Assembly (NCBI GenBank): GCA_017481725.1
Contig: JAFUOX010000022.1
Coordinates: forward strand, 4,668-68,667
Reading direction: 5' to 3'
DNA: 64,000 nt
From: Kiritimatiellia bacterium
GTDB lineage: Bacteria; Verrucomicrobiota; Kiritimatiellia; RFP12; UBA3636
The translations under genes and the position numbers were made by a program. Each line of letters opens with the position of its first letter. Positions within the stretch are counted from its first letter, which is position 1. Below, one piece after another: positions 1 through 64,000 of the stretch. Below the pieces are notes generated by a model. That model made no database searches. It was not told where the DNA came from and was given only the letters and a program-made list of their open reading frames with translations.

Positions 1-438
1 CCTTTTACAATTCCTCACGATGTATCTGGCCCAGTTGCATACGTTATTGATGATGGCACTCACAAGCTAGGAATTGCTACAGATATGGGTGTTCCAACTG
101 AAACAGCACAACTATTTCTCAAGGATTGTGACGCTCTAGTGTTAGAATTTAATCACGATTTAGATATGCTTTTGGAGTCAGATCGTTGCTGGGATTTAAA
201 ATGTAGAGTAAAGGGCGATAGGGGACACCTTTCAAATGCCCAAGCTCAGCAGCTTCTTTCTTCAATAGCTACTGATAGGCTTAAATCTATTTTCCTTGCT
301 CATATAAGCTTTGATTGCAACACAATCCCTCTTGCTCATAATTCATGTAAGGAAACTCTAGCTAAGCTTGGTATGCATGAGAAGGTTAAAATATATAATC
401 CTCATGAGCATCTTTGTCATTTGATAGAATTGGATTAA
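1..438 (+). CDS. MBL-fold metallo-hydrolase, C-terminal part (5' end lies outside the window)
   Basis: Frame 1 is open from nt 1 (PFTIPHDVSGPVAYVIDDGTHKLGIATDMG...) to the stop at 436-438. DALVLEFNHD and GDRGHLSN resemble YycJ/PhnP-type MBL hydrolases. Confidence 0.55.
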   Translation, partial: PFTIPHDVSGPVAYVIDDGTHKLGIATDMGVPTETAQLFLKDCDALVLEFNHDLDMLLESDRCWDLKCRVKGDRGHLSNAQAQQLLSSIATDRLKSIFLAHISFDCNTIPLAHNSCKETLAKLGMHEKVKIYNPHEHLCHLIELD

Positions 439-443
439 TAGCA

Positions 444-1205
444 ATGGAAGAAGATAATTTACAGGCAAGAATTGATAATGTTTTTGCTCGCATAGATGCT
501 GCCTGTGCTAGAGTTGGGCGTGACCCATTGTCTGTGCAGCTTGTGGCAGTGTCTAAGACCTTTCCTCCAGAGGTTATAGATGAAGCCCGAGCTTGTGGAC
601 TTTCTCTTTTTGGAGAAAATCGCGTGCAGGAGGCTGTGGCAAAGTCTCAGCTTTGTGGCTCTGCAGAGTGGCATTTGATTGGTCCTCTACAGAGAAATAA
701 GATTAAGCATGCTTTACCTTTGTTTTCGTGCATCCATAGCTTAGATAATGTGAAGCTGATTGAGCAGCTTGCTCAGGCTTGTGAGGAAAGCGGTGCTCGC
801 CCAGATGTGCTTCTTGAGGTTAATGTTGCTGGAGAAGCATCAAAGCATGGCTTTAATCCAAAGACAGTCCGAGAGGGTGTTGAGGCTGCTATGGCTGGTG
901 GCTTGCGTCTTGTTGGTTTGATGACAGTTCCACCATGGACACCAGATCCGGAGGGCTCAAGAAAGTATTTTCGTCAGCTTCGTGAATTGCGTGATGTTTT
1001 GGAGCAAGAGTATTCAATTTCTCTTCCAGAGCTTTCAATGGGTATGTCAGGAGATTTTGAGGTTGCAATTGAGGAAGGTGCAACTTTTGTTCGTGTCGGG
1101 ACAGCATTATTTGGTGTACGCAAGGCAAAGAAATGGGCTCCTCAATCTACTGGCTTAACAACGGATGAGTTTTCTCGCTCTTTAGATACAGATGATTTTG
1201 TTTGA
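444..1205 (+). CDS. yggS: YggS-family pyridoxal-phosphate homeostasis protein
   Basis: Probable start is ATG 444 (MEEDNLQ); the ORF opens at 414. Hallmarks: AVSKTFP (PLP lysine), HLIGPLQRNK, SMGMSGDFEVAIEEGATFVRVGTALFG. An unusual ~25-aa acidic tail overlaps the next gene by 14 nt. Confidence 0.85.
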   Translation: MEEDNLQARIDNVFARIDAACARVGRDPLSVQLVAVSKTFPPEVIDEARACGLSLFGENRVQEAVAKSQLCGSAEWHLIGPLQRNKIKHALPLFSCIHSLDNVKLIEQLAQACEESGARPDVLLEVNVAGEASKHGFNPKTVREGVEAAMAGGLRLVGLMTVPPWTPDPEGSRKYFRQLRELRDVLEQEYSISLPELSMGMSGDFEVAIEEGATFVRVGTALFGVRKAKKWAPQSTGLTTDEFSRSLDTDDFV

Positions 1206-1992
1206 TACACATGCGCACTTTAATGTGCAGACACCAGCTCAAGAGCAGTTTGAGCGTGCAATAGCCTCAGGCTTTACTGGTATTCTTGCGATGGGCGGCT
1301 CTGCAGAGATGAATTCCTGTGCAATTAAGCTTGCCAAAGAGAATCCAGATTTTGTTTGTGTTTCTTTGGGGTTGGATAGGGATTTAGCGTTGGAGTATGC
1401 AGATTCTCCAACAGCAATTCCAGAATTGCGCGAGCTATTGCAGGCAACTGCTCAAAAGGTGCGTGTTGTTGCTGTCGGTGAGATTGGGCTTGATTATCGC
1501 GAGGATACAAGTGAGCTAGAAAAAGCAGCTCAGCGTAAGCTTTTTTCTCAGCAGCTTCAATTGGCTGCTGAGCTTAAGCTCCCAGTTTCTATTCATTGCC
1601 GAGGTGCTGCAGATGATGTGCTTTCTATTGTGGCAGAGTATGGTTCAAAAGAGCTTATGGCTGAAAATAGGCTTGGCGTTGTACATTGCTTTACTGAGGA
1701 TGTTGATTTTGCCACAAAAGCATACGGGATGGGCTTGTATTTTGGAATAAGTGGCATAGTCACATTTAGAAATGCAGATTTGTTAAGAAGCACTGTTTCA
1801 AAGCTTCCAATTGAACGGATTTTAATTGAAACAGATTGTCCATATCTTTCACCAGTTCCTATGCGTGGTAAACCTTGCGAGCCTGCATTTGCTCGTTACA
1901 CAGCTGAATGTGTTGCTGGCTTGCATGGTCTAGATATTGAAGCATTTGGAGAAATTTCAACTGCAAATGCTCGAAAGCTTTTTGCATTGTAG
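1192..1992 (+). CDS. TatD-family metal-dependent hydrolase
   Basis: TatD metal-ligand motifs are present: MILFDTHAH start, GEIGLDY, SIHCRGA, VVHCF, IETDCPYL. Confidence 0.85.
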   Translation: MILFDTHAHFNVQTPAQEQFERAIASGFTGILAMGGSAEMNSCAIKLAKENPDFVCVSLGLDRDLALEYADSPTAIPELRELLQATAQKVRVVAVGEIGLDYREDTSELEKAAQRKLFSQQLQLAAELKLPVSIHCRGAADDVLSIVAEYGSKELMAENRLGVVHCFTEDVDFATKAYGMGLYFGISGIVTFRNADLLRSTVSKLPIERILIETDCPYLSPVPMRGKPCEPAFARYTAECVAGLHGLDIEAFGEISTANARKLFAL

Positions 1993-2004
1993 TGGGGGCG
2001 AAAC

Positions 2005-2700
2005 ATGACGGCTATTCAAAAATTTTTCTATGGTGAACTTAAAGGCTGGCATTGGGCAGAGATTGTTTGGTTAGCTTTTAGTGTTCTTCTTTGCGTGATA
2101 TGTTCAGTTGTTGCAAAGGATTCACCAATAGCATTGGTTGCTGCGGTTACAGGCACTATATATACAATGCTTGCTGGTAAGGGTAAGCTTTCTTGTTACG
2201 CATTTGGCGTAATAAATGTGCTTTTATATGCATTTGTCTCATATAAGTCAATGCTATATGGTGAAGTGATACTGAATTTGTTATGGTATTTCCCAATGAT
2301 GTTTGTTGGGGCTTTTATGTGGAGCAAGAATTTATCAAACAATCAAATTATTAGGAAGGAGAGGCTTTCTGCTGGGGCAAGATTTGTAGCCACTTCTTTG
2401 CTATTTTGTGGCATGGTAGCATTTGCAAGATTTGTTTTGATTCCTATGGGTGACCCTCAGCCAATGATTGACTCATTTACAACAATAGCTCAGGTTGTTG
2501 CAATGGCTCTGACGGTAAGACGCTGTATTGAGCAATGGATATTGTGGTGCATTATCAATGGCGTTTCAATTTTTATGTGGGTTCGAGCTGCAATGAATAA
2601 TGGCCCAGATGTGATGATTGTTATGTGGAGCCTTTGGTTTGTTAATAGCATCATTTTTCTTGTACAATGGGTCAAGGCAACTAGACAACAAGCCAATTAA
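2005..2700 (+). CDS. pnuC: PnuC-family vitamin transporter (possibly thiamine-type PnuT)
   Basis: 231 aa, polytopic. The C-terminal EQWILWCIINGVSIFMW is typical of the PnuC family. It sits directly upstream of thiamine diphosphokinase. Confidence 0.75.
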   Translation: MTAIQKFFYGELKGWHWAEIVWLAFSVLLCVICSVVAKDSPIALVAAVTGTIYTMLAGKGKLSCYAFGVINVLLYAFVSYKSMLYGEVILNLLWYFPMMFVGAFMWSKNLSNNQIIRKERLSAGARFVATSLLFCGMVAFARFVLIPMGDPQPMIDSFTTIAQVVAMALTVRRCIEQWILWCIINGVSIFMWVRAAMNNGPDVMIVMWSLWFVNSIIFLVQWVKATRQQAN

Positions 2701-2706
2701 TATTGT

Positions 2707-3363
2707 GTGGTTAGATTTATGGATAGAATAAATTTTGATTATAAAAATAAGACTGTTATTGTTGCAGACGGAGATTTCCCATGCACAGAGCTTCCATTGA
2801 ATTGTTTGAAGGAAGCTGCTCACATTGTTGCGTGTGATGGTGCAGCTAATCAGCTTCTTGCACACGGAATTATGCCTGACTGGATTGTCGGTGATTTGGA
2901 TAGCCTTCCTTCTGTTATTAAAGAAAAGCTCCCAGAGCGAATTGTTCATATCAAAGAGCAGGAGAGTAATGACCTCTCAAAGGCATTCCGCTTTACCCAG
3001 GAAAAGGGCTGGAACGAGCTTATTATTCTAGGTGCAACAGGCAAGCGCGAGGATCATACACTAGGTAACCTTGCCCTTTTAAGTGAATTTGCTAATACCG
3101 CGAAATCTGTTTTTATGGTTACCGATTATGGCTGTTTTGTTGCAATTAGAGGAACAACTTGTTTCCCATCATATCCTGGAGAGCAAATATCAATTTTTGC
3201 CATTACCAGTGGTGTGAGAGTTTGTTCAACAGGACTTAAATATCCATTAAAAAATTTGCAGCTAAATTCTTGGTGGCAGGCTACTTTAAATGAAGCGTTA
3301 GGAGAAGAATTTATCCTTTCCTTCCCAGCAGGGGCTGAGCTATTAGTATTTCTAGCAAAGTAA
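2707..3363 (+). CDS. thiamine diphosphokinase
   Basis: VACDGAAN, IVGDLDS and ILGATGKREDHTLGNL match the TPK catalytic domain. The track start is GTG 2707; ATG 2719 is an alternative. Confidence 0.8.
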   Translation: MVRFMDRINFDYKNKTVIVADGDFPCTELPLNCLKEAAHIVACDGAANQLLAHGIMPDWIVGDLDSLPSVIKEKLPERIVHIKEQESNDLSKAFRFTQEKGWNELIILGATGKREDHTLGNLALLSEFANTAKSVFMVTDYGCFVAIRGTTCFPSYPGEQISIFAITSGVRVCSTGLKYPLKNLQLNSWWQATLNEALGEEFILSFPAGAELLVFLAK

Positions 3364-3377
3364 TAATAGGTGACTTT

Positions 3378-4319
3378 ATGAAATTAGTATGCTATTTACA
3401 GATTCCTTCTCTTGAGGACTTATGCTTGTCAGAGCAGATAGCAAATCAGTTTAGAGCTTTAAGACCAGATGTTGAGCTTGTAAATTGCGTGACTGAGGCA
3501 GAATTTGTTGAAAGCTTGCCTGATGCAGATGCTGTGTCTGTATGGGTATTTAAGCAGGAGTGGTTTGCATTAGCTCCTAAGCTGAAGCTCCTTTGCACTC
3601 CTGCTGCGGGGCGTGACTATTTTTCTGTTGTATCACCTGCTGGTGTTCAACTAAAATATGGAAGCTTCCATGGTCCAATTATGGCTGAAACTGTTCTTGG
3701 TATGGTGATTGGAATGAGTCATAGGCTATTGCAAAATGCGACAGCAATGCGAGTGTCTGAAAATGGCTATGAGGCAAAGTCTTGGCCACGCGATGCTTTT
3801 TCAGGTCAGGCAACACGTTGCTATGGTAAGCATGCAGTGATACTTGGCTTTGGCTCTATTGGAAGTGAGGTGGGTCGCATGCTCAAAGGCATCGGCTGCA
3901 GAATTACAGGTGTTAAGCGTAATATTGATGCAAAACCGTCGTGGTTTGATGAAGAGGATAGGCTTGTAACGCTTGATGCGCTTTCTCCATTACTACCAAG
4001 TGTAGATCATGTTATTTGTGTGCTTCCTTCAGATACAGGTGCTATTCATGTAATCAATAAGGAATTTTTAGAGCAGCTTCCTCCTACTGCATTTGTTTAT
4101 AATGTCGGCAGAGGCGTTAGTATTGATGAAGCAGCTCTTGCAGAAGCACTAAATGCAGGAAAAATAGCAGGAGCAGTACTAGATGTCTTTGAAAAAGAAC
4201 CCCTATCAGTAGATTCTCCATTGCGAGCAGCTAAAAATTGCTACCTTTATCCTCATGTTTCAGCGGTTTCTCCAGATTACCTATCACTATATTTTGCTGA
4301 TTTAGCAAAGGAGCTATAG
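3378..4319 (+). CDS. D-isomer-specific 2-hydroxyacid dehydrogenase family protein
   Basis: NAD loop GFGSIGSEVGRML, plus NVGRG, DVFEKEPL and PHVSA. Confidence 0.75.
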   Translation: MKLVCYLQIPSLEDLCLSEQIANQFRALRPDVELVNCVTEAEFVESLPDADAVSVWVFKQEWFALAPKLKLLCTPAAGRDYFSVVSPAGVQLKYGSFHGPIMAETVLGMVIGMSHRLLQNATAMRVSENGYEAKSWPRDAFSGQATRCYGKHAVILGFGSIGSEVGRMLKGIGCRITGVKRNIDAKPSWFDEEDRLVTLDALSPLLPSVDHVICVLPSDTGAIHVINKEFLEQLPPTAFVYNVGRGVSIDEAALAEALNAGKIAGAVLDVFEKEPLSVDSPLRAAKNCYLYPHVSAVSPDYLSLYFADLAKEL

Positions 4320-4322
4320 GAA

Positions 4323-5255
4323 ATGCAAAATATTAAACATAACATAAAGCTATCTCTTGTGGCGTTAAAAATATTTCTTCTTTCTGGCATGGCTATGGGA
4401 GGAGATAATTTTAAGTTTGTTGATAAAGCGGTGTGGGGTATCTTTAATGGCCCATTAGAGCTAAGTGGTATTTGTAATGTTTCATCCAATGAATATGCTT
4501 GTGTCTCGGATAGTGGTGGCAAGATTTATTCTTTTTTTATAGATGACACAAAACTGGATTCGCCAGATTATGTTCCGTTAGCGGAAAGCTTTAAATTGAT
4601 ACAAGAGGATGCTGGTTTTGATTTGGAGGGCTGTGTCTATGTAGATAATGCAATTTTTTCTATAGATGAGTCAAATTCTACAATAAAAGTACTATATCCT
4701 AGAGATGGGGCATTTGTTTCTGTCCCATTACATATTAGAAATTTTAAGCCGAATTGTGGTTTTGAGTCGTTGGCTTATTACCCAAGTAAAAAGCTTTTTG
4801 TTACTTGTACAGAGCAAGCAATGTATGGTGTGCCACCTCGACAAGTTAAGTTGATTTTCTTTACCATGGATATTAAAAAAAGAAAATGTAAAATAATGTA
4901 TGAAATCCCATATCTTATAGATGAATTTTATGGAATAAATGTTTATCGTAATGGTGTTTCTGATCTATATGTCTGGGATGAGACTACGTTACTTGTTGTT
5001 GAGCGGGCTACAGATTTGGATGGGCGCATTCCAAGCACAAGAATTCGTATATATGCAGTCAAATTGAACGATTTAGATAAGTCGTTTACCGACAATAGTT
5101 TGGAAAAACAATTAGTTTATGAATATGAATCAAAAATTGTGCCAGCAAATATTGAAGGAATTTGCCGTATCCCTAAAACAAATAAGCTTATTGCGGTTCA
5201 CGATTTACCTGGTTTATGTGTTGTTGGTCTTTTAGGTGTTGAAGCTACAGAGTAA
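4323..5255 (+). CDS. secreted phytase-like esterase family protein (weak assignment)
   Basis: Hydrophobic N-terminal signal-like segment. SDSGG, DLEG, GFESLA and NIEGI resemble the esterase-like-activity-of-phytase beta-propeller family. Confidence 0.45.
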   Translation: MQNIKHNIKLSLVALKIFLLSGMAMGGDNFKFVDKAVWGIFNGPLELSGICNVSSNEYACVSDSGGKIYSFFIDDTKLDSPDYVPLAESFKLIQEDAGFDLEGCVYVDNAIFSIDESNSTIKVLYPRDGAFVSVPLHIRNFKPNCGFESLAYYPSKKLFVTCTEQAMYGVPPRQVKLIFFTMDIKKRKCKIMYEIPYLIDEFYGINVYRNGVSDLYVWDETTLLVVERATDLDGRIPSTRIRIYAVKLNDLDKSFTDNSLEKQLVYEYESKIVPANIEGICRIPKTNKLIAVHDLPGLCVVGLLGVEATE

Positions 5256-5341
5256 AGGCATTTTTATAGTAATATTTTTGCTGCATAAAAGTAGTGTTTT
5301 ATCTTGTTATTGTTTATAGAAAAATGTAAAATATTGACATT

Positions 5342-5650
5342 ATGAATGATGATTTACAAATAGATTTAGATAAAGATTTTAATGAGCTTGCTGTTGCACT
5401 TTCAAAAATGTCAAGCCCAGCAGAAATCTCACAGTTTTTAAGCGAGATTTGTTCTCCTGCGGAATGTAGGTCAATTGCTTCTCGGTGGCAGTTGATGAAG
5501 TTGCTTGAGCAAGGAGAGACTCAGCGTGCTATTGCCAATAAGTTACACCTTAGTCTTTGCAAGATTACTCGTGGTGCAAAATATCTTAAGGATGAGAATT
5601 CTGTTCTCCGTAGGGAAGTACAAAAGGTTGCTTGTAAGAAGAAGAAGTAA
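5342..5650 (+). CDS. TrpR-related YerC/YecD-family DNA-binding protein
   Basis: 102 aa with HTH segment ETQRAIANKLHLSLCKITRGAKYL. Confidence 0.65.
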   Translation: MNDDLQIDLDKDFNELAVALSKMSSPAEISQFLSEICSPAECRSIASRWQLMKLLEQGETQRAIANKLHLSLCKITRGAKYLKDENSVLRREVQKVACKKKK

Positions 5651-5669
5651 CCACTAGGGGTTTTTATAA

Positions 5670-8600
5670 ATGAAAATTAAGTTTAATTTACAAGCCTTAA
5701 GACAAAAGCGTAGCCAAGCGTTTGGTTGGGTGAATGCAACACAATTTTTTGGTGCATTGAATGATAATATCTTTAAGGCGATGATAAAAATGTTTCTCAT
5801 TGCTATGCTTCCTAATTCTAGAGGAATAACATTAGCAATAGCAACTATCCTTTTCTCGATTCCTTATGTGTTTTTAACACCGTATGCCGGTTTTTTAGCA
5901 GACCGATTTAGTAAAAAGAAAATTACAGTTATTTTAAAGTATGCTGAGCTTCTAATAATGGTTTTGTCATGTATTGCATTTTTTATAGGCTCACGCTTTA
6001 TGCTCTTTACGTTGTTGTTTATGATGTCGGCTCAAAGTGCATTGTTTTCACCAACAAAATATGGAATATTGCCAGAACTAGTGTCTGAGGAAAAGCTTAC
6101 CCGTGCTAATGGGCTGCTTGTAATGATGTCTTTTATAGCAATAATTATAGGTACAGCTAGTGCACCAGCGTTGTCACTTGTTGCAAATAAATGGATTTCA
6201 AACCCACAATATGCTTATGGTTTAGCATCTATTGTTTGTGTTGTTATTGCTATTGCAGGAATACTTACTTCGCACCAAGTGTGGAAGACGCGCCCTGCAA
6301 ATCCAACGGTTACAAATGATCATTTTTTCTTGCGTAAACTTTGGAAAACCTTTAAATGGGTTAGAAAAGATAAAAACCTCTTGATTGCAATATTTGCAAC
6401 TGGTTTCTTCTCAATGCTAGCTGGGTTTATGCAAATCAATCTTATCCATTATGGAATGCATTGCTTGGAGCTTGATGAAAAGCAGAGTAGCTTTATGTTC
6501 TTTTTTGCTGCAGTTGGAATCGCATTCGGTGCATACTATGCTGGAAGATTATCAAAGCGTAATATTGAATTTGCTCTTATCCCAATAGGATCATTTTTGA
6601 TTTTAGTATCTCTATTGATAATTGGATTTATTACAAGCCCCAATTATTTGATTCTCGTTAGCATCTTGGTCTTTGTTGCTGGCTTAGGTGCTGGTTTCTT
6701 TATTGTGCCATTAGATACTTTTATTCAAATTACTTTGCCTTTGGAAAAACGTGGAGAGGGACTTGCTCTTAATTCATTTATTAGCTGGGTTGGCATATCT
6801 CTAGCTGGTCTTTTTATGTTTATATTTGATAAAATTTCCCTTCCTCCAAATGGTGGTTTCTTATTCTTTGTAATTCCAGCAGGTATTCTTTTTATTTTCG
6901 GTCAGCATTTTCTTAAGGATTTCTTTTTTAGATTTTGTGTTAATCTAATAGTGCGTTTGATTTATAAGGTTCGCACAATTGGTATAGAGAATGTGCCTAT
7001 TAATGGTCCTGCTGTGTTAATCGTTAACCACGCTTCATATATGGATTCCTTGCTGTTGTGTGCAACAACACGTAGAAGAATTCGCTTCCTTATGTCTCGA
7101 GATATTTATGAGCGTTGGCGTTGGTGTCGCCCATTTTTTAAGATGTATGGTGTTATTCCTGTTGATAATCGTTCATCACCACGTCAGGCTGCTATGGCAA
7201 TCCGAGAAGCTCGCAAGGCTCTTGATGATGGCTATATGGTATGTATCTTTGCTGAGGGTGGCATTACACGTACTGGTACAATAAGAGCATTTAAGAGTGG
7301 CTTTGCACGAATTTTACGCGGAACAGATTATCCTATTATTCCAATATATCTTGGTGGTTCATGGGGTACGATTTATCATTACTATCAAGGGCAGCTCGTT
7401 CGCAAGTGGTTTCGTTTGAGCCTAATGCGTTATCGCGTTACAGTTATGTTTGGCAAGCAATTACCTGCAACGACAGATGCATTCCATGTGCGCCGTGCGG
7501 TTATGGAGCTTTCCTGTGATTACTTTAATTCTCGTAAGGATGAACATAAATCATTGGGAAAGAGTTTTATTTCAGAAGCCCGCAGCAGCTGGTTTGCTCC
7601 TGCAGCAGATGATACTCTTGGCATGAAGGTTACCTATGGCAAGGCTCTTATTGCATCAGTTGCTCTTGCTAGGGCAATTTCTCCGAGAGTTCAGGATGAT
7701 AAGCATATTGGAATTTTGTTGCCAACAAGCTGTGCTGGTATGATTGCAAATATCTCAGCAGCACTACTTGGAAGAAGTGCTGTTAATTTGAACTTTACCA
7801 CCTCTAAGCAAGCTTTTGCTCATTCAATAGAGCAGTGTGGTATGCATGTGATTATCACAAGCCGCAAATTTGTTGAGCGCTTCCCTCAATACGAGATAAG
7901 TGAAGAGAAGCTTGTGTTTATAGAAGATGTTTTAAAGAATCTTACCACAAAAACAAAGCTTTCATGTGCCTTTGCAGCTGCGTTCTTGCCATTGAACATG
8001 ATGGTTCCAGCAACAGCAAAAACAGAAGCAGATGATGTGGCTATGATTCTATTCTCCTCTGGTTCCACAGGTGAACCTAAGGGTGTTATGCTTAGCCACC
8101 ACAATGTTCTCTCTATGATTGAGAGTCTTCGTATGATGCTTGCAACAACGCCTGATGACCACATTTGTGGTACATTGCCATTATTCCATTCCTTTGGTAT
8201 TATGGGTTGCATTTGGTATCCATTGCTAAAGCATGTACGTGTAACAATGCATCCAAATCCACTTGATGCTCAGGCTGTGGTTGACATTGTTCGTAATCAG
8301 AAATCAACGATGATTTTCGGTACTCCAACCTTTTTGTCTATTTATGCACGCAAAGCAACTCGTGAGGATTTCAAAACACTTCGCTTTATTCTTGCTGGTG
8401 CAGAGAAGCTTAAAGAGTCTCTCGTTAAACTGTATGAGGAAAGGTATGGTGTTCGCCCGTATGAGGCTTATGGAGCAACAGAGCTTTCTCCAGGCATCGC
8501 TGTGAGTGTTCCTCATGGCACTGGTGGTGGCATTGTTCAAGAAGGATGGAAAACTGGTCGTGTCGGACTTCCTTGCCCAGGTATTGCAATGAAGGTGCTT

Positions 8601-9119
8601 GATCCAGATACAGGAGAGGAAATGGCACCAGGTGAGCCTGGCCTTCTATATCTAAAGGGGCCTAATGTAATGCTCGGATATCTACAGCGTGAGGACTTAA
8701 CTTCAGAAGTTCTTAAGGATGGTTGGTATTGCACAGGTGATATTGCATTTATTGATGATGATGGTTTTGTTGGATTGACAGATCGATTGTCCCGTTTCTC
8801 TAAGATAGGTGGAGAAATGGTTCCTCATGTGGGGGTAGAGGAGGCGTTATTGAATGCAACAGGGCTTACTGGTCAAGTCTTAGCCGTTACAGGTGTGCCA
8901 GATGAAAGAAAAGGAGAAAAGCTTGTTGTGCTTTATACTGCTGAATGCGGTGATCCTCAATGGCTTTATGAAGCACTAGAAGGTTCTGGAATACCAAACC
9001 TTTGGAAGCCTGCTAAATCAGAATATTATTTAGTTGAAGCAATTCCATTATTAGGCTCTGGTAAGGTTGATTTGTCTGGAATTAAGAAGCTTGCTCTTTC
9101 TGTAATTAATAAAAAATAA
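5670..9119 (+). CDS. aas: triple fusion: MFS lysophospholipid transporter (LplT-like) + PlsC-type acyltransferase + acyl-ACP synthetase (Aas-like)
   Basis: Single 1149-aa ORF. The first ~420 aa are a 12-TM MFS domain. These are followed by acyltransferase motifs NHASYMD (HX4D) and FAEGGITRTG, then adenylate-forming motifs SSGSTGEPKGV, YGATE and TGD. Confidence 0.8.
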   Translation: MKIKFNLQALRQKRSQAFGWVNATQFFGALNDNIFKAMIKMFLIAMLPNSRGITLAIATILFSIPYVFLTPYAGFLADRFSKKKITVILKYAELLIMVLSCIAFFIGSRFMLFTLLFMMSAQSALFSPTKYGILPELVSEEKLTRANGLLVMMSFIAIIIGTASAPALSLVANKWISNPQYAYGLASIVCVVIAIAGILTSHQVWKTRPANPTVTNDHFFLRKLWKTFKWVRKDKNLLIAIFATGFFSMLAGFMQINLIHYGMHCLELDEKQSSFMFFFAAVGIAFGAYYAGRLSKRNIEFALIPIGSFLILVSLLIIGFITSPNYLILVSILVFVAGLGAGFFIVPLDTFIQITLPLEKRGEGLALNSFISWVGISLAGLFMFIFDKISLPPNGGFLFFVIPAGILFIFGQHFLKDFFFRFCVNLIVRLIYKVRTIGIENVPINGPAVLIVNHASYMDSLLLCATTRRRIRFLMSRDIYERWRWCRPFFKMYGVIPVDNRSSPRQAAMAIREARKALDDGYMVCIFAEGGITRTGTIRAFKSGFARILRGTDYPIIPIYLGGSWGTIYHYYQGQLVRKWFRLSLMRYRVTVMFGKQLPATTDAFHVRRAVMELSCDYFNSRKDEHKSLGKSFISEARSSWFAPAADDTLGMKVTYGKALIASVALARAISPRVQDDKHIGILLPTSCAGMIANISAALLGRSAVNLNFTTSKQAFAHSIEQCGMHVIITSRKFVERFPQYEISEEKLVFIEDVLKNLTTKTKLSCAFAAAFLPLNMMVPATAKTEADDVAMILFSSGSTGEPKGVMLSHHNVLSMIESLRMMLATTPDDHICGTLPLFHSFGIMGCIWYPLLKHVRVTMHPNPLDAQAVVDIVRNQKSTMIFGTPTFLSIYARKATREDFKTLRFILAGAEKLKESLVKLYEERYGVRPYEAYGATELSPGIAVSVPHGTGGGIVQEGWKTGRVGLPCPGIAMKVLDPDTGEEMAPGEPGLLYLKGPNVMLGYLQREDLTSEVLKDGWYCTGDIAFIDDDGFVGLTDRLSRFSKIGGEMVPHVGVEEALLNATGLTGQVLAVTGVPDERKGEKLVVLYTAECGDPQWLYEALEGSGIPNLWKPAKSEYYLVEAIPLLGSGKVDLSGIKKLALSVINKK

Positions 9120-9130
9120 ACGGAGAAAAA

Positions 9131-9661
9131 ATGAAAAAAAATACATTGGCTATTTCTTTATTGGCTCTATTATCTATTGTCTTTGTTGGTTGTAAAACAA
9201 CTGATACAGTGGAAAAGAAAAAAGATACAAAACATAATTTGACTCATATAGAAACAAAGAACAGATATATGTTGTCTTCAGAGCTTCCAAAAGAAGGAAA
9301 TATTTATGTAGCAGTTGTTAATATTGTTTTACCATCGGCAAATAGTTCAACAGTTGCTGCTGAGTTAACATTTGGTAGCTTTAAGCCAAGGGAGAATGGC
9401 AAGGTTTATATTCAGTCTGATGCAAAGACAGTTCGCTATCAGTCAATGACTGAGCTTGTGAATGCAATTTCAATTCGCTCTATGGATCCGCCAATTGGTA
9501 TTTTTATGCTGGTTGATGGAGTCGCTTTAGGCACAGATGCAGCTCCTGATGCAGATGTCGATGTAATGACATTTACTCGTGAACTAGATTCATTGCTAGC
9601 AGATGAAAATATTCAACAAGTTTATTTGATACCAGATTCTTTTTCTATTTCTTATAAATAA
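9131..9661 (+). CDS. lipoprotein, function unknown
   Basis: Signal peptide with lipobox LSIVFVGC; no recognisable domain. Confidence 0.5.
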   Translation: MKKNTLAISLLALLSIVFVGCKTTDTVEKKKDTKHNLTHIETKNRYMLSSELPKEGNIYVAVVNIVLPSANSSTVAAELTFGSFKPRENGKVYIQSDAKTVRYQSMTELVNAISIRSMDPPIGIFMLVDGVALGTDAAPDADVDVMTFTRELDSLLADENIQQVYLIPDSFSISYK

Positions 9662-9679
9662 CAATACGAGGAAACAATT

Positions 9680-10516
9680 ATGAGAACACCTATTGAAATT
9701 CCTTTGTGGAACGATATTTCCAAGGCACCATACTATAGACCAGAGGATGGAACAACACAGGAATACTTTATCCCACGAGAGGATGGTGGTAATTTAGCAA
9801 TTGATAGATTAACCAATGTTGTTAATCCAACTATTACTATATATAAAGCATCAACCTATAAGCCTGGGCCAGCCGTTTTGATTTGCCCTGGAGGAGGCTA
9901 TAGCATACTTGCAACCTCTCATGAGGGAGAGGATATTGCAGCTTGGTTTAACGCAAATTCTATAACTGCAATTGTTCTAAAATATCGTTGTCCAGATCGT
10001 CGTGATGCTGCTCTAGCAGATGCAATCCGAGCAATGCGTCTTATCCGTTCACGTGCAGCTGAGTTTTGCATTGATCCAGAGAAAATCGGAGTTTTGGGAT
10101 TTTCTGCTGGTGCAAATTTGGCTGGTCGTGTTTCAAATATGCCTACACCAGACGAGATATATGCTCCACAGGATGCAATTGATTCTCTTGATCACTATCC
10201 AAATTATTCCTTTATTATTTATCCAGCATATTTTTATGAAGAAGGATATAATTTGAACCCAGAGATTAAAATTACAGAAAGGACACCTCCTGCATTTATT
10301 ATGCAAGCAGAGGATGATAAACCATATGTTGATAGCTCTATTGCATATTTTGTTGGTATGAAGAATGCTTCTCGCCCTGCAGAGCTACACATATTCCCAC
10401 GTGGTGGTCATGGCTATGGCATATTTAGAAATGGCAATCCAACTCAGGAGTGGCCAGACCTTGCAATGAATTGGTTTAAGCGTGAAATTATGCAAGGAAA
10501 ACCTTTTATTGGCTAA
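9680..10516 (+). CDS. alpha/beta-hydrolase (esterase/lipase type)
   Basis: CPGGGY oxyanion region, nucleophile elbow GFSAGAN, C-terminal GGHGYG. Confidence 0.75.
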   Translation: MRTPIEIPLWNDISKAPYYRPEDGTTQEYFIPREDGGNLAIDRLTNVVNPTITIYKASTYKPGPAVLICPGGGYSILATSHEGEDIAAWFNANSITAIVLKYRCPDRRDAALADAIRAMRLIRSRAAEFCIDPEKIGVLGFSAGANLAGRVSNMPTPDEIYAPQDAIDSLDHYPNYSFIIYPAYFYEEGYNLNPEIKITERTPPAFIMQAEDDKPYVDSSIAYFVGMKNASRPAELHIFPRGGHGYGIFRNGNPTQEWPDLAMNWFKREIMQGKPFIG

Positions 10517-10859
10517 ATAAATACATACAAATCTTTATTTAATAAGGATTATCTCTCCATATTATTTTGCGTTGTGAACCTATTAATTTGAAGTAACAAT
10601 TTACTAAATCATTGTGGAAGATGTTCTAATAGAATGATGCTGTTTTGTATTGATAGGCTGAAGCTCTGCTTTTGCAAGAGCAGATGCACGCAAAGCCCTA
10701 GTGCTTTCTCTATTTAATCTTTACTTTTTGTTCCTTTTTATATAAACTATTAATTAATAAATCATCAAGTGGTTTTATTTTATATTTGAGGCTAAAGAGA
10801 TTTGATAAATTGTTTTTTTTATACTTGTTTTCTAGATTTGTATTAAGGAGTATATTTGT

Positions 10860-12062
10860 ATGGCAAACAAAAAACGTGTAAGTAAGATAAAAGAACAGGA
10901 CGATGTCTTAGATGAAAATAAAAACGAGCGTACTCGTGTTGCTCGTTCTATAAAAGAATTTCGGTTAAGAGCAAGAATTCCTCAGAAGGAATTTGCAAAA
11001 CAGGTTGGAATGTTGCCAGCACAGCTTTGCAATGTTGAAAAGGGCAAAAATATGCCTTCTTTAAGCACAATTTGCCGTATTGCAGAGGTTTTGGGTGTTA
11101 CAGTAAATGATTTGATGTACCATAGAACCTTTAAAGATGGTCCAAAAATTGGTGATTTGCGCAAGGGAAAGAATAACTCAGCAATACTTGCAAAAAAGCT
11201 TGAAGATTATGTTTCTCCAGATGAGTTTTGTGATAGAAAATATATCCGTGTTTCAAGACCAGCTCATGGAGCTGACTATTTGACACCAGAAATAGCAAAG
11301 GCTATAGATGAGCGCCTAATAGAGTATTGTGAATTAGAGACTCGCGGACAAGTAATTCAAAAGCCATGGCTAACATTTGATTTGCCAATTCTTATAGATG
11401 ATCAAACTTCAATTGAGCATCTAACTACTCGTATTCGTACAGCATTAGGTATTGGCTCTGCTGTTGTGATGGACTATGTTCAGCTTCTTGAGACATTTGG
11501 TATCAAAGTTATTTTCTTGAAAAATATTCCTGAATTTAAATTATCAGATGAGGCATCAAATAAAACATTCCAGAGTTGTTCATTATATGATAAGGCAAAT
11601 CGTAATGCAGTTATTGTTTTGAACAATTCAATGACTGCAGAAAGAAAGCAATTCCGCCTTATTTATGAACTAGGTATTATTTATCTTTATGCAAATAATC
11701 AATATTCAATGGTTATTGAGACAAAGGAAAATCGTAGATTAGCAAAGTATTTTGCTGCTTGCTTCTTGGTTCCTCGTGATTGCTTGCTAAATGATTTATT
11801 TACGTTTGGTATTCGCCCAGGAGAGTGGACTTATGAAGTTGTCCTTGCTTTTAAGTCTCGCTTTGGTGTTTCTGCTGAATCATTTGTATATCGTTTATTG
11901 GAAATTAAACGTATTAATAAAAATATAGCAGATGATATTCTAGATAAAATTCATGATTATTATGCAAAGAATAATAATAAAGAACCAGGCGGTTCTTTGA
12001 AGCGTATTTGTGTTGAAGAAAGTTCACGTTTTGAACTTTTAAAGATATGCAATAGACGTTAA
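10860..12062 (+). CDS. XRE-family HTH regulator fused to an ImmA/IrrE-like domain lacking HEXXH
   Basis: The N-terminal HTH is IPQKEFAKQVGMLPAQLCNVEKGKNMPSLSTICRIAEVLGV. The C-terminal half follows the COG2856 core, but the metal motif reads YELGI, and no HExxH occurs anywhere in the protein. Confidence 0.6.
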   Translation: MANKKRVSKIKEQDDVLDENKNERTRVARSIKEFRLRARIPQKEFAKQVGMLPAQLCNVEKGKNMPSLSTICRIAEVLGVTVNDLMYHRTFKDGPKIGDLRKGKNNSAILAKKLEDYVSPDEFCDRKYIRVSRPAHGADYLTPEIAKAIDERLIEYCELETRGQVIQKPWLTFDLPILIDDQTSIEHLTTRIRTALGIGSAVVMDYVQLLETFGIKVIFLKNIPEFKLSDEASNKTFQSCSLYDKANRNAVIVLNNSMTAERKQFRLIYELGIIYLYANNQYSMVIETKENRRLAKYFAACFLVPRDCLLNDLFTFGIRPGEWTYEVVLAFKSRFGVSAESFVYRLLEIKRINKNIADDILDKIHDYYAKNNNKEPGGSLKRICVEESSRFELLKICNRR

Positions 12063-12220
12063 AATCGGAGTTAATTTGTTCTTTTTTACAAAAAAGGTCT
12101 AAAATAAGGCAAAAAAACAAATTTTCTATTGATTTTTTTTATAAATTTCTATAATCTTTCTTTAGTTAGGTAGATATCTTAACTCTTAAAAATAATAACA
12201 AAAAAACTTTGGGAGCCATT

Positions 12221-13381
12221 ATGGGCAAAGCATTAAAAATATTGACCGTTATTGTATTTGTACTAAGCATAGTTGCTTTTGTTCTAGGTATGATGAATTT
12301 TAATAAACGCGAGTTATTGATTGCTCGTACAAATGTACTTGAGACAAGCATCATCAAGTTAGCTGGTACACTTGAAGCTGCTGACCCTGTTTTTGAGGGG
12401 GTCTCTGATCATACTGAATATGATATTGATGAGGTTTCTGATATGCCTAATGATACTCCAGCAGAGTCTGATTTCTGGAGCACATATAAGGATGTTTATG
12501 AGGTTATGGGTGGTGCAACAATGAACCTAAATAACGATGCATCTAAGGTAACTCTTCGCCAGTATTACTATAAGGTAAACCCAGAGACAAATAAGCCAGA
12601 CTACGTCAATGGTAAACCACAGAAGAATGCTCTAGGCGTTTATAGAACTGATGGTCCTGGCACAATGAGCGAGCTTCTAGCAACAATCCAAGATCGTGCT
12701 AATAAGCAGCAGTCATTGTTGAATGAGACACGTGACCAGCTAAAGATCGTACGCGAGGAGTTAGAGAAGGTTATTGATTTATTAAATGCTGAGAAAAAGG
12801 CTCATCGTCAGAGCAAGGCTACAATTACATCTTTGAATAAGAAGATTGCAGATCTTGAGGTTCAGATTGATGGATTGAACAAGAAGATTGCTCAGCTAGA
12901 GCGTGAGAAGCTCGAACTAAACGATAAGATTTCATCTCTTGAGTCTGAGTTAGCACAGAAGAACGAGGAAATTGCTTCTCAAGCTTCTGAGATTTCAACT
13001 CTTAAGGAAGAAATCAAGCGTTTATCATCTATAGATGCTGTTGGTGCAGTTACAGCTGGTGGCAAGGATCAGACAAGCTCTGTTATCTTGACTCCTGGTA
13101 ACAAGGGCGAGGTTGTTGGTGTTAACGCAGAATATGCATTCGTAATGGTTAAGTTGACAGATGATACAATGAAGGAGCTATTGGGTCAGGATTTGGCTGG
13201 TGAATTCGCACCAATTGAGGTTATGGTTATCCGTGATGGCTTTGAAGGTCCTGCTGGCAATATCGTTACACGCCTACGTATTGATCGCATCTCTCGTGAT
13301 GGCTCTAATATCGGTTATGCTGATAACCTATATGGTTGGGAGCAGTCCCCACTTAAGGTCGGTGACAAGGTTATCTACTAA
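12221..13381 (+). CDS. membrane-anchored coiled-coil protein, function unknown
   Basis: RBS GGGAG lies 6 nt before ATG 12221; the track ORF opens at TTG 12209. One N-terminal TM helix, a ~100-aa heptad-rich segment, and a beta-rich C-terminal domain. Confidence 0.55.
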   Translation: MGKALKILTVIVFVLSIVAFVLGMMNFNKRELLIARTNVLETSIIKLAGTLEAADPVFEGVSDHTEYDIDEVSDMPNDTPAESDFWSTYKDVYEVMGGATMNLNNDASKVTLRQYYYKVNPETNKPDYVNGKPQKNALGVYRTDGPGTMSELLATIQDRANKQQSLLNETRDQLKIVREELEKVIDLLNAEKKAHRQSKATITSLNKKIADLEVQIDGLNKKIAQLEREKLELNDKISSLESELAQKNEEIASQASEISTLKEEIKRLSSIDAVGAVTAGGKDQTSSVILTPGNKGEVVGVNAEYAFVMVKLTDDTMKELLGQDLAGEFAPIEVMVIRDGFEGPAGNIVTRLRIDRISRDGSNIGYADNLYGWEQSPLKVGDKVIY

Positions 13382-13410
13382 TCTTTCTTAAATAGTAGAT
13401 TGTCGATAAG

Positions 13411-13584
13411 ATGAGAAAAATAAATTTTGGGATTGTATTGCTAATACTGCTAGCCTTATCAATGGTAGGGCTAGCAAGTGGATGTAAAGCGATGGCCAAT
13501 CCCGAAGGAACTGATTTAAATTGGGCTGAAAGAGAATCTTGGGAAGGTGTCCCTGGTGGCTTACAGTCTATGTTAAATAACTAA
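13411..13584 (+). CDS. 57-aa lipoprotein (below the ORF-track cutoff)
   Basis: Runs from ATG 13411 to TAA 13582-13584. The translation MRKINFGIVLLILLALSMVGLASGC... has a signal peptide plus lipobox LASGC. Confidence 0.4.
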   Translation: MRKINFGIVLLILLALSMVGLASGCKAMANPEGTDLNWAERESWEGVPGGLQSMLNN

Positions 13585-13648
13585 TGTAATATACTTCGCG
13601 CGCTGGGGAATAACACGGCGCGTGTTGTAATTTTAGAAGGTGATATAA

Positions 13649-14293
13649 ATGCAAATTATTGTATTCTTAGGTGCTCCTGGTGCAGGAAAAGGCACAGCAG
13701 CAGTTCGCATTGCAGAGAAGCTCCCAGCAAAGCACATTTCAACTGGAGCAATGCTTCGTGAAGCAGTAAAAAATGGTACACCAGCTGGCTTAGCTGCTAA
13801 ATCATATATGGACGCAGGTTCTCTTGTTCCAGATAGTGTTTTGATTGATATGATTGGTGAACTATTAACAGCTTCTACACCTGATTCTGTATTTCTATTT
13901 GATGGTTTCCCTCGTAATGAGAGCCAAGCAGCAGCACTAGATGAACTTGCTGTTAAGTTCAATGCAGAGGTAGGCCCAGCTGTTTGCATCGATGTTTGCG
14001 AAGAGCTATTGCTAAAGCGCCTAGGCGGCCGCCGTGTTTGCCCAGCTTGTGGAGCCGGCTTCCACGTTTTATCTCTACCTCCAAAAGTAGAAGGTGTTTG
14101 CGATGTTTGCCAAGCAAAATTGATTACTCGTGCTGATGATCAGCCAGAAACAATCAAGCACCGCCTTGAGGTTTATGAAGAGCAGACAGCTCCTCTAATC
14201 GAATGGTACAAGAAAGCTGGTAAACTACGCATGGTTGATGGCTCTGGCGATGCAGATGCTGTTGCTGATGCTATTATGGAAGTTATTCGCTAA
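13649..14293 (+). CDS. adk: adenylate kinase
   Basis: P-loop GAPGAGKGT and a LID zinc knuckle CPACG...CDVC; 214 aa. Confidence 0.92.
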   Translation: MQIIVFLGAPGAGKGTAAVRIAEKLPAKHISTGAMLREAVKNGTPAGLAAKSYMDAGSLVPDSVLIDMIGELLTASTPDSVFLFDGFPRNESQAAALDELAVKFNAEVGPAVCIDVCEELLLKRLGGRRVCPACGAGFHVLSLPPKVEGVCDVCQAKLITRADDQPETIKHRLEVYEEQTAPLIEWYKKAGKLRMVDGSGDADAVADAIMEVIR

Positions 14294-14337
14294 TTCCATT
14301 TGAATCACTCTATTGAAATAACACAAGGGGGCTCATC

Positions 14338-15717
14338 ATGTTCGGCTCAAAGAAAGATGTAAAATTAGGAATAGAGGATACTATTAATCGTTTGTATAAG
14401 GCATTTAAACCTTCTGCAGATAAGTATCACTATAATTTTTCTTTGCCTGAGCTAACTGTTGGTGGGCTCCCTACAATTATTTTTCTAGGAAATCATTCCT
14501 CAGGCAAATCTACACTAATAAACTATCTTCTTGGAGGAACTCAAGTTCAAGATACAGGTGTGGCTCCAACTGATGATGGCTTTACTATCATACTTTATGG
14601 AGAGAAGGATGAGGATTTCTATGGACCAGCTGCTCTTGGTCGCTTAACAAAAGAATTTGCAAATTTTAATAAATTCGGTCCTGAATTTCTCCAGCATTTA
14701 CGCGTTAAGTATAGAAAAAGCGACTTTCTAAAGAAGGTTAATCTAATTGATAGTCCTGGAATGATTGATACTGCAGGGGATAATTCAACAAGAAGCTATA
14801 ATTTCCCTGCAGTAGTCCGCAGCTTTGTTGAACTTTCTAATGTTGTTTTCTATATGTTTGATCCTGATAAACCAGGTACAACAGGTGAAACAGTAGAGGT
14901 TCTTTCAAAGTGCTTGTTTGGTATGGAGTTTAAACTCCGTGTACTACTAAATAAGTGCGATACCTTTGAAAATATGTACGATTTTGCTCGTTCATATGGT
15001 GCTCTGTGTTGGAATCTTTCACGTGTTCTTAAATTTAAGGATTTGCCAAAGATTTATACAACATTTACCCCTAATGATACAACACGAGTAAGCACACAAA
15101 TTGATTTAAATTGGTTTGAAAAGCATAGAGCAGAATTGCTTAACCTAATCTATACGGCAGAAGATCGTAAGACTGATAGTGTTATTGCTGCAGCTTCTGC
15201 TGATTTTACGCAGCTTTATATCCGTGTGCTAGTTATTTTAGCAGCAAGTAAGAAATTGTTTGTTGGTCGAGCAAAAGGTTGGTGCTTGACATTTTTGACA
15301 GCAGGTATTCTCTTCTTGCTTGAGCTTTGGGGCTATAAAGCTTTAACAGGTCTAGGAATTACAGGTCCATTCTCATATAAACTATTTCTATTTTGGCTAC
15401 TTGCTGTTGTTTTAGTTGCTGGAAGCTTTTGGATTGGAGCTATATTTATAAAACTTGCCCAGAAAAAATCTAGGGCACGAATGGTTCTCGGCATTGATAA
15501 ACTATTTGAAGACTCATTTGCAGAATCTCTTTCCTATGGCGATAGAGGCGATTTGCGCCAGTATTGGTCTGTAATTAAACCTGAAACAATTTTGATTATC
15601 AAAAATACAAAGCATCTTCCTATCTTCGGCTGGGGATTAAAAGCTCGATTAGAACGAGTTATTTATGTCCAGCTTAAGGAATCAATGGAAAAGCTACGTA
15701 GAAATGCACAAAAATAA
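14338..15717 (+). CDS. dynamin/EHD-like large GTPase with C-terminal membrane anchor
   Basis: G1 GNHSSGKST, G3 DSPG, G4 NKCD; two predicted TM helices near aa 310-370. Confidence 0.6.
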   Translation: MFGSKKDVKLGIEDTINRLYKAFKPSADKYHYNFSLPELTVGGLPTIIFLGNHSSGKSTLINYLLGGTQVQDTGVAPTDDGFTIILYGEKDEDFYGPAALGRLTKEFANFNKFGPEFLQHLRVKYRKSDFLKKVNLIDSPGMIDTAGDNSTRSYNFPAVVRSFVELSNVVFYMFDPDKPGTTGETVEVLSKCLFGMEFKLRVLLNKCDTFENMYDFARSYGALCWNLSRVLKFKDLPKIYTTFTPNDTTRVSTQIDLNWFEKHRAELLNLIYTAEDRKTDSVIAAASADFTQLYIRVLVILAASKKLFVGRAKGWCLTFLTAGILFLLELWGYKALTGLGITGPFSYKLFLFWLLAVVLVAGSFWIGAIFIKLAQKKSRARMVLGIDKLFEDSFAESLSYGDRGDLRQYWSVIKPETILIIKNTKHLPIFGWGLKARLERVIYVQLKESMEKLRRNAQK

Positions 15718-15735
15718 TTTATTGGTGGTGTTAGT

Positions 15736-16377
15736 ATGCTATTAGCAATAGAACGTTCAACGGCACAAAGCTCTGCTTGTATTTATACAGCTGATAATAA
15801 ACTTCTTAAGAGTAGAATCGAAATATCCTCTGGCACGGGAGATGCTTATGAACTCATTAATGGGTTGCTAGTAGATGCTGGTGTGGCTATTGACCAAATT
15901 AAGCGCTATGCTGTTGGTTTGGGACCAGGCTCTTTTTCTGGTATTCGTTCTAGCTTGGCTGTAATTAATGGCTTTGCAATTCCTGATGGAGCAACAATTG
16001 TTGGCATCGGAAGTGCTGTTGCTGCAGCCTATGCATATCATAAGGAATATCCTCGTACAGATCACATTGCTGTACTTGGTGATGCTCGCCGTGGCAGAGT
16101 CTGGATGGCAACCTTTGGTGACGGCTATAACCATTGCCACGATGCAAATGGTTTTGCACAAATTTCTAAAGCAGAGCTCGCATCAGCAATTCCTGCAGAT
16201 GCTGTTATTATTACTCCTGATTGGGAGCGCTTAAAGGTAGATTTGCAAGCCGCAATTCCTTCCTCACGCCTTATCTCAGAGCCATTTTATCCAACTGCTG
16301 AAGCTGTTGCTGAGCTTGCTATTGCTGGTCATGGTGCTGCAATTCCTGCTCCGATTTATCTAAATCCAGCTGTCTAA
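15736..16377 (+). CDS. tsaB: tRNA t6A37 biosynthesis protein TsaB
   Basis: LLAIERST and GLGPGSFSGIRS match the YeaZ/TsaB family. Confidence 0.75.
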   Translation: MLLAIERSTAQSSACIYTADNKLLKSRIEISSGTGDAYELINGLLVDAGVAIDQIKRYAVGLGPGSFSGIRSSLAVINGFAIPDGATIVGIGSAVAAAYAYHKEYPRTDHIAVLGDARRGRVWMATFGDGYNHCHDANGFAQISKAELASAIPADAVIITPDWERLKVDLQAAIPSSRLISEPFYPTAEAVAELAIAGHGAAIPAPIYLNPAV

Positions 16378-16407
16378 TCTTCCTACCTCTTGAATAAAAA
16401 TTATCCA

Positions 16408-16803
16408 ATGAAAATAGGTATAACTTTTGGAACATTTGATGTTTTTCATTTTGGGCACTTACGTATATTAGAACGTTCTAGAGAGCTCTGTGATAAGCTT
16501 GTTGTTGGTATATCAAGTGATGAATTAAATTTTTCAAAAAAAGGTAAGCTGCCAGTCTATAATTTTGAAGAACGTGCCCGTATTGTTGGTGCCTTAAAAG
16601 TCGTTGATGAGGTTTTTAAGGAAGAAAGCCTAGAGTTAAAAGCAGAATATATAAAGAAATTTAATGCTTCTGTGCTTATTATGGGTGACGATTGGGCAGG
16701 GAAATTTGACTGGGTAAAGGAGCATTGCGATGTTGAAGTGATATATCTTCCACGTACTCCAAGTGTCTCCACAACTGCAATTATAGAAAAAATTCGCAGT
16801 TAA
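16408..16803 (+). CDS. tagD: glycerol-3-phosphate cytidylyltransferase (TagD-like)
   Basis: GTFDVFHFGHLRILE, GDDWAGKFDW and IYLPRTPSVSTT are colinear with TagD as I recall it. ATG 16408 is preferred over TTG 16390. Confidence 0.8.
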   Translation: MKIGITFGTFDVFHFGHLRILERSRELCDKLVVGISSDELNFSKKGKLPVYNFEERARIVGALKVVDEVFKEESLELKAEYIKKFNASVLIMGDDWAGKFDWVKEHCDVEVIYLPRTPSVSTTAIIEKIRS

Positions 16804-16897
16804 TTCTTTTTCTATGCTCGTGCGTGAGTGTTAAGACCTTGCCACATTTTTTTTTATTTAAACCTTTTGATTAATTTTTTGTTTCTTAGTTGTTACT

Positions 16898-17317
16898 ATG
16901 AGTGATTTGCCTACAGAGAAAAAGGATGAGTTCCCTCCATTGATGTCTAATACTATTGCGGCAGGCTTCCCATCCCCTGCAGAGCAATATGTAGAAGCAC
17001 CACTAGATTTGAACCAATTACTTGTAAAGCGTCCAGCAGCAACTTTTTTTCTTCGCGTTTCAGGGACATCTATGATTGAAGCAGGAATTTTTGATGGTGA
17101 TATTCTTGTTGTTGATAGAAGCATTGAAGCAAAGGATGGAATGATTGTTGTTGCTTGTGTTGATGGGGAGTTTACCGTAAAAAATCTCAAGAAGAATGGA
17201 AATTCAATAACGCTTGAGCCTGCAAATAAAAGCTACACATCAATTACCTTTAAAGACGGTATGGAGCTACGTATCTTTGGCGTAGTTACTGCAGTTATTC
17301 ATCGCATTATCGGCTAA
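16898..17317 (+). CDS. umuD: UmuD-like S24 self-cleaving peptidase (no HTH)
   Basis: AAGFPSPA cleavage region, SGTSM serine and a downstream lysine. The gene ends 15 nt before a Y-family polymerase gene. Confidence 0.8.
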   Translation: MSDLPTEKKDEFPPLMSNTIAAGFPSPAEQYVEAPLDLNQLLVKRPAATFFLRVSGTSMIEAGIFDGDILVVDRSIEAKDGMIVVACVDGEFTVKNLKKNGNSITLEPANKSYTSITFKDGMELRIFGVVTAVIHRIIG

Positions 17318-17332
17318 TTTGAGCATAAAATT

Positions 17333-18607
17333 ATGATTTGTCTTGTTGATGGAAACAATTTCTATGTTTCCTGCGAAAGAATTTTTAATCCCAAGCTAGA
17401 GGGTCGCCCAGTGGCTGTGCTTTCCAATAATGATGGGTGCGTAATTAGCCGCTCCTATGAGTTTAAGGCACTAAATATTCCAATGGGCACCCCGTACTTT
17501 AAGCTTAAACCAATGCTTAATGTATATGGGATAGCCATAAAATCAAGCAATTATGAGCTATATGGTGATATTTCTCGCCGCATTATATCCGTTTTACAAG
17601 AGCATTGTCACGATGTCGAACAATATTCTATCGATGAAGCCTTTGTATATATGGATTTGCATAAAGGCTACGATGTGGCAGAGTATGAGGCTTTTGGACG
17701 CTTATTAAGAAGCCGTGTGTTAAATTGGGTGGGTATCCCTTGTGGTGTTGGTTTTGCAAAAACAAAAACTCTAGCAAAGATAGCAAATCATATTGGCAAG
17801 AAGTTGCCTTCAGGTGTATTTGTAATGCCAGAAAATCCTAAAACAGTTCTTGAGAATTTGCCAATAGATGAGGTTTGGGGTATAGGGAGAAAACTTGCTG
17901 CTCGCCTTCAGCAAATGGGGATAAAGACTGCATGGCAATTTGCAAATATAGATAGAGCATTGATTCAAAAGAAGTTTAGTATTACTCAGGTAAAGACAGC
18001 TGATGAGCTTCTCGGTATTCCACGCTTTGAACGAGAAAATCCAGAAGAGCCTTCCCAAAGTATATCTTGCTCTCGTTCCTATGGTTATCCTGTTGAAAAA
18101 ATAGAAGAGATTCGAGAATCTGTTGCTCACTATATCGCACAAGCTGCAGAAAAGCTCCGTAATGAGAAGCTTCGTGCAGCTGGTGCAAGCATTTATCTTC
18201 AATATTATCCAGAGTATGGACAATACGCACAAGATGGTGGCTATGTTTCTACTGTAATTGCTTTTGCATCTGCTACTAATGCCACATCTATTATGCTTTC
18301 AAGTGTGCTACCTGCAGTTGATGCATTGTTTATAAAAGGCCGACGCTACAAAAAGTCAGGTGTGCTTTTTTATGGACTAGAGTCGGAACGCATACAACAG
18401 CTTGAGCTTTTTAAAGATGAAGCTGCAGAAGCACAAAAGGAGAGAGAAGAAAGGCTTGCACATGTGGTCGATTCTGTAAATAATCAATTAGGCCGCAATA
18501 CATTATTCTATCTCTCAGAAGGCATTGAACGCCCATGGCAAATGCGCCGTGAATTCCTTACACCAGACTACACCACCTCTTGGGATGATTTGCCAGTTGT
18601 TAAATAA
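17333..18607 (+). CDS. umuC: UmuC-like Y-family translesion DNA polymerase
   Basis: DGNNFYVSCE and SIDEAF catalytic motifs; 424 aa. Confidence 0.8.
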   Translation: MICLVDGNNFYVSCERIFNPKLEGRPVAVLSNNDGCVISRSYEFKALNIPMGTPYFKLKPMLNVYGIAIKSSNYELYGDISRRIISVLQEHCHDVEQYSIDEAFVYMDLHKGYDVAEYEAFGRLLRSRVLNWVGIPCGVGFAKTKTLAKIANHIGKKLPSGVFVMPENPKTVLENLPIDEVWGIGRKLAARLQQMGIKTAWQFANIDRALIQKKFSITQVKTADELLGIPRFERENPEEPSQSISCSRSYGYPVEKIEEIRESVAHYIAQAAEKLRNEKLRAAGASIYLQYYPEYGQYAQDGGYVSTVIAFASATNATSIMLSSVLPAVDALFIKGRRYKKSGVLFYGLESERIQQLELFKDEAAEAQKEREERLAHVVDSVNNQLGRNTLFYLSEGIERPWQMRREFLTPDYTTSWDDLPVVK

Positions 18608-18802
18608 TTCAAAATTCGGCAACCATAATTCCCAATGTAATATAAATTTCCCCAAAATTATATTGCTTGTTTCTTGCATCGTGAATACCCCATAAAAAAT
18701 TAATTAATTGAAATGCTTTGTAATATGACCTAATATGCTTGTCTTCTCGTTGTTATGTTTTGTATAATAGGATATGTAAATTAATGACTGTGGAGGTTTT
18801 TT

Positions 18803-21106
18803 ATGAGATTTAACAATGGGGGCTGGTTGGCTATTGATGGGATAGATAAATTTCATCCTGTAGAGATTTACGATGTAAAGCAAGATGGAAATGTCGTAGA
18901 GATTTGTGCATTTTTTAAGTTTATTAAAACTAAGGGCGACTTACTTGCTGGACCAATATTTTCGTATGCTATTTCTTCTCCTCTACCAGATGTTATTAAA
19001 GTAGAGCTTGTTCACTACAAGTATGCAAAGAATCTCGGACCTAAATTTGAACTTCATACACAAGATGCTTCCCAACCTATTTCTTTAGAAAAGTCAGATA
19101 AAACATATATTGTCCGTAGCGGCAATATGCGCTTAGAGTTTACAGATGTTAATGGCTTGGAAATGAAATTCTTTAGAGGGAATGAGTTTTTAACAAAGAC
19201 AACTCCTAACTCTACCTCATATATAGTTTCTAAGGAAGATGAATTTCTAAACGAAAAGCTTGATAAACGCTATATGATGGAGCAGCTCTATCTTTCTGTA
19301 GGTGAGCTTGTGTATGGTTTGGGTGAGCACTTTACTCCTTTTGTTAAGAATGGTCAAACCGTTGATATGTGGAATGAGGATGGCGGAACATGCTCTAGCC
19401 AAGGCTATAAAAATATACCTTTCTACATTACCAATAGAAACTATGGTGTGTTTGTTAATCACACAGAAAAGGTTTCCTTTGAGGTTGCTTCTGAACTAGT
19501 TTCAAAGGTCCAGTTTAGTGTTCCTGGTGAGCGCATTGAATATTACATTATTGGTGGTGATTCTATGCGTGATGTGCTCTCCAATTATACAACAATGACT
19601 GGTAAGCCTGCACTCCCTCCAAATTGGTCTTTTGGTCTATGGCTTTCTTCTTCATTTACAACTGACTATGATGAAAAGACTGTAATGAGCTTTGTTGATG
19701 GAATGCTCGATAGAGGAATTCCATTACAGGTTTTTCACTTCGATTGCTATTGGATGAAGGGCTTTGAGTGGTGTAGCTTTGAATGGGATCCAAAGGTGTT
19801 CCCAGATCCAAAGGGTATGATTGAACGCATCCATGCAAAGGGTCTAAAGGTTTGTGTATGGATCAATCCTTATTTGGGTGAGAGAGCTCCTACATTCAAT
19901 GAAGCTGCTGAAAATGGATATTTATTAAAGCGTAAGGATGGCTCTATATGGCAGGGCGATTTGTGGCAGCCTGGCTTGGGTATTATTGATTTCACTAATC
20001 CAGCAGCTTGTGAATGGTATAGCAGCAAGCTGAGAGCATTGTTGGATATGGGTGTAGATGCCTTCAAAACCGATTTTGGTGAGCGTATCCCAACAGAGGA
20101 TGTTGCATTCTTTGATGGCTCTGATCCTAAAAAAGCACATAATTTCTACACACATCAATACAATAAGATTGTCTTTAATGAAATTAAAAAAATTAAGGGC
20201 GAAAAGGATGCTGTTGTATTCGCTCGCTCTGCAACTGCTGGTGGTCAGCAATTCCCTGTACATTGGGGTGGTGATTGCTTTGGTAATTATGAGTCAATGG
20301 CAGAGAGCTTGCGCGGTGGATTGTCGCTTTGTATGTCTGGTTTTGGCTTCTGGAGCCACGATATAGGTGGCTTTGAGAATTTCTCAACACCAGATGTTTT
20401 TAAGCGTTGGGTTGCTTTTGGCTTGCTTTCTACACATAGCCGTTTACATGGTAGCTCATCATATCGTGTGCCTTGGGGCTATGATGAAGAGGCGGTTGAT
20501 GTGACGCGCCATTTTGCAAAGCTAAAATGTCGCTTGTTGCCATATTTGCTTGCACAAGCAAAATACACAAGTGAAACTGGTGTGCCTATGCTTCGCACTA
20601 TGCCACTAGAATTTACATCTGACCCAGCATGTGCATATTTGGATAGACAATATATGCTAGGCGAGTCTTTGCTTGTTGCTCCAGTATTTAGAGAGGATGG
20701 TGTGGCAGAGTATTATCTTCCAAAGGGACGCTGGACACACCTTCTAACTGGTGATGTAGTTGAGGGTGGTGCTTGGTTTTCAAATCAATACGATTATTTT
20801 AGCTTACCTTTATTTATTCGCGAGAACTCAATTATTGCATTCAATGACACTGCCACAAAGTCAATTTATGATTATCGCGATAACGTTGTGCTTCGAGTTT
20901 ATGAATTAGCAGATGGCACAACAGCATCAGCAAAGGTTTACGGTCAGACTGGTGATTGTGAGCTTGATGTTGTGATAAAGAATATTGGAGGCAAGTATCA
21001 TGTGTCAGCAATGGGTGTAGATAAGCCTTTTGATCTTGAAATTTATTCAAATGGCAGTCTGCTAACAAAGAGCACGCTACAGGGTAATGGTACAGAAATA
21101 ATTTAG
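18803..21106 (+). CDS. GH31 alpha-xylosidase (YicI-like)
   Basis: 767 aa. The N-terminus is colinear with YicI-type enzymes. KTDFGE and HWGGD are GH31 catalytic regions. Confidence 0.8.
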   Translation: MRFNNGGWLAIDGIDKFHPVEIYDVKQDGNVVEICAFFKFIKTKGDLLAGPIFSYAISSPLPDVIKVELVHYKYAKNLGPKFELHTQDASQPISLEKSDKTYIVRSGNMRLEFTDVNGLEMKFFRGNEFLTKTTPNSTSYIVSKEDEFLNEKLDKRYMMEQLYLSVGELVYGLGEHFTPFVKNGQTVDMWNEDGGTCSSQGYKNIPFYITNRNYGVFVNHTEKVSFEVASELVSKVQFSVPGERIEYYIIGGDSMRDVLSNYTTMTGKPALPPNWSFGLWLSSSFTTDYDEKTVMSFVDGMLDRGIPLQVFHFDCYWMKGFEWCSFEWDPKVFPDPKGMIERIHAKGLKVCVWINPYLGERAPTFNEAAENGYLLKRKDGSIWQGDLWQPGLGIIDFTNPAACEWYSSKLRALLDMGVDAFKTDFGERIPTEDVAFFDGSDPKKAHNFYTHQYNKIVFNEIKKIKGEKDAVVFARSATAGGQQFPVHWGGDCFGNYESMAESLRGGLSLCMSGFGFWSHDIGGFENFSTPDVFKRWVAFGLLSTHSRLHGSSSYRVPWGYDEEAVDVTRHFAKLKCRLLPYLLAQAKYTSETGVPMLRTMPLEFTSDPACAYLDRQYMLGESLLVAPVFREDGVAEYYLPKGRWTHLLTGDVVEGGAWFSNQYDYFSLPLFIRENSIIAFNDTATKSIYDYRDNVVLRVYELADGTTASAKVYGQTGDCELDVVIKNIGGKYHVSAMGVDKPFDLEIYSNGSLLTKSTLQGNGTEII

Positions 21107-21115
21107 ATTTATCTA

Positions 21116-22495
21116 ATGTCAGAGTTAGCAAAATCACAAAAAGAGGAGCAACTAGGTTCTGCTCCTATCAGTAAATTGCTTTGGCAGTTCTCAATCCCAG
21201 CTGTGGTGGCGCAGATTGTTCAAGCAATCTATAATGTTGTTGATAGATTATATATTGGTCATGGTGTTAATGAAGCTGCTTTAGCAGGTTTGACCTTAAC
21301 CTTTCCATTTATGATGATATTGACATCATTTGGAACACTAATAGGAGTTGGCACTGGTGCACTTGTCTCAATTAAATTAGGCGAAGGATGCAAGGAAGAG
21401 GCAGAGAAGCTGCTCGGGCAAATGGTATTAGTTAAAATTATTTTCTTTATAGTAATACCATTTATTTGTTACTTATTACTCGATAAAATCCTTTTGCTTC
21501 TCGGAGGAACACCATCTTCAATACCTTATGCTGCAGAATATATGAGAGTTATTCTCTTGGGTAATATTTTTGCCCACCTAGGCTTTGGTATGAGTGGTAT
21601 TGTTAGAGCGGAGGGTAATGTTTTTCGCTCAATGGTAGCAATGCTTATCGGAGCTGGAGCAAATATAATCTTAGATCCAATTTTTATTTTTGGCTTTGAA
21701 ATGGGTATCCGCGGTGCGGCTTGGGCAACAAATATTTCTATGTTCTTAGCAATGGCATATTGCTTCTGGCATTTTAGCTCAAAAGCTGCTGTTCTTAAAT
21801 TTAGACCTCGTAATATGAGGATAGACATTAAGACTCTTCCTAAGGTGTTTAGCATAGGTTTGTCTCCATTTTCAATGCAAATGCTTGGCTCATTTGTTCA
21901 AGGCTTTTTTATCAATGCTTTTTCTTTGTATTCCTCATCTGAGGCAGAGGGTACAATGATGATTGCATTATTTGGTATAGCAAATAGCATTATTTTATTA
22001 GCAATTATTCCTACCTTTGGTTTGAGTATGGGCTTACAGCCAATTATAGGATATAACTTTGGTGCAAAAAAATATGCACGTATAGCTGAGGCAATGAAAA
22101 AAGCAATTTTAGGTGGTGAGGTTCTTTGCCTTATTGGAATGCTAGGGTGCATGATTTTCGCACCATATCTAATTGCTGCATTTACAAGCGAGGCTTTACT
22201 AGTTGAAAAAGGACCTCATTATTTGCGGTTGGCATGCTCTGGCTTTATGTTTATTGCTGTGTCTATCATGACGACAACATATTTCCAATCAATAGGTAGG
22301 GCATGGGTTGCAATCCTTTTTGCATTTATGCGTCAGGGCTTGATGCTTATCCCTCTAATTTATTTTTTGCCGATGATTTGGGGAATATCTGGTGTTTGGT
22401 GTGCAGGCCCAGTATCAGATTGCTTAGCAGGACTTGTTGCACTCGTTGTTATTGTATTTGAGCTAAGGAAAATTCTGCGAGCTGGCCAAAATTAA
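21116..22495 (+). CDS. MATE-family efflux transporter
   Basis: 459 aa with 12 predicted TM helices; the N-terminal SKLLWQFSIPAVVAQIVQAIYNVVDRLYIG is typical of MATE. Confidence 0.8.
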   Translation: MSELAKSQKEEQLGSAPISKLLWQFSIPAVVAQIVQAIYNVVDRLYIGHGVNEAALAGLTLTFPFMMILTSFGTLIGVGTGALVSIKLGEGCKEEAEKLLGQMVLVKIIFFIVIPFICYLLLDKILLLLGGTPSSIPYAAEYMRVILLGNIFAHLGFGMSGIVRAEGNVFRSMVAMLIGAGANIILDPIFIFGFEMGIRGAAWATNISMFLAMAYCFWHFSSKAAVLKFRPRNMRIDIKTLPKVFSIGLSPFSMQMLGSFVQGFFINAFSLYSSSEAEGTMMIALFGIANSIILLAIIPTFGLSMGLQPIIGYNFGAKKYARIAEAMKKAILGGEVLCLIGMLGCMIFAPYLIAAFTSEALLVEKGPHYLRLACSGFMFIAVSIMTTTYFQSIGRAWVAILFAFMRQGLMLIPLIYFLPMIWGISGVWCAGPVSDCLAGLVALVVIVFELRKILRAGQN

Positions 22496-22535
22496 GTACT
22501 GCTTCTTTGTTGTTTTTATAATAAGAGGCGAACCT

Positions 22536-22757
22536 ACCCTTTGCGTGCACTAGCACGCTCCAAAAGTGCTAAAAAGGGACGTAGAAACAGATGGTCGCTT
22601 GCGCTCTGGCCTTCGGCGAAACACGGAGAATAAAGAGTATCGGAGACACGGAGAGTTTTTGGGAAATATCGGAGAAAGGGGCTTCAGCCCCTTTGCGTGC
22701 ACTAGCACGCTCCAAAAGTGCATCCCGTGCTCCACGCATGCCCAACGCAATTTTCGC
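22536..22757 (+). repeat. GC-rich mosaic intergenic repeat, locus 1
   Basis: Contains the 25-nt core CTCTGGCCTTCGGCGAAACACGGAG (22603-22627) and the hairpin AAAGGGGC-TTCA-GCCCCTTT (22674-22693). A perfect 33-bp direct repeat occurs at 22536-22568 and 22688-22720. Confidence 0.85.
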
Positions 22758-22865
22758 TGCTTTAGTATGTTTTTCCTAAATTGACATTGGTATATGATTT
22801 TAGTAAAATTACTGAATTAAATTTTAGGTGTATATTATTTATTATCATTTGTTTAGTATTTTCTT

Positions 22866-24674
22866 ATGACAAAACGATTTATTTATGTTTTAGCCATTGT
22901 TGCTTGTGCTTGTCTTTGCGGATGTAAATCGCCGTCTGATTGGTTTAAGGAAGCAGATGAAAAGGCTGCTGCACATCTTACATCTGCTCAAATGAGAGCA
23001 GGATTAAAGGTTGATGAAATCAATGTTGATAATCCTGCCGATACGCTTCGTCGTCGCTTGATTGAAGCACAAGGATTAAAAATTGACGATTCATTGGCTG
23101 CAACTTCTTCAAAAGAAGAAATCCCTGTGGACGAAAAGCTTAAAGATCCAATTTATATCTCTTTAGAGGATGCTCTAAAGATTGCGGCTGCTGAGAATCG
23201 TGAGTTCCGTTCTAAAAAAGAGGAGCTATATAAATCGGCTCTGGCTCTTGATCTTGAAGCACATAATTTTAGGACAACCTTTTCAGGTATGATGTCCTCA
23301 CGTGTAAGCACTTCTCAAACAGAGGGCGAGGATAGATCAACTGGTAATGACAATAAATTTAAGCTCGGTGCAAGCCAAAAATTCAAAAATGGTACTGAGC
23401 TAACAAGTAATGTTGCAGTAGATCTAGCAAAAATGTTAACAGCAGAGAAGGAGAGTGCATGGGGCATTGTTGCTGATGCAAGTATTACAATTCCGCTGCT
23501 ACGTGGCTCTGGCAGATTTGTTGTTGAAGAGCCATTGATTCAGGCGGAACGTAGTCTTGTTTATTCTTTACGTGATTTTGAACAATTTAAGCGCAATTTT
23601 ATCGTAAATATATCTAGCTCTTATTTTAATGTGCTTCTAGCAGAAAGACAGCTACGTAATCAGGATGAGAATTATAAACGAGCCGTTGCTTCAACCCGCC
23701 GCTCCCGCCGCCTTGCAGATGCTGGACGCCTTCAGGAATATGAATTTGATCAGTCATATCAAAATGAGCTTGATGCACGTAATAGCTGGGTTGCTGCTTA
23801 TAGTAAGTATGATGGAGTGCTGGAGAACTTTAGAGTCACTCTTGGTCTTCCTCCTGATGCTAAGGTTTTTCCATTGGAGTCAGAGCTAGAAAAGTTACAA
23901 AATTATACTGAGGGTTTTGCAGCTGATAAGCAAGAAAAATATGAGGCTGAGGGTGCTATTGATTGGGAGAAAATTGAGCTTAAAAAGCCTGATAATAGAA
24001 ACAAAGGTCCTTTAGAGCTAGAAGAAGCAATTGCTCTTCAAATTGCATTTGAAAATAGACTTGATTTGCAAACTGCTAGAGATAGAGTAGAGGATAGTGA
24101 AAGAAAGCTACGTATTGCAGCAGATAATCTACGTGCAGAAGTTACAATTGGTGGTTCTGCTTCAATGGGTGAATCTCGTAGCTATGGAAGTGCAAATCAA
24201 GGGAATGGTGATTTTAAACCTAAATATGGTTCATATAGTGCATTATTAAATATTGATTTACCTCTTAATCGCACAACAGAAAGAAATGCTTATAGAAATG
24301 CATTTTTTACATATGATAGCTCAGTCCGATCATACCAAGAGGTAGAGGATAATCTAAAAAAAGAAGTGTATAATATTGTTCGCTCAATTCGTGAAACACG
24401 TGAAACACTAACAATTCAATTTAGAGCTTTATCATTGGCTCAGCGTCGTGTTGAGAGTATGGATATACTTATGCAGGCTGGTCGCGTAGATATGACAGAT
24501 GTTCTTAGTGCACAACAATCGTTGTTGACCGCACAAAATTCACTTTATTCTGCAATTGTTAATTATAGAATTAGAGAACTAGAATTGCAGAGTAAATTGG
24601 GTGTGCTAGATGTAACTGCTGCTGGAACATGGTTTGAATTTGATCCAAAGCAATATCTAGAGTCGGTAGAGTAG
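22866..24674 (+). CDS. TolC-family outer-membrane efflux lipoprotein
   Basis: Lipobox ACLCGC; 602 aa with two long helical OEP-like repeats; adjacent to the MATE gene. Confidence 0.7.
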   Translation: MTKRFIYVLAIVACACLCGCKSPSDWFKEADEKAAAHLTSAQMRAGLKVDEINVDNPADTLRRRLIEAQGLKIDDSLAATSSKEEIPVDEKLKDPIYISLEDALKIAAAENREFRSKKEELYKSALALDLEAHNFRTTFSGMMSSRVSTSQTEGEDRSTGNDNKFKLGASQKFKNGTELTSNVAVDLAKMLTAEKESAWGIVADASITIPLLRGSGRFVVEEPLIQAERSLVYSLRDFEQFKRNFIVNISSSYFNVLLAERQLRNQDENYKRAVASTRRSRRLADAGRLQEYEFDQSYQNELDARNSWVAAYSKYDGVLENFRVTLGLPPDAKVFPLESELEKLQNYTEGFAADKQEKYEAEGAIDWEKIELKKPDNRNKGPLELEEAIALQIAFENRLDLQTARDRVEDSERKLRIAADNLRAEVTIGGSASMGESRSYGSANQGNGDFKPKYGSYSALLNIDLPLNRTTERNAYRNAFFTYDSSVRSYQEVEDNLKKEVYNIVRSIRETRETLTIQFRALSLAQRRVESMDILMQAGRVDMTDVLSAQQSLLTAQNSLYSAIVNYRIRELELQSKLGVLDVTAAGTWFEFDPKQYLESVE

Positions 24675-24686
24675 AGATTTTAATTG

Positions 24687-25811
24687 ATGAATTTTTTATT
24701 TAGTTATATTAAACAAGGCACCAAATTTGCGTTGTTACTATTTGTATTTTTGTTGCACTCTATTGCACTTAATGCTGCAAATACAAATAAGATTGATGAA
24801 TTACGCATTGCCTTTTGGAATGTGGAAAATCTTTTTGATACGGTTGTGAATGGTCCATCAAAGCACAAGGATGAGGATTTTACTCCATCCTCATGGAGGC
24901 GTTGGACACCGCAACGCTATTCCCAGAAGCTTGACCATCTTGCTCATGTAATTAACGCTATGAAGCCAGATGTAATTGGTATGGCTGAGGTTGAAAATTT
25001 AGATGTTCTTGAGGATTTGAATAAGCGACTTAAAGAAAAATATGGCTGGCAGCTTCCTTATATTGGGCACATCGATTCCTCTGATGTGCGTGGTATTGAT
25101 CAAGCAGTAATGTCAAAATATCCAATAAAATCAACTCATCTTGTAGCGCATACCTATGGCAGGCGTGGCTCGCTTGTTGTGGTTGTTGATGTCAAAGGAG
25201 AGCCAATTACGTTTATGGTAAACCATTGGAAATCTCCAATTGGAAACTATAAAGAAAATATGAAGACACGTGCTGGCGAAGCTACAGCACTGCGTGAGGA
25301 GCTTGCAAAAAGATATAAGCGCGATAAAGATATGAGCTTCGTTATTCTAGGGGATTTTAATGAAGATTGTGATGATGTAACAATGCTTAATTCCCTAAAG
25401 GTATCTAAAACACGTAACCAGACCTTAAAACATACAGACGGAGATTTGGCTCTGTATCACTTGGCATTTGATTTGCCTAAAAATAAACGTGGAACCTATT
25501 ATTATGCACGACGCTCTGTCTGGAATTCCTTTGATGGTATTATCGTACCAGCCACCTTGTTGGGAGAAAATACTTCTTCCAAATGCTATTGGCGTGTTAA
25601 GGATAGAAAATCCTACCAAGTTTTTGTTTTGCCAGAAATGAAGGAGCCTGGAGATGGTCGTCCACGTGCATTTAGACGTGTGCGAATTAAGGGTAAACCA
25701 AATAATTATTATGAGGAAGGCTACTCAGACCATTTTCCTGTGCTTACAATACTTGTCCCAGCAACTGAGATAAAATCAGAAGCATCACCCACAAAGGGAG
25801 AAAAGAAATAA
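24687..25811 (+). CDS. endonuclease/exonuclease/phosphatase (EEP) family protein, secreted
   Basis: LRIAFWNVENLFD, GMAEVEN, LGDFN and SDHFPV. Confidence 0.75.
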   Translation: MNFLFSYIKQGTKFALLLFVFLLHSIALNAANTNKIDELRIAFWNVENLFDTVVNGPSKHKDEDFTPSSWRRWTPQRYSQKLDHLAHVINAMKPDVIGMAEVENLDVLEDLNKRLKEKYGWQLPYIGHIDSSDVRGIDQAVMSKYPIKSTHLVAHTYGRRGSLVVVVDVKGEPITFMVNHWKSPIGNYKENMKTRAGEATALREELAKRYKRDKDMSFVILGDFNEDCDDVTMLNSLKVSKTRNQTLKHTDGDLALYHLAFDLPKNKRGTYYYARRSVWNSFDGIIVPATLLGENTSSKCYWRVKDRKSYQVFVLPEMKEPGDGRPRAFRRVRIKGKPNNYYEEGYSDHFPVLTILVPATEIKSEASPTKGEKK

Positions 25812-26221
25812 TGGCTGATGGTGTGTTGGGTAGTGCAAAGCAGGAGCAGCTCCAAGCAAGAATGGCTCAGCTTGGCATAAATGAGGCTGATTTAGTCGAA
25901 AAATTTGTTCAAGGTAGTGGCAGTGGAGGACAAAAAATAAATAAAACCTCCTCCTGTGTATATTTGAAGCATTTGCCTAGCGGTAGGGAAGTAAAGTGTC
26001 AGAAAACTCGATCATTATCCCTCAATCGGTATTATGCTCGTGTGGAGCTTTGCGAACAAATAGAGGAAGAGGTTTTAGGCGAAAAGAGCAAGCGACAGCA
26101 GGAAATAGAAAAAATCCGCCGTCAGAAGCGTCGCCGTTCCCGTAAACAGCGTGCAAAGATGCTTGATGATAAGCATAAGCATGCAGAGAAGAAAGAACTT
26201 CGTAAGCCAGTTGAATACTAG
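25811..26221 (+). CDS. small GGQ-motif release-factor-like protein (peptidyl-tRNA hydrolase domain)
   Basis: GSGSGGQKINKT plus a basic C-terminal tail. The start shares 1 nt with the upstream stop (TAATG). Confidence 0.7.
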   Translation: MADGVLGSAKQEQLQARMAQLGINEADLVEKFVQGSGSGGQKINKTSSCVYLKHLPSGREVKCQKTRSLSLNRYYARVELCEQIEEEVLGEKSKRQQEIEKIRRQKRRRSRKQRAKMLDDKHKHAEKKELRKPVEY

Positions 26222-26533
26222 TTTATTGGTGGTTTTTTAATAGCTGCTAATCCACCAAAAGCGTTTGCTAGAAAAATTACTTTTTTAAAGGTGTATCCTC
26301 GCTGTGTTAAGTGTAGTAAGTCTGTGTTGCATCGATAAGTGCATTGTACAACACTAAGCTATTCCCAAATCCATAATTTTGTGTCGAAAAATTTTCATCA
26401 TATTGATTTATTATTGCTATTGTGATATATTTTCATTAGTTGATAGTTATGTATTAATTTTAAATCTGTTGATGTTATATACAAAAATGGATTTGTCTAT
26501 CAAATTTTAGGTTATTATGTAGGGAGAAAAAGT

Positions 26534-27679
26534 ATGAAAAAAAGAAGTTTTGTTCTTGCAACAGCATTAGCATCACTAGCTCTATTTAGCGTAGATGCAA
26601 ATGCAGAAGGGTTGAAAAATATTCCTGAAGCACCAAAGGGTGGTCGCTTTAAAACACCAACAGATCTTGTTTGGCCTGCAGAGGTAGGACAAGGTGATGT
26701 ATGCCTTTGGAAGGACGATAAATTTGCTGCATTAGCTATCACAATCGATGATAATTGCAAAAAGGATCATGAGTGGTGGCTAAAGATTTGTGATGAGCTT
26801 GGCATTAAGGTTACATGGTTTGTGATTACAGATAAAGTAGGCAAAATAAATATTGGATTTAATGGGACATGGGAAGATTGGCAGAAGCTTGCAAATGCAG
26901 GACATTCAATCCAAAGTCACACAACAAATCATAAGAGTAATAAAAAGGATGATCCTAACAAGATGACCGAGGAAGAAATTGTTGCTCAATATCGTGACTC
27001 ATTGGCAATTATCAATGAGAACGTTACCAACAACTTCGCTTGTACAATTGCTTACCCAAATGGAGTAGCACATCCCGAAATCGCTGCAAGATATGCTATT
27101 GGTGCACGTGGTGTATATGGTGTGCCAAGTCCTGCAAACAACATAAATTATATGTGCACAAATAAAGGAGCTGCCTCACAAGCATTTATTGATGCTATAT
27201 TGTATGGAAAAAGCGAGTATGAACCTAAATGGATGCAGAACCGTCCAAATTTGACGCGTGGTCTAAATATTGTTCTTTACCATCTTGTTCATTGGGGGCA
27301 CTCTCCTGAGCAGATAGAGCAATCAGTTGCTAATGTTGAGGCAGAAGTCCGTAACATTGCAAAATATAAGGATGTTATCTGGATTGCTCGCTTTGATGAT
27401 TTAATGAAATATGGTCAGGAGCGCGATACAGCAAAGCTTGTTGTTGATCCAATTTCTAAGGCTGGTGAGATTTCTTTCAAACTAACCTGTGACATGGATT
27501 TGACTCTGTTTGATTATCCTTTAACGATTAAGCTTTGCTTGGGTGACAAAACAAACTCTATTACAGCTATGCAAGGGGAAAAGAATATCCCTGCTCGTAT
27601 TGTAGAACATGATGGTAAAGCATATGCAATAGTTGATGCATTGCCTAATGGTATCCCAGTAAAAGTAAGCTATAAGTAA
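26534..27679 (+). CDS. polysaccharide deacetylase (NodB/CE4-like), secreted
   Basis: Signal peptide; AITIDDN and HSIQSHTTNH metal-binding motifs. Confidence 0.65.
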   Translation: MKKRSFVLATALASLALFSVDANAEGLKNIPEAPKGGRFKTPTDLVWPAEVGQGDVCLWKDDKFAALAITIDDNCKKDHEWWLKICDELGIKVTWFVITDKVGKINIGFNGTWEDWQKLANAGHSIQSHTTNHKSNKKDDPNKMTEEEIVAQYRDSLAIINENVTNNFACTIAYPNGVAHPEIAARYAIGARGVYGVPSPANNINYMCTNKGAASQAFIDAILYGKSEYEPKWMQNRPNLTRGLNIVLYHLVHWGHSPEQIEQSVANVEAEVRNIAKYKDVIWIARFDDLMKYGQERDTAKLVVDPISKAGEISFKLTCDMDLTLFDYPLTIKLCLGDKTNSITAMQGEKNIPARIVEHDGKAYAIVDALPNGIPVKVSYK

Positions 27680-27964
27680 AAATAATTAGTGCGATTGCAA
27701 ATGCAACTATCCTTTTAGAAAATAAAGAATAGCTAAGGTTGAGGCACGGATTTAGCTGCAAATATTGTGCTGATCCTGCTGGCTCATATAAATTGACTTC
27801 AAATATTGATTGCTCTGATTGGGTAAGCGTTATCCTGTTTGTATTACAATTCAAGCAGATACCAATAAATCTCTCACGACTTGAATTTAGAAGCTTTCTC
27901 CTAGAGCTTGTTGAGTAGCTACAGAAATTTGCTTAGCAGTTTATTAATGTTAAATTTTTTACTT

Positions 27965-28006
27965 TAGCCCCCAATTTAGCAAAGTTAATTGCTAAATTGG
28001 GGGCTA
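27965..28006. terminator. strong hairpin between convergent genes
   Basis: TAGCCCCCAATTTAGCA - AAGTTAAT - TGCTAAATTGGGGGCTA: a perfect 17-bp stem, followed on the + strand by TGCTTTTATT. Confidence 0.7.
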
Positions 28007-28023
28007 TGCTTTTATTGATGCTT

Positions 28024-29370
28024 TTAGCACTCAACAATTTTAAATAGGTAAACGCTATTTAATGGCATTTTTACGTATGCAGAAAACTCCTTGGCGGTGA
28101 AAATTTCTTCGCGAACAAGCTCTGCATTGTGTGCTTCATCTAGTAGATAATACTCAAGCTTTACCTTCCCAGAATTTGTCACATTCTTGAATGTGACCTT
28201 TACATCCCTTGATGGAGCAGTGTCATCATTGTCAAAGTATGCAAGCATGGTATTTTGCTCATCACCCTTAGCTGCACAAGCCCATAAGCCATCTCCGTTG
28301 CCAGAAGCTTCAACACTTGTCTTTTGTGTGTAAAGCTGATTAAACATATAGAATGGATAGTATCCCTTGAGGCACTTTGCCACGATATCGGTATTAAACA
28401 TACCATTCATTGCACATGGGCGTGCATCATAATACATTAGCATATCAAGCTCTTCATTTTGTGACATTGCCATCACAGCAGCAATAAAGGCAGCTCCCTT
28501 GATCTTTTTCATTTGCTCAAGAGAATATATCCATTCATCGCCTGTCCAGCCTTTAACATAGTTCCATTCGTTTAGAATGCTCTCGCAATTTGTTAGCCCA
28601 TAACGATTGAGCATGTCTTTCATTACGCGAATACGGTATTGAATGTCCTCAACCTTTTGTGCATAAATATGCCAGCTGAAGAAGTCTGGCTTAACCTCAC
28701 CAAGGCTCTTAAAGAAATTATTGCACCATTCGTTGTCCTTTGATATAGCCAATGCAGGACCACCAATTTTAAGGTGTGGGAATTGTGTCTTTAAGTGTGT
28801 TAGGGTAATGTTGAAAAGCTCGTAAAATTCTTTCGCAGTTCCACCCCAGCAGCGCTTATGCTTGCTATCGTCAGAATCTAGGTCTGCTTCGTTCCAAATC
28901 TCCCAATATTGAATATCGTAGTGGAAGCCATTTGCCCAGCCTTCGGTGTAGTGTCGAATAATGTGCTCGCAAATAATTGCCCATTTCTTGAAATCCTTTG
29001 GTGGCAAGGTGTTGTACTTCTTTGACCAATGCTCAATCTTAGAACCAAAGCGATAGAAGGTTCTTGTGCCAGCAAATTCTGTTACTTTGATATATTCATC
29101 GGTTAGCACAAAGTCGTAGGATTCTGGATCGTATGGGTCTTTGTCAAAATCGCGAAAAATGAAATTAACGTCAACAATATGCTCACCACCATAGTTTGCA
29201 TAGAATGCAGCATCATGGTTTCGTGCAAAAGGAATGCCTGCCTTTTGGTAATGACCCATATTTGTAATACGCTGATCCTCTGCAAATTTATACACAGGAC
29301 CATTGTTTACTGCGTGCATTGGCTTTACTTTTCCATTTTCTTTGGAAAAATCTACAATTATTTCACTCAT
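28024..29370 (-). CDS. clan GH-A glycoside hydrolase (GH39-like)
   Basis: 448 aa; YWEIWNEADL acid/base region; no signal peptide. Confidence 0.55.
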   Translation of the reverse strand: MSEIIVDFSKENGKVKPMHAVNNGPVYKFAEDQRITNMGHYQKAGIPFARNHDAAFYANYGGEHIVDVNFIFRDFDKDPYDPESYDFVLTDEYIKVTEFAGTRTFYRFGSKIEHWSKKYNTLPPKDFKKWAIICEHIIRHYTEGWANGFHYDIQYWEIWNEADLDSDDSKHKRCWGGTAKEFYELFNITLTHLKTQFPHLKIGGPALAISKDNEWCNNFFKSLGEVKPDFFSWHIYAQKVEDIQYRIRVMKDMLNRYGLTNCESILNEWNYVKGWTGDEWIYSLEQMKKIKGAAFIAAVMAMSQNEELDMLMYYDARPCAMNGMFNTDIVAKCLKGYYPFYMFNQLYTQKTSVEASGNGDGLWACAAKGDEQNTMLAYFDNDDTAPSRDVKVTFKNVTNSGKVKLEYYLLDEAHNAELVREEIFTAKEFSAYVKMPLNSVYLFKIVEC

Positions 29371-29464
29371 ATTGACCTTTCAAAAATATGCCCTAACTCT
29401 TAAGTTTTTGTACTAATTTATAGTAACATATTTTTGAGTGTGTTTAAAGAGGAAATATGAAATC

Positions 29465-29712
29465 ACAGATGGCCGCTTGCGCTCTGGCCTTCGGCGAAAC
29501 ACGGAGCACACGTAGTGTGATTTTCCTGAGAACGGAGACACGGAGAGTTTTTGGAAATATCGTAGAAAGGGGCTTCAGCCCCTTTGACGTGCAATAGCAC
29601 GATCCTGCCTGCGTGGAGGCTACAAGGGTGGGGCTCTGCATTTCTGCGTCCCACCGTACATCACGTGCGTCACTTGTATCACGACCACAGCATCTCTGTG
29701 CTCTCTGCGGGG
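29465..29712 (+). repeat. GC-rich mosaic intergenic repeat, locus 2 (left edge of island)
   Basis: Core at 29482-29506, arm CACACGTAGTGTGATTTTCC, hairpin at 29566-29585, then GCGTCCCACCG and CATCACGTGCGTCAC modules shared with locus 3. Confidence 0.85.
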
Positions 29713-29737
29713 GATAATACTGCCGTAGCGTTATATT

Positions 29738-29773
29738 AAAAAACGAGAGAAGTTTTTTGCCTCTCTCGTTTTT
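29738..29773. terminator. hairpin terminator downstream of the LRR gene
   Basis: AAAAAA-CGAGAGA-AGTTTTTTGCC-TCTCTCG-TTTTT: a 7-bp stem with A/T runs on both sides. Confidence 0.6.
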
Positions 29774-29780
29774 GAATTGC

Positions 29781-30632
29781 TTAATCTACAGGGATGACTT
29801 CTACATCAAATTCATCAATACCAAGTTTGTTTCGTTTATCCATAAATTTTCTTGGTAGTTTTATGCTGGTTAAACTTTTACAGTCATGAAACACATCGTC
29901 ACCGATAGTTGTTACACTATCTGGAATCACAATGCTGGTTAAACTCTTACACCTAAAGAATGCACTTTTGCCGATGGTTGTTACACTATCTAGAATTACA
30001 ATGCTGGTTAAACTCATACAACCAGAAAATGCATAGTCACCGATAGTTGTTACACTATCTGGAATCACAATGCTGGTTAAACTCGTACACCAAGAAAACG
30101 CACTTTTGCTGATGGTTGTTATACTTGATGGAATTACAATGCTGCTTAAACTAGAACAATGAGAAAATGCCCAGTCGCCGATGGTTGTTACACTATTTGG
30201 AATCACAATGCTGGTTAAATGACAACAGCTATAAAACGCATAGTCGCCGATGGTTGTTACACCTTCAGGAATTATAATGCTGCTTAAAATAAAACAATGA
30301 GAAAATGCGAAGTTGCCGATAGTTGTTACACTATCTGGAATTACAATGCTGGTTAAACCATTACAATCAGAAAACGCTCTGTCGCCTATAGTTGTAACCG
30401 GAAGATTCTTTAAATTAGAAGGTATTTTAACTTTTCCCGTTGCTTTTGCTTTTAATATTACAATACCATTACCATTGCGAGTATATTCCAATTTCATACC
30501 ATCTATCGTTTCTATATGGTTTTTGCCTTCAATAAGGTCTGAGTTTGAAACATTATAAGCACATGATGATAATGCGAAACCTACAAGTGCTAACGCCAAT
30601 AAAATTAAATATTTTTTCATATTATTCTCCAA
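29781..30632 (-). CDS. BspA-type leucine-rich-repeat lipoprotein
   Basis: Lipobox ALSSC and about eight 23-aa units of the form LTSIVIPDSVTTIGDYAFSGCxS. Confidence 0.8.
   Translation of the reverse strand: MENNMKKYLILLALALVGFALSSCAYNVSNSDLIEGKNHIETIDGMKLEYTRNGNGIVILKAKATGKVKIPSNLKNLPVTTIGDRAFSDCNGLTSIVIPDSVTTIGNFAFSHCFILSSIIIPEGVTTIGDYAFYSCCHLTSIVIPNSVTTIGDWAFSHCSSLSSIVIPSSITTISKSAFSWCTSLTSIVIPDSVTTIGDYAFSGCMSLTSIVILDSVTTIGKSAFFRCKSLTSIVIPDSVTTIGDDVFHDCKSLTSIKLPRKFMDKRNKLGIDEFDVEVIPVD
29849..30410 (-). repeat. 69-bp tandem coding repeats inside the LRR gene
   Basis: Units have a 69-nt period. An identical 48-mer GTCACCGATAGTTGTTACACTATCTGGAATCACAATGCTGGTTAAACT occurs at 29898-29945 and 30036-30083. 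Confidence 0.85.
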
Positions 30633-30882
30633 AAATAAGTATCAACCTTTTTCTATTTTTTTATTATTATATAAAAATTTAAAAATCTGTCAAATGAACA
30701 CAACCTTCATTCCATTAGGGTATTAGTATTCATGCATTGCATTTTTATTGAAACCACAAAATCCCTAAATGACACGAAAGTTGGAGCGATTTTGTAGAAT
30801 ATATCAAGTAGAATTTATAATCCACAGAATATAAAAACTTTTCGTGTGTTTCGTGGTTGCTAAAACCGCATCTCGCGTGCAC

Positions 30883-31108
30883 ACAGATTGGTCGCTTGTG
30901 CTTGAGCCTTTGGCGAAACACGGAGGACAGAGAGGAACGGAGGCACGGAGAGTTTTTGGAAAATATCGGGAAATGGGCTTCTGCCCCTTTGGCGTGCAGT
31001 AGCACGCTTCTGCCTGCGTGGAGGCTAAAAGTGCGAGGGTTGGGCTCCACGTTTCTGCGTCCCACCGGCGTCATGTGCGTCACATACACGCTTGTGTCTG
31101 AGACTAGG
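30883..31108 (+). repeat. GC-rich mosaic intergenic repeat, locus 3
   Basis: Diverged core CTTGAGCCTTTGGCGAAACACGGAG (30901-30925). The locus is colinear with locus 2 through GCGTCCCACCGGCGTCATGTGCGTCAC and abuts promoter-module copy 1. Confidence 0.8.
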
Positions 31109-31157
31109 TGCAAATAGCATCAGTTGTTTTATAAATTTACAAAATCATTGATTTTAC

Positions 31158-31186
31158 TTGCAATAATTATTGTAATTTATTATAAT
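31158..31186 (+). promoter_or_regulatory. shared promoter-operator module, copy 1 (module 31109-31202)
   Basis: TTGCAA - 17 nt - TATAAT. The perfect palindrome CAATAATTATTG (31161-31172) overlaps the -35 and spacer. The module lies upstream of the NERD gene. Confidence 0.6.
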
Positions 31187-31383
31187 TTTGGCGTTGTTTA
31201 ATTCGAGAGGATATTGATTTTTCGTGTCTGTATTAAAGATATAAATGCGGAAATGTGTCAAAATGTAAAGAAAATCCTTTATTATTGACAAATGTCCACA
31301 CCAAGGCGAAAACTGCAATGATTGCCAATATTAGTGTATCTTAATATTTTGAATAACTATTATTACGGAAAGAGTTTTTTACA

Positions 31384-32013
31384 ATGTTTGACTTGATTGC
31401 TTTCTTAATAATTATTTATGTTGTTGTTTTGATTTTAAAGTCTCCTACGATTAAAGGTAAATTTGGTGAGGGGCTAGTTTCGTTTTGTTTTTATAGGTAT
31501 TTAGATAAGAGTAAATATCGAGTTTTAAATAATGTAATGATTAGTGACAATATGGGAGGAACTACCCAAATAGATCATATTGTGCTATCAAAATATGGTA
31601 TATTTGTTGTTGAAACTAAAAACTATAAGGGATGGATTTATGGTGATGCTAAATCCAGAACTTGGACACAAGTAATTTATAGGAAGAAGACAAAATTCCA
31701 AAATCCTTTTTTTCAAAACTACAAACACATTCAATGTTTAGCTAATACAATATGTGTTCCTCAAGAGTGTCTCCATCAAATCGTATTTTTCGCAGGAGAG
31801 TGTGAATTAAAGACAAAAGATAGGATGCCAGAGACAACCTTCGAGCGTGGAAGTGTGATGTGTAATTATATAAAATCATTTACTCATGAATGTTTTGACT
31901 ATTTACAGGTTGAAGCAATAGAAAAGCGTATCTTAAATGCCCAGACAGAAAACACTTTCCTAAACAGGCATGCCCATAAGTCTTATGTTCGCAATATCGT
32001 CAAAAAGAGATAG
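31384..32013 (+). CDS. membrane-anchored NERD (nuclease-related) domain protein
   Basis: N-terminal TM helix, then GEGLVSF...TTQIDHIVLSKYGIFVVETKNYKGWIYG...WTQ, the canonical NERD core. Confidence 0.8.
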   Translation: MFDLIAFLIIIYVVVLILKSPTIKGKFGEGLVSFCFYRYLDKSKYRVLNNVMISDNMGGTTQIDHIVLSKYGIFVVETKNYKGWIYGDAKSRTWTQVIYRKKTKFQNPFFQNYKHIQCLANTICVPQECLHQIVFFAGECELKTKDRMPETTFERGSVMCNYIKSFTHECFDYLQVEAIEKRILNAQTENTFLNRHAHKSYVRNIVKKR

Positions 32014-32069
32014 TTTTGTGTAAATTCTTTGCGAAAATCTCAAATAAGCAACTTGGTCTTCTTTTTTCG

Positions 32070-32242
32070 CTAGTGCTCTGGCCTTCGGCGAAACGCGGAG
32101 CACACGTAGTGTGATTTTCCTGAGAACGGAGACGCGGAGGGGTGCTGGGCAATTGTTAATATTTGCTTGCACAATTCTCCCTTGTCCTCCGCAAAAATCA
32201 CACTATGTGTGTCCGTGTTAAGCGAAAGCAACGAGTGAGAAT
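32070..32242 (+). repeat. GC-rich mosaic repeat, locus 4 (long-hairpin variant)
   Basis: Core at 32076-32100. Arm 32094-32119 pairs with 32191-32217 at about 22 of 26 positions with one indel. An inner GCGGAGG/CCTCCGC pair is present. The locus abuts promoter-module copy 2. Confidence 0.85.
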
Positions 32243-32291
32243 TGCAAATAGCATTATTTGTTTTATAAATTCACAAAATTATTGATTTTAC

Positions 32292-32320
32292 TTGCAATAA
32301 TTATTGTAACTTATTATAAT
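32292..32320 (+). promoter_or_regulatory. shared promoter-operator module, copy 2 (module 32243-32395)
   Basis: TTGCAA - 17 nt - TATAAT with palindrome CAATAATTATTG at 32295-32306; upstream of tcmP and the radical-SAM gene. Confidence 0.6.
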
Positions 32321-32364
32321 TATGGCGTTGTTTAATATTAAAGTATTGAACGGTTCAGTTTTGC

Positions 32365-32393
32365 TTGTTAAATTGTTAGTAAAGTGGTAAAAT
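32365..32393 (+). promoter_or_regulatory. possible second (extended -10) promoter inside module copy 2
   Basis: TTGTTA - 17 nt (ending TGG) - TAAAAT. The same layout is conserved in copy 3. Confidence 0.35.
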
Positions 32394-32515
32394 GGAGGTG
32401 CTTGAAAAATGTAAATGTATAGTGTAATGTTTATTCGTAAAGGTTAGTTTTTTATGTTTGTTAAATAAAATGATTTTCATAATATTTAGTTTTATTTTTT
32501 TATATAGAGGGTTTT

Positions 32516-33652
32516 ATGGATTCAAAAACATTTCATGGTCAAGTATTTGATGATGCAACAAAAACAAAATTAGAGTTGTATCGTATTTATTTAAACGAGT
32601 GGCTTCCTGTTTTTTTGAACGGTGTAAATGCAAGTTATATTAAAAACATTAATATAGTTGATTTTTTCTGTGGTCCAGGCATGGATTCAGATGGTGTAGC
32701 TGGTAGCCCTTTAATAGCTCTAAATGCTGTTTCTGATGCATTAGAAAAGAATCGAGACCGATTGTCTCCTTATGTTCGTGTGAATCTTTATTTTAATGAT
32801 ATTGATCAGTCTGTTATTTCGAAGCTTAAAGATGTGCTTCTAGAGCAAAAATATGATGATAATAGGATTAGTATGTTTTGTTCAAGTAAACCATTTCATG
32901 AATGTTATAATAGTTTTGCTTCACTAAAAGATGGTATACTACGGCAGGATTGTTCTGCAAATTTTCTTTTTATTGACCAATTTGGGGTAAAAGAGGTTTC
33001 TCAAGAAATTTTTCACGATATGCAACAGATTAGTCGAACGGATTTTATGTTTTTTATTGCGGCATCTATTGTTAATAGAATGCATAATCAGCCAAGTATC
33101 AAGGATAAAATTCCAGTTTTGACTGAGAAAGAAACTCAACGCATAAATGCAAAAAATGTTGTTCGTATCCTTGCTGATGCTTATAAGCGATGGAAGATTG
33201 GTGGTAAAGATTTTTATTTAGGACAATTTGCACTACGTAAACCTAAAAGTCCAAATGTAAATGGATTGATTTTTGGGTCAAGTAATATATTAGGGTTAGA
33301 TAAGTTTTTGCAAGCAGCATGGAAAGTTGAACCAGTTTTTGGTGAGGCTAATTATTCTGTTGATGATAGTGATTTAAGACCAGAAGCACCTTTTTTGTTT
33401 GATGAATTAAATGTGCCCACTCGTACAAAACAATTTAATAAAAATTTAGAAGATGCAATTTGTACAAAACAAATAAAAACGAATCATGAAATTTACTATT
33501 TTTCTTTGCAACAAGGTTTTTTACCTAAACATGCGAGAGAGGTTGTAAAAGAATTACAAAAAAGGAAGGTTTTGCTTAATTCAAAAATTTCAATTTCAAA
33601 TGATTGTTTGAAAAGTTGTCCTATTGAATTAGAAATAAGAGGTGAAGTATGA
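32516..33652 (+). CDS. tcmP: three-Cys-motif partner protein TcmP-like (methyltransferase-like fold)
   Basis: N-terminal TKTKLELYRIYLNEW, SAM-motif-I-like VDFFCGPGMDSDG, then FNDID and FLFIDQFG. There is a 4-nt ATGA overlap with the next gene. Confidence 0.6.
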   Translation: MDSKTFHGQVFDDATKTKLELYRIYLNEWLPVFLNGVNASYIKNINIVDFFCGPGMDSDGVAGSPLIALNAVSDALEKNRDRLSPYVRVNLYFNDIDQSVISKLKDVLLEQKYDDNRISMFCSSKPFHECYNSFASLKDGILRQDCSANFLFIDQFGVKEVSQEIFHDMQQISRTDFMFFIAASIVNRMHNQPSIKDKIPVLTEKETQRINAKNVVRILADAYKRWKIGGKDFYLGQFALRKPKSPNVNGLIFGSSNILGLDKFLQAAWKVEPVFGEANYSVDDSDLRPEAPFLFDELNVPTRTKQFNKNLEDAICTKQIKTNHEIYYFSLQQGFLPKHAREVVKELQKRKVLLNSKISISNDCLKSCPIELEIRGEV

Positions 33653-34389
33653 ATATAATTTATGAACCTAAAGGACGGGCAAAAGAATATTCAGATTTGG
33701 CTTGTAATGTGTATATGGGGTGCCCTCATGGATGTACCTATTGTTTTGCACCTGGATGTATGCGAAAAAAGGCAGAGGAGTGGCATGGACAAACGTATAT
33801 TCGCTCAAAAGCGCTTGAATTATTTAGAAAGGATGCAAAAAAACTTTATGAAACACATGATAAACGACCAATTCTTTTTAGTTTTTTAAGTGATCCTTAT
33901 CAACCATTAGAGGGAGAACTGCATTTAACAAGACAATGCTTGCAGATTGTCAAAGAGTATGGTTTATCCAGCAAAATTTTAACAAAAGGTAAAGCGGAGT
34001 ATATTGAACCTGATTTAGAACTGATAAAGGCTGCTGGTACTGAGCTTGGAATAACGATTTCGTTTATGGATGATGATAAACGTCGTATTTGGGAGCCAGA
34101 AGCTGCACCTATTGAGGAAAGAGTAATAATTTTAAAAAAAGCCCATCAGATGGGTATATATACGTGGGTAAGCCTTGAACCAGTCATAGACCCCAAAGAG
34201 GCTTTACGAGTGATTAGTGAGCTTTCACAATTTGTTGATTATTGGAAAATAGGCAAACTTAATCATAATAAAGAGGTAGAGAAATCAGTCGATTGGTATG
34301 GTTTTCGTGTAAAAGCAGAGGAACTACTAGAAAAAATAGGTGCTAAATATTATATTAAGGAAGATTTACGCAAGGCAAAAAAAAATTAA
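33649..34389 (+). CDS. radical SAM protein with N-terminal Cx3Cx2C (SplB/DNA-photolyase-like)
   Basis: YMGCPHGCTYCFA lies 20 aa from the N-terminus; 246 aa, the size of a partial TIM barrel. Confidence 0.7.
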   Translation: MNIIYEPKGRAKEYSDLACNVYMGCPHGCTYCFAPGCMRKKAEEWHGQTYIRSKALELFRKDAKKLYETHDKRPILFSFLSDPYQPLEGELHLTRQCLQIVKEYGLSSKILTKGKAEYIEPDLELIKAAGTELGITISFMDDDKRRIWEPEAAPIEERVIILKKAHQMGIYTWVSLEPVIDPKEALRVISELSQFVDYWKIGKLNHNKEVEKSVDWYGFRVKAEELLEKIGAKYYIKEDLRKAKKN

Positions 34390-35298
34390 CAATATCTGAG
34401 AGACAAGAACATACCAGATTGTTTTAACCGAGCGCCAATAACCATCCTACGTCTACTTTCTACAGGGCTAGAGCCAGTGAAAAGCCCGTCTTCAATGTAT
34501 TTATCGTATTGCGTTTTGTCAACATTGTCCTTAAAGTATTTTAAGGTTTTACTCATGTCATTTCTCCTTGATTTCGGACATGCTTCTTCCGCTGCTTTTT
34601 TGTACGGGCCTGCTTCTGCCGAACGTGCGACTTCTTCAACAAGATCTGGTGTGTAACGCCCAATAAGCCCCATTTGTTCGTCCTACGGGTAATGTCCACA
34701 ACGATTGATTTTGTCGTAGTAGTATGTCCTTTTGATAGTGCCGACATGCCCGAACCTACTGATAATGTCTATGTTCTTAGTGCCTGCATTACGTTCTCCA
34801 GGTTTGGGCGTATACTTTACCTTTGTAGCTTCAGATTGAAGGATTGCTGAGAGAAGTTTACGACAAATTCCAGTAGCAGCTTTCTCCATAGCATGTTCAA
34901 GTTGCGAAGTGCATCCAATGCCGTCTTTCGCTATTGAATCTAATGCCGCATTTGCTATTGCTTCAAGTTCCGTACCGCCTTCAAAGCAGATTTGGTGTAC
35001 TTTTTTTTGAGGTCGATTCTGCAGCAAGAATTGACTCAGCATCACTGCGGGACAATTCCATGAGAAGCTCCTTTGCACGCTTACCACCGTTGACAGCCTC
35101 CTCAAACTCGGCAAGCCGTTCTTCTGGTATATGCATTGCGTGGTTTTTGCCATCCTGCCACCACTGCAGGTTATGATAGACGGCAATTGTACCGTCTGCA
35201 AGTTTTTTGCGGTTTTCACAAATTTTACCCTGAACTGCGAACGGAATGTTCTCTAGTTTCCCTAATATTTCTGTCCTGCGGCGTATTTCTGTTTTCAT
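34386..35298 (-). pseudogene. decayed ISKra4-like transposase
   Basis: The remnant spans three ORF pieces. There is a frameshift between 34981-35298 and 34683-35219, and an in-frame TAG at 34683-34685 (CGHYP*DEQMGLIG). The catalytic core is missing, but the C-terminal SSPVESRRRMVIGARLKQSGM signature is retained. Confidence 0.6.
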
Positions 35299-35402
35299 GT
35301 TCTATGGTATAATAAATAATATTACAAAAATCAAAGTTTTTTATAAAGTTTTTGCAGAAAAATCTCTTTGCACCCTTAAATTCACAAAATTATTGATTTT
35401 AC

Positions 35403-35431
35403 TTGTAATAATTATTGTAATTTATTATAAT
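35403..35431 (+). promoter_or_regulatory. shared promoter-operator module, copy 3 (module 35378-35505)
   Basis: TTGTAA - 17 nt - TATAAT with palindrome variant TAATAATTATTG. Upstream of the small ORF, NUDIX and helicase genes. Confidence 0.55.
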
Positions 35432-35474
35432 TTTGGCGTTGTTTAATATAAAATATTGAACGGTTCAGTTTTGC

Positions 35475-35503
35475 TTGTTTTGTCCCTAAAAAGATGGTAA
35501 AAT
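35475..35503 (+). promoter_or_regulatory. possible second (extended -10) promoter inside module copy 3
   Basis: TTGTTT - 17 nt (ending TGG) - TAAAAT, at a position equivalent to 32365-32393. Confidence 0.35.
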
Positions 35504-35708
35504 AAGAGAAATTTGGTTAACAATTACCTTTGGTAATTAGTTTTGTGAGAGTAGTAAATAATTTGGTCTTTAGGGTGGGCTTTGTCGTGCGGCTTTCACG
35601 GCTTTCCAGAGCCTTAGATGCCCGCACTCCAAGGCGAGCCGTTTAACAACAAATGTAAAGGCCAAAGGTGGCTTATTGGGTATTTTTTGAGAAAATGGGG
35701 AAAGATAG

Positions 35709-35945
35709 ATGATTAGAACATCCTTCGCAGAATTCATTTTTTCTACTAACACAAATGGTAGTGGTAAGGCCGCGTCTTATATACGTGCGCTCGATATGCT
35801 TGGTCCGATTTTGACGAAGCATTATCCTGATGCTGCAGCAAAAAGTTTTTTTATAGTTTGTGAAGGACAAAAGATGTCGCTTCCAGTTAAATTCCTACCA
35901 TCTCAGAAGTTGCTCGAAAAGCATAGGGAATTGCTGGTGGGGTGA
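35709..35945 (+). CDS. 78-aa hypothetical protein (may be a gene remnant)
   Basis: The ORF ends 3 nt before the NUDIX gene. No domain was recognised. Confidence 0.3.
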   Translation: MIRTSFAEFIFSTNTNGSGKAASYIRALDMLGPILTKHYPDAAAKSFFIVCEGQKMSLPVKFLPSQKLLEKHRELLVG

Positions 35946-35948
35946 AAA

Positions 35949-36344
35949 ATGTTTTATGGTAATGTGATAGAAGTGGTTGGAGCCATTATTAAGGATGGTG
36001 ATAAGTATCTTATCGGACAGCGGCCGGCGCATAAGTCGCAGGGTGGTTTGTGGGAGTTTATGGGCGGGAAGATCGAGCCTGGGGAAACTCCTGAAGAGGC
36101 GCTTAAGCGCGAGTGTCTTGAAGAGTTGGCGCTAGAAATTGAAAACGAGCGGATTATTGATTCTGTTGTGCATGAATATTCAGAAAAGACAATTCGTCTT
36201 ACATTAATTGAATGTAATCCGAAGAATGGATCAGTGCCGCAAGCATTGGAACATCAGGAGATTCGCTGGGTAACGGTATATCAAATGGGAATGCTTGAAT
36301 TTGCGCCGGCAGACCAGAAACTGATATATAAACTTTTTCGTTAA
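35949..36344 (+). CDS. MutT-type NUDIX (d)NTP pyrophosphohydrolase
   Basis: Nudix box GGLWEFMGGKIEPGETPEEALKRECLEELAL; 131 aa. Confidence 0.8.
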   Translation: MFYGNVIEVVGAIIKDGDKYLIGQRPAHKSQGGLWEFMGGKIEPGETPEEALKRECLEELALEIENERIIDSVVHEYSEKTIRLTLIECNPKNGSVPQALEHQEIRWVTVYQMGMLEFAPADQKLIYKLFR

Positions 36345-36386
36345 GTTAATGATGATGTTAATCGAAAACAAGGGAATCAGTAAGCG

Positions 36387-39170
36387 ATGGCAAATCAATT
36401 TTTGACTAATTACACAGAAGTGAAATTTCTTGATAAGCTGAAAGAAAACCTGCGCAGATGCAAGTCATTCTCATTTTCAGTCAGCTTTATAAAAAAGGCG
36501 GGCCTTGTTCTGCTGTTTAAGGATATTGAAGCTGCTGTTGAGCGTGGAGCGCAGGGACGTATTATCACCTCTACATATCAGAACTTTACTGATATTGAGT
36601 CGATAAAGAGCTTCTTTGCACTTCAATGCAAACATACTAATTTCGAGTGCCATCTTGATTACGAGTGCTTTCATGATAACAAGTATTCCACTCTTGGTTA
36701 TCATTCAAAAGGATACCTTTTTGAGTTCGACGATTTCTATGAGGTAATTGTAGGTTCTTCTAATATTACTCGTTACGCATTGCTCAAAAATATCGAGTGG
36801 GATGTAGTTGTTCGTGAAAGCAAGCCTGAAGTGTATAGTCAAGCATATGCAGAATTTGATGATAAATGGGAGGCAACGCATCTTCTGAATAGTGAAATTA
36901 TCAATCGGTATTCTAGTAAACTCAACTTTGCGATTGAACGTTGGGATATGGATTATGATCTTACCCCAAGCAGCATAAAGCCCAATTTTATGCAACGAAA
37001 GGCGCTGAAAGAACTGAACCGTTATAGAGCAATAGGCACAAATCGTGCTCTCGTTGTAGCGGCTGCGGGAAGTGGTAAGACTTATCTTGCCGCATTTGAT
37101 GCGCTCAATTTCGATCCGAAGCGACTTTTGTATATTGTTCACGAAGGATCAATTCTGAAAAAGTCACTTGAAACATTTTCGGAAGTATTCGGGAATCGTG
37201 TAACCTATGGTATTTTTAGCGGAGAACATAAAGAGATAGAAGCGAATTTTATATTCGCAACCAACATTACGATGTATAAATCTCTCGAGTTGTTTGCTAA
37301 GAATGAGTTTGACTATATTATTATAGACGAATGCCATCACGCAACCGCGGAAACATACAAGGAGATCATTGAATATTTTGAGCCTGAATTCTTGCTTGGA
37401 TTAACGGCTACGCCGGAACGTATGGACAATCAGGATGTGTTCGCTTTGTTCGACAAGAATGTGCCGTATGAGCTGCGTTTGCGCGATGCTATTATCAATG
37501 AACTTGTTGTGCCGTTCAAGTATTATGGTGTCCGAGACACACTTGTCGATTACGGACTCACTAAGAGTGAAGAACGCCGTATGATTGCACAGCTCGCAAA
37601 TGAGGAGCATGTCGAATTTATATCATCGCAAATCGAATCACATAGAGGTCAAGGGAAGTTGAAGGCCATTGCTTTCTGCCGTAATGTTACACACGCAAGA
37701 ATGATGAGCGAAGCAATGGGAGAACGATATAAAACTGCCTATTTGACAGGTAGAAACGATATCGGTGAGCGTATTCGCGCTTATAACGATTTGCAGAACG
37801 ATGATGCAGATCTCGAAATTCTGTTTACTGTTGATATTCTAAATGAAGGTGTTGATATTCCCGGCGTCAATATGGTGTTGTTTCTTCGTCCTACAGAATC
37901 CTCGACAATCTTCATTCAGCAGCTCGGTCGTGGTTTGCGTAAATACGATAATAAGCCACACGTAACTGTTCTTGATTTCATTGGTAATAGTTATAAAAGA
38001 AGTGTTCAAATTGCATTTGCATTAGGCAGCCTTTCGAGAAACTTAATTCTTGAAAAGAAGCTGATGCAACAGCTTGTTCGTGATGATTTTGAGGCACTTG
38101 GACTTAGCGAATATGGTGTTGAGATTAATGTTGATGACCTAAGTAAAGAAGAAATTATTAATTTTATAGAAAATGAAAACTTTAACAGCCTATCATATTT
38201 GAAACAGGACTATTTTAATTTCAAAAAGTACATTAATTCGGAGTTCTATCCGAAGCATATGGACTTTTTGAATAACGACTGCGCACCTGATTTGCTTAGA
38301 TTTATGAGTATCAAAATCGGTGGTAAAAAGAATTTTTCTTACTATAACTTCCTTCGTGGAATTGAAGAAGAAAATCTTCCGGCATTCTCGGAAAAACAAG
38401 TGTTGTTTGCAAATTATCTCTCTGCACAGCTTCCGCTTGTTAGAAAGCATGAGTATCTGATTTTTGATTGTCTGCTAAAGGGGATTGATGATATTGCAGA
38501 AATCAAAAAGTTTTTGCATCAGAATATTGGCGGGTGTAGAGAAGATGAAATTCAGCACGCTCTCGATTATATATATAAGAATGGCTATGTAAGTAAGGAA
38601 GAGGATAAGCTTAGGCTTTCCGTAGAGATTGACGAAGATTTCAAGGAGTACATTCTTGATTTATTGTCATATGGGTTGACCCGTTTTAGTATAGATTTTG
38701 GCGATGAATCTGATTTTAAGTTGTGGCAGAGTTATCGTATGGATCAGGTGCAGATGAAGTTTTTGCAGAATCCTCAGTATAATCAGGTCGGTACATATTA
38801 TTATGGTAAAGAAGTTGTGATTTTTGCATCTCTAAAAAAGGATTTGGCAGAGGAAGATAGGCTAAATTATAACGATAAGTTTTTAGAGCCTGATCTATTC
38901 CAGTGGGAGAGTATGGCCAACGTTTCAGCTGCCGATGTCGAGAAGCAACAAAAAAGCGAGCATGCTTATCTGTTTATCCGTAAGGTGTCTAACGAAAACG
39001 GTATCGTTTTGCCCTTTATTTATGTTGGGAAAGGAAAGATGACCAATCCTCGTAAACAGGTGAAGTCCGATAAAGCAAAAGGCAAGGATGTTATAACTTA
39101 TCTTTACGATATAAAAATGGAGAACGAATTGCCAGAATACTTACAGTATGATTTTGGATTGAGTAAATGA
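36387..39170 (+). CDS. PLD(HKD)-nuclease-like + SF2 DEAD/DEAH helicase + DUF3427-like C-terminal domain protein
   Basis: HSKGYLF...VGSSNIT (HxK...GSxN), Walker A AAAGSGKT, IIIDECHH, motif VI QQLGRGLR. The C-terminal segment FQWES...YLFIRKV...PFIYVGKG resembles DUF3427 as I recall it. Confidence 0.85.
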   Translation: MANQFLTNYTEVKFLDKLKENLRRCKSFSFSVSFIKKAGLVLLFKDIEAAVERGAQGRIITSTYQNFTDIESIKSFFALQCKHTNFECHLDYECFHDNKYSTLGYHSKGYLFEFDDFYEVIVGSSNITRYALLKNIEWDVVVRESKPEVYSQAYAEFDDKWEATHLLNSEIINRYSSKLNFAIERWDMDYDLTPSSIKPNFMQRKALKELNRYRAIGTNRALVVAAAGSGKTYLAAFDALNFDPKRLLYIVHEGSILKKSLETFSEVFGNRVTYGIFSGEHKEIEANFIFATNITMYKSLELFAKNEFDYIIIDECHHATAETYKEIIEYFEPEFLLGLTATPERMDNQDVFALFDKNVPYELRLRDAIINELVVPFKYYGVRDTLVDYGLTKSEERRMIAQLANEEHVEFISSQIESHRGQGKLKAIAFCRNVTHARMMSEAMGERYKTAYLTGRNDIGERIRAYNDLQNDDADLEILFTVDILNEGVDIPGVNMVLFLRPTESSTIFIQQLGRGLRKYDNKPHVTVLDFIGNSYKRSVQIAFALGSLSRNLILEKKLMQQLVRDDFEALGLSEYGVEINVDDLSKEEIINFIENENFNSLSYLKQDYFNFKKYINSEFYPKHMDFLNNDCAPDLLRFMSIKIGGKKNFSYYNFLRGIEEENLPAFSEKQVLFANYLSAQLPLVRKHEYLIFDCLLKGIDDIAEIKKFLHQNIGGCREDEIQHALDYIYKNGYVSKEEDKLRLSVEIDEDFKEYILDLLSYGLTRFSIDFGDESDFKLWQSYRMDQVQMKFLQNPQYNQVGTYYYGKEVVIFASLKKDLAEEDRLNYNDKFLEPDLFQWESMANVSAADVEKQQKSEHAYLFIRKVSNENGIVLPFIYVGKGKMTNPRKQVKSDKAKGKDVITYLYDIKMENELPEYLQYDFGLSK

Positions 39171-39183
39171 AAATGGGGCTTTA

Positions 39184-39540
39184 CGTGAGTTCTTGATAAA
39201 TGCAATCATTCATCGCGATTATTTTCTGGAAAATGCTCCTATCAAGTTTTGCGAGTAAAAAAAGAACAGGATAGAGATTTCTAATCCCGGAGGGCTTTTC
39301 GGTCGAGCGAAACCCGATAATTTCCCGTTTGTAAATGATTATAGAAATCCAATGCTGGCAGAGGCTATGAAAGTGCTTGGTATGGTGAATAAGTATAATC
39401 GCGGCATTGCCAAGGCGAACAAGGAATTGGAAAAGAATGGTAATCCCAAGGCGCAATTTGATGTCAATGAGCAGACAGAGTTTCGGGTTACTATTATTTC
39501 AAACGGCGAAAGTGGCCAAATAAACATCAAATATGGATAG
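39184..39540 (+). pseudogene. 3' remnant of an AlbA_2/HATPase_c_4-type (Schlafen-like) ATP-binding regulator gene
   Basis: The frame reads REFLINAIIHRDYFLENAPIKFCE*KKNRIEISNPGGL...RNPMLAEAMKVLGMVNKYNRGI, with an in-frame TAA. It begins 14 nt after the helicase stop and has no N-terminal half. Confidence 0.55.
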
Positions 39541-39712
39541 ATAACAGAGTAATGCTAAAAGCCAGCTTTCGGCTACTATTTGCAAAATCCAACTAATTCT
39601 GCCAAATAACCTCGCACTTTTAGCCACCACGCTAGCCTGAACTACTAGTCATGCTTTGCAAAAAGCAAACATTTATGGTTTAATATGTAACAATGAGATG
39701 AGGAACTATTAT

Positions 39713-40165
39713 ATGAATGCTGAATTATGCAATATGTGCATGGTAATGGACAATGAAGGTCGCGTGTTAGTGCAGGAGCGTTTACCCAAGCCAACTAACC
39801 CTTGGTGTGGTTTGACCTTTCCTGGAGGACATTTGGAGCATGGAGAATCAATTGTTGAATCAACAATTAGAGAGATGAATGAAGAAACAGGTTTGATAGT
39901 TTCAAATTTACAAAATTGCGGCTTTGTTCAGTGGTATAACCCAGCAAAAGATCTTCAATATATTGTTTTTCTATTTAAGACAAATACCTATACTGGAACA
40001 CTCAAGGATTCTGCCGAAGGCAATGTCCGTTGGATGACGCTAGATGAAATGCGTAGCGGCAACCTCGCACCAAATATGGATCGCTATATCGATGTCATAC
40101 TTAATGATAACCTACCTCAAGTCTATGGAGTTGTTGGGTCTGGTCTCACCTCATGGGAAGGCTAA
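39713..40165 (+). CDS. NUDIX hydrolase
   Basis: Nudix box PGGHLEHGESIVESTIREMNEETGL. ATG 39713 is preferred; the ORF opens at 39656. Confidence 0.75.
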   Translation: MNAELCNMCMVMDNEGRVLVQERLPKPTNPWCGLTFPGGHLEHGESIVESTIREMNEETGLIVSNLQNCGFVQWYNPAKDLQYIVFLFKTNTYTGTLKDSAEGNVRWMTLDEMRSGNLAPNMDRYIDVILNDNLPQVYGVVGSGLTSWEG

Positions 40166-40213
40166 CCAAAATCCATCATACTTATATTTCGTAGTTTCAA
40201 TTACGCCATAAAT

Positions 40214-40440
40214 CTCTCCGTGTTTCGCCGAAGGCTAGAAGCGAGAGCGTTTAAATCGTTTCACTCATTGCTTACGCTCAACACGGACACACGAAGTGTG
40301 ATTTTCACGGAGGTAATGAAGAAAAGTGCAAGCAATAATTACCCTAGAAAACTCTCCGCGTCTCCGATCCTCTCTGTCCTCCGTGTTTCGCCGAAGGCCA
40401 GCACGCGAGTGCGATGCACGTGATGCTGGTGGCATCACGC
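40214..40440 (-). repeat. GC-rich mosaic repeat, locus 5 (reverse orientation; right edge of island)
   Basis: Reverse-complement cores lie at 40216-40240 and 40379-40403. Positions 40261-40313 are the reverse complement of the locus-4 right arm. Confidence 0.85.
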
Positions 40441-40441
40441 A

Positions 40442-41467
40442 TTATGGTTGCCAGGATGGGGCAATGTCAAGGGCGAAGGCTTCTTCGCCTGTTATGCCTC
40501 TACCCATGCCAGCTAAGCCAGCAATCATAGCTGCATTATCACCACAATGCTTTGGTAGTGCTAGCAATAGCTGCACCTTACGCTTATCGCATAGCTCCAT
40601 TAGCTTTTCACGTAGGCGTGAGTTAAGTGACACACCGCCACCAACAGCTAGATATTTCATGCCGACTAATGCTTTGTCGCAACGCTTCACAATGGCATTA
40701 ACTACTGCCTCCTGATAGTCAGATGCAATTTGTGCTACATCTGCATCGCAGGTTGGTGGTGTGTGTGTGACATAATGTAGGAGCGAGGTCTTTAGTCCGC
40801 TGAAGCTCATGCAAAGCTCGTGATTAAGTCCCCCTGTCTCAGTACCTTCGCGAACACGTCCTTCTGGGAAGATATTTTTGCGTGGTGGAGTGGTGCGACC
40901 AAGCTTATCAATGATTGGACCGCCAGGATAGCCTAATTTGAGCAGCTTTGCTGCCTTGTCTAATGCTTCTCCAGCTGCATCATCTACTGTGCGTCCGATT
41001 AACTCTAGCTTGCCATATTCTTGAATTTTAAATAGGCTTGAGTGTCCACCAGATACAGCCAATGCAAGCATTGGTAATGCCTCATGTGGGTCTGGGGCAG
41101 ATGGATTAAGAAATACAGAATGCACGTGTGCTTCAATGTGGTTAATTGCAATAAGTGGCTTATTAAGCTTTCTTGCTAAGCCTTTGGCAGTTGACCAACC
41201 AACTAAGAGTGAGCTTGCTAGACCTGGGCCACGAGTTGCAGCAATGGCATCAATTTCATTCCAGCTTAGCTTTGCCTCTTCCATTGCTTGCTTAATTATG
41301 CCAGGAAGGAGCATAATGTGGCAGCGTGAGGCAATTTCTGGAACAACACCACCATAAGGTGTATGCTCTGCCTGTGTGTGTACTACATTTGATAGGATGG
41401 TGCGTCCATCCTTTACAATAGCTGCTGAGGTTTCATCACAAGAGGTTTCAATACCGAGAACAATCAT
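40442..41467 (-). CDS. tsaD: tRNA N6-adenosine threonylcarbamoyltransferase TsaD
   Basis: VLGIETSCDETSAAIV, HIEAH and GGVSLN; 341 aa. Confidence 0.92.
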   Translation of the reverse strand: MIVLGIETSCDETSAAIVKDGRTILSNVVHTQAEHTPYGGVVPEIASRCHIMLLPGIIKQAMEEAKLSWNEIDAIAATRGPGLASSLLVGWSTAKGLARKLNKPLIAINHIEAHVHSVFLNPSAPDPHEALPMLALAVSGGHSSLFKIQEYGKLELIGRTVDDAAGEALDKAAKLLKLGYPGGPIIDKLGRTTPPRKNIFPEGRVREGTETGGLNHELCMSFSGLKTSLLHYVTHTPPTCDADVAQIASDYQEAVVNAIVKRCDKALVGMKYLAVGGGVSLNSRLREKLMELCDKRKVQLLLALPKHCGDNAAMIAGLAGMGRGITGEEAFALDIAPSWQP

Positions 41468-42138
41468 TGTTTTTCTCCTAGATTTGTCTTAAAAAAGAAT
41501 AGTCCTAATATTGCACCGAAGGCAATACCTATGAGGTGTGCAGAGGCTGCAATATTTGTTTGTTTAATAAAAAATTCAATAGCATTACCTGCGAAAATCA
41601 ATGTGGCCAGTAGCCATGCAGGCATTGGGATTGGAAGTGGAACAAAAATGATAAGCTTATCCCTTGGATTTTTTGCAACATAAGCTCCAACTAGAGCCAG
41701 TACTCCAGCGGATGCACCGATGCATGGTGTTGTTGAGGTTAGCCCAGAAAGTAGAACCCAACCAATTCCACCAAGAATGCCTCCTAGAAAATAGATGATT
41801 AAAAAGCGTGTAAGCCCATATTGTCGCTCAATGGCTGTGCCAATGGTCAATAAGCCTATCATGTTGAAAAGCAGATGTGACCATGATCCATGTAGAAACA
41901 TATAGGTAAATGGGGTCCAAAAGAATCCACAAGAAATGCCAATCCCATGAATAGAGAGTAGGAATGTTAGCACGTCATCTATAAGAAGATAATTTGCATC
42001 AGGATGAAGCAATACTGTTTTTACAGGTGCAGCAGCAGTTACTAGCTGTGCAAGATATGTTATCACACAGATAATAGCTATTGTAATTGTTGCTATAGAG
42101 AATCTCTTCTCTTTTGTTGTTACTGCCTGCTCTTGCAT
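41464..42138 (-). CDS. rhomboid-family intramembrane serine protease
   Basis: HGSWSHLLFNM, GASAGV (GxSG) and AHLIGIAFG. Start ATG at 42138 is preferred, 1 nt after the upstream stop. There is an ATGA overlap with tsaD. Confidence 0.75.
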   Translation of the reverse strand: MQEQAVTTKEKRFSIATITIAIICVITYLAQLVTAAAPVKTVLLHPDANYLLIDDVLTFLLSIHGIGISCGFFWTPFTYMFLHGSWSHLLFNMIGLLTIGTAIERQYGLTRFLIIYFLGGILGGIGWVLLSGLTSTTPCIGASAGVLALVGAYVAKNPRDKLIIFVPLPIPMPAWLLATLIFAGNAIEFFIKQTNIAASAHLIGIAFGAILGLFFFKTNLGEKQ

Positions 42139-42139
42139 A

Positions 42140-44764
42140 TTAAATAGCTGCCTCATTTTTTTCTGCACGAATTGAATCAACGATATAGCAAACAAAGCCA
42201 GCAATGGTTATCACTGCAATGAGTAAAATGTAAAGCTTATTTACTAATGGTGTCACTTGTGTTAGCTCAATAGTGTGCGAACCCTTTGATAGTGGAATGG
42301 CTTTATAGAAAGCATTTGCTGTAAACGTTTCTGCAGGCTTTCCATCAACGGTTGCTTGAAGGTTGCGGTTAAAGAAATAGTTGTGTCTAATGTAGAGCAT
42401 GCCATTTTCTTCTTCGCAATTTGCCTCTATTTTTGCTGAACGGTATTCTGTGTCTGAAGGTTTTACAATCCACTTTGCTGGGGTAGGAGCCTTTGGGCTG
42501 GTGCTAGAAAGCTGATTTGTTGTATCAGAAATTACAAGGCTCTTGTAAACATCAAAGGTTGACTTTGCCATAGCGTCAAGTGGCTCTATTTCTGAGGTGA
42601 CAGTTGAATAGCTATAATATACGCCTAAACCAGCTGGAATATCCTTTTGGGCAAGGAAATAAATGGCTTCAGTTGTTGGCTGAACTTGAGCAAAGGATTG
42701 TGCTTGTGGATTGAAATTGTAGCATCCAATGAAATCAAACATTCCTGTATTCATAAAGGCTTGAGCCTGGTTGAAGGTCAGGATATAAAGCTGTGTACCC
42801 ATTAGCGGCCAACGTTTTGGTAGTCCATTGCGGGCTGTGGCTCCAGCAAATGCAGGTGAGCCTTGAAATGCAAGGACTGATTTTTCTTTAGGATTTGATG
42901 TGGAGAATGGATCTGCAGAGTAGAGCCCTTTGTTTTCTAAACACTTGAAATCATCAAGCTGAGGGAGAATTGTTTGTAGTCCTAGATAGGAGTATGCTCC
43001 TCCTTCTTCAAGCTTATCTCCCAGCTTTTTCTTTGCTGCTTCGAGGAATACGGAATCATTTGTTATTGTGTTAATCTTTGAGGTATGTACAAAGTTAGTT
43101 GCTTGCTTTGTCATATCAAAAACAATCCCTATGAGGAGGATTCCGCAAACTACATAGCGGGCTGGCTTACCATTGATGATAGGGTTTTTAATGGTCAGTA
43201 GTCCAATGCCGACGCTGCCACAAATTGCAAGCCAAGCAGCACTACGAAATGCCTCTTTATATTGAGCAAGGCTTAGTGGAAGAAAATGCTTAATGGCATC
43301 TGGATTAGCATTAAAAGCTTCTGAAAGACGATTTGAAATTGCGTCGGTATTGCTAGACTTTATAAAGCAGAAGCCAGCAATGCCAATGAGTAGAAGCATT
43401 GAGATTCTGCCTACAAGCGTGACTCGTTTGTCTTCCTCGTTATGTTTTAATAGAGCATCAATACCAAAAGCGAGAAGTACAGCGATGCCTAATTCAAGTA
43501 TATGGATAAATTTTACTGGACAGCGAATCATATCCATCACAGGAAGCTTATAAAATAGGGCGTAGATAGGTGTAAAGCGCCCTAATGAAAGAAGCATTGT
43601 TCCGATTATGATTGTAAGCCAAACTAATCCTACGCCTTGATAGTCGGGTGCTTGAGCTGGCAATGCTGTTGCTTCTTGCGTTGCTTCTGATTTTTTGCGG
43701 AATAAAGCAAAGCAAAGAATAATTGTAAAGAGAGCTATTCCAACCTGAAGCATACCTGCGTAGAGGTTGTGCTGACGGTAGTTTGCAAACATATTGCTAT
43801 TTGGCTTCCAGTCGTGGGGGCGACCCAATTCTCCGATATAAGGTGCTTTAGGGTTACCTGTGTCAAAGCCATAAGCAGAAGGAACAGCTAGTTCAATCAA
43901 TTCATCTGGTGGAAGACTCCAGCCAGTGGCGAATATCCAATTTGAATCCATTTTTTCTTCTGCATTTGTGGCAGAGTCAGAAGCCTGAACTGTAGCTTCC
44001 TTTGATTGCTCAAGCTGCTCTTGGCGTCCTTTAATGATATTCTCAAAAATATTTCGTACGGCTGGTGTACCAATGATTGCAAAGAATACGATGAGGGCAA
44101 TGATTGATAGCCCTAAATGAAGCCCATTCTTTGAAAAATATGCTTTCCATCCATATCTTGTTGCGATGGTGCAAAGTCGAGCAATAGCATAGAAAGCAAG
44201 TGCTCCAACAAATAAAAGGAAAATATCTGGCTGGTAGGTTAGCCCAGCTGCAACTGATGCAGCAATTAGCACAAAGTGGTACCATTTACATTTGTAGCCA
44301 AAGGAAATTATTTTTTCAATGAGTGCAAAGCAAAGAATTGCATAAGGCATCATTATTAGGTAGCCACGATGACCAGCAGAGAACAAGGTAAAGTGATAGC
44401 CAGATAATGCCATTGCGACGGCACCAATGACTGAAGCCATTTTATCTAGCTTCAAAACTCGTAAATAGTGATAAGTGGACAGTGCCACGAGTATGGTGAT
44501 AATGATGTAGCCTATATCGCTATAGTGAATTGGACTAATCAATAGCTTCCAAATTGTATCAAAGGAAAAGGCTGATGGGGAAAAATTGTAGAAGCTATAC
44601 CAAACATGGCTTTTTGCATAAGGACCAAGCTCAGTAGGAGAGTCTGGTGAATTTAGAATCGTATCGGCAGCTAGTGCTGGGTAGAAGATAATGCAGCTAA
44701 CAGCTGTCATCAAAAGTGCTAGCAGAATATATGGAAAATACGATTTTTTGAAAAAGTTTCTCAT
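42140..44764 (-). CDS. large polytopic membrane protein, YfhO/GT-C-like
   Basis: 874 aa with more than 12 TM helices, a large soluble C-terminal region and a final TM helix. Family assignment is from overall architecture only. Confidence 0.45.
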   Translation of the reverse strand: MRNFFKKSYFPYILLALLMTAVSCIIFYPALAADTILNSPDSPTELGPYAKSHVWYSFYNFSPSAFSFDTIWKLLISPIHYSDIGYIIITILVALSTYHYLRVLKLDKMASVIGAVAMALSGYHFTLFSAGHRGYLIMMPYAILCFALIEKIISFGYKCKWYHFVLIAASVAAGLTYQPDIFLLFVGALAFYAIARLCTIATRYGWKAYFSKNGLHLGLSIIALIVFFAIIGTPAVRNIFENIIKGRQEQLEQSKEATVQASDSATNAEEKMDSNWIFATGWSLPPDELIELAVPSAYGFDTGNPKAPYIGELGRPHDWKPNSNMFANYRQHNLYAGMLQVGIALFTIILCFALFRKKSEATQEATALPAQAPDYQGVGLVWLTIIIGTMLLSLGRFTPIYALFYKLPVMDMIRCPVKFIHILELGIAVLLAFGIDALLKHNEEDKRVTLVGRISMLLLIGIAGFCFIKSSNTDAISNRLSEAFNANPDAIKHFLPLSLAQYKEAFRSAAWLAICGSVGIGLLTIKNPIINGKPARYVVCGILLIGIVFDMTKQATNFVHTSKINTITNDSVFLEAAKKKLGDKLEEGGAYSYLGLQTILPQLDDFKCLENKGLYSADPFSTSNPKEKSVLAFQGSPAFAGATARNGLPKRWPLMGTQLYILTFNQAQAFMNTGMFDFIGCYNFNPQAQSFAQVQPTTEAIYFLAQKDIPAGLGVYYSYSTVTSEIEPLDAMAKSTFDVYKSLVISDTTNQLSSTSPKAPTPAKWIVKPSDTEYRSAKIEANCEEENGMLYIRHNYFFNRNLQATVDGKPAETFTANAFYKAIPLSKGSHTIELTQVTPLVNKLYILLIAVITIAGFVCYIVDSIRAEKNEAAI

Positions 44765-44857
44765 GGTTCTAATTTAAGTTGTAGCTGAATGCAAAGCAAA
44801 ATATGGCTTTGCATTCAGCTTAGCTTGTTAAAATTTAACCCCACAATTGTGGTTGAT

Positions 44858-45925
44858 TTATAGTGCTGGTCCAAGCTTTGGGTTTGCTGGTAGAGCAGCA
44901 ATGGTTTCAGCAATTAGTGTTGAAATCTCATCAATATCCTTTAGATTTACGATTTCAACTGCTGAATGCATATAGCGTAGTGGAATGCTGATTAGGTTTA
45001 CTGGCACGCCTGAACGAGTCATGCGAATAGCAAAAGCATCTGTTCCATTGCCGCGGTTACGAATCTGTGTCTGTGTCTTGATGCCAGCCTTTTCTGCTGC
45101 CTTGTCAACAAGCTTATTTAGGGCGACATCAAATGCTGGACCTCTTCCAATAACTGGGCCACCACCTAGGCGAATATTGCCAACCTTTGCTTCTTCACCG
45201 CGTGGGTGGTCTGAAGCGAAGGTTACGTCAACAGCAATACCACCATGTGGATCGATGCCATAAGCTGCTGCTTGACCACCGAGCAAGCCAACCTCTTCCT
45301 GTGTTGCACTTACTACATAAAGTCCAACATTAATTTTTCTTTTTGCTAGCTTACGAAGTACCTCTGTCATGATAAATACGCCAGCACGGTCATCCATACC
45401 ACGCATAGAAACATTGTCATTAAGCATATCGCGCCAATCTGCATTTACAACGCCAGATGTGCCAATAGGAGCCCATTCCATTGCTTCCTCTAAAGACTTT
45501 GCACCAATATCAACCCATAGCTCAGAAATATCCTTTACGCCCTCACCGCGCTCCTTTGCATCCATAAGATGGATTGCTTTTCTACCGAAGCAGCCGTGAA
45601 CAGGTCCCTTAGGTCCGTTTAGGATGATGCGTTCACCAGGTAGAAGCTGGTTGTTTATTCCACCAAGAGGCTGTACGCGGAGGAATCCCCTGCTATCGAT
45701 GTGCTGCACAATAAAGCCAATCTCATCAATATGTGCATCAATGACAAAGCGGAATTTTGCATTTGGGTTCTTAATCATGATAAGGTTGCCATGCTTATCT
45801 AGTTCAATCTTATCTGCATAAGGCTTTACACGCTCTGCAACCAAACGCTGTCCCTCCATCTCGAAGCCAGTTGGTGTAGGAATAGCCATAAGTTTCTTAA
45901 AGAATTCAAGTGCTTTTTTATCCAT
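44858..45925 (-). CDS. M42-family metallo-aminopeptidase (FrvX-like)
   Basis: DAHIDEIGF, RGMDDRAG, ATQEEVGLLG and DVTFA. Confidence 0.8.
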   Translation of the reverse strand: MDKKALEFFKKLMAIPTPTGFEMEGQRLVAERVKPYADKIELDKHGNLIMIKNPNAKFRFVIDAHIDEIGFIVQHIDSRGFLRVQPLGGINNQLLPGERIILNGPKGPVHGCFGRKAIHLMDAKERGEGVKDISELWVDIGAKSLEEAMEWAPIGTSGVVNADWRDMLNDNVSMRGMDDRAGVFIMTEVLRKLAKRKINVGLYVVSATQEEVGLLGGQAAAYGIDPHGGIAVDVTFASDHPRGEEAKVGNIRLGGGPVIGRGPAFDVALNKLVDKAAEKAGIKTQTQIRNRGNGTDAFAIRMTRSGVPVNLISIPLRYMHSAVEIVNLKDIDEISTLIAETIAALPANPKLGPAL

Positions 45926-45929
45926 AATT

Positions 45930-46451
45930 TTACCTCGTTGTTATTGTCTCAAAAATAATTTTTGCTGAAAGTGGTGGTTGAGTAGAGCTTGATACATTGT
46001 TTGATTTTGTTTGTAATTCTATTGAGGCTACTCGGAAGCGTGGCAAACCAAGCTCCTGCTCAGCATGATAGATATGCTTATAGAGTGAATCAATTGAGCA
46101 ATTATTGAAGAAGGCAGTAAGGGAAGATGCCTGAAGATTAGTTTCTGGAATTTCTCTAGTTTTTTCTTCAGAGATTGTTGCACCTTGACTTTTTAGATAA
46201 TTTACCAATGCATAATATTGTGTACCAGATTGAGCAGAGAGCTCTTTGGTTATAGAGTCATATTTTGCACTCTCAGTTAATTCTATACTCAATTCTTTAG
46301 TAATAAGCTCACGATTTGCCTGCATTGCAGCTAGCTCTTTATTGTGCTTGCTTGCACTTGAAAATAGCATAACTATTGACAAAAACCAAAGAATGCAAGA
46401 AATAATTAAAAGGGTAGTTGTTTTATCTAGCTTCATATTTAAATCCTTCAA
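45930..46451 (-). CDS. GspM/PilO-like bitopic protein (weak)
   Basis: 173 aa with a single N-terminal TM helix. It lies directly downstream of the GspL/PilM-like gene (1-nt gap). Confidence 0.35.
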   Translation of the reverse strand: MKDLNMKLDKTTTLLIISCILWFLSIVMLFSSASKHNKELAAMQANRELITKELSIELTESAKYDSITKELSAQSGTQYYALVNYLKSQGATISEEKTREIPETNLQASSLTAFFNNCSIDSLYKHIYHAEQELGLPRFRVASIELQTKSNNVSSSTQPPLSAKIIFETITTR

Positions 46452-46452
46452 A

Positions 46453-47760
46453 TTATTTTCCTGGGAAAAGCTGGAAGCTTATGCGTTCTGCATTTTCTTT
46501 GAGTTCTTCTGTCAGCACGCATTTAATACCATTGGCATTAAGCTCAGAGACAAGAGAGTTAATATCGTCACGATTTGCTGCAGAGCCAGAGGCAATCAAG
46601 CCATTTTGGTCAAGAGAAACAAAACCGAGAGTAATTCCATATTTTTTGCAAAGCTGCATACATTTAGGGAGCATTTGAGAAGCAATAAGCGATTGCTCTG
46701 CATTTATTATGCTTTGATCAATACGAGCATTGTATGCTGATTTAGCCTCGTCAATAGCACGTGCACCCTTGATTTTGATATTATAGCCAGCCACCTGCTT
46801 AATAGAATTAGCAAAGTATTCTTGGTTTGCCTTCTTTATTTTAGAGGTGTTTGCAGTAATAAAAGCACTTGCAACAAATGTAATTATGCTAACAAGTAGA
46901 AGTATTGCCCCGATCTTTTGTTTGAGTGCTTGAGAAAAACCAAGTCCAGCCGAAATGGCTTTGTTGCTAGTAATGAAATTATACATTAGTGAGGATTTTG
47001 AGCCAGCACAAGCATTAGCAATAAAATATTCAGGGGACTGTGCCACATTTACTATACCAAGGGCAGGTCCCTCACGCATATCCTTAAGAATGGCATTTGT
47101 TGAAGAACCTGCGAGAAATAGAGCGACCTTTGAAAGATTTCCCTTAAATGCTAGCTTTAAACGCTTAATAATTTCCTTTGCAGAGGAATTATTGAATGCA
47201 CTTGATGATAAAATTGTTTCTTTATTGCCGATGATAAGAAGAGAGGAATTCTCATTTGCGATGCAAAGTGCTCGCTCAGATTCGGAGCCCCAAGCTGGAG
47301 CTTCAGCAATTGCTGCTTCCCATATTTGTTGAATATAACCAACAATAGCGGTAGATGAAAGTTTGTTATTTGTTGCAAAGGCAATTGTTTCTGCCAGTTC
47401 AGTATTGGGAATAGTTTGAGCGATAAATGATGAGCCAAGTCTATTAAAGACAAACTTACATTCCTCCAGTTTAAATGGTAGCTGTATATTTAGAAGGGAT
47501 GGAATAAGCTTTATTTGCTTATTACGTGATACAGGAGGAGGTGTTAATGATGAAACAATTATAGACTTAAATGGTGGGCAAATAATTACCTTATTTGAGG
47601 TCGAAGCAAGTTCTGAGCGTAGTTCGGATGTGGCATTAGCAAGCTCTGTCTGAAAAAATGGCGTTCCATTAGTAAATATGGAAACGCGTGGATTTTCAGA
47701 CGAAATATCTACGCAATAGGTTGCTTTTGGTATGCTTTTAAATTTACTAGATTCTTCCAT
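46453..47760 (-). CDS. GspL / PilM-PilN-like protein (actin-like cytoplasmic domain + TM + periplasmic domain; weak)
   Basis: 435 aa. The N-terminal YCVDISSENPRV resembles the PilM GxDxGs start. There is a TM helix at about aa 290-312. Confidence 0.4.
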   Translation of the reverse strand: MEESSKFKSIPKATYCVDISSENPRVSIFTNGTPFFQTELANATSELRSELASTSNKVIICPPFKSIIVSSLTPPPVSRNKQIKLIPSLLNIQLPFKLEECKFVFNRLGSSFIAQTIPNTELAETIAFATNNKLSSTAIVGYIQQIWEAAIAEAPAWGSESERALCIANENSSLLIIGNKETILSSSAFNNSSAKEIIKRLKLAFKGNLSKVALFLAGSSTNAILKDMREGPALGIVNVAQSPEYFIANACAGSKSSLMYNFITSNKAISAGLGFSQALKQKIGAILLLVSIITFVASAFITANTSKIKKANQEYFANSIKQVAGYNIKIKGARAIDEAKSAYNARIDQSIINAEQSLIASQMLPKCMQLCKKYGITLGFVSLDQNGLIASGSAANRDDINSLVSELNANGIKCVLTEELKENAERISFQLFPGK

Positions 47761-48116
47761 AATAATTTAGATATTTATTGCCGATTTAGATTTCACGCAA
47801 AAATTTTCTATATATTATAGTATAAGAGGGGATATTTTGAAAGCAAAAACAGAATAAGTAAAATTGCGTAGGTGCACGAGACGACGTGATGCACGAGATG
47901 CACGCGATGCCAAAGGGACGCAGAGACGCGGAGGACGCAGAGGTCGCAGAGCCATGACACCGAAAAAACACTAGCGGAATGAACTTTGCCTTGGCTATTG
48001 CTTTATCTATCGAAGCAATTTGGCAAATCTCATCCACTAGTGTGCTCGAACAGAAGCTTATTAAGATGCGGAGGTGATGCACGTGGTATTCTTTTTTATT
48101 AGAGAAGGCTAGAAAG

Positions 48117-48156
48117 TTTGACAGTTTGATAGTTGGCGAGTTTGATAGTTTTACAG
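48117..48156 (+). repeat. five tandem 8-mers
   Basis: TTTGACAG TTTGATAG TTGGCGAG TTTGATAG TTTTACAG, contiguous. Confidence 0.8.
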
Positions 48157-48314
48157 TGGGGATGAGGGTGACAGAGCCGCCCGGTGTTGCAGGGGCTTAA
48201 GGTGGCAAGGTGCCAAGCTTTGCCTCCTTGAGCATCGCCATTAATCGCCAGTACACCCCCACAAATGACATTCAGACGTTTAGATGCGAAACCATTGTTT
48301 TTTTGCTCCTGCAT

Positions 48315-48752
48315 GGACGTTAGACGAGAGACAACGCTGACGTGAGACAATTAGACATTTAGACGCTGTGACGCGAGACGTTAGACGTTGAGATTCCTCT
48401 GACGTTAGACGCTAGACAATTAGACGCCGCATCGCATTGACATGCGAGCATTGGACAAGAGACGTGAGACGCGAGACGCGAGAGGTTCCGACGCGAGACA
48501 ATTAGACGTGAGAACTCTCTTTGAAGTGAAACGCTACTAACCTATCTTCCGTCTAATTGTCTGTGGGTCTCTTGTCCTTGTCTCACGTCTCGCGTCTCTT
48601 GTCTCATGTCCAAATGGGCGTGTCAACGCCTGCGGGATGCGTGTCAACGCATCGGATGGTCTCACGTCTAACCGTCTAATTGTCCGTTCAACGTCTCACG
48701 TCTTATTGTCTATCGGTTGTCTCACGTCTAACGTCGTTCAACCGTCTAGCGT
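48315..48752. repeat. ~440-bp degenerate palindrome made of TTAGACG/GAGACG words
   Basis: The left arm (48315-48512) is rich in TTAGAC, GAGACG and GTGAGAC. The right arm (48549-48752) carries the complements GTCTAA, CGTCTC and GTCTCAC in mirrored order. For example, GGACGTTAGACG matches the reverse complement GGACGCTAGACGG, and CAATTAGACG matches CGTCTAATTG next to the centre. Confidence 0.8.
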
Positions 48753-48989
48753 CCTTTGCGTCTCTGCGTCCCTTCTTCGCACTTCTAGCCATCACGTACA
48801 TCAGCTCCGCGTCGCAGCGCCCCTTTTACGCACTTTTGAAGCGTGCTAGTGCAAGCAAAGCGACTGAAAGTCGCTTCTCCAAACTCTTCCTACACGCTTG
48901 CGAGATGCACGTGACGCCGGTGGGACGCAGAGACGCGGAGGCCGAAAAAACTAGCGGAATAAGGTTTATACTGTTTCTGTTATTGCTTT

Positions 48990-51125
48990 TTACTTAAGTA
49001 CGTTTTTTAGGTTTTCTAAAACCTTTTTATCATTATTAAGTAGCTCTCGTTCTAGCTTTGTGCCTAAGAATTTATTAAGATATTTCTTTGCTTCATCCTT
49101 ATTATCAAGGACATTATAAATCTCAGCAAAATGCAAATATAATTCAGGTGGAATATAATCCCAATTTTCATCGATAGCAATTTGTTGTGCTCTTTCAAGA
49201 GTTGCTAAAGCTTCTTGAGCATCATGGGGATTTGCACGAACAATGCACACAGCTAGTGTGTCTAGAGCATTTAAATCTAATGGTTGAATCTCTTTGTCAT
49301 GATCTTTTAATGCATCTCTTCCTACTTCGTAATCTCCACATTCTGTTAATGCAACAATTAGGTCATTGAGATATATTTGAGAATATCTGTTTTTGCTATA
49401 TGCTTCTTTAATAATATATATAGCTAATTCTGGTTTGTTTTGTTGAAGAAAATAGCTACCAGCAGCATAATAAACCATGTCTGCCTCAAAATACTTTTTA
49501 TCAATTAATATTTTTCCTTTAGTTAAATCAATTTTTTCTTTTTTAGGGTCTTTTATGCCACCAGTAATTAGTGTTGAAAAGGAATATAAATTATATAAGT
49601 AGCCAATAATTAGTGGATCACTACCATTATAGCTCATGACTGCATCATAGCAGTGATTCTTAAATTCAACGGCATTTGGATTAGACAAAATTTCTTCCAT
49701 GGCTTTATTGATGATTAAAGCCCATTTTGGTGCTTTTTCGCCTTCATTTTCTATTATTTTGTCTATTATAACCTTTTGTGAATTTAGAGTCATCAAGCGA
49801 GAATAGCATAGTAATGCAACAATTGCCACTTGGCGATTATATTCATAATTTTCCAAGTAATATTCGGTTGCAGATTTTGTTAATAGTGTTTCATGATGAA
49901 GAATTCCATTCTCAATTACGAAACGAAGCTTTAGCTTTTCTGAAACATCGTTACGGCTTTCTATTTTAGAAATTATGTATTGTCTGCCTAAACGACTATA
50001 TTCATCATTTTTATTTCGAATGATAGAGTATAATGTAAAATAATTATTTGCTGTAAAATCAGAAAGTTTTTTTGGAAGATTGTACTTTTTAAGCGTATCC
50101 ACAAGTTGTTTGTTGAATTCTTTGCTATTAGGAACACTTCCTTTTTCAAAGTCGCTTTTGTTGCTTTCTGATATTTTTTGTAAAGCAGATGGAAATTCAG
50201 GACTGTTTTTAGGAATTCCAAATATTACCCAATCCCAATTTGCTTCAAGATAATGCTTGGCACCATAAACGAAGCCATTGAAGTAAAGAATAAAACCTTT
50301 CTCAAGAAAAACCTTGTCTTCAAACATTGAAGTCATTGTTATTAAATTTTCTTCAATTGCATCTTTCTTTATGCTTTTAAGTTTACCCTCTTTGTTTAAG
50401 GATGCAAGACTAAGTATAGAAGACGTGTTGAATGAATATTTAATGGAGCAAGCATAAAGTTTCTCTGCAATTTCATATTCCTCAATAAGAGTTGCATTCC
50501 ATGCAAGAATATTAGCGGAGGATGAAATAATAAATCTAAAGTTTTTATTAATGTTGCTTATCTTATCATTTTTGATATCTTCCTCGTTAATAGAAACTGT
50601 TGCCTCTTCATATTTTTTTACAAATTCATTAAACAACATTAATGATTCATTTAAAGACTTCTTTGTGAACTCAGCTTTCTTTATTGGTTGGAATGCAACT
50701 CCTTGAACTGATGGAATATATTCACCTACGTATAGACTATGAGGTTGTTCTAGTAGGGCAATGCACTTTGTGTCATAGATATCAATATAATGAGTAATAA
50801 ATCCAGTTGGATCAACTAGTGCAGTAAGATATAATTCTGGATTATCAAGGCGTTCTAATTGTTGAAAATTTTCAAACAATAGATCATCATATTGTCCATT
50901 CATAATTTGAATGTCCAAAAAGGTTATATCTGCATTATATTCTTTTGCTTTATTTTTAAGCTCGTTGCTTATTGCCCAATTAGTATTAAGAACCACTACT
51001 TTTTTGTCTTCGATAGATTCATAAATTATATCAACAAGGGCTTTATCAACAGCCTCGTCAGCCCAAATGGCAGGAAGAATCAAACATGATAGAGAGAGAA
51101 CAATTATTTTTTTTAGTAAACACAT
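48990..51125 (-). CDS. secreted TPR-repeat protein
   Basis: Signal peptide; 711 aa. The C-terminal third has TPR-like helical pairs (YYAAGSYFLQQNKPELAIYIIKEAY...). Confidence 0.55.
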   Translation of the reverse strand: MCLLKKIIVLSLSCLILPAIWADEAVDKALVDIIYESIEDKKVVVLNTNWAISNELKNKAKEYNADITFLDIQIMNGQYDDLLFENFQQLERLDNPELYLTALVDPTGFITHYIDIYDTKCIALLEQPHSLYVGEYIPSVQGVAFQPIKKAEFTKKSLNESLMLFNEFVKKYEEATVSINEEDIKNDKISNINKNFRFIISSSANILAWNATLIEEYEIAEKLYACSIKYSFNTSSILSLASLNKEGKLKSIKKDAIEENLITMTSMFEDKVFLEKGFILYFNGFVYGAKHYLEANWDWVIFGIPKNSPEFPSALQKISESNKSDFEKGSVPNSKEFNKQLVDTLKKYNLPKKLSDFTANNYFTLYSIIRNKNDEYSRLGRQYIISKIESRNDVSEKLKLRFVIENGILHHETLLTKSATEYYLENYEYNRQVAIVALLCYSRLMTLNSQKVIIDKIIENEGEKAPKWALIINKAMEEILSNPNAVEFKNHCYDAVMSYNGSDPLIIGYLYNLYSFSTLITGGIKDPKKEKIDLTKGKILIDKKYFEADMVYYAAGSYFLQQNKPELAIYIIKEAYSKNRYSQIYLNDLIVALTECGDYEVGRDALKDHDKEIQPLDLNALDTLAVCIVRANPHDAQEALATLERAQQIAIDENWDYIPPELYLHFAEIYNVLDNKDEAKKYLNKFLGTKLERELLNNDKKVLENLKNVLK

Positions 51126-51313
51126 ACTTAAAATCCTTTGCGATACATTTTTAGTTTAAGTGCTTTCATAATATCATTTTTTTTTAAATTGTTCAAATGT
51201 ATTAAGCAAATTACATACGCCGTTTTACATAAATTATTGACTGTTGAATATTGAAATACCATACGATTTGTGATACTATATATAATATATTTTTTTAAGC
51301 GAAAGGTAATTAA

Positions 51314-51838
51314 ATGGCTTTTTTAATTTACAATGAGGGAAGTAATCGTGGTAAACGCATTGAACTCCCATCTCAAGATATTGTCTCATTAGGTCGTTCA
51401 TCAGAGCGTTGTGATATTGTGGTAGAAGGAGATACAATTTCAGGAAAGCATTGCTCTCTTGAGCGTACACCTTCATGCTTTATTGTCAAAGATCTTGATT
51501 CCACAAATAAAACATGGGTAAATGGTGAGCCAATTCTTGCTGCTGAAGTTTATCGTGGTGACACCATTAGTCTTGGTGATACTGAGTTGCTCCTTGATGG
51601 TGATGATGTTCCTGAGGCACCTGTTCCAACACAAGAGAGTGCAGAGCCAGTTTATTCAGATTCTGGAACAAAGATTATTAATGTTGTGCCAAGAAATGTT
51701 CGTGATGGTAAGGTAAAGCTACCTTCAGATTTTAAGCATCACAATCATAATGGCAATAAGCTTTGGATTGTTTTTGTAGTAATCGCTATTTTAGTTATTC
51801 TTTGGTTGGTTTTCCAATTTGAATTAGGAATTATGTAA
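51314..51838 (+). CDS. FHA-domain protein with C-terminal TM anchor
   Basis: SLGRSSERCDIVVEGDTISGKHCSL...VKDLDSTNKTWVNGEPI, with TM helix LWIVFVVIAILVILWLVF. Confidence 0.75.
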   Translation: MAFLIYNEGSNRGKRIELPSQDIVSLGRSSERCDIVVEGDTISGKHCSLERTPSCFIVKDLDSTNKTWVNGEPILAAEVYRGDTISLGDTELLLDGDDVPEAPVPTQESAEPVYSDSGTKIINVVPRNVRDGKVKLPSDFKHHNHNGNKLWIVFVVIAILVILWLVFQFELGIM

Positions 51839-51953
51839 TAAAGAGTATTTATTGCATTAAATCAAGAATAAAGTAGCGCATCAAAAATTAGACCCTAGGG
51901 CTTAATTTCAGTGGTGCGCTAGTTTTCTTATAAAGCTTACGAAAGTTTTTACA

Positions 51954-52430
51954 ATGATAAGATTTGGATTGGGAAATGACGCCCATAGACTTGTTCCAGA
52001 TAGGAAGCTTATTCTTGGAGGAGTTGAGATTCCCTACGAGCTGGGCTTACTTGGTCATTCAGATGCAGATGTGCTTGCTCACGCAATTTCAGATGCATTG
52101 CTTGGTGCATTGGCATTAGGCGACATTGGAAAATATTTTCCAGATACCGACCCCAAGTGGAAGGGTGCAGATAGCTTAAAGCTTTTGGGAGCTGTTGTTG
52201 ATATGCTAAAGGAACGATGTTGGCACGTTGTTAATATTGATGCAACTGTGCTATGTGAGCGCCCAAAGTTAGCCCCTCACATTGTGAAAATGAGAGAAAA
52301 TATAGCAGCAGTTGTTGGAGTTGATGTCGATTGCATCTCTGTTAAAGCAACAACAGTTGAAGGTATGGGTGCTATTGGCCGAAAAGAGGGCATAAGCGTA
52401 ATGGCTATTGCTGCAATAGAAAAGATTTAA
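51954..52430 (+). CDS. ispF: 2-C-methyl-D-erythritol 2,4-cyclodiphosphate synthase
   Basis: GNDAHRL and [19 protein letters not shown]; 158 aa. Confidence 0.92.
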
Positions 52431-52480
52431 ATTTAATATAAATTGTGAGAATAAGACTGCTCACAGGTAAGGAATAAAAA

Positions 52481-53872
52481 ATGAAATTTTATAATTCATT
52501 AACACGTTCAAAGGATGAATTTACGCCACTAGAGGGCAATGTTGTTCGCATGTATACTTGCGGACCAACCGTCTATAACTTTGCACATATTGGTAATTTC
52601 CGTGCATACACATTTGAAGATATTCTTCACCGTGCACTAAAATATCGTGGATATGATGTTAAGCAGGTGATGAACCTAACTGATGTTGACGATAAGACTA
52701 TCAAGGGTGCAATTGCAACCGGCAAGGCTTTGCGTGATTATACTCAGCAATACAAGGAGGCATTTTTCGCAGACCTAAAGACATTAGGCATTATGCCAGC
52801 AGCGATATATCCTGCTGCAACAGACCACATTCAAGAGATGATCGACCTTGTTTCAAAGCTTTTTGAAAAAGGCATTGCTTATCAATCTGACGATAAGTCT
52901 GTTTATTTCAGTGTTTCCAAGTTCGAGGAATATGGTAAGCTAGCACATCTAGACCGCTCTGGACTCCGTTCAAGTGTTCGCATTTCAAATGACGAATATG
53001 AAAAGGATGCAGTTGGTGACTTTGCTCTTTGGAAGGCATGGGATGAGAAGGATGGAGATGTATGGTGGGATTCACCATGGGGTAAGGGCCGCCCAGGCTG
53101 GCACATTGAGTGTTCTGCAATGTCTATGAAGTATCTAGGCGAAAGCTTTGATATTCACACTGGCGGTATTGATAACCTATTCCCTCATCACGAAAACGAG
53201 ATTGCTCAGGCAGAGGCAGTAACAGGAAAGAAGTTCTCTAATATGTGGCTACACTGTGCACATCTTCGCGTTAATGGCGAAAAGATGTCAAAGTCATTGG
53301 GCAATTTCTTTACATTGCGCGATTTGATTGAAAAGGGATATACAGGCAGGGAGATTCGCTTTGTGCTTATTTCTAGCCAGTATCGTCAGCCATTGAACTT
53401 TACCTTTGATGCACTTGTTGGTGCTCGCTCTGCAATTGCTCGTATTGATGAATTTGTATCAATGCTAAAGGATAAGGCTGGTGCTGCAGCTACTGGAACA
53501 GCTCCTGCATGGGCTGTTGAGGCAGAGGAACAATTTGGTAAGGCATTGGATGATGACCTAAATATGCCAGAAGCTCTAGCTGCTGTGTTTACACTTATTA
53601 GCTGTGGCAATAAGCAGGCAGCAGCTATGACAGCTGAGGAGGCTGCAGCTGTTCTTCAGATTATGAATAAGATTGATACGGTAATCAATCTAGTCAACAA
53701 GGAAGAGGTTGCAATCCCTGAGGAGGTAACAAAACTTCTTGAGGAGCGTGCTGAGGCTCGTAAGAATAAGCTGTGGGCAGATTCTGATCGCATCCGCGAT
53801 GAGCTTGCTGCAATGGGCTGGGCTGTAAAGGATACCAAGGAAGGTCAGAAGGTTTCTCCTTTGGCAAAATAA
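52481..53872 (+). CDS. cysS: cysteine--tRNA ligase
   Basis: TCGPTVYNFAHIGNFR (HIGH), WHIECS and KMSKS. Confidence 0.93.
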   Translation: MKFYNSLTRSKDEFTPLEGNVVRMYTCGPTVYNFAHIGNFRAYTFEDILHRALKYRGYDVKQVMNLTDVDDKTIKGAIATGKALRDYTQQYKEAFFADLKTLGIMPAAIYPAATDHIQEMIDLVSKLFEKGIAYQSDDKSVYFSVSKFEEYGKLAHLDRSGLRSSVRISNDEYEKDAVGDFALWKAWDEKDGDVWWDSPWGKGRPGWHIECSAMSMKYLGESFDIHTGGIDNLFPHHENEIAQAEAVTGKKFSNMWLHCAHLRVNGEKMSKSLGNFFTLRDLIEKGYTGREIRFVLISSQYRQPLNFTFDALVGARSAIARIDEFVSMLKDKAGAAATGTAPAWAVEAEEQFGKALDDDLNMPEALAAVFTLISCGNKQAAAMTAEEAAAVLQIMNKIDTVINLVNKEEVAIPEEVTKLLEERAEARKNKLWADSDRIRDELAAMGWAVKDTKEGQKVSPLAK

Positions 53873-53919
53873 TAAAATAAGTTTTATATTCTAAACAAAT
53901 TTTAAGTAAGGTAAAAATT

Positions 53920-54798
53920 ATGGCAATAAAAATTAATGGATTTGAAATTACAGATCAGATGATTGATTATGAGGTAGAGCGTGCAACAAATTTCTATTTG
54001 ATGCAGGGGATTCCTCAAGCAGAAATCGACAAGGATAAGGCAGCTATTCGCGAGGCAGCTATTGAGCATTGCATAGCAACTCGCCTAATGCTTGAAGAAG
54101 CAGAAAAGCAAGGCATTAAGGCTTCTGATGAGCATATCAAGGATCAGCTCGAGAAAATTGCTAAGTCCAATGGTGGCATGGAAGAATTTGAGAAGCGCGT
54201 TAAGGCAAGCGGTGCATCTCTTGAGATGGTAAAAGCACAGATTGATTTTAACTTCAAGCTCATGACTGTTGAGAAGAATGCTGTAGAAAAGGTTCCTGAG
54301 GCAACTGAAGAGGATGCTCGCAAGTATTATGAGGCTCATAAGAATCAATTCTGTGAGGAGGAGCAGGTTAATGCATTGCACATTCTTATTACTCCAAAAT
54401 CAAAGAGTGATGAGGATAAGGCAGCTGCACTTGAGGAAATTAAGGCAATCCGTCAGCGCATTGTTGATGGAGCAGAATTTATCAAAGAAGCAGAGCTTCA
54501 TTCAGCTTGCCCAAGTGGAAAGCAGAATGGCGGCAGCCTCGGTTGGTTTGGTCGTGGCATGATGGTTAAGGAATTTGAGGATGCAGCATTCTCAATGAAG
54601 CCAGGCGATTTATCTGATGTAATCGAAACACAGTTTGGTTATCACATCATTTCTGTTAATGATCGCGAGGATGCACGCCAGCTAGAATTTGAAGAGGTTA
54701 AGGCAGAGGCAGTAAATGCAGCAACCTCTATTGCTAAGGAGATGGAGCGTAGCCGCTTCATTGAAGAACTAAAGTCAAAGGCAACTATCGAGCGCTAA
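53920..54798 (+). CDS. parvulin-type peptidyl-prolyl isomerase (SurA/PrsA-like)
   Basis: ALHILI, GGSLGWFGRGMMVKEFEDAAF and QFGYHII. Confidence 0.75.
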   Translation: MAIKINGFEITDQMIDYEVERATNFYLMQGIPQAEIDKDKAAIREAAIEHCIATRLMLEEAEKQGIKASDEHIKDQLEKIAKSNGGMEEFEKRVKASGASLEMVKAQIDFNFKLMTVEKNAVEKVPEATEEDARKYYEAHKNQFCEEEQVNALHILITPKSKSDEDKAAALEEIKAIRQRIVDGAEFIKEAELHSACPSGKQNGGSLGWFGRGMMVKEFEDAAFSMKPGDLSDVIETQFGYHIISVNDREDARQLEFEEVKAEAVNAATSIAKEMERSRFIEELKSKATIER

Positions 54799-54827
54799 TT
54801 TTATTGATTACATAGGGCAGGGCATCT

Positions 54828-55823
54828 GTGGAAAACGAAGTACTTGTTATTAGTCCTAATTGGCTTGGTGATGCTGTGATGGCAATGCCTGCGGTGAAGC
54901 AGCTTGAGCTTGCTTCACCAGCTGGTACACGCATTGTTATTTTAGCAAAACGAGCTGTTGCAGGGCTTTGGCGTATGCATACAAGCGTTAGTGAGGTCGT
55001 TGAGCTAGCCGGTGGAAACAAAGCCACTTTTGCTATGGCTCGCACTCTTCGAAAGCGTGGCTTTAAACAAGTATATATTTTTCCAAATTCATTTCGCTCT
55101 GCTCTGATTCCTTTCTTAGCACGCATACCAAGGCGTCGTGGCACTGTCATTCATGCCAGAGCACTGATGGTTAATGATGGAGTACGCTTTGATAAAGGCT
55201 TTGACAACAAGCATCAAGCAATAGAATATCTCAAGCTGGTAAATGCACCTCTTGATAGTGATTTATCTAACACAGGCTTTGCTCCTGAGGCAGCTGAGCT
55301 ACCTGAGGAGTTTGCTTCAAAGGTTTCTTCAAGCACATGTGTGGCAATAATTCCTGGTGCAGCTCGTGGCGACTCAAAGCGTTGGCCATTCTATGCTGAA
55401 GCAGCAAAGCTAATGCTGACAAAGAATCCTGAGCTTAAATTCTTCATTTGTGGCTCACCAAATGAGGCTCCACTTTGCGAACAGGTTGCTAATGATATAG
55501 GAGCGGACTCTGCCACATCTCTTGCAGGGAAAACAAATCTAGCTCAGTTTGCGACAGTGCTTCGTAAGGTAAAGCTTGTGCTTTGTAATGATAGTGGCGG
55601 AATGCACTTGGCTTCTGCCTCAGGCACACCTGTTGTGGCAATGTATGGACTCACTTCTCCAGTTAAGACTGGTCCATTGGGAAGCAACGCCATTGTAATT
55701 CAGCCTAAGGGTGTAAAGGGTGCTAGAGCAATCTCGCGCGATAGTGCAGAAGCAATTGCAGTATTGCGCTCAATCTCTGCAGAGCAAGTGGCTGAAGCCG
55801 CATTAAATGCTCTAGCAAATTAG
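54828..55823 (+). CDS. GT9 glycosyltransferase (LPS heptosyltransferase-like)
   Basis: GTG start; VISPNWLGDAVMAMPA and CNDSGGMHLA. Confidence 0.75.
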   Translation: MENEVLVISPNWLGDAVMAMPAVKQLELASPAGTRIVILAKRAVAGLWRMHTSVSEVVELAGGNKATFAMARTLRKRGFKQVYIFPNSFRSALIPFLARIPRRRGTVIHARALMVNDGVRFDKGFDNKHQAIEYLKLVNAPLDSDLSNTGFAPEAAELPEEFASKVSSSTCVAIIPGAARGDSKRWPFYAEAAKLMLTKNPELKFFICGSPNEAPLCEQVANDIGADSATSLAGKTNLAQFATVLRKVKLVLCNDSGGMHLASASGTPVVAMYGLTSPVKTGPLGSNAIVIQPKGVKGARAISRDSAEAIAVLRSISAEQVAEAALNALAN

Positions 55824-55854
55824 TGCTTTATTTTACTCACAGGGAGTAATGTAA

Positions 55855-57498
55855 ATGAGTTCAGAGGCAAAGGTAAAAACAAAAAAAGAAAGCTTTGGTC
55901 TTGGAGTTTTATTGACCAGCCTTTGGACCCTTGTTAGTCGATTCCTTGGGCTTATTCGTGAGATGCTAACCTCACGACTCTTTGGAACAAGCCTAGAGAA
56001 ATCTGCATTTGATTTTGCATTTAAGCTGCCAAACCTATTTCGTAGATTGTTTGGTGAGGGTGCATTAACCTCAGCTCTCGTTCCAGTTCTAAAAGAGCAG
56101 GTTGATGCAAATAAATTTGAAGAAGCCAAAAAACTTACTGGGAACATTTTTGCTGCTGTGGCAACGTGCATTGGATGCATTGTATTAGTTGCGATTGCTG
56201 GAATGAGCATTGCTTTGCCATTTGTTGATGAAGGTAGTTATTTAGCTTGCATTTTTACATATTCCAGAATAATGCTTCCGTATGCGTTATTTATTTGCTT
56301 GGCAGCACTTGGCATGGGTGTATTAAATGCTCTTTCCCATTTTGGTAAATCAGCATTTGCACAAAATCTTCTGAATGTTTGTTGGATTTCAGGGCTACTT
56401 TATCTCTATTTTTGCCAGCAATCCTCCGAGCTATACACAAAGCTATTTATTCTTTCTTGGTTTATTTTAGCAGCAGGTGTTGCTCAATTTGCGTATATGT
56501 GGTGGCAGATCCGACGCTGTGGCTTCAAATTTAGGCCCAAGTTATCTAAAAAAGAATTTAAAGAGGGACTAACCTATGTAGTATGCAAGAACCTAGTTTG
56601 GGGTTCAATTGGTGCTGGCGTGGTGCAAATCAATGTTTTAATTGATATGTTTCTTGCAAGCCTAATTGGCGGCTGGGCGGTTTCAAGCTTAGGCTATGCA
56701 GATAGGCTTGTTTATTTGCCTATGGGTATTATCGCTACAGCAATGGCTACTGTTATTCTTAACCCTTTAACAAGTGCTTTCAGTACAGGAAATATTGAAA
56801 AAGCCAACACTACCTTTAGACAATCATTCCAAATGCTGTTGCTTTTAATGCTACCTATCTCAGCAATACTAATTCAGTATGTTGAGGATATTATTATCCT
56901 TATTTACAAGGGTGGCGAATTTAATGATGAATCAGTTATGCTAGTTTCCCGAGCACTAATGTTTTCGTCACTAGGACTGGTTGCATTTAGCTTAAATAAG
57001 CTTATAGTCCCATGGTTTCATGCTCGCAAAGAGGTTGCATTTACTGTACGCATAACTATTGCCCAAGTAATATTAAATTTCACATTAAATGTATTAGCAA
57101 TTATTTTTCTGCCCCAGATGTGGAAGCATGCTGGGCTTGCATTAGCAACGGTTATTAGTTCTGTTGCAGGATTTTTATTTTATCTTCATTTTGCTAAGCA
57201 AGAAGCACATGGAGGATTAAAGAGTAGGGGACTAGGATTACTTTTTGTGCGTCTATTATTACCTGTTGTGGCAATGTGTGTGGCAATGTATGCTTTAACA
57301 AGCTATTGCTTACCAATTAGCCATCTAGGGGAGAGAGCTCAAAGCTTAATTCGTTTAGCTTCTGCAAGTGTTGTTGGTGGCATAGTTTATGTGATAGCAC
57401 TATTTGTTACCAATCGAAACTTAATGTACGTGCTTTTGGATAGACTTTCAAATCGATTTCGTTTCCTAAAACGTTTTACTAAATCAAGCAAAGGATAA
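55855..57498 (+). CDS. murJ: lipid II flippase MurJ
   Basis: VSRFLGLIREMLTSRLFG at the N-terminus; 547 aa with about 14 TM helices. Confidence 0.8.
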   Translation: MSSEAKVKTKKESFGLGVLLTSLWTLVSRFLGLIREMLTSRLFGTSLEKSAFDFAFKLPNLFRRLFGEGALTSALVPVLKEQVDANKFEEAKKLTGNIFAAVATCIGCIVLVAIAGMSIALPFVDEGSYLACIFTYSRIMLPYALFICLAALGMGVLNALSHFGKSAFAQNLLNVCWISGLLYLYFCQQSSELYTKLFILSWFILAAGVAQFAYMWWQIRRCGFKFRPKLSKKEFKEGLTYVVCKNLVWGSIGAGVVQINVLIDMFLASLIGGWAVSSLGYADRLVYLPMGIIATAMATVILNPLTSAFSTGNIEKANTTFRQSFQMLLLLMLPISAILIQYVEDIIILIYKGGEFNDESVMLVSRALMFSSLGLVAFSLNKLIVPWFHARKEVAFTVRITIAQVILNFTLNVLAIIFLPQMWKHAGLALATVISSVAGFLFYLHFAKQEAHGGLKSRGLGLLFVRLLLPVVAMCVAMYALTSYCLPISHLGERAQSLIRLASASVVGGIVYVIALFVTNRNLMYVLLDRLSNRFRFLKRFTKSSKG

Positions 57499-57502
57499 TA
57501 CT

Positions 57503-58441
57503 ATGATAAGGGAATATCAGGATAGATTTTATAACCGCAAATGGGGTGTATTTAACCACTTCCTAAATGGCATTCAAAATAACCCAGCATACAAGAATAG
57601 TAAAGGCATAACAACAAGCTTTGATGAGTTAGTTCACGGCTTTAATGTTGAGCTACTCGCAAAGAATCTTCATCAGATGGGTGCTGGCTACTATGTTATT
57701 ACAATTATGCAGGGCACACCACACCTAATTGCACCAAATGCAACCTTTGACGAGATTGCAGGAACAAAGCCAGGAGAGGCATGCTCAACCCGCGACCTAG
57801 TGCTTGATATTTCAAATGAACTCAAAAAGTACGATATTGATTTATTCCTATACTTTACCGGTGATGGGCCATATAAAGACAATGACATTGGTAGCAAATT
57901 TGGTTTTATTGAGCCACGTCAGGTTGGTGTTACAAAGCCATTTGTAGATAAATGGACCAAAGTGCTTGAGGAGTATGCAGTCCGTTATGGAGAACGCATT
58001 TCTGGTTGGTGGATTGATGGCTGCTATCGTGATTTTCTAAAATATACAGACGAGCTTCTTGAGCCATATTACCTAACCTGTAAGAAAGGAAACCCAAATG
58101 CACTTGTTGCATTGAATGCGGGTGTAGGCGTATCTAAATTTGGAACAAATTTCCGTCTTGAGGATTTTACTTGTGGCGAGATGAATGTATTTGAGCATGT
58201 ACCAGAGCGTAGATTTTATGATAATGCTCAGGCACATATTCTAGCTCCACTAGGTGCTGATGACACAGGCATTGGTGCAACATGGGGCTCCTTTGGTCTT
58301 GCAGCAACAAAAGAGCATATTGTTGATTACGTAGATAGAGTTCATGCAGCTGGTGGCGTTGTAACCTTTGATATTGGCGTATATCGTGATGGCTCATACG
58401 ATCCAGCACAGGTTGATGCACTAAGTGCAATCCGTCGCTAG
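57503..58441 (+). CDS. GH29-like (alpha-L-fucosidase family) protein, weak
   Basis: KWGVFNHFL resembles the KFGIFIHWG region; 312 aa; no signal peptide. Confidence 0.4.
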   Translation: MIREYQDRFYNRKWGVFNHFLNGIQNNPAYKNSKGITTSFDELVHGFNVELLAKNLHQMGAGYYVITIMQGTPHLIAPNATFDEIAGTKPGEACSTRDLVLDISNELKKYDIDLFLYFTGDGPYKDNDIGSKFGFIEPRQVGVTKPFVDKWTKVLEEYAVRYGERISGWWIDGCYRDFLKYTDELLEPYYLTCKKGNPNALVALNAGVGVSKFGTNFRLEDFTCGEMNVFEHVPERRFYDNAQAHILAPLGADDTGIGATWGSFGLAATKEHIVDYVDRVHAAGGVVTFDIGVYRDGSYDPAQVDALSAIRR

Positions 58442-58444
58442 ACA

Positions 58445-58785
58445 CGGATGAGTGGTGGTCGCTGACGCTCTAGCCTTCGGCGAAACACGGAGAAAAAAGA
58501 GGTAAGGAGGCACGGAGGGGTTGCTGGGGGTATTGTTCCTTGCACAATTCTTCCTTGTCCTCCGCAAAAATCACACTATGTGTGTCCGTGTTAGGCGAAA
58601 GCAATAAGTGCGAAGAAGGGACGCAGAGACGCAGAGGACGCAGGGCTTGCGTGGTGGCTTATATGGAGGTGTCGATAATAACACTACCGCTTGTTGTTTC
58701 CTTGGTTATTGCTCTATCTTTCAGAAGCAATAAGGAAACTGCCAAGCGCTAGTGTGTTCGACCACAATGAAGGCAGAGCCGCTAA
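58445..58785 (+). repeat. GC-rich mosaic repeat, locus 6
   Basis: Core CTCTAGCCTTCGGCGAAACACGGAG (58468-58492) and the same long-hairpin layout as locus 4. It also carries GGGACGCAGAGACGCAGAGGACGCAG and CCTTGGTTATTGC...GCAATAAGG...GCCAAGCGCTAGTGTG (58700-58756). Confidence 0.85.
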
Positions 58786-60039
58786 GCTGATGCACGTGGT
58801 GGTCATCATGATGCGGGCGACTATAATCCACGCTCACACCTTGACGTTGCTCAGGTTTTGCTAATGGCTTATGAGCTGGCACCACAGAAGTTCTATGATG
58901 GTCAGTTAAATATCCCTGAGAAGGCAAATGGTATTCCTGATATTGTAGATGAGGCTCTATGGGCAATTCGCATTTGGAATGGTTTGTATAATGATAAGGA
59001 TGGCTCAGTATATGAAGGTACAGAATCTGATGGTGATCCTAACTTTATTCAATCAGTAGAGCTAGATCCTAAGGGTGACTTTGCTTGGGCTAAGACATCA
59101 CGTGCAGCACTAAATTATGCTGCTGTGATGGCACGTACTGCTCGCATCCTAAAGACTTGCAAGATTACTCAGCAGCCAACGTATGAGTCAGAAGAGGAAG
59201 CTGCATTACAACCAAAGCTAAGCGCAGATGCTTATCTTGCTCGTGCAAGAAAGGCATTTGAGTGGGGTGTAGCAAATCCTCCAAAGGGTCTTAAGAAGTC
59301 TGCTCAATATGCTCAGCAGCATGTTACATGTCTTGCTTATGCAGCAGCAGAGTTATATCGCACAACAGGTGAGAAGAAATATCATGATGCATTTAAGGCA
59401 AATGTTCCTTGGGGTACAAAGACAAATGTATCTCTAGCTGTTGATAATACATGGGATTTGTCTTGGGCTGCTTATGCATACGCATTTTTGCCAGATAATA
59501 TGGCTGACCCTGTATACAAGGAGCAGGCAATTGCTTCAATCAAGAAGGAAGCAGATATGTATTTGGTTGGTTCTGGTCGTATGGCATACAAGTTTGTTCG
59601 TCATTCCTTTGCTCCTATCTCATGGGGTACAGGTGCATACCAGAATTTCTGCTTGCCAATTATGGCAATGTGGGGCTTAACAAAAGACCAGTATTATTAT
59701 GATTGGTTGATCAGAACCTGCGATAATACATTGGGAGCAAATCCAATGTGTCTGTCTTGGGTTATTGGTATTGGTGAGCGTACTGTTCATGCTCCATTGC
59801 ACAACAGCCGTTATAGTCCATTTGGTAAACCAGTTAATGGTCAGCAGGTTGAAGGTCCTTACATGAATGTAGGTGGCTACAATGTTCCTGAGACTATGTA
59901 CCCACGTCCATCAAGAAGCAATGCAATTATGTATCAATTCGTAGATGCTCACTTTGCAATTGCTATGGATGAGGGTGTTGTAAACAATCAGTCTAAGACT
60001 ATGGCTGTATTTGGCCTGCTACTTCCTGATAAGAAATAA
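58786..60039 (+). pseudogene. 5'-truncated GH9 glycoside hydrolase
   Basis: The frame opens at 58786 straight out of the repeat and reads ADARGGHHDAGDYNPR (the GH9 GGWxDAGD motif), then DIVDEALWAIRIW. About 200 or more aa of a normal GH9 N-terminus are absent. The only in-frame starts are TTG 58858 and ATG 58864. Confidence 0.6.
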
Positions 60040-60252
60040 TCAGTAAATAGCAATTACATCGATTATTATTTGAGCGCTGCACTTTTAATTGAAGGTGTAG
60101 CGCTTATGATTATTTAAATATGAGTCTGAATTTAGATGAAGCATCGTTTAGTACAATGAAGCATGCTTTTGGTATATGAAGCTTTGCATTGCCATATATT
60201 CACTTAATAAGGCGATGATAATGTATTCCTCAGTTAACTAGCACACAATTAA

Positions 60253-60642
60253 ATAAAAGGTAAACTTGGTGGCTATAGTTATGGTGTTCCTGGTCCAGTA
60301 ATCCCTGTAGATACTGAAAAGGATACATTTGGTGGCTTTATGGGTGACTGGCCTCTATACGAGAATGGTGGCTGCTGTGGTATGACAGCATATCACTTTG
60401 TTAATGCATTGTGCTATGTTGGCCTAAAGGATAAGGCTGAGTTTATTCTTAAGACAATGCTCAACACCTTTGATAAGGGCCTAACACACTCCGGCTTGAT
60501 GCCTGGTTATACTCATAGTATTGATTGGCGCACAAAGGATGGTGTGGCTTGCGGTTACAACTATCTAGCAGATAACTACCTATTCTTGTTGTCTCTATCA
60601 ACAGGTATTGCAGGAAACAAGCATCCTGGTGTTGTACGCTAA
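60253..60642 (+). pseudogene. C-terminal fragment of a glycoside-hydrolase-like gene
   Basis: The frame is open from 58 nt... correction: from 60253 (IKGKLGGYSYGVPGPV...GDWPLYENGGCCGMTAYHF...). There is no plausible N-terminus or RBS, and it lies between a truncated GH9 and a repeat. Confidence 0.3.
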
Positions 60643-60664
60643 GTTTTAATCCTTCAAAAGAAAT

Positions 60665-60697
60665 AAAAAAGCGCGTCATTAGTGGCGCGTTTTTTTA
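60665..60697. terminator. rho-independent-type hairpin
   Basis: AAAAAAGCGCG-TCATTAGTGG-CGCGTTTTTTT: a GC stem flanked by an A-run and a T-run. Confidence 0.6.
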
Positions 60698-60787
60698 TTT
60701 GTATTAAGAAAATTTGGTAGTTGGATTTTGTATCTCTAGCGAGAAGCTTAGCGCGATGGGTTGGACATGGTCTTGCTACCATTGTTC

Positions 60788-60910
60788 CAAGGCCAACTTA
60801 CAAGCGCTAGTGTGGGTGTAACCCATGTACTAGAAGTGCGAGGGTGCATTGCTTCCTTGGTCATTGCAAAATCTATCGAAGCAATAAGGTAACAGCCAAG
60901 CGCCTGTGTG
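60788..60910. repeat. GC-rich mosaic repeat, locus 8
   Basis: CAAGCGCTAGTGTG (60801-60814) and CCTTGGTCATTGC...GCAATAAGG...GCCAAGCGCCTGTGTG (60855-60910) match modules at 47989-48044 and 58700-58756. Confidence 0.8.
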
Positions 60911-61279
60911 TACAGCCCACCAAGGCTTTTGAGCATGGGGCTGGATGCAGAATACTTTGGTTTTTCGGGAGGATACCTAGATGCAGCAAGTGAGTTAGAA
61001 ATATAATTTTCTTGATTTATTTGTGCTATTTTGAGATATTTATTCATATCAATGGATACTATTATTGTGTTATATTATAATTCGTATAAAGCATTATTTT
61101 TACATAAATATAGAAAGCCATTGTTATTTACCTAAATTTTGGAAGTTTTATATATTCATAAGCTTTTAATATAAATGGTTTATCCAAGATTTCTTATTTA
61201 AGTGCTGAATTTTGGTTAAATATATTTAAGGCTTTTACGTGATATTGGAAATAATTTACACAACGAGAAACTACTTATT

Positions 61280-61564
61280 ATGACTTATCAACCAAATCCT
61301 ATAGATACATCAGATATCCAACTTGAGGAAGAAGTATCAAGTTTAATTGAAATAATGGCAAAAAATGTCCATGAAGTATGGGCAAAAGAACGTATAGAAC
61401 AAGGATGGTCATATGGAGAAAAACGAGATGATGTCAATAGGTTGCATCCTTGTTTACTTCCGTATGAAGAATTGCCAGAGTTTGAAAAGAAATTTGACCG
61501 TAATACAGCTATAGAGACATTGAAGCTTATAAAAAAAATTGGGTTTGAGATTAAAAAAAGGTAA
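61280..61564 (+). CDS. 94-aa stand-alone RyR-domain protein
   Basis: LIEIMAKNVHEVWAKERIEQGWSYGEKRDDVNRLHPCLLPYEELPEFEKKFDRNTAIETLKLIKKIGFEI follows the RyR (ryanodine-receptor repeat) domain consensus as I recall it. Confidence 0.75.
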   Translation: MTYQPNPIDTSDIQLEEEVSSLIEIMAKNVHEVWAKERIEQGWSYGEKRDDVNRLHPCLLPYEELPEFEKKFDRNTAIETLKLIKKIGFEIKKR

Positions 61565-61569
61565 ATAAA

Positions 61570-63735
61570 ATGAAATTTTCACAAATAAAGGATTTAGTTC
61601 TTATTAAGCCATTAAAAAAAATAAGGTATAACATTTTATTTCGTGAGTCTTTGCTTGTTTTCTTTTTTGTTGGCATTCCATTTGTTTTAAGCTTGTTTTG
61701 GTATCGACTGATTTTCCTGTCGTTGGCGTTTTTCTTTTTTTGCTTAATTATTACACTTTTACTATGCAATTTACCTATATGCCAAAAAGGATGGGTTAGA
61801 AATTGTTTATTCATTGGAATTTTCATGTGGGGGTGTTTTTCTTACATGAAACTTGATGAACTTGATAAATGCCCTAATACATCTTATTCATTCCTTCGCA
61901 CTAGTAATACTACGTTATCCGCATTTTTTCCGTCTCGTGGTACTTATAATTATAAAGATAGTGAAATAAATGCCCTCAATCAAGATAAAACAAAAGTAGC
62001 ATGGAGTTATTTCTGTTTTCATTCAGCAGCTTACATTTTTGTTGGTTATTTTATAATGTCTATATGGGGATATAAATCTATTAACAGACTATGGTTTTTT
62101 TTGACACGTGATAGTGAAAAAAATGTTTTTTGGTGTGTTAAGCCTGAAGCAAATATGCTTAAGCTAGCAAAAGATATTTTAGAAAATTCAGACGAATCCT
62201 CGCAGCCCGTTTTTTCTGTAGATGAAGTAGAATATGTTGATCAAAAGCAAATTTTTCAGGAAATGAATTATCAGAAAATTTGTCTAAAATTGAGAAAACC
62301 TAATCAAATTCATAAATATTGTCTTTCTGCAGCAAGGCATTTTTTCCTTTCTGAGAACACCGATTGGAATATTGATATGGCGCAAGCTTTATTAAATGCT
62401 CGCTCTACAATTAAAACACCAACGAAAATATATATTAGAATTAATAATGATGCTAGAAAGATATACTATACTCGTTGGGCTGAACAATATAATAAATCAG
62501 TTGTTGAAATTATTTTCATAGACGATTGTGCTTTAATAATTGATAAATTCATTCAACAGCATCATATTTTACAGTCATTTACAGAATGTATTGATCCAAA
62601 TACACTAACAGTAAACAAAGATAACGGATTCCGTTATTTGGTGATTGGATTTGGTGGATTAGGTCAGGAGGTTCTAAAACACTTAATATGTGACACTCAA
62701 TTTTTAGATTCCAACAATGAATTAGTCCCTTTGCAGATAGATATTATTGAAAATAATATAGAAAAAATTACTTTGTTCCAGAAACAGTATTCAGAGTTAT
62801 TAGAACGTTTTGATAAAATTCATTTCATTATGCATGAGGATAACAAGACACCAATTTCTGCAGGCACAATGGAATTTTATTCTTTTTTTGAAGATAATTA
62901 TACAAAATATGACAGAATAGTTGTTGCATTGGGCGAGACAATGTTAAGCATAGAAACGATTGCCCAAATGGAGGATATTATTAGAAAACAAACTGATCTT
63001 TTTACCGGAGATCCGTCTGTAGAATTAAAAAAATGGAAAGAAAAAATATTTTTGATTTCACCAAATATTTCAGGATATGTTTTTCAAAATAAGGATAATG
63101 TTTTCAGCGTTTTTGGTGCGGACAATGAGATTTATAACTATTCAGATATAGTCAATGAGAAAATATTTTATTTAGCAAAACTAATAAATTATCGTCATAA
63201 TACAGGATGTGTTGTTACGCTCGAAAACCTAGAAGAGAAAAAAGACGATTTAAACAAGGAATGGAGAAACGCTGATTTTTATTGCCGTCAGAGTTCTTAT
63301 GCTTCTGCCCTGGGACTAGATAATGTTAGACTGTTGGTAGAGAATTATTCAAATAGAGAACTATTTGTGGGTGAAAATAGTATGTTTTTGCCAGAAAAAT
63401 ATACGTCTTGGATTAAATCTAAGGAGAAAGATATTATTGATTTGAGAGATAACTTGGGTAAAATGGAGCATTCCAGATGGTGGGCATTTATGCTTTGCTG
63501 TGGATATGTTTCTTGGAAAAAACCTATCAAAAGAGAAGGTGTGACAGAAAAAGCAAATATGACAGTAAAATATGGCCGTCATGCTACGATGATTGAATGG
63601 GAAAAAATGCCGGAAATAGACATTGTTTTCCCTGATGTTAAGACTCATGAAACCGTTATGGATAAAGATTTACGAATTATTGATGCGCTACCTTATTTCT
63701 ATAACATTATGGAAGAAAGTAAGAATAGAATATAA
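61570..63735 (+). CDS. 4-TM membrane protein with Rossmann/RCK-like core and C-terminal RyR-like domain
   Basis: Starts 6 nt after the upstream stop. Four hydrophobic helices lie in aa 28-170. It has GxGxxG (YLVIGFGGLGQEV) and a C-terminal MEHSRWWAFMLCCGYVSW...GRHATMIEWEKMPE. Confidence 0.7.
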   Translation: MKFSQIKDLVLIKPLKKIRYNILFRESLLVFFFVGIPFVLSLFWYRLIFLSLAFFFFCLIITLLLCNLPICQKGWVRNCLFIGIFMWGCFSYMKLDELDKCPNTSYSFLRTSNTTLSAFFPSRGTYNYKDSEINALNQDKTKVAWSYFCFHSAAYIFVGYFIMSIWGYKSINRLWFFLTRDSEKNVFWCVKPEANMLKLAKDILENSDESSQPVFSVDEVEYVDQKQIFQEMNYQKICLKLRKPNQIHKYCLSAARHFFLSENTDWNIDMAQALLNARSTIKTPTKIYIRINNDARKIYYTRWAEQYNKSVVEIIFIDDCALIIDKFIQQHHILQSFTECIDPNTLTVNKDNGFRYLVIGFGGLGQEVLKHLICDTQFLDSNNELVPLQIDIIENNIEKITLFQKQYSELLERFDKIHFIMHEDNKTPISAGTMEFYSFFEDNYTKYDRIVVALGETMLSIETIAQMEDIIRKQTDLFTGDPSVELKKWKEKIFLISPNISGYVFQNKDNVFSVFGADNEIYNYSDIVNEKIFYLAKLINYRHNTGCVVTLENLEEKKDDLNKEWRNADFYCRQSSYASALGLDNVRLLVENYSNRELFVGENSMFLPEKYTSWIKSKEKDIIDLRDNLGKMEHSRWWAFMLCCGYVSWKKPIKREGVTEKANMTVKYGRHATMIEWEKMPEIDIVFPDVKTHETVMDKDLRIIDALPYFYNIMEESKNRI

Positions 63736-63859
63736 TTTTAATGTAAAAATAAAATTAAATCTACAACAAGCAGATTATATTAAATTTGTTTCTTAATTTA
63801 ATTAGTCCGTTTTATGGTAAAAGTGATATTTGTGTTTGTTATAAATGAAGGAAATAGAT

Positions 63860-64000
63860 ATGCTAAAGTCTATAAATAATAAAGATGATAAAACAAAAGC
63901 TTTTAAATATTATGCATTTATTAGTTATTCACGAAAGAATTCGAAAGCAGCGTCTTATTTACATAAGCAGTTGGAACACTTCCGTGTGCCGGTTCGGTAT
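63860..64000 (+). CDS. TIR-domain protein, N-terminal 47 codons (3' end lies outside the window)
   Basis: Starts at ATG 63860. The translation MLKSINNKDDKTKAFKYYAFISYSRKNSKAASYLHKQLEHFRVPVRY contains FISYSxK...LxxxL, the usual first strand and helix of bacterial TIR domains. Confidence 0.5.
   Translation, partial: MLKSINNKDDKTKAFKYYAFISYSRKNSKAASYLHKQLEHFRVPVRY

Follow-up and report, generated by a model that had tools for sequence, protein, structure and literature searches.

Module copies, cargo and debris in the window

The window analysed here, the whole 64,000-nt stretch of DNA from a Kiritimatiellia bacterium, carries a series of defence-type genes between a BspA-type LRR gene on the left (29781–30620, minus strand; shared across island variants) and a NUDIX150 gene followed by TsaD on the right (39713–40165, plus strand; common to types A, B and C of the island, the window representing type A). 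Repeat-family calls and self-BLAST revealed three direct-orientation copies of a promoter-like module of ~95–150 bp in the window, each fronting a different block of same-strand defence genes. Copy 1 (31109–31217, plus strand) lies ahead of a gene for a NERD nuclease-related domain protein (31384–32013, plus strand; PF08378, 3.9e-32); it is devoid of the leader shared by the other two copies and ends ~16 nt past the predicted transcription start, at the end of GGCGTTGTTTAAT. Copy 2 (32243–32395, plus strand) includes the leader and precedes genes for a TcmP / GMT-wHTH protein (32516–33652, plus strand; TIGR04474; PADLOC candidate PDC-M30A), the nearest relative of which is only 60% identical, and a radical SAM protein recognized by domain search (33649–34389, plus strand). 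A decayed, frame-shifted transposase remnant of the ISKra4 family (34386–35298, minus strand), matching only the C-terminal part of the model (NF033572, 1.5e-13) and confined to the type A island, separates cassettes 2 and 3. Copy 3 (35377–35511, plus strand) adjoins this remnant, is 5'-truncated (the TGCAAATAGCAT... part is missing) and includes the leader; it is followed by a 78-aa ORF (35709–35945, plus strand), a NUDIX hydrolase gene (35949–36344, plus strand; PADLOC candidate PDC-S07) and a gene for a PLD-ResIII-helicase-DUF3427 protein (36387–39170, plus strand) matching the type IV methyl-directed restriction model mREase_IV (4.8e-101). The right junction of the variable segment (39173–39540, plus strand) begins at 39173, where homology to type B resumes within the 151-aa HATPase_c_4 gene of that type; the window keeps only a 62-aa fragment of this gene (39352–39540).

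An earlier note on this DNA had described three direct module copies, each with TTGCAA (TTGTAA in copy 3), 17 nt and TATAAT, and a leader common to copies 2 and 3; all of these features were recovered, with slightly wider limits for the copies. The 55-nt core was found with 0, 2 and 1 mismatches in copies 1, 2 and 3, respectively, and any match occurred in 0/100 shuffles. Identity was 94% over 94 nt between copies 1 and 2, 96% over 71 nt between copies 1 and 3, and 95% over 104 nt between copies 2 and 3, which share the leader (88% over 128 nt by self-BLAST); homology among the window copies stops before the ORFs. Contigs with the same arrangement, 99.995% identical, were present in three independent samples, and the arrangement is therefore not an assembly artefact. 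The cargo identities proposed in the note were also correct, with the refinement, from BLASTP similarity of its tail, that the 78-aa small ORF is the remnant of an HNH_2 endonuclease gene (the tail is 85% identical to that of a chimeric ORF in type B and shares 58% identity with the C-terminal end of HNH_2 at locus L001 in a related species). The compositional difference between cassettes is likewise real, with ~32% GC in cassette 2 and ~40% in cassette 3. The cargo is unrelated from block to block: NERD showed no similarity to the 78-aa ORF in all-against-all BLASTP, and TcmP belongs to different Pfam/NCBIfam families.

Two of the three window copies are bordered by GC-rich hairpins that may be REPIN-like. 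The repeat directly upstream of copy 1 (30876–31083, plus strand) is intergenic and belongs to a window-wide family of ~10 copies, which occupies five other sites without the module. The repeat directly upstream of copy 2 (32067–32241, plus strand) is self-complementary, with a predicted hairpin of -78 kcal/mol (z = -5.2) that may act in termination or insulation downstream of NERD. No RAYT transposase gene was found within the window.

Module and cargo across strains and species

The interval from the BspA-like gene to NUDIX150/TsaD is a defence island whose content differs between strains. At least three gene sets (types A, B and C) occur, which sit behind identical TsaD proteins and consist of genes assigned to defence-type families by PADLOC, Pfam and NCBIfam. 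The island resembles known defence hotspots in its conserved flanks (BspA-like, NUDIX150/TsaD), its variable systems and a divergence that rises toward the variable part; it differs from them in that an internal repeated promoter-like module also marks the start of each system. An exact-pattern search found one further copy in each of two related representative genomes. There are eight distinct copies in all (copies 1–3 of the window, copies 1 and 2 of type B, the type C copy, and those at loci L001 and L002), spanning all three island variants and two further MAG species.

Seven different defence-type gene sets lie downstream of these eight copies. In 8/8 cases the module was co-directional with the downstream genes and headed a gene block; no copy lies within a block or behind one. 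As predicted in advance, the left end of type C, once recovered (L046), bears a module copy, which precedes HATPase_c_3-Z1-DUF4420-AIPR-Dcm. Close homologs of the cargo, in turn, occur away from the module: NERD in L002 (93% nucleotide identity) has a different upstream region, YhcG homologs (75–92% identity) lack the module at all 13 loci, with L033/L001 YhcG homology beginning ~8 nt before the ATG, and the 60% identical TcmP relative is also without it. These observations strongly support the original proposal of a conserved module with changing cargo. The chromosomal locus of the module differs by species as well, with purA as its neighbour in L002 and a position between BspA and TsaD in the window.

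Promoter-like core, palindrome and leader

The cores of the three window copies, all on the plus strand, consist of TTGCAA, 17 nt and TATAAT in copy 1 (31158–31186) and copy 2 (32292–32320), and TTGTAA, 17 nt and TATAAT in copy 3 (35403–35431), matching the sigma-70 hexamers at 10/12 positions in all copies with a spacing inside the 16–18 nt range. TATAAT is invariant in 8/8 copies and the 17-nt spacing is retained, both being intact even in the most diverged copy, while the -35 hexamer shows a single change. A match of at least 10/12 is expected by chance with P = 0.07–0.10, given the composition. Across this genome, 14/35 sites scoring at least 10/12 are intergenic, compared with 4.9 expected, and they are oriented toward gene starts, so the sigma-70 consensus is meaningful here. 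Judging from this consensus match, the module probably has promoter activity. Conservation does not single out the hexamers, since the whole 70-nt core is nearly invariant among copies; similarly, selective constraint on the module is not demonstrated by its between-species identity (93–95%), which is about equal to that of coding DNA (93% for NERD). The distance from the end of the -10 to the start codon is 198 nt for NERD, 196 nt for TcmP and 278 nt for the 78-aa ORF, compared with 31–57 nt for ordinary genes here, and in type C the module is separated from the first gene by a strong terminator-like hairpin with a T9 run. Promoters closer to the genes may do the real work instead of the module.

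If so, the copies could be functionally neutral leftovers, the debris left by duplication and deletion of segments in an island that is decaying and recombining. In keeping with this, the island is rich in debris (the IS remnant, the HNH remnant, a YhcG::HNH chimera and the HATPase_c_4 fragment), the module stands far from the start codons, and its between-species identity resembles that of coding DNA. We nevertheless consider this explanation quite unlikely, given the uniform orientation and block-head position of the copies, the invariant -10 and preserved spacing, and the 88–96% identity between paralogs with unrelated flanks, which would be unexpected in the absence of constraint or gene conversion.

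A palindrome overlaps the -35 hexamer and spacer in every copy (CAATAATTATTG in copies 1 and 2; TAATAATTATTG in copy 3), and the earlier note had read it as a repressor operator co-regulating the cassettes. Under such a regulon, one trans-acting repressor bound to the CAATAATTATTG dyad would co-repress all cassettes until a signal arrived. The position of the dyad fits this arrangement, common control would follow automatically from the shared promoter sequence, and dedicated regulators often repress defence operons, as reported for BrxR/CapW (PMC9122601), the defence-operon regulator CapK-CapS (PMC13373217) and crlRNA-guided Cas (bioRxiv 10.1101/2024.12.27.630466). We looked for three features of an operator, namely a dyad beyond chance expectation, a dyad kept or compensated among copies, and a regulator nearby, and found none of them. 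Perfect 12-bp palindromes number 30 in the window compared with ~22 expected, and a sequence of 153 nt with the composition of the module contains at least one with P = 0.19. The symmetry is broken in 2/8 copies, by C to T in copy 3 (TAATAATTATTG) and by A to G in the type C copy (CAATGATTATTG), at different positions and with the other half uncompensated in both. Domain scans of the island variants and their flanks detected no gene for an HTH or WYL regulator, either within an island or next to it; DNA-binding ORFs come no closer than 19 kb, and no similar palindrome was found near the distant ones (HTH ORFs at 5342–5650 and 10860–12062). The BrxR/CapW WYL and CapK-CapS systems are similar in placing one regulatory unit upstream of many defence systems (PMC9122601, PMC13373217), but those units carry a regulator gene and an inverted-repeat operator, whereas here there is cis DNA only, with no adjacent regulator and a dyad that is neither significant nor conserved. 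The operator claim is thus unsupported, and a repressor regulon appears rather unlikely, even if it would be compatible with the reusable promoter favoured below and could form an added layer on top of it. Rather than a proven repressor-controlled switch, the module resembles a reusable promoter that doubles as a recombination anchor.

Five copies share a leader of ~75 nt able to form two hairpins, while copy 1 and the type C copy are entirely without it. The second promoter formerly proposed within the leader is not conserved: L001 and L002 have TAAAAC in place of TAAAAT, losing the critical final T. The transcribed leader could instead work as an RNA device, its two hairpins being a 5' stabilizer, an attenuator or an antiterminator recruitment site like JUMPstart/ops. 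Consistent with such a device are the TAAAAT to TAAAAC change, which turns a G-U pair of hairpin 2 into G-C, the z-scores of the leader hairpins in L001 (-4.7) and L002 (-3.3), the unusually long UTRs and the terminator-like hairpin in the type C UTR. By contrast, the window's own copies score -0.4 and -1.5, which is not significant, the five leader sequences contain a single compensatory pair (covariation term -0.32 kcal/mol), copy 1 and the type C copy have no leader, and there are no Rfam matches. An RNA device is, on balance, very unlikely.

Breakpoints and proposed spread of the module

The points at which homology between island types breaks off coincide with the module or lie within it. 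Collinearity of types A and B extends up to 32369, inside the leader of copy 2, and is regained from 39173, with an identity profile of 99%, 95%, the variable segment, 92% and 98% from left to right. In addition, the 3.1-kb segment containing TcmP, the radical SAM gene and the IS remnant is bracketed by 104-nt module repeats that are 95% identical. These breakpoints fit the alternative raised in the earlier note, that of a portable promoter or recombination module. A dedicated recombinase could in principle capture cassettes at an att/attC-like site or the terminus of a MITE, as the module stands at cassette boundaries and at different chromosomal loci across species, direct repeats flank the TcmP–radical SAM segment, and a transposase remnant adjoins copy 3. 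No integrase, recombinase or intact transposase was found among the window ORFs of at least 100 aa scanned, or in any island variant or related locus, and there is no IntI tyrosine recombinase beside the array. The homology edges are nested at several positions instead of marking one precise crossover site. Neither terminal inverted repeats nor target-site duplications, as expected of MITE- or Correia-like elements, bound the module, whose edges differ between copies; the module is absent from phage, plasmid and viral collections, and the IS remnant is found in type A only. The module also differs from attC in lying 5' of the cargo, in being AT-rich and in the lack of a significant hairpin fold in the window copies. 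Site-specific capture or a mobile-element end is therefore highly improbable, and general recombination is favoured because no variant contains an integrase or recombinase and the breakpoints are nested.

We propose that the module is probably a lineage-specific, reusable putative mobile promoter of the sigma-70 type, with a short transcribed leader, that spread by general recombination. RNA polymerase would start ~7 nt after TATAAT, near GGCG, and the transcript would cross a long 5' UTR (190–280 nt) into whichever defence genes follow, with the upstream GC-rich hairpin repeats probably blocking read-through from the preceding cassette. The shared 70–150 nt at the cassette starts would provide homology for general (RecA-type or illegitimate) recombination, so that incoming cassettes could join or replace existing ones downstream of a promoter already in place; such exchange could have given rise to islands of types A, B and C and to the 104-nt repeats around the TcmP–radical SAM–IS segment.

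Defence islands are known to be controlled by portable regulator genes (BrxR/CapW, CapH-CapP, CapK-CapS), H-NS silencing and CRISPR-like guide RNAs. The proposed reusable promoter bears on how islands express and co-ordinate unrelated, potentially toxic defence systems, and on how new arrivals come to be expressed promptly. If it operates as suggested, a cis-only module heading each cassette would offer a simple alternative to these known modes of control, giving each arrival the same promoter and hence the same regulation, and would also ease cassette swapping. A further extension, which we regard as unlikely, is an integrase-free 'plug-and-play' defence array in which promoter and leader together serve both as the input for an island-wide trans-factor (a protein or guide RNA) and as the homology anchor for the capture and prompt expression of new cassettes; in function this would amount to a cassette system similar to an integron, with a promoter in the place of the attC site. 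Like an integron, the island has tandem, same-orientation, unrelated cassettes, a repeated element between them and strain-variable content. Unlike an integron, it has no intI, no attC-type hairpin and imprecise junctions, its repeat is 5' and promoter-like, and integron cassettes are mostly promoterless and transcribed from Pc. As the host is uncultured (Kiritimatiellae), the present value of the proposal is that it can be tested and can guide searches in other genomes.

Correia, ERIC and REPIN elements are similar to the module as short intergenic repeats able to give neighbouring genes promoters (PMC3575422), but the module differs from them in lacking terminal inverted repeats and target duplications and in not being scattered through the window. 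The closer comparison is with the putative mobile promoters of Matus-Garcia, Nijveen and van Passel (2012), for which the mechanism of mobilization was unknown (PMC3575422). Those are non-coding sequences of at least 80% identity over at least 50 nt upstream of unrelated genes, also in related taxa, with no known mobile element attached (PMC3575422). The window copies exceed this identity within one genome (94% over 94 nt, 95% over 104 nt and 96% over 71 nt) and precede non-paralogous genes. They differ in sitting together within a single defence island, with one copy for each cassette, at strain breakpoints and with a shared leader that is predicted to be transcribed, providing a concrete, well-bounded case of promoter reuse, with comparative evidence on the spread of copies, that is still missing from that literature. 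With respect to position, the window copies lie ~180–330 nt upstream of the start codons, outside the -150 to -50 range used for putative mobile promoters, and the copies in L001 and L002 lie closer, at ~-60 to -230.

Copies of the module and the genes behind them

A repeat search of the window returned three direct copies of the promoter-like module (31109-31202, 32243-32336, and 35354-35447) and a second repeat family present in copies 2 and 3 only (32339-32393 and 35449-35503). Self-BLAST of the window aligned 31109-31217 with 32243-32349 (89% identity), 32266-32393 with 35377-35503 (88%), and 31132-31217 with 35377-35459 (90%). The three direct copies claimed in the earlier note were thus present, with slightly wider limits, and the second family corresponds to the leader described there as common to copies 2 and 3. 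A 55-nt core occurred three times, with 0, 2, and 1 mismatches, nowhere else in the window, and in 0 of 100 dinucleotide shuffles; the repeat is far beyond chance. TTGCAA (TTGTAA in copy 3), 17 nt, and TATAAT were found in all three copies, as the earlier note had read them. Contigs of three independent samples spanned all three copies at 99.995-100% identity, showing that the arrangement is not an assembly artefact, and Logan short-read contigs ended at the module, as a true repeat would make them.

Copy 1 precedes a NERD gene (31384-32013; cassette 1), and copy 2 precedes cassette 2, consisting of a TcmP/GMT-wHTH gene (32516-33652; TIGR04474; PADLOC PDC-M30A, 1e-97) and a radical SAM gene (33649-34389). 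An identical TcmP protein carries the NCBI label 'Kiritimatiellae bacterium'. Behind copy 3, cassette 3 contains a NUDIX gene (35949-36344; PDC-S07) and a PLD-ResIII-helicase-DUF3427 gene (36387-39170) matching a type IV methyl-directed restriction model (5e-101). These cargo identities had been essentially right in the earlier note, and two are refined here. The stretch 34386-35298 (minus strand) is what remains of an ISKra4-family transposase gene, frame-shifted and with internal deletions (NF033572, 1.5e-13, alignment confined to the C-terminal part of the model); it adjoins the 5'-truncated copy 3 and is the sole transposase trace of the island, found in island type A (that of the window) only. 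The 78-aa ORF 3' of copy 3 (35709-35945) is a gene remnant in which both termini of an HNH_2 endonuclease survive; over its final 41 residues it shares 85% identity with the tail of a chimeric type B ORF and 58% with the C-terminus of an HNH_2 endonuclease in L001, a locus from another MAG species. The type B chimera, a 174-aa 'DUF1016_N' ORF (L015 18071-18595), joins a YhcG N-domain to the same HNH tail, and the two ORFs are debris of one ancestral operon.

Elsewhere the window carries ordinary chromosomal genes (CysS, IspF, MurJ, Adk, TsaB/TsaD, glycoside hydrolases, etc.). The BspA-type leucine-rich-repeat gene bordering the island (29781-30620, minus strand) contains 69-nt (23-aa) tandem repeats, in seven in-register copies of 64-83% identity. 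At 10860-13381, an HTH_3 (XRE) and Peptidase_M78 (ImmA/IrrE-like) fusion protein (10860-12062) is encoded, followed by a coiled-coil protein, in an AT-rich patch (9-13 kb, 35% GC) about 19 kb from the island. The fusion protein may be a stress- or phage-responsive regulator; no link between it and the module was found.

Module copies in variant islands and other genomes

Island variants came from a search of public assemblies for the flanking TsaD protein, which revealed that gene content between the BspA-like gene and NUDIX150/TsaD differs by strain. Type A reads module-NERD, module-TcmP-radical SAM-(IS remnant), and module-(HNH remnant)-NUDIX-type IV REase, while type B (at least four samples) reads module-NERD and module-(YhcG-N::HNH chimera)-Trypsin_2-Dcm-HNH_2-HATPase_c_4. 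The first contig of type C (L017) encodes Z1-DUF4420-AIPR-Dcm, with the left end lying beyond the contig edge. A module at that end was predicted beforehand and was found at 800-888 of a longer contig (L046, 96% identical to L017), with a GC-rich repeat 5' and HATPase_c_3-Z1-DUF4420-AIPR-Dcm 3' on the same strand. Two other MAG species have the module and leader 5' of a YhcG/DUF1016 nuclease gene, which is followed in L001 by Schlafen-type helicase, NUDIX, and HNH_2 genes and is split in L002 by a PDDEXK_3 gene. In total, eight distinct copies head seven different downstream gene sets, and all eight lie upstream of and co-directional with defence-type genes. The proposal that the module and not its cargo is conserved is borne out by this comparison, in which island types A, B, and C differ and the module stands 5' of gene blocks in each. 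Exact-protein look-ups of NERD, TcmP, NUDIX131, GH39, and BspA returned type A contexts only. An AAA_14/DUF4143 ATPase gene lies between NUDIX150 and TsaD in types B and C and is absent from the window. L016, with an identical TsaD, carries other genes throughout beyond TsaD (11238 onward, compared with window 40166-40441) and no island, a sign that the TsaD site underwent a larger rearrangement or has a different junction.

The module is independent of the genes that it precedes. The L002 NERD gene is 93% identical in DNA to that of the window, but its upstream region is unrelated. If the module were the native yhcG promoter, it should accompany yhcG homologs; it was found in 0 of 13 loci with YhcG homologs of 75-92% identity to the L001 protein, and in the closest of these (88% DNA identity) homology to L001 stops about 8 nt 5' of the ATG, ruling out this origin. 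Co-travel with the TcmP-radical SAM pair was likewise ruled out: TcmP identity falls from 100% straight to 60% at the nearest relative, which lies in a high-GC organism beside a HATPase_c_3-Z1-DUF4420 system and lacks the module. Together with the 32% GC of cassette 2, in agreement with the low G+C noticed earlier, this identifies cassette 2 as acquired from a foreign source and set behind a resident putative promoter module. In the contig carrying this relative (L047 1093-8226), the TcmP-radical SAM pair is directly 5' of the HATPase_c_3-Z1-DUF4420 system, the type of system that occupies the type C island, which suggests a recurrent association.

Matches to the module in genome collections were limited to one Kiritimatiellia MAG and one Verrucomicrobia MAG. 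JGI metagenome contigs scanned with two different invariant module stretches gave 0 matches, as did IMG/VR viral contigs. Distant BLAST of phage and plasmid collections gave one insignificant 40-nt match in one and none in the other, and a mobile-element origin is therefore unsupported.

Putative promoter, dyad, leader, and flanking repeats

The -10 element TATAAT is invariant in all eight copies, the 17-nt spacer length is retained, and the -35 element shows a single change (TTGTAA). These data fit a promoter but do not prove one, because the entire 70-nt core is nearly invariant. Dinucleotide shuffling of each copy produced hexamer pairs matching at least 10/12 in 7-10% of cases. Across the window, 14 of 35 sigma-70 sites at this level were intergenic, compared with 4.9 expected, and nine of the 14 face a gene start on the same strand no more than 350 nt away, three of these being the module copies; the sigma-70 consensus is informative in this genome. 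Among these sites is a perfect TTGACA-16-TATAAT (30666-30693, minus strand), positioned 46 nt ahead of the BspA-like gene. The distance from -10 to start codon is 31-57 nt for ordinary genes, compared with 196-278 nt for module copies.

The earlier note had seen in the 12-bp palindrome over the -35 element and spacer the layout of a repressor operator, possibly for one repressor. The window contains 30 perfect 12-bp palindromes, compared with about 22 expected, and the probability of at least one in a 153-nt sequence of module composition is 0.19. Moreover, copy 3 (first C to T) and the type C copy (CAATGATTATTG) have each lost the dyad symmetry, neither with a compensating substitution. The palindrome was discounted as operator evidence on the basis of these statistics and its unconserved symmetry. 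A single repressor acting there is possible but less likely, and the module comparison gives the operator reading no specific or positive support. The second extended -10 promoter proposed within the leader also fared poorly, since its -35 in copy 3 matches 3/6 positions and TAAAAT becomes TAAAAC in L001 and L002.

The common leader folds into two possible hairpins, with z = -4.7 in L001 and z = -3.3 in L002, and z = -0.4 and -1.5 in the window copies; covariation amounted to one compensatory pair among five very similar sequences. A conserved leader peptide seems unlikely: the only frame noticed on reading the eight-copy alignment has eight codons, overlaps the -10, and lacks a ribosome-binding site. 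Searches of Rfam returned nothing at gathering thresholds for the whole window, and scanning the island and the type C UTR by E-value produced miRNA/sRNA matches at chance level and nothing else. The copy 3 and type C UTRs have in common a 14-nt motif, GGCTTTCCAGAGCC (window 35600 and L046 1179), inside about 45 nt of homology. It was set aside as a meaningful UTR element, being a short homology patch that has no Rfam match and, in the window copy, no sign of structure.

A GC-rich repeat lies directly 5' of copies 1 and 2, both type B copies, the L001 and L002 copies, and the type C copy; that 5' of copy 2 (32067-32241) forms a hairpin of -78 kcal/mol (z = -5.2). The family has about 10 copies in the window (22537-22721, 29440-29673, 30876-31083, 32067-32241, 40262-40409, 47894-48087, 48316-48735, 48749-48943, 58456-58800, and 60849-60920), all intergenic and oriented either way, within sequence that is elsewhere ~38% GC, with relatives in L001, L002, and L046. 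One member, 48316-48735, is self-complementary over 420 bp. The family resembles REPINs, with no RAYT gene among the window ORFs scanned. Five other window repeats are not followed by a module, ruling out that the module is part of this family; the repeats plausibly separate cassettes as terminators or insulators. The type C island has a strong terminator-like hairpin followed by a T9 run (L046 1203-1255) separating the module from the first gene, and a simple promoter-to-operon reading may therefore fail for some copies.

Island junctions and a putative mobile promoter

Alignment of type B with the window gave 99% identity in the BspA region and 95% over 31054-32369, a stretch that takes in module 1, NERD, the GC repeat, and module 2 as far as the leader motif GCTTGTT. 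The sequences are unrelated between 32369 and 39173, 92% identical from 39173, directly after the REase stop codon, and 98% identical beyond 40398. The 39173 junction falls inside a 151-aa HATPase_c_4 gene that type B islands carry intact; a 62-aa fragment at 39352-39540 is its 3' remnant and marks the right recombination junction. Compared with type B, type A has an additional 3.1-kb segment (the copy 2-specific UTR, TcmP, radical SAM, and IS remnant) flanked by 104-nt direct repeats of 95% identity (32266-32369 and 35377-35479).

The module edges are nested, with no single fixed position. At the 5' side, seven of the eight copies start at or near TGCAAATAGCAT, slightly diverged in type C (CACAAATAGTAT), and copy 3, adjoining the IS remnant, starts only at AAATTCAC. 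At the 3' side, copy 1 (types A and B alike) and the type C copy stop after GGCGTTGTTT, with a following AAT kept in copy 1 and absent in type C; copy 2 ends after GCTTGTT, common sequence in copy 3, L001, and L002 runs to GGTAAAAYAAGA, and type B copy 2 runs to GGTAAAATAA.

The idea of a portable promoter/recombination module was partly supported: breakpoints at the module and cargo-independent copies agree with portability, and a site-specific mechanism found no support. An integron-like system is unlikely, given the several different edges and the lack of a recombinase gene nearby, which favor general or illegitimate recombination; no integrase, recombinase, or RAYT was encoded among the window ORFs scanned, and the window has 0 tRNA genes as possible integration targets. 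The best-supported reading makes the module a reusable promoter and leader specific to this lineage, of the kind that Matus-Garcia, Nijveen and van Passel (PMC3575422) call a putative mobile promoter. Copying would have placed the putative promoter module in front of every defence operon of the island, and its copies, as common sequence, could offer a substrate for recombination adding and swapping cassettes. Promoter reuse and defence-island hotspots are already known, as are portable regulator-gene modules 5' of diverse defence operons (PMC9122601; PMC13373217; bioRxiv 10.1101/2024.12.27.630466). In the literature searched, we found no report of a cis-only module that heads every unrelated system of an island and matches strain-exchange breakpoints.

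Related defence loci also contained tandem YhcG/DUF1016 paralog pairs (L035 6001-8784 and L038 4897-7140), interleaved in L035 and L036 with 125-aa ORFs and often adjacent to RhuM or methyltransferase genes.

Follow-up and report, generated by a model that had tools for sequence, protein, structure and literature searches.

The window, by which the whole 64,000-nucleotide stretch of Kiritimatiellia DNA is meant, contains two adjacent forward-strand genes whose products belong to the TcmP family (ORF1) and to the radical-SAM enzymes (ORF2). The pair is accompanied by the following features:

31384-32013, forward strand: NERD-domain protein, hydrophobic at its N-terminus (Pfam NERD, E 3.9e-32), a separate unit behind the repeat copy 31109-31202
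32243-32393, forward strand: AT-rich, promoter-like repeat copy belonging to the cassette (direct-repeat families D2 and D7, sigma-70 scan, blastn against the window)
32506-32511, forward strand: Shine-Dalgarno-like AGAGGG, 4 nt 5' of the ORF1 ATG (read from the sequence)
32516-33652, forward strand: ORF1, 378 aa, ATG start (ORF table)
33386-33583, forward strand: winged helix-turn-helix (wHTH) of ORF1, residues 291-356 (Pfam PF22560 GMT-wHTH, E 7.2e-9, 36.4 bits, cut-off 27)
33640-33652, forward strand: translational-coupling junction, Shine-Dalgarno AGGTGA at 33640-33645 plus ATGA overlap (sequence, ORF table)
33649-34389, forward strand: ORF2, 246 aa, ATG start (ORF table)
33721-33744, forward strand: CPHGCTYC codons (ORF2 residues 25-32), CX3CX2C [4Fe-4S]/SAM motif with C25, C29 and C32
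34386-35298, reverse strand: frameshifted transposase-like remnants, convergent to the cassette (overlapping ORFs, sub-threshold DUF6788 match)
35949-36344, forward strand: Nudix gene (Pfam NUDIX; PADLOC PDC-S07 at 3.5e-42)
36387-39170, forward strand: PLD nuclease, SF2 helicase and DUF3427 (Pfam PLDc_2, ResIII, Helicase_C, DUF3427; PADLOC mREase_IV at 4.8e-101)

Organization of the cassette and its surroundings

The two genes share the tetranucleotide ATGA at 33649-33652, composed of the stop codon TGA of ORF1 and the start codon ATG of ORF2, and the translational coupling put forward in the original prediction is thereby borne out. A copy of a shared promoter had also been assigned to the pair, and indeed a 94-nt direct repeat carrying TTGCAA-17-TATAAT heads three units. 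Its copies at 31109-31202, 32243-32336 and 35354-35447 precede the NERD gene, the TcmP/radical-SAM pair and the unit of Nudix and PLD-helicase genes (35949-39170), respectively. The second and third copies are longer, about 150 nt (32243-32393 and 35354-35503), and the core identity is 94-96%. In the copy of the cassette the sigma-70 scan placed a -35 element TTGCAA at 32292-32297 and a -10 element TATAAT at 32315-32320; the near-palindrome TTGCAATAAT/TATTGTAA overlaps the -35 element and the spacer. A fourth copy was not found by blastn within the 64-kb window, and the exact 40-nt promoter core had no match in JGI metagenomes. Searching the window for Rfam families and tRNAs gave no matches either. 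GC-rich repeats flanking the units were considered as cassette-specific (attC-like) elements, an idea rejected because their copies are dispersed over the window (at 22587, 29464, 30882, 32064, 40216, 48904 and 58456).

The GC content amounts to 31.1% in ORF1 and 35.5% in ORF2, compared with 38.7% in the window; the contrast to the neighbours is real yet modest, and the NERD gene is also low (31.9%). The neighbours themselves had been read as a NERD protein, a PLD-helicase and IS debris in a defence-like island. The NERD domain is supported by Pfam, and the PLD-helicase could be refined to a PLD + SF2 helicase + DUF3427 protein, predicted to be a SauUSI-like type IV modification-dependent (methyl-directed) restriction enzyme. 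Together with the Nudix protein matching PDC-S07, these genes are in line with a defence-like island. The IS debris is weakly indicated by the sub-threshold DUF6788 match and by a C-terminus which we take to be ISKra4-like, but no significant match was obtained for this region.

The TcmP-family protein and its radical-SAM partner

ORF1 scores 122.9 bits against TIGR04474 (TcmP, cut-off 53) with profile positions 2-262 of 263 covered, and matches PADLOC PDLC04568 (PDC-M30A) over its full length with an E-value of 1.2e-97. Furthermore, an identical protein carries the NCBI name TcmP, so that the family assignment of gene 1 holds. A class-I SAM-methyltransferase-like domain extends over about residues 1-271, and the wHTH lies C-terminal of it. 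All motifs quoted in the original prediction were found: KLELYRIYL at residues 18-26 and VDFFCGPGMDSDG at residues 48-60 of ORF1, and CPHGCTYC in ORF2. Motif I is represented by DFFCGPGMD (49-57), and N94-D95 at the end of beta-2 and D154-Q-F-G157 are further motifs of the domain; in the TcmP alignment A2 the patterns DFFxGPGxD, N94-D/E and D154-Q-x-G157 are invariant. The equivalent of D154-Q-F-G157 is DPFG in the divergent TcmP L028 and DLDA(Y/F)G in phage mini-methyltransferases. Exocyclic-amine methyltransferases of the Trm1/RlmJ type have D-P-(F/Y)-G or DPxY as motif IV.

The AF2 model of ORF1 (pLDDT 88.3) has histamine methyltransferase, RlmJ and Trm1 as its best PDB folds, the matches to the latter two being weak (TMq 0.35-0.38). 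Neither a Pfam methyltransferase family nor a recognisable DNA methyltransferase family model was matched by ORF1. Sequence searches of the PDB with ORF1, with profile A2 and with the ORF2-family profile A1 gave chance-level matches only, a fold search of the viral structures in BFVD with TcmP returned just generic methyltransferases, and PHROGs holds no family for TcmP.

ORF2 passes Pfam PF04055 (Radical_SAM) with 39.2 bits (cut-off 29.5) and stays below the cut-off of PF07505 (DUF5131; 16.1 against 28.9 bits). C25, C29 and C32 are invariant in alignment A1, and C19 and C37 likewise within the close subfamily. In the AF2 model (pLDDT 88.9) beta and alpha elements alternate, which fits a partial (beta/alpha)6 TIM barrel; a nucleic-acid-binding domain of its own is missing. 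Nearly all of the top 50 PDB fold matches are radical-SAM enzymes. Among solved structures, spore photoproduct lyase ranks first (SPL; 4fhc, E 1.7e-7, TMq 0.68), with 13% identity, while RlmN and viperins (TMq 0.54-0.56) follow further down. The description of gene 2 as an SplB-like radical-SAM protein thus agrees with both profile and fold. SplB, whose substrate is DNA, shares the radical-SAM partial TIM barrel with ORF2 but is larger (about 340 against 246 aa), whereas ORF2 has an obligate methyltransferase-like partner and occurs in non-sporulating hosts.

No match of ORF2 to the SPL model TIGR04070 was obtained at E<=0.01, and its scores lie far under the curated cut-offs of other radical-SAM families (PA0069, 75.1 against 360 bits; Rv2578c, 52.6 against 430 bits; mobile-pair-B radical SAM, 52.6 against 410 bits). 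PADLOC models were not matched even at E<=1, and in PHROGs only phrog_13321, a family of unknown function, was found. The ORF2 family comprises 883 representatives (50% identity) at E<=1e-30. Relatives are named 'DNA repair photolyase' by JGI and come from anaerobes of gut and sediment that do not sporulate. Judged from profiles and alignments, ORF2 belongs to an SPL/DUF5131-related family that stands in for DUF5131 as the partner of TcmP and is covered by no named model. In RadicalSAM.org, SPL (5-3) and DUF5131 (5-2) are members of one megacluster (PMC9477430).

Conserved pairing and exchange of partners

Of 58 evaluable radical-SAM loci from many phyla, 51 have an abutting TcmP-type gene in the same orientation immediately upstream, and this includes two TcmP subtypes (M30A-like and M41A-like). 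The pairing is therefore more than chance, and the expectation that the two genes are conserved as neighbours was confirmed. Seen from TcmP, 66 of 73 evaluable loci have a direct downstream partner which is either the radical-SAM protein (35) or DUF5131 (31), never both, and the choice follows the TcmP subclades. At least 474 TcmP stretches were found in JGI metagenomes. Pairwise identities of TcmP and radical-SAM proteins correlate (r = 0.82); the mean identity is 48% for TcmP and 62% for the partner. TcmP is thus diverging faster, which one would expect if it were a specificity subunit. In many bacteria and phages the two genes are inherited together, and no third gene is conserved among its 96 nearest neighbours.

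The usual partner of TcmP is DUF5131 (Gp37/Gp68) with a CX6CX2C motif, equal to PADLOC PDC-M30B/M41B at about 1e-120. This motif is seen in the true DUF5131 partners L086 and L087, and in alignment A3 C25, C29 and C32 of ORF2 line up with it. Both kinds of pair start with TcmP, followed on the same strand by an abutting or overlapping gene for a partner of about 245 aa; gene 1 is of the same family (TIGR04474; PDC-M30, PDC-M41), the partners have E-(Y/W), N, GC...C..C, SD(P/L), LTK and SLEP in common, and defence or mobile-element contexts are found for both. They differ in the cysteine spacing, CX3CX2C in ORF2 against CX6CX2C, and in the models passed, since ORF2 fulfils Pfam Radical_SAM and fails DUF5131. 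ORF2 is a remote homologue of DUF5131 occupying the same gene position. Accordingly, the three-cysteine partner of the original prediction is right in that a radical-SAM protein stands beside TcmP, but the protein from which TcmP took its name is DUF5131, a different family from ORF2.

On the basis of the protein families, the pair is a functionally uncharacterised variant, with a predicted role only, of the already catalogued candidate system PDC-M30/M41. The A component of PDC-M30 is present in the window and the B component has no match in ORF2. Since neither PDC-M30B nor PDC-M41B matches ORF2, current defence finders would see an orphan A gene only. The view of TcmP as a family with no assigned function has to be amended insofar as its pair is already catalogued under PDC-M30/M41 and the NCBI name is in place; full-text searches for TcmP, DUF5131, PDC-M30/M41 and GMT-wHTH yielded annotation-level mentions and no functional study, and neither a modified base nor a complex or a phage phenotype is described for any TcmP pair in the literature searched.

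The neighbours of the pair in bacteria are heterogeneous. In a qualitative judgement, many of them are restriction-modification (R-M) and defence genes, and there is no conserved metabolic operon of the kind that would have spoken for a metabolic role. The nearest-neighbour census (family counts) includes Type IIG enzymes, DrmMI-like genes, pAgo and SLFN/AlbA_2. At least eight loci have the pair next to Type IIG/ISP enzymes or to SNF2-helicase and Eco57I-methyltransferase genes, and on p74 of Leptospira biflexa a type ISP gene overlaps tcmP. Nuclease or helicase neighbours are confined to a minority of loci. A link of the pair to the NERD, Nudix or PLD-helicase genes of the window was rejected, with one weak NERD match in 85 loci. 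In S. meliloti, TcmP and the Hna defence helicase are listed in one putative transcriptional unit, and both are about 2-fold up in a nolR+ strain (PMC12445080).

Relatives of ORF2 exist also in phages, among them the cultured Parabacteroides phage PDS1 (gp34) and Bacteroides phage BKO1-3. Among 81 radical-SAM loci from IMG/VR, a mini-methyltransferase gene (about 200 aa) lies within 2.5 kb in 38 and a ParB-like gene in 45, the two occurring together in 32; on these contigs the gene of the large terminase subunit is often found at a distance of two genes. Dulem virus 36 has the complete trio. The mini-methyltransferase shows a weak match to Pfam TRM (E 0.003). In addition, the radical-SAM family includes fusion proteins with a ParB/Spo0J-like domain (P0253, E 6.8e-10) or with prim-pol/primase domains (P0360).

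Possible functions of the pair

We tentatively favour, at slightly less than even weight, the view that the two enzymes form an autonomous module with horizontal mobility, whose task is the covalent modification of a nucleic-acid base, DNA being the most probable substrate. TcmP, with its SAM-binding class-I methyltransferase fold and D-(Q/P)-x-G motif, would be the targeting and first-step subunit, and its winged-helix domain would bind the polymer substrate. The small radical-SAM protein would serve as the conserved catalytic partner, presumably in a physical complex with TcmP: from its [4Fe-4S] cluster and SAM a 5'-deoxyadenosyl radical would arise, and in a second step it would act on the base or on the methyl group presented by TcmP. 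The resulting mark may shield the carrier element's own DNA or serve as a label on it. In phages, the module of ParB-like protein, mini-methyltransferase and radical-SAM protein beside the terminase would modify the genome prior to packaging; the bacterial form would operate in defence islands, often adjoining Type ISP/IIG or helicase-nuclease genes.

An order of methyl transfer followed by radical chemistry has a precedent in wybutosine synthesis, where the methyltransferase Trm5 and then the radical-SAM enzyme TYW1 act on the same guanine. The proposed scheme resembles it, as a class-I SAM methyltransferase and a radical-SAM enzyme would work in sequence on one nucleic-acid base. However, homology of the pair to TYW1 or Trm5 was not detectable, and the precedent concerns tRNA and housekeeping, whereas the context of the pair is DNA-centred and mobile. 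For phages, experiments have demonstrated that a ParB-like protein activates an enzyme which modifies DNA bases after replication (PMC13229309). This hypermodification system, a 5mYOX T-dioxygenase with ParB, is similar to the phage relatives of ORF2, which adjoin ParB-like and methyltransferase-like genes near the terminase, and to those relatives that are fused to a ParB domain. In contrast, it uses an Fe/2OG dioxygenase in place of radical SAM and a methyltransferase fold, and the bacterial pair of the window has a fused wHTH and no ParB-like partner.

With classical R-M systems the pair has in common a fast-diverging SAM-dependent methyltransferase-like specificity protein and a place in defence islands, often beside Type IIG/ISP enzymes; it differs by the missing endonuclease and by the obligatory second, radical-SAM enzyme. 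A 'modification or restriction-type system' had been proposed at the outset. The phage ParB/terminase modules and the ParB and prim-pol fusions support its first half, nucleic-acid modification, by context, whereas direct support for the restriction half is wanting because the cassette is without a conserved nuclease. A self-marking role would therefore lack a cognate restriction partner in most loci, which speaks against the favoured reading. The window is no exception, as the nearby enzyme is of the modification-dependent type. Against the DNA-modification reading stand also the rarity of TcmP in viral contigs (6 loci), its absence from the phage GenBank set and the nearest solved TcmP folds RlmJ and Trm1, weakly matched RNA methyltransferases; about half of the viral radical-SAM loci also have no methyltransferase partner recognisable with the HMMs of this analysis. 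The observation behind the original prediction is confirmed and its interpretation partly supported; those of its proposed refuting checks that lend themselves to computation all turned out in its favour.

A more far-reaching version, which we regard as doubtful, would see in TcmP or mini-methyltransferase, SPL/DUF5131-type radical SAM and wHTH or ParB-like module a widespread, unrecognised pathway of post-replicative DNA hypermodification. Methyl transfer and subsequent radical chemistry at the same site would create a chemically new base, by which phages would escape restriction and bacteria would self-mark R-M-like defence modules, with the CX3CX2C and CX6CX2C partners as interchangeable catalytic cores.

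Somewhat less probable still is an anti-phage effector, in which the wHTH of TcmP would sense invading DNA or an infection cue and the radical-SAM protein would damage or hostilely modify phage DNA. A crosslink, an adduct or strand scission, for example, might block replication or packaging, and the lack of a conserved nuclease alongside the pair would be no obstacle to such a mechanism. The listing of TcmP + DUF5131 as defence candidates in PADLOC, the position of the pair in defence islands in the window and elsewhere, the fast divergence of TcmP and the handling of DNA lesions by SPL-type scaffolds are compatible with this idea. However, radical SAM, mini-methyltransferase and ParB-like protein next to the phage terminase fit modification of the own genome better than a weapon; a self-protection component is not evident, and a phenotype is not on record in the literature searched.

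The weak matches to RlmJ and Trm1, top solved folds of TcmP, could also be taken as a sign of an RNA modification pair, with TcmP as tRNA or rRNA base methyltransferase and the radical-SAM protein elaborating the methylated base like TYW1; protection of tRNA from anticodon nucleases could be the outcome. The TRM match of the phage mini-methyltransferase, RlmN among the radical-SAM fold matches and the Trm5/TYW1 pathway point in this direction. Yet these fold matches are of a weak, generic kind, the genomic surroundings (R-M neighbours, terminase, ParB-like genes) and the fusions to ParB and prim-pol domains speak for DNA, and the patchy, HGT-like distribution and fast TcmP divergence are atypical for enzymes of conserved RNA sites, which makes such a pair improbable.

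A viperin-like antiviral pathway, in which a nucleotide or another small molecule would be the substrate of the radical-SAM protein and methylation of its product or precursor by TcmP would give a chain terminator or toxin, is very improbable. In its favour are the weak PADLOC pVip matches of family members (E about 1e-3), the viperins among the fold matches of ORF2 and the Nudix gene of the island. However, the pVip matches are far below significance, viperins are surpassed by SPL, and the Nudix gene is unlinked to the pair at other loci; moreover, the wHTH on TcmP, the ParB and prim-pol fusions and the terminase-adjacent phage modules favour a polymer substrate. Hardly credible, finally, is a DNA-repair lyase in the sense of SplB or 'DNA repair photolyase' that reverses a specific lesion with TcmP as recognition partner: the SPL fold, the weak matches to COG1533-type families (PA0069, Rv2578c) and the JGI name speak for it, but ORF2 lies far under every curated cut-off and outside TIGR04070, its hosts do not sporulate, and an obligate methyltransferase-like partner, a defence, mobile-element and phage context and fast partner divergence are unexpected for housekeeping repair.

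Pairs with TcmP are common and already flagged as defence candidates, their chemistry being only predicted. About half of the closest TcmP relatives have a canonical radical-SAM partner, which is missed by current defence-finder and annotation models. The same radical-SAM core is found with three classes of methyltransferase-like partner, in phage ParB/terminase modules and fused to ParB and prim-pol domains. In combination, this offers a concrete and testable hypothesis of DNA modification by a methyltransferase and a radical-SAM enzyme, for which a compact two-gene construct of 1.9 kb is at hand. If true, the biology of DNA modification would gain a further, new enzymatic route and probably a new base, and the catalogued candidates PDC-M30 and PDC-M41 would both be accounted for.

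Layout of the gene pair and its island

ORF1, the TcmP-family gene, and ORF2, the small radical-SAM (rSAM) gene, lie on the same strand and overlap at an ATGA (33649–33652) in which the first gene stops and the second starts, with a ribosome-binding site (AGGTGA) just 5' of it. This overlap had been predicted, as had three peptide motifs, all of which (3/3) are found in the translations. The low GC content of the pair is likewise real (ORF1 31.1 %, ORF2 35.5 %) in comparison to 38.7 % for the window, the source of which is a Kiritimatiellae MAG. The surrounding island is composed of a NERD protein, the pair, transposase-like debris, a Nudix protein and a PLD-helicase-DUF3427 protein, and is bordered by glycoside-hydrolase and leucine-rich-repeat (LRR) genes on the left and TsaD on the right.

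Features of the island and its surroundings
29781–30632, minus strand: BspA-type LRR protein, made of a 69-nt unit (23 aa) repeated seven times in tandem (29794–30464)
31109–31202: promoter-like repeat, copy 1, preceding the NERD gene
32243–32393: promoter-like repeat, copy 2, preceding the TcmP-rSAM pair
32516–33652, plus strand: ORF1, 378 aa
33649–34389, plus strand: ORF2, 246 aa
34386–35298, minus strand: overlapping frameshifted ORFs, weak DUF6788 match
35354–35503: promoter-like repeat, copy 3, preceding the Nudix and PLD-helicase unit
35949–39170: MutT-like Nudix and SauUSI-like PLD nuclease-SF2 helicase-DUF3427 protein, 43 nt between the genes
39656–40165: second Nudix gene
22587–22713, 29464–29673, 30882–31083, 32064–32238, 58456–58614: GC-rich repeat
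40216–40409, 48904–48943: GC-rich repeat, inverted

The proposed shared promoter corresponds to an AT-rich promoter-like repeat (94–150 nt, TTGCAA-17-TATAAT), whose three copies are confined to the island within the window, are 94–96 % identical in their core and each precede a different defence-type unit (NERD, TcmP-rSAM, Nudix with PLD-helicase). A near-palindrome, TTGCAATAAT/TATTGTAA, covers the −35 element and spacer of every copy and could serve as a common operator or as a handle for recombination by which cassettes are exchanged. JGI metagenomes contain no match to the exact 40-nt promoter core. A GC-rich, REP/MITE-like intergenic repeat (~130–200 nt, copies 75–94 % identical), which gives rise to spurious ORFs of 60–120 aa, brackets the island; it is dispersed in the window and thus not island-specific. 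The frameshifted ORFs, with a C-terminal motif which we take to be ISKra4-like, are probably the decayed remains of a transposase that inserted between the TcmP-rSAM pair and the unit of Nudix and PLD-helicase genes. In this unit the Nudix gene matches PADLOC PDC-S07 (3.5e-42) and the PLD-helicase-DUF3427 protein a type IV methyl-directed REase model (4.8e-101); this Nudix protein and the modification-dependent restriction enzyme may work as a pair.

Conservation of the pairing and two partner flavours

TcmP proteins are defined by TIGRFAMs through adjacency to a partner. ORF1 belongs to this family as predicted (TIGR04474, 122.9 bits, cut-off 53), matches PADLOC PDC-M30A (1.2e-97) and possesses a C-terminal GMT-like wHTH (PF22560). 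In an alignment of 40 relatives motif I (DFFxGPGxD) and D154-Q-x-G157 are invariant, the second strand ends in a conserved N-(D/E), and H7, K18, Y25 and W29 of the N-terminal helix are conserved. ORF2 passes the Pfam Radical_SAM model (39.2 bits, cut-off 29.5), fails that of DUF5131 (16.1 bits, cut-off 28.9) and stays far under the cut-offs of the PA0069, Rv2578c and mobile-pair-B rSAM models. Its family comprises 883 representatives (50 % identity) at E ≤ 1e-30 and 3592 at E ≤ 1e-10, and is strongly conserved across phyla (55–67 % identity) with C19, C25, C29, C32 and C37 invariant.

A survey with one genome per species yielded 80 rSAM loci in the PVC group, Desulfobacterota, Bacteroidota, Spirochaetota, Acidobacteriota, Chloroflexota and one Bathyarchaeota MAG. 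A TcmP-type gene is located directly upstream on the same strand in 51 of the 60 distinct loci whose rSAM is close (≥52 % identity); contig ends account for two of the remaining nine. These upstream genes represent two subtypes, that of the window and one of 280–354 aa, which passes TIGR04474 at 79–96 bits and matches PADLOC PDC-M41A. Since the pairwise identities of TcmP and rSAM correlate (r = 0.82, 28 complete pairs), both genes travel together; TcmP evolves faster (mean identity 48 % versus 62 %). Upstream of more distant rSAMs (39–50 % identity) TcmP is replaced by a ~200-aa methyltransferase-like protein (mini-MTase) with VLDxFAGxG and DLDA(Y/F)G motifs and without a wHTH.

In Pseudodesulfovibrio (L086) and a metagenomic contig (L087) a TcmP of the same subfamily is followed by a DUF5131 (Gp37/Gp68 family, PF07505) protein of 241–244 aa, and the TcmP partner on Leptospira biflexa p74 is annotated as 'phage Gp37/Gp68 family protein'. 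These partners bear GCTKISPGCANCY (CX6CX2C) and match PADLOC PDC-M30B and PDC-M41B at ~1e-120; ORF2 matches no PADLOC model even at E ≤ 1. It aligns with them at the three cysteines, SD(P/L), LTK and SLEP, but its cysteine spacing is three residues shorter and the identity merely 15–18 %. Among the best 80 metagenomic loci by similarity to the window's TcmP, the TcmP gene is directly followed by this rSAM (35), DUF5131 (31), the contig end (7) or neither partner (7), and both partners together occur in none of the 80; the rSAM-paired TcmPs are those nearest to the window's. TcmP/PDC-M30 pairs therefore come in two flavours, and the second one, that of the window's cassette, is missed by current models.

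Regarding habitat, the CX3CX2C flavour was found only in MAGs from anoxic sites (gut, rumen, sediment, bog; L006–L063), and the DUF5131 flavour (L086, L256, plasmid matches H32–H36) also in aerobes such as Leptospira, Rhodococcus, Mycobacterium and Sinorhizobium.

Bacterial and viral neighbourhoods

No conserved third gene exists among the 96 nearest neighbours of the pair in bacterial genomes. These are heterogeneous and include Type IIG enzymes (5–6 of 96; Eco57I, MmeI domains), other DNA methylases, DrmMI-like proteins, pAgo, SLFN/AlbA_2 and AAA_15, and also housekeeping genes such as TrpA, MetRS and GyrB; the NERD, Nudix and PLD-helicase neighbours of the window are not linked to the pair at other loci. 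In at least eight loci (L009, L020, L021, L045, L046, L053, L054, L059; L256 is L. biflexa p74) the pair adjoins, with gaps from an overlap to a few hundred nt, large genes for a Type ISP/IIG enzyme, an SNF2 helicase (with PLD or NOV_C) plus Eco57I-type methylase, or an MmeI-family enzyme. Six of these genes immediately precede the pair on the same strand, and two (L020, L054) immediately follow it; on p74 the type ISP gene overlaps tcmP. In some genomes the pair and these genes may form a super-system of three or four genes. The putative transcriptional unit listed for the S. meliloti defence helicase Hna includes TcmP, both being up ~2-fold in the nolR+ strain (PMC12445080).

On human-gut contigs (L001–L004) an M41A-type TcmP and the rSAM come first in an operon, together with a DUF932 protein, a PDDEXK_1 nuclease and a 450-aa protein without Pfam match; one variant has a small HTH gene upstream. 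Mobile elements or prophages have early regions with a similar layout.

In IMG/VR the rSAM family is common (165 matching stretches) and TcmP scarce (6 loci). The mini-MTase lies within 2.5 kb of the rSAM, mostly as adjacent gene, in 38 of 81 viral loci, a ParB-like gene is present in 45 and both in 32; the gene two positions downstream commonly encodes the terminase large subunit. Dulem virus 36 is annotated with the same order (ParB, mini-MTase, rSAM). Some family members among the 50 %-identity representatives are fusions. In P0253 (E 6.8e-10 to 1vz0) and P0286 a middle domain connects the rSAM with a ParB/Spo0J-like C-terminus, and in P0360 the rSAM is joined to a pRN1 ORF904-like prim-pol domain, a zinc domain of DnaG type and a P-loop region; the family is tied by them to DNA binding and replication. 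For a phage enzyme that modifies DNA bases after replication, activation on dsDNA by a ParB-like protein was shown experimentally (PMC13229309).

Function of the pair

The DNA-binding module of the system is either fused (wHTH) or adjacent/fused (ParB), and the phage contexts of the rSAM are packaging-proximal and replication-linked. Together with two SAM-using enzymes, obligate pairing and frequent restriction-modification neighbours, this is best fitted by a two-step covalent DNA-modification module, a reading we put forward tentatively. A hostile-modification defence effector is unlikely, and RNA modification is more doubtful. A viperin-like metabolite pathway is improbable, and DNA repair in the manner of spore photoproduct lyase (SPL) even more so. 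The original 'restriction-type' reading finds no support within the cassette itself.

As to structure, the AF2 model of ORF1 (pLDDT 88.3) has a class-I methyltransferase fold. The solved structures that it resembles most, those of histamine N-methyltransferase, RlmJ and Trm1, give TM scores of just 0.35–0.38, so that no specific subfamily is assignable. The D-(Q/P)-(F/Y)-G motif of TcmP resembles DPFG of Trm1, a likeness with model-based support only from a sub-threshold Pfam TRM match of a phage mini-homologue (E 0.003). The AF2 model of ORF2 (pLDDT 88.9) is nearest to SPL (4fhc, E 1.7e-7, TMq 0.68), and other radical-SAM enzymes come next.

The observation is confirmed, and the original prediction was largely right but needs three corrections: besides the restriction-type reading, ORF2 is not of the eponymous three-Cys family, and the pair is already on record as a candidate system. 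This kind of system is known but uncharacterised. PADLOC lists PDC-M30 and PDC-M41; full-text literature yielded no functional study of TcmP, DUF5131, PDC-M30 or PDC-M41. What is new is that a PDC-M30A-type TcmP is combined with a radical-SAM partner that has the canonical CX3CX2C motif and escapes the existing B-component models. The swap of partners may be driven by oxygen tolerance of the cluster. In a DNA-modification module, targeting and the first step would fall to the fast-evolving TcmP and radical catalysis to the conserved rSAM. DNA as the substrate, a complex of the two proteins, their chemistry and the biological pay-off, either self-marking/anti-restriction or attack on invader DNA, are all inferred.

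Follow-up and report, generated by a model that had tools for sequence, protein, structure and literature searches.

A candidate Thoeris-like signalling locus pairing RyR-domain proteins with a TIR protein in a Kiritimatiellia bacterium

Layout and composition of the locus

The locus lies at positions 61280-64000 of a 64,000-nt stretch of DNA from a Kiritimatiellia bacterium, hereafter the window, and consists of three co-directional genes on the plus strand. A gene for a small RyR-domain protein (gene 1) is followed by the gene of a larger membrane protein (gene 2) and by the 5' end of a TIR gene (gene 3). Gene content and positions agree with the original prediction, every claimed feature being present where it had been placed. 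Besides the cassette genes, no RyR or TIR open reading frames were found inside the window, and there are no phage genes in the locus. The genes upstream are housekeeping genes (cysS, ispF, murJ) and glycoside-hydrolase genes.

The locus is rich in A and T. This had been claimed from two 60-nt lines with 16 and 25 G+C; both counts hold, and the GC content is 29.7% in 61048-64000 compared to 39.1% in the remaining window. None of the 117 3-kb sliding windows elsewhere is as AT-rich as the locus. By gene, the GC content is about 31% in genes 1 and 2 and a normal 38.9% in gene 3. An AT-rich intergenic leader (61048-61279, plus strand), whose plus strand holds no open reading frame, lies 5' of gene 1 and is the presumed promoter region. 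Its sigma-70-like hexamers (61053-61081 and 61127-61156) are no commoner than in shuffled sequence, hence no promoter is demonstrated; a promoter and terminator scan of the locus gave nothing exceeding shuffled expectation.

The free RyR-domain protein

Gene 1 (61280-61564, plus strand) encodes a stand-alone, single-repeat RyR protein of the R12 type with 94 aa. It was described as one RyR domain and nothing else, and a full-length match to Pfam RyR (PF02026) supports this description (E=4.4e-36, 123.4 bits with a cut-off of 27.4, profile positions 1-91 of 91). Its PDB matches are the Bacteroides thetaiotaomicron RyR protein 3NRT (E=2e-36) and the animal RyR Repeat12. The conserved pocket pattern (His-x2-Trp, a second His, and Asp) is present as H31/W34/H56/D73, and its spacing (3, 22, 17) is identical to that of H75/W78/H100/D117 in RyDEP (PMC13232231). 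In a direct alignment, H31, W34, R49, H56, and D73 correspond to H129, W132, K147, H154, and D171 of the phage protein RyR Tad gp68, and these five gene 1 residues are invariant among eight operon-linked orthologues. Sequence cannot distinguish between a glycosidase and a sponge, as both retain the H/D dyad; gene 1 might be either.

The membrane protein

Gene 2 (61570-63735, plus strand) starts with an ATG at 61570, 5 nt past the stop codon of gene 1, to which it is translationally coupled. It encodes a 721-aa protein, including YLVIGFGGLGQEV, with four transmembrane (TM) helices, two RCK-like Rossmann domains, and an RyR-like C-terminus, and is the proposed signal-gated effector. No family was assigned to it by Pfam, PADLOC, or NCBIfam. 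The family comprises 14 close members and 2483 remote representatives. The AlphaFold model of the whole protein has a pLDDT of 72.6 and a pTM of 0.73.

The membrane domain spans aa 1-185 (61570-62124, plus strand) and is composed of TM1-TM3, a short helix, a conserved loop, and TM4. The four N-terminal TM helices of the original prediction were recovered at about 22-40, 43-67, 74-99, and 138-165, with agreement between a hydropathy scan and two AlphaFold models; the hydropathy scan also indicates a positive-inside N-terminus. A model of the membrane domain (pLDDT 81) places helices at 13-40, 46-72, 74-97, 104-118, and 140-178. The loop joining the short helix to TM4 carries the motif FFPSRG (aa 119-124, 61924-61941, plus strand), which is invariant in 14 close homologues, 16 remote homologues, and 26 N-terminal segments, and which was found in 49 of the 59 remote homologues checked. 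The succession of TM3, short helix, invariant loop, and TM4 is compatible with that of pore-loop channels; no canonical filter sequence of the TVGYG type known from K+ channels is found in this domain. FFPSRG could conceivably act as a pore loop or filter, and a pore function of gene 2 is only hinted at. A Foldseek search with the isolated domain gave no significant match (all E-values >3); 11 of the 17 weak matches are pore-loop cation channels. Since this search was without significant match, gene 2 is termed channel-like and not a channel.

The membrane domain is followed by two Rossmann/RCK-like alpha/beta domains. The first (aa 184-330, 62119-62559, plus strand) has alternating strands and helices with a pLDDT of 80-93 and falls within a structural alignment of about 415 columns to the tandem RCK ring of TrkA. 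The second (aa 354-520, 62629-63129, plus strand) contains a GxGxxG motif (G360-G365, nt 62647-62664) and an acidic residue, D391, after strand 2. G360 does not vary over 59 remote homologues, where G365 reaches a conservation of at least 90%, and D391 is invariant within the close family. The best Foldseek matches of gene 2 are the TrkA gating ring 4j9v (E=1.2e-5, probability 1.00, with a TM-score of only 0.41), GsuK 4gx0, and BK/Slo1, the TM-scores to RCK structures being about 0.4. There was no match of gene 2 to Pfam TrkA_N or Ion_trans_2 at threshold, and one of the 59 remote relatives reached TrkA_N (E=1e-3). The Rossmann/RCK-like core that had been proposed thus appears, from the model, to be supported at the level of the fold by the TrkA, GsuK, and BK matches. 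Some homologues of gene 2 are fused to lipase or HD domains.

The C-terminal domain (aa 612-715, 63403-63714, plus strand) has the pattern EH634xRW637 ... RH671 ... D700. A second RyR-like module had been suspected here, and a C-terminal profile of 30 sequences compared with the operon-linked small RyR proteins bears this out (hhalign probability 96.6%, E=6.5e-10); an earlier comparison with 11 sequences was weak (56% probability). A search of the PDB with the C-terminal profile points the same way: the first ten entries are ryanodine-receptor or bacterial "putative ryanodine receptor" entries, of which only the top one, 6uhi, is significant (E=5e-6). PDB sequence searches with the whole gene 2 family profile and the 682-aa protein of B. 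thetaiotaomicron returned only RyR entries. The domain has no match to Pfam RyR PF02026 at the curated gathering score, and the best that any of 59 gene 2 relatives attains is E=5e-3, in one case; an in-house RyR HMM matches many of the relatives. The region is poorly modelled, with low AlphaFold confidence. The pocket residues of RyDEP and RyR Tad have their equivalents in H634, W637, and H671, none of which varies among 59 remote homologues, and in D700, with a conservation of at least 90%. Judged by sequence, the C-terminus of gene 2 is a diverged, RyR-related domain.

The TIR protein

Gene 3 starts with an ATG at 63860, 124 nt downstream of gene 2, and runs past the end of the window (63860-64000, plus strand). 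Its 46-aa part inside the window has no family match; hits to DnaG_helical and BrxC were discarded as noise, the fragment being too short. On the window's own contig (L098, ENA k141_164785, 70,002 bp), 449 aa of the gene are readable (L098 12581-13927). TIR_2 is matched at aa 20-132 (E=5.8e-12) and ThsB_TIR with E=3e-7 and 31.1 bits (cut-off 21.2). The motif SIWVNEE, from aa 102, aligns to WCLDEL/WCLEEL of the plant TIRs AtTIR and ROQ1, and the column of the catalytic glutamate is at least 90% conserved in 39 TIRs neighbouring gene 2 homologues. The third gene had been taken for a TIR gene from its first codons, and the fuller gene, with TIR_2 and the catalytic glutamate motif, confirms it. 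Beyond the TIR domain, a hydrophobic helix from aa 203 precedes a coiled coil and TPR_10/TPR_12 repeats, so the protein is of a TIR-TM-TPR kind. The orthologue in L016 is 92% identical and about 930 aa long, read across an apparent frameshift; the "frameshifted TIR" of that MAG is absent from the window's own contig. PADLOC-DB v2 (2023) recognises only the TIR proteins, genes 1 and 2 being without match.

Recurrence of the arrangement

The triad of RyR gene, gene 2, and TIR gene was found again in unrelated contigs. All eight distinct contexts of the close gene 2 family, at 26-92% identity, have a small RyR gene and TIR genes next to gene 2; the gene order varies, and an overlap of a few bases between gene 2 and the TIR gene is frequent. 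The pairing of gene 1 with gene 2 is retained in every context examined. Approached from the other side, three of three randomly chosen homologues of the small RyR protein adjoin a gene-2-like protein, and two of these loci carry TIR genes in the same run of genes. At the third, a TIR_2 gene lies about 6 kb upstream, and the gene immediately upstream gives a partial TIR-HMM match.

Homologues of gene 2 were also sought in metagenomes, in a scan based on a 16-sequence subset of the 59-sequence alignment. At 80 remote loci, the density of TIR genes is 12.3 per 100 kb within 3 kb of the gene 2 homologue and 1.7 beyond (about 7-fold). The TIR genes are on the same strand in 37 of 38 cases, and Pfam TIR_2 was confirmed for 37 of the 39 TIR genes. 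A separate RyR and/or TIR gene lies within 5 kb at 40 of the 80 loci, and at 16 of the 30 with a flank of at least 2.5 kb on both sides. The recurrence of RyR/TIR adjacency, as originally predicted, is hence borne out in both the close contexts and the remote loci. This adjacency and the TIR nature of the full-length third gene were the two points on which the prediction had beforehand been made refutable by sequence, and both were found. Gut bacteria with this arrangement include Kiritimatiellia, Lentisphaeria, and Alistipes.

The TIR partners are diverse. Their non-TIR parts are hypervariable (TPR, Sel1, LRR, FGE-sulfatase, WG repeats, SIR2, Macro), and 31 of 59 consist of an N-terminal TIR domain, one hydrophobic helix, and a C-terminal domain often of an extracytoplasmic kind. 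Several TIR paralogues can occur at one locus, and the neighbours at some loci are SIR2-TIR, nSTAND1-LRR, and AAA_15 genes. At one locus, a PARP-like gene stands in place of the TIR gene beside the RyR pair. There are also pairs without TIR: that of B. thetaiotaomicron is widely carried, with housekeeping genes on its flanks and no TIR within 9 kb, and a "solo" gene 2 subfamily with no TIR nearby adjoins radical-SAM, SecDF, and cation-efflux genes. No member of the gene 2 family occurs in 2.9 million viral contigs, which places the family on the host side. Free RyR domains were found by tblastn in 256 phage records.

Proposed mechanism and alternative explanations

Phage RyR-domain proteins were described in 2026 preprints as binding or cleaving 2'/3'cADPR (PMC13232231; doi 10.64898/2026.06.04.730250), and residues of RyR Tad were shown to bind 1''-3' gcADPR (doi 10.64898/2026.06.04.730250). 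The idea that RyR domains sense cADPR isomers thus has experimental support in phage homologues, and the binding residues are conserved in genes 1 and 2. RyR domains of animal channels bind ATP/ADP too (PMC13232231; doi 10.64898/2026.06.04.730250), and the ligand could therefore be something other than a TIR product.

On balance, the chances are somewhat better than even that the three genes make up a Thoeris-like module for TIR-based nucleotide signalling, which would most likely act against phages by abortive infection. Signs of a conflict system are seen in the hypervariable parts of the TIR proteins, the SIR2-TIR, nSTAND1-LRR, and AAA_15 neighbours, the lipase and HD fusions, and the host-side occurrence of gene 2. 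The domain identities, the conserved ligand-contacting residues, and the recurring triad are observed and speak for this reading as well; the direction of signalling, the ligand, the pore function, the role of gene 1, and the defence phenotype are inferred. Gene 3 would be a membrane-anchored TIR protein with its variable non-TIR part, here the TPR repeats, as the sensor. Once triggered, its TIR domain would convert NAD+ to an ADP-ribose-derived signal, e.g., a cyclic ADPR isomer. The signal would bind to the RyR-type pocket at the C-terminus of gene 2 and possibly also to the GxGxxG Rossmann site, and the tandem RCK-like ring would relay binding to the four-helix membrane domain, which would open or disrupt the membrane and dissipate ion gradients. 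Gene 1 might sequester or hydrolyse the signal, setting the activation threshold and turning the system off, or it might join the single RyR-like repeat of gene 2 in a two-repeat, R12-like module. Several observations count against a Thoeris-like reading: the RyR pairs without TIR (B. thetaiotaomicron and the "solo" subfamily), the blindness of PADLOC (2023) to genes 1 and 2, the membrane domain without significant structural match or K+-channel filter, the poorly modelled RyR-like C-terminus, the binding of ATP/ADP by animal RyR domains, and the 124-nt gap before gene 3 with its normal GC content.

The same parts could serve a physiological, non-immune second messenger, which is judged unlikely. 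A TIR receptor would sense an envelope or extracellular cue via its outward repeat domain, and an NAD-derived messenger would gate the gene 2 channel for homeostasis or behaviour, with gene 1 as a buffer, as a counterpart of cADPR-to-RyR calcium signalling. The 31 TIR partners with one hydrophobic helix and an often extracytoplasmic kind of domain suit such a pathway, as do the widely carried B. thetaiotaomicron pair amid housekeeping genes, the solo homologues beside SecDF, cation-efflux, and radical-SAM genes, and the position of the locus downstream of cysS, ispF, murJ, and glycoside-hydrolase genes. The hypervariable TIRs, the TIR paralogues, and the SIR2-TIR, nSTAND, and AAA_15 neighbours are, however, typical of conflict systems, and the lipase or HD fusions and the atypically low GC content also speak against it.

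Alternatively, the TIR protein might itself be the effector that depletes NAD+, as in TIR-SAVED, SPARTA, and Avs, and the RyR pair an accessory answering ADPR/cADPR breakdown products or a membrane/ionic-stress sensor regulating the TIR. This is considered quite improbable. A membrane protein with two nucleotide-binding modules has the typical layout of a downstream effector, and the tight coupling of RyR and gene 2, together with the frequent overlap of gene 2 and TIR, suggests one pathway in which RyR reads the TIR product. Phage RyR proteins also target TIR signals and not NAD+ (PMC13232231). These points are set against the commonness of NADase effectors among bacterial TIRs, as given in Yirmiya et al. 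(2025), the size and sensor-like repeats of the TIR proteins, which could work alone, and the PARP-like gene replacing TIR at one locus.

That gene 1 is an anti-Thoeris sponge of a mobile element or prophage beside unrelated genes, in a triad formed by chance, is highly improbable: free RyR proteins are indeed phage anti-Thoeris factors (PMC13232231; doi 10.64898/2026.06.04.730250) found in the 256 phage records, but a prophage gene is rejected on the genomic context (no phage genes, coupling of gene 1 to gene 2 with the pairing kept in all contexts examined, an RyR-like domain within gene 2 itself, and no gene 2 family in viral contigs), and a chance triad is contradicted by its recurrence.

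Significance

A bolder reading is possible but doubtful. It describes a host TIR-to-RyR axis, in which a cyclic-ADPR-type messenger from a receptor-like TIR would directly gate an RCK-ring channel via an R12-type pocket, and the small RyR protein would serve either as the other half of the pocket module or as a built-in signal glycosidase acting as the off-switch. Such an axis would prefigure, in prokaryotes, the signalling of cADPR to ryanodine receptors, and the RyR repeats of animal Ca2+-release channels would derive from it.

No description of a host RyR and TIR system was found in the literature, and the mid-2026 reports on phage RyR proteins leave the function of thousands of bacterial RyR-domain genes open (PMC13232231; doi 10.64898/2026.06.04.730250). 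The present data suggest that, in many gut bacteria, TIR products are received by the RyR pocket of a channel-like effector that belongs to the host itself. If true, phages would have copied or converged on a host receptor domain to build decoys, and TIR immunity would gain both a sensor domain and an effector class that are new to it. The locus would then supply the first candidate for a host-encoded regulator of cADPR-type signals, and a simple bacterial model for the long-debated direct action of cADPR-type molecules on ryanodine-receptor repeats. The small partner of the B. thetaiotaomicron pair has a crystal structure, which makes the cADPR/RyR question experimentally approachable.

Comparison with known systems

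Thoeris (types I-XI; ThsB TIR with ThsA/C-L) is the closest in layout: the gene of a TIR protein with a catalytic glutamate adjoins that of a protein combining a small-molecule pocket with a membrane module of the killing type, and the gene 3 TIR matches the Pfam ThsB_TIR and PADLOC ThsB models. Membrane effectors are listed for types II, V, VI, VII, and X in Yirmiya et al. (2025), where RyR, ryanodine, and PF02026 were not found as effector names in the text or in the table rows covered. Whereas Thoeris sensors are SLOG, Macro, caspase-associated, DUF2270, DUF6650, and SLATT domains, the sensor here is RyR/R12, a tandem RCK-like ring forms the core of the effector, and the cassette holds an additional, obligatory free RyR gene. 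ThsB is small; the TIR proteins here are large, multi-domain, and often membrane-anchored. Genes 1 and 2 have no PADLOC-DB v2 match among described Thoeris effector families (ThsA SIR2-SLOG, Macro-TM, etc.), which argues for a new type and not against a Thoeris-like mechanism. Type X is described with an "ion channel" effector, ThsK; plasmid matches to type X TIR sequences (Table S1) are all type II (Macro) systems.

The phage proteins RyDEP (mycobacteriophage DyoEdafos gp78) and RyR Tad (Pectobacterium phage CB1 gp68) share Pfam PF02026 with gene 1, and the His, Trp, His, and Asp that contact the ligand stand at identical spacing. K147 of RyR Tad is an Arg here, and the identity to gp68 is low (35% over the aligned part). 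The phage proteins are viral and counter host immunity, whereas gene 1 is host-encoded and forms an operon with a TIR gene and an effector. Accessory proteins that degrade or buffer the signal in other nucleotide-based defences, such as type III CRISPR ring nucleases, are unrelated to gene 1 in sequence and fold and offer an analogy only: a small operon protein with the ligand pocket of the effector could reset or dampen signalling.

Gene 2 resembles MthK, GsuK, TrkA/TrkH, and BK/Slo1 in having a membrane domain followed by two Rossmann-type RCK-like domains, the second of which carries GxGxxG and an acidic residue. It differs from these in the invariant FFPSRG loop, which takes the place of a TVGYG-type filter, and in its extra RyR-like C-terminal domain. 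Gene 1 aligns end to end with the repeats of animal RyR1-3 (single-repeat E about 1e-18), and the same pocket residues bind adenine nucleotides and dantrolene in RyR3 (cited in PMC13232231). In animals, R12 is a tandem repeat in a Ca2+ channel of 5000 aa; here, single repeats reside on two polypeptides, and gene 2, a bacterial membrane protein of 721 aa, is built differently from that channel.

Organization and composition of the locus

At the 3' end of the window, three ORFs run in the same direction. Gene 1 (61280-61564, forward strand) encodes a 94-aa protein that comprises a complete RyR domain and no other domain. Gene 2 (61570-63735, forward strand) starts 5 nt past the stop codon of gene 1 and encodes a membrane protein of 721 aa. 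Gene 3, a TIR gene on the same strand, begins at 63860 and leaves the window. Rechecking confirmed all details of the original prediction, namely spacings, sequence motifs and the numbers of G+C in two 60-nt lines. The GC content of the locus (61048-64000) is 29.7%, compared to 39.1% in the remaining window, and none of the 117 other 3-kb windows reaches a value as low.

Genes 1 and 2 have a GC content of 31-33%, and gene 3, at 38.9%, resembles the genome elsewhere. Exactly genes 1 and 2 are enclosed by an inverted repeat of 36 nt (61094-61129 and 63717-63752), which is weak (72% complementary). The GC contrast and the repeat may indicate that this RyR pair was acquired as a cassette, or may be due to chance within AT-rich DNA. 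Upstream of the locus, a 34-nt direct repeat with 88% identity (58724-58757 and 60878-60911), accompanied by a 20-nt partial copy (60795-60814), flanks a GH9 gene (58858-60039) and a 100-aa ORF. It is probably the mosaic repeat mentioned in the original prediction.

The small RyR protein

Gene 1 matches the Pfam family PF02026 over profile positions 1-91 of 91 (E=4.4e-36). It is close to a crystallised "putative ryanodine receptor" of Bacteroides thetaiotaomicron (3NRT, E=2e-36) and also to Repeat12 of the animal receptors RyR1-3. A database record from a Kiritimatiellae bacterium MAG, named "Ryanodine receptor Ryr", is identical to it. Relatives of the small RyR protein number more than 2500 at ~70% identity, and free RyR domains occur in 256 phage records.

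Phage RyR-domain proteins were recently described as anti-Thoeris proteins in preprints of May and June 2026. The mycobacteriophage protein RyDEP has the pocket residues H75, W78, H100 and D117, and other phage RyR homologues are sponges that bind the Thoeris signals with nanomolar affinity (Lopez Rivera et al., preprint, 2026, PMC13232231). The protein gp68 of Pectobacterium phage CB1 ("RyR Tad") was crystallised with 1''-3' gcADPR, which is bound by H129/W132, K147/H154 and K170/D171 (doi 10.64898/2026.06.04.730250). In the alignment of gp68 with gene 1, H129, W132, K147, H154 and D171 correspond to H31, W34, R49, H56 and D73, and these five residues of gene 1 are invariant among eight operon-linked small RyR proteins.

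The membrane protein

Searches of Pfam, PADLOC and NCBIfam gave no match for gene 2. Four TM helices are predicted by hydropathy and by two AlphaFold models, and the N-terminus is probably cytoplasmic because it is positively charged. Between TM3 and TM4, the same analyses place a short helix followed by an invariant loop, FFPSRG-x-Y. The cytoplasmic part is modelled as two Rossmann-type alpha/beta domains (pLDDT 80-93), the second of which carries a GxGxxG motif (G360-G365) and an acidic residue, D391, after strand 2. In a Foldseek search against the PDB, the TrkA gating ring 4j9v ranked first (E=1.2e-5), followed by GsuK and BK/Slo1 channels, with TM-scores of only ~0.4 for these matches. 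Modelled alone (pLDDT 81), the membrane domain had no significant structural match in Foldseek. Its weak matches include 11 pore-loop channels out of 17 (K2P, CNG, Kir, GluA), which we take as a hint and not as evidence.

The original prediction had also proposed a second RyR-like module at the C-terminus. The last ~100 residues contain EH634-x-RW637, RH671 and D700, and a profile built from 30 sequences of this region aligns to the small RyR proteins with 96.6% probability (E=6.5e-10). Against PDB sequences, the first ten matches of this profile are ryanodine-receptor entries, of which only 6uhi is significant (E=5e-6). Moreover, many relatives of gene 2 are matched directly at their C-terminus by an HMM of small RyR proteins. 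The module is therefore real but diverged, and stays below the Pfam threshold. The H, W, H and D that match the RyR Tad pocket are conserved across 59 remote gene 2 homologues.

Among these 59 remote homologues (within P0015-P0157, alignment A4), six have Mbeg1-like domains; others have Lipase_3, alpha/beta-hydrolase or HD domains.

The TIR protein

Gene 3 was read on the source contig of the window (L098, 70,002 bp), which reaches 1.2 kb past the window and gives 449 readable aa (L098 12581-13927). The TIR domain spans aa 20-132 (TIR_2, E=5.8e-12; ThsB_TIR, 31.1 bits, cut-off 21.2). It is followed by one hydrophobic helix from aa 203, a coiled coil and TPR repeats. Alignment places the segment SIWVNEE opposite WCLDEL/WCLEEL of AtTIR and ROQ1, two plant TIRs, and gene 3 thus has the catalytic glutamate. 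The longer reading bears out the assignment of the truncated gene as a TIR gene.

An orthologous locus with 92% identity is present in another Kiritimatiellia MAG (L016). There, the TIR protein extends to ~930 aa with about ten TPR_12 units, and a frameshift at about 4185-4221 divides the TIR-TM-TPR gene into two ORFs (3292-4221 and 4188-6092). The frameshift is either an assembly error or the mark of a pseudogene in that MAG; it is absent from the window's own contig, which reads through.

Recurrence of the gene association

The close gene 2 family is rare, with 14 clusters among 5.8 billion proteins. Every context with enough flanking sequence was inspected, giving eight distinct contexts of 26-92% identity from Kiritimatiellia, Lentisphaeria and metagenome contigs. 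An RyR-domain gene adjoins gene 2 in all eight, encoding 94-99 aa in seven and a 624-aa fusion in the loci of the family member P0005. At least one TIR gene lies within the same gene run in all eight. The gene order varies (RyR-X-TIR, RyR-TIR-X and TIR-RyR-X, X being gene 2), and a short overlap of a few bases between gene 2 and the TIR gene is frequent. Compact triads occur in L015 (proteins of 95 aa for RyR, 738 aa, and 215 aa for TIR) and L101 (331 aa for TIR, 747 aa, and 96 aa for RyR).

A profile search placed the family within a far larger superfamily that lacks annotation. It counts 2483 representatives at E<=1e-3, of which 223 reach E<=1e-30, and the FFPSRG motif is nearly universal. 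Eighty metagenome loci, seeded by a different gene 2 subfamily, were scanned with HMMs built in this analysis. A separate RyR ORF, mostly of ~94 aa and immediately downstream, was found within 5 kb in 22 of the 80 loci, TIR ORFs within the same distance in 29, and either one in 40. TIR density was 12.3 per 100 kb within 3 kb and 1.7 beyond. Nearby TIR ORFs were on the same strand in 37 cases out of 38, and Pfam confirmed 37/39 of the TIR ORFs as TIR_2. The gene 2 family was not found among 2.9 million viral contigs.

The reverse test started from three small RyR relatives drawn at random, including one from an Alistipes MAG. Each of the three adjoins a gene-2-like protein of 660-750 aa. TIR genes belong to the same run of genes in two cases; in the third, a TIR_2 gene is located ~6 kb upstream, and the nearest upstream gene gives a partial TIR-HMM match. 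One of the sampled loci is an island with SIR2-TIR, nSTAND1-LRR and AAA_15 genes. RyR/TIR adjacency is thus recurrent, as the eight close-family contexts and the TIR enrichment in the 80 remote loci demonstrate. Both points on which the original prediction could be checked from sequence, namely the TIR fold with its catalytic glutamate and this recurrence, came out in its favour.

Variants and relatives without TIR genes

In B. thetaiotaomicron (CP103155.1, L112 9001-11355), the gene of the crystallised RyR protein (3NRT) is followed 4 nt later by a translationally coupled gene for an unannotated 682-aa protein. The latter, which the gene 2 HMM matches at E=9e-15, combines two TM helices with an RCK-like core and ends in an RyR-like region of the EHNRW type. 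Around the pair lie frr, rsgA and a gene for an EamA transporter, a housekeeping context, and no TIR gene is present within 9 kb. Its small RyR protein occurs in more than 21,000 blocks of the assembly collection, and the pair is a possible tractable model. Similarly, a "solo" gene 2 subfamily from bioreactor metagenomes (L037-L050, L058, L064) has a more canonical RyR C-terminus and lies beside radical-SAM, SecDF and cation-efflux genes, with no TIR or free RyR gene nearby. Since the RyR pair is not always TIR-linked, the superfamily may constitute a general class of nucleotide-gated membrane proteins whose coupling to TIR enzymes arose repeatedly.

Other arrangements were also observed. In L105 (7451-8707; also L106 and L107), a 418-aa gene directly downstream of the small RyR gene has a weak match to the PARP catalytic domain (E=5e-5, below the Pfam cut-off). 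It would be another NAD+-using enzyme in the usual TIR position; the 377-aa gene upstream has a partial TIR-HMM match. In L062, L071, L082, L083, L096 and L097, a tandem second, shorter TM+RyR paralogue replaces the mini-RyR. Canonical RyR domains are also fused to other modules (L002 6124-7998; L023 4321-6522; L100 808-1926; L063 9925-10698), including a 530-aa N-terminal region with a weak LmuA/DUF4297 match, an AAA domain (alongside two RyR repeats), and a Zn-ribbon. An apparent nitroreductase-RyR fusion may be an ORF-merging artefact. In two loci unrelated to each other (L002 676-4898; L099-L101), the run of TIR, RyR and gene 2 is preceded upstream by Peptidase_M48 and Zn-ribbon genes, joined by AAA genes in L002-L005. 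This set could represent additional components.

Proposed function and alternatives

The locus is best read as a Thoeris-like module, a reading that we hold somewhat more probable than all others together. From the observed domain assignments, residue conservation and linkage, we infer the following mechanism. Triggered via its variable non-TIR part, the gene 3 protein would produce an ADPR-derived signal from NAD+. By analogy with the phage homologues, the proteins in which ligand binding has been shown, the signal would bind the RyR-type pocket of gene 2 and perhaps also its Rossmann site. The RCK-like ring would then couple binding to the four-helix membrane domain, and the membrane would be opened or damaged. 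The free RyR protein may buffer or hydrolyse the signal, serving as threshold and off-switch. Alternatively, it may form a pair with gene 2 through the latter's single RyR-like repeat. Such pairing is plausible because RyR proteins of bacteria and phages that have a single repeat form homodimers, and the R12 domain of animals is built as a tandem repeat.

Among the partner TIR proteins as a whole, Pfam finds TPR, Sel1, LRR, FGE-sulfatase and WG-repeat domains. Among the 59 TIR proteins beside gene 2 homologues, 31 combine an N-terminal TIR, a single hydrophobic helix and a variable C-terminal domain (L098 12581-13927; L007, L012, L017, L027, L036, L067, L084, L087, L090, L097 and others). This C-terminal domain would lie outside the cytoplasm, a layout like that of a Toll-like receptor, in bacteria. 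The receptor-like architecture speaks for a second-messenger pathway outside immunity, which we regard as unlikely but as the foremost competitor. A smaller chance still is given to the TIR protein being itself an NADase effector, with the RyR pair as accessory. A chance neighbourhood or an anti-defence gene is contradicted by the recurrence data and deserves hardly any weight.

Relation to known systems

If the locus is indeed Thoeris-like, as seems rather probable, it provides the host-side counterpart that was missing for the recently discovered phage RyR decoys. TIR signalling is then also linked to ryanodine-receptor repeats in a system amenable to experiment. Full-text literature searches turned up no account of a bacterial operon combining RyR and TIR. 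The Thoeris catalogue of Yirmiya et al. (bioRxiv, December 2025) comprises 29 putative types, of which types V-XI were validated, and describes for type X an "ion channel" effector (ThsK) with unknown signal. Its text and the supplementary table rows searched do not name RyR, ryanodine or PF02026 as an effector. Strictly, the locus falls outside every described Thoeris type, with the type X effector compared by its description, because the effector family and sensor domain of the locus differ; the working principle proposed for it is the same as in Thoeris.
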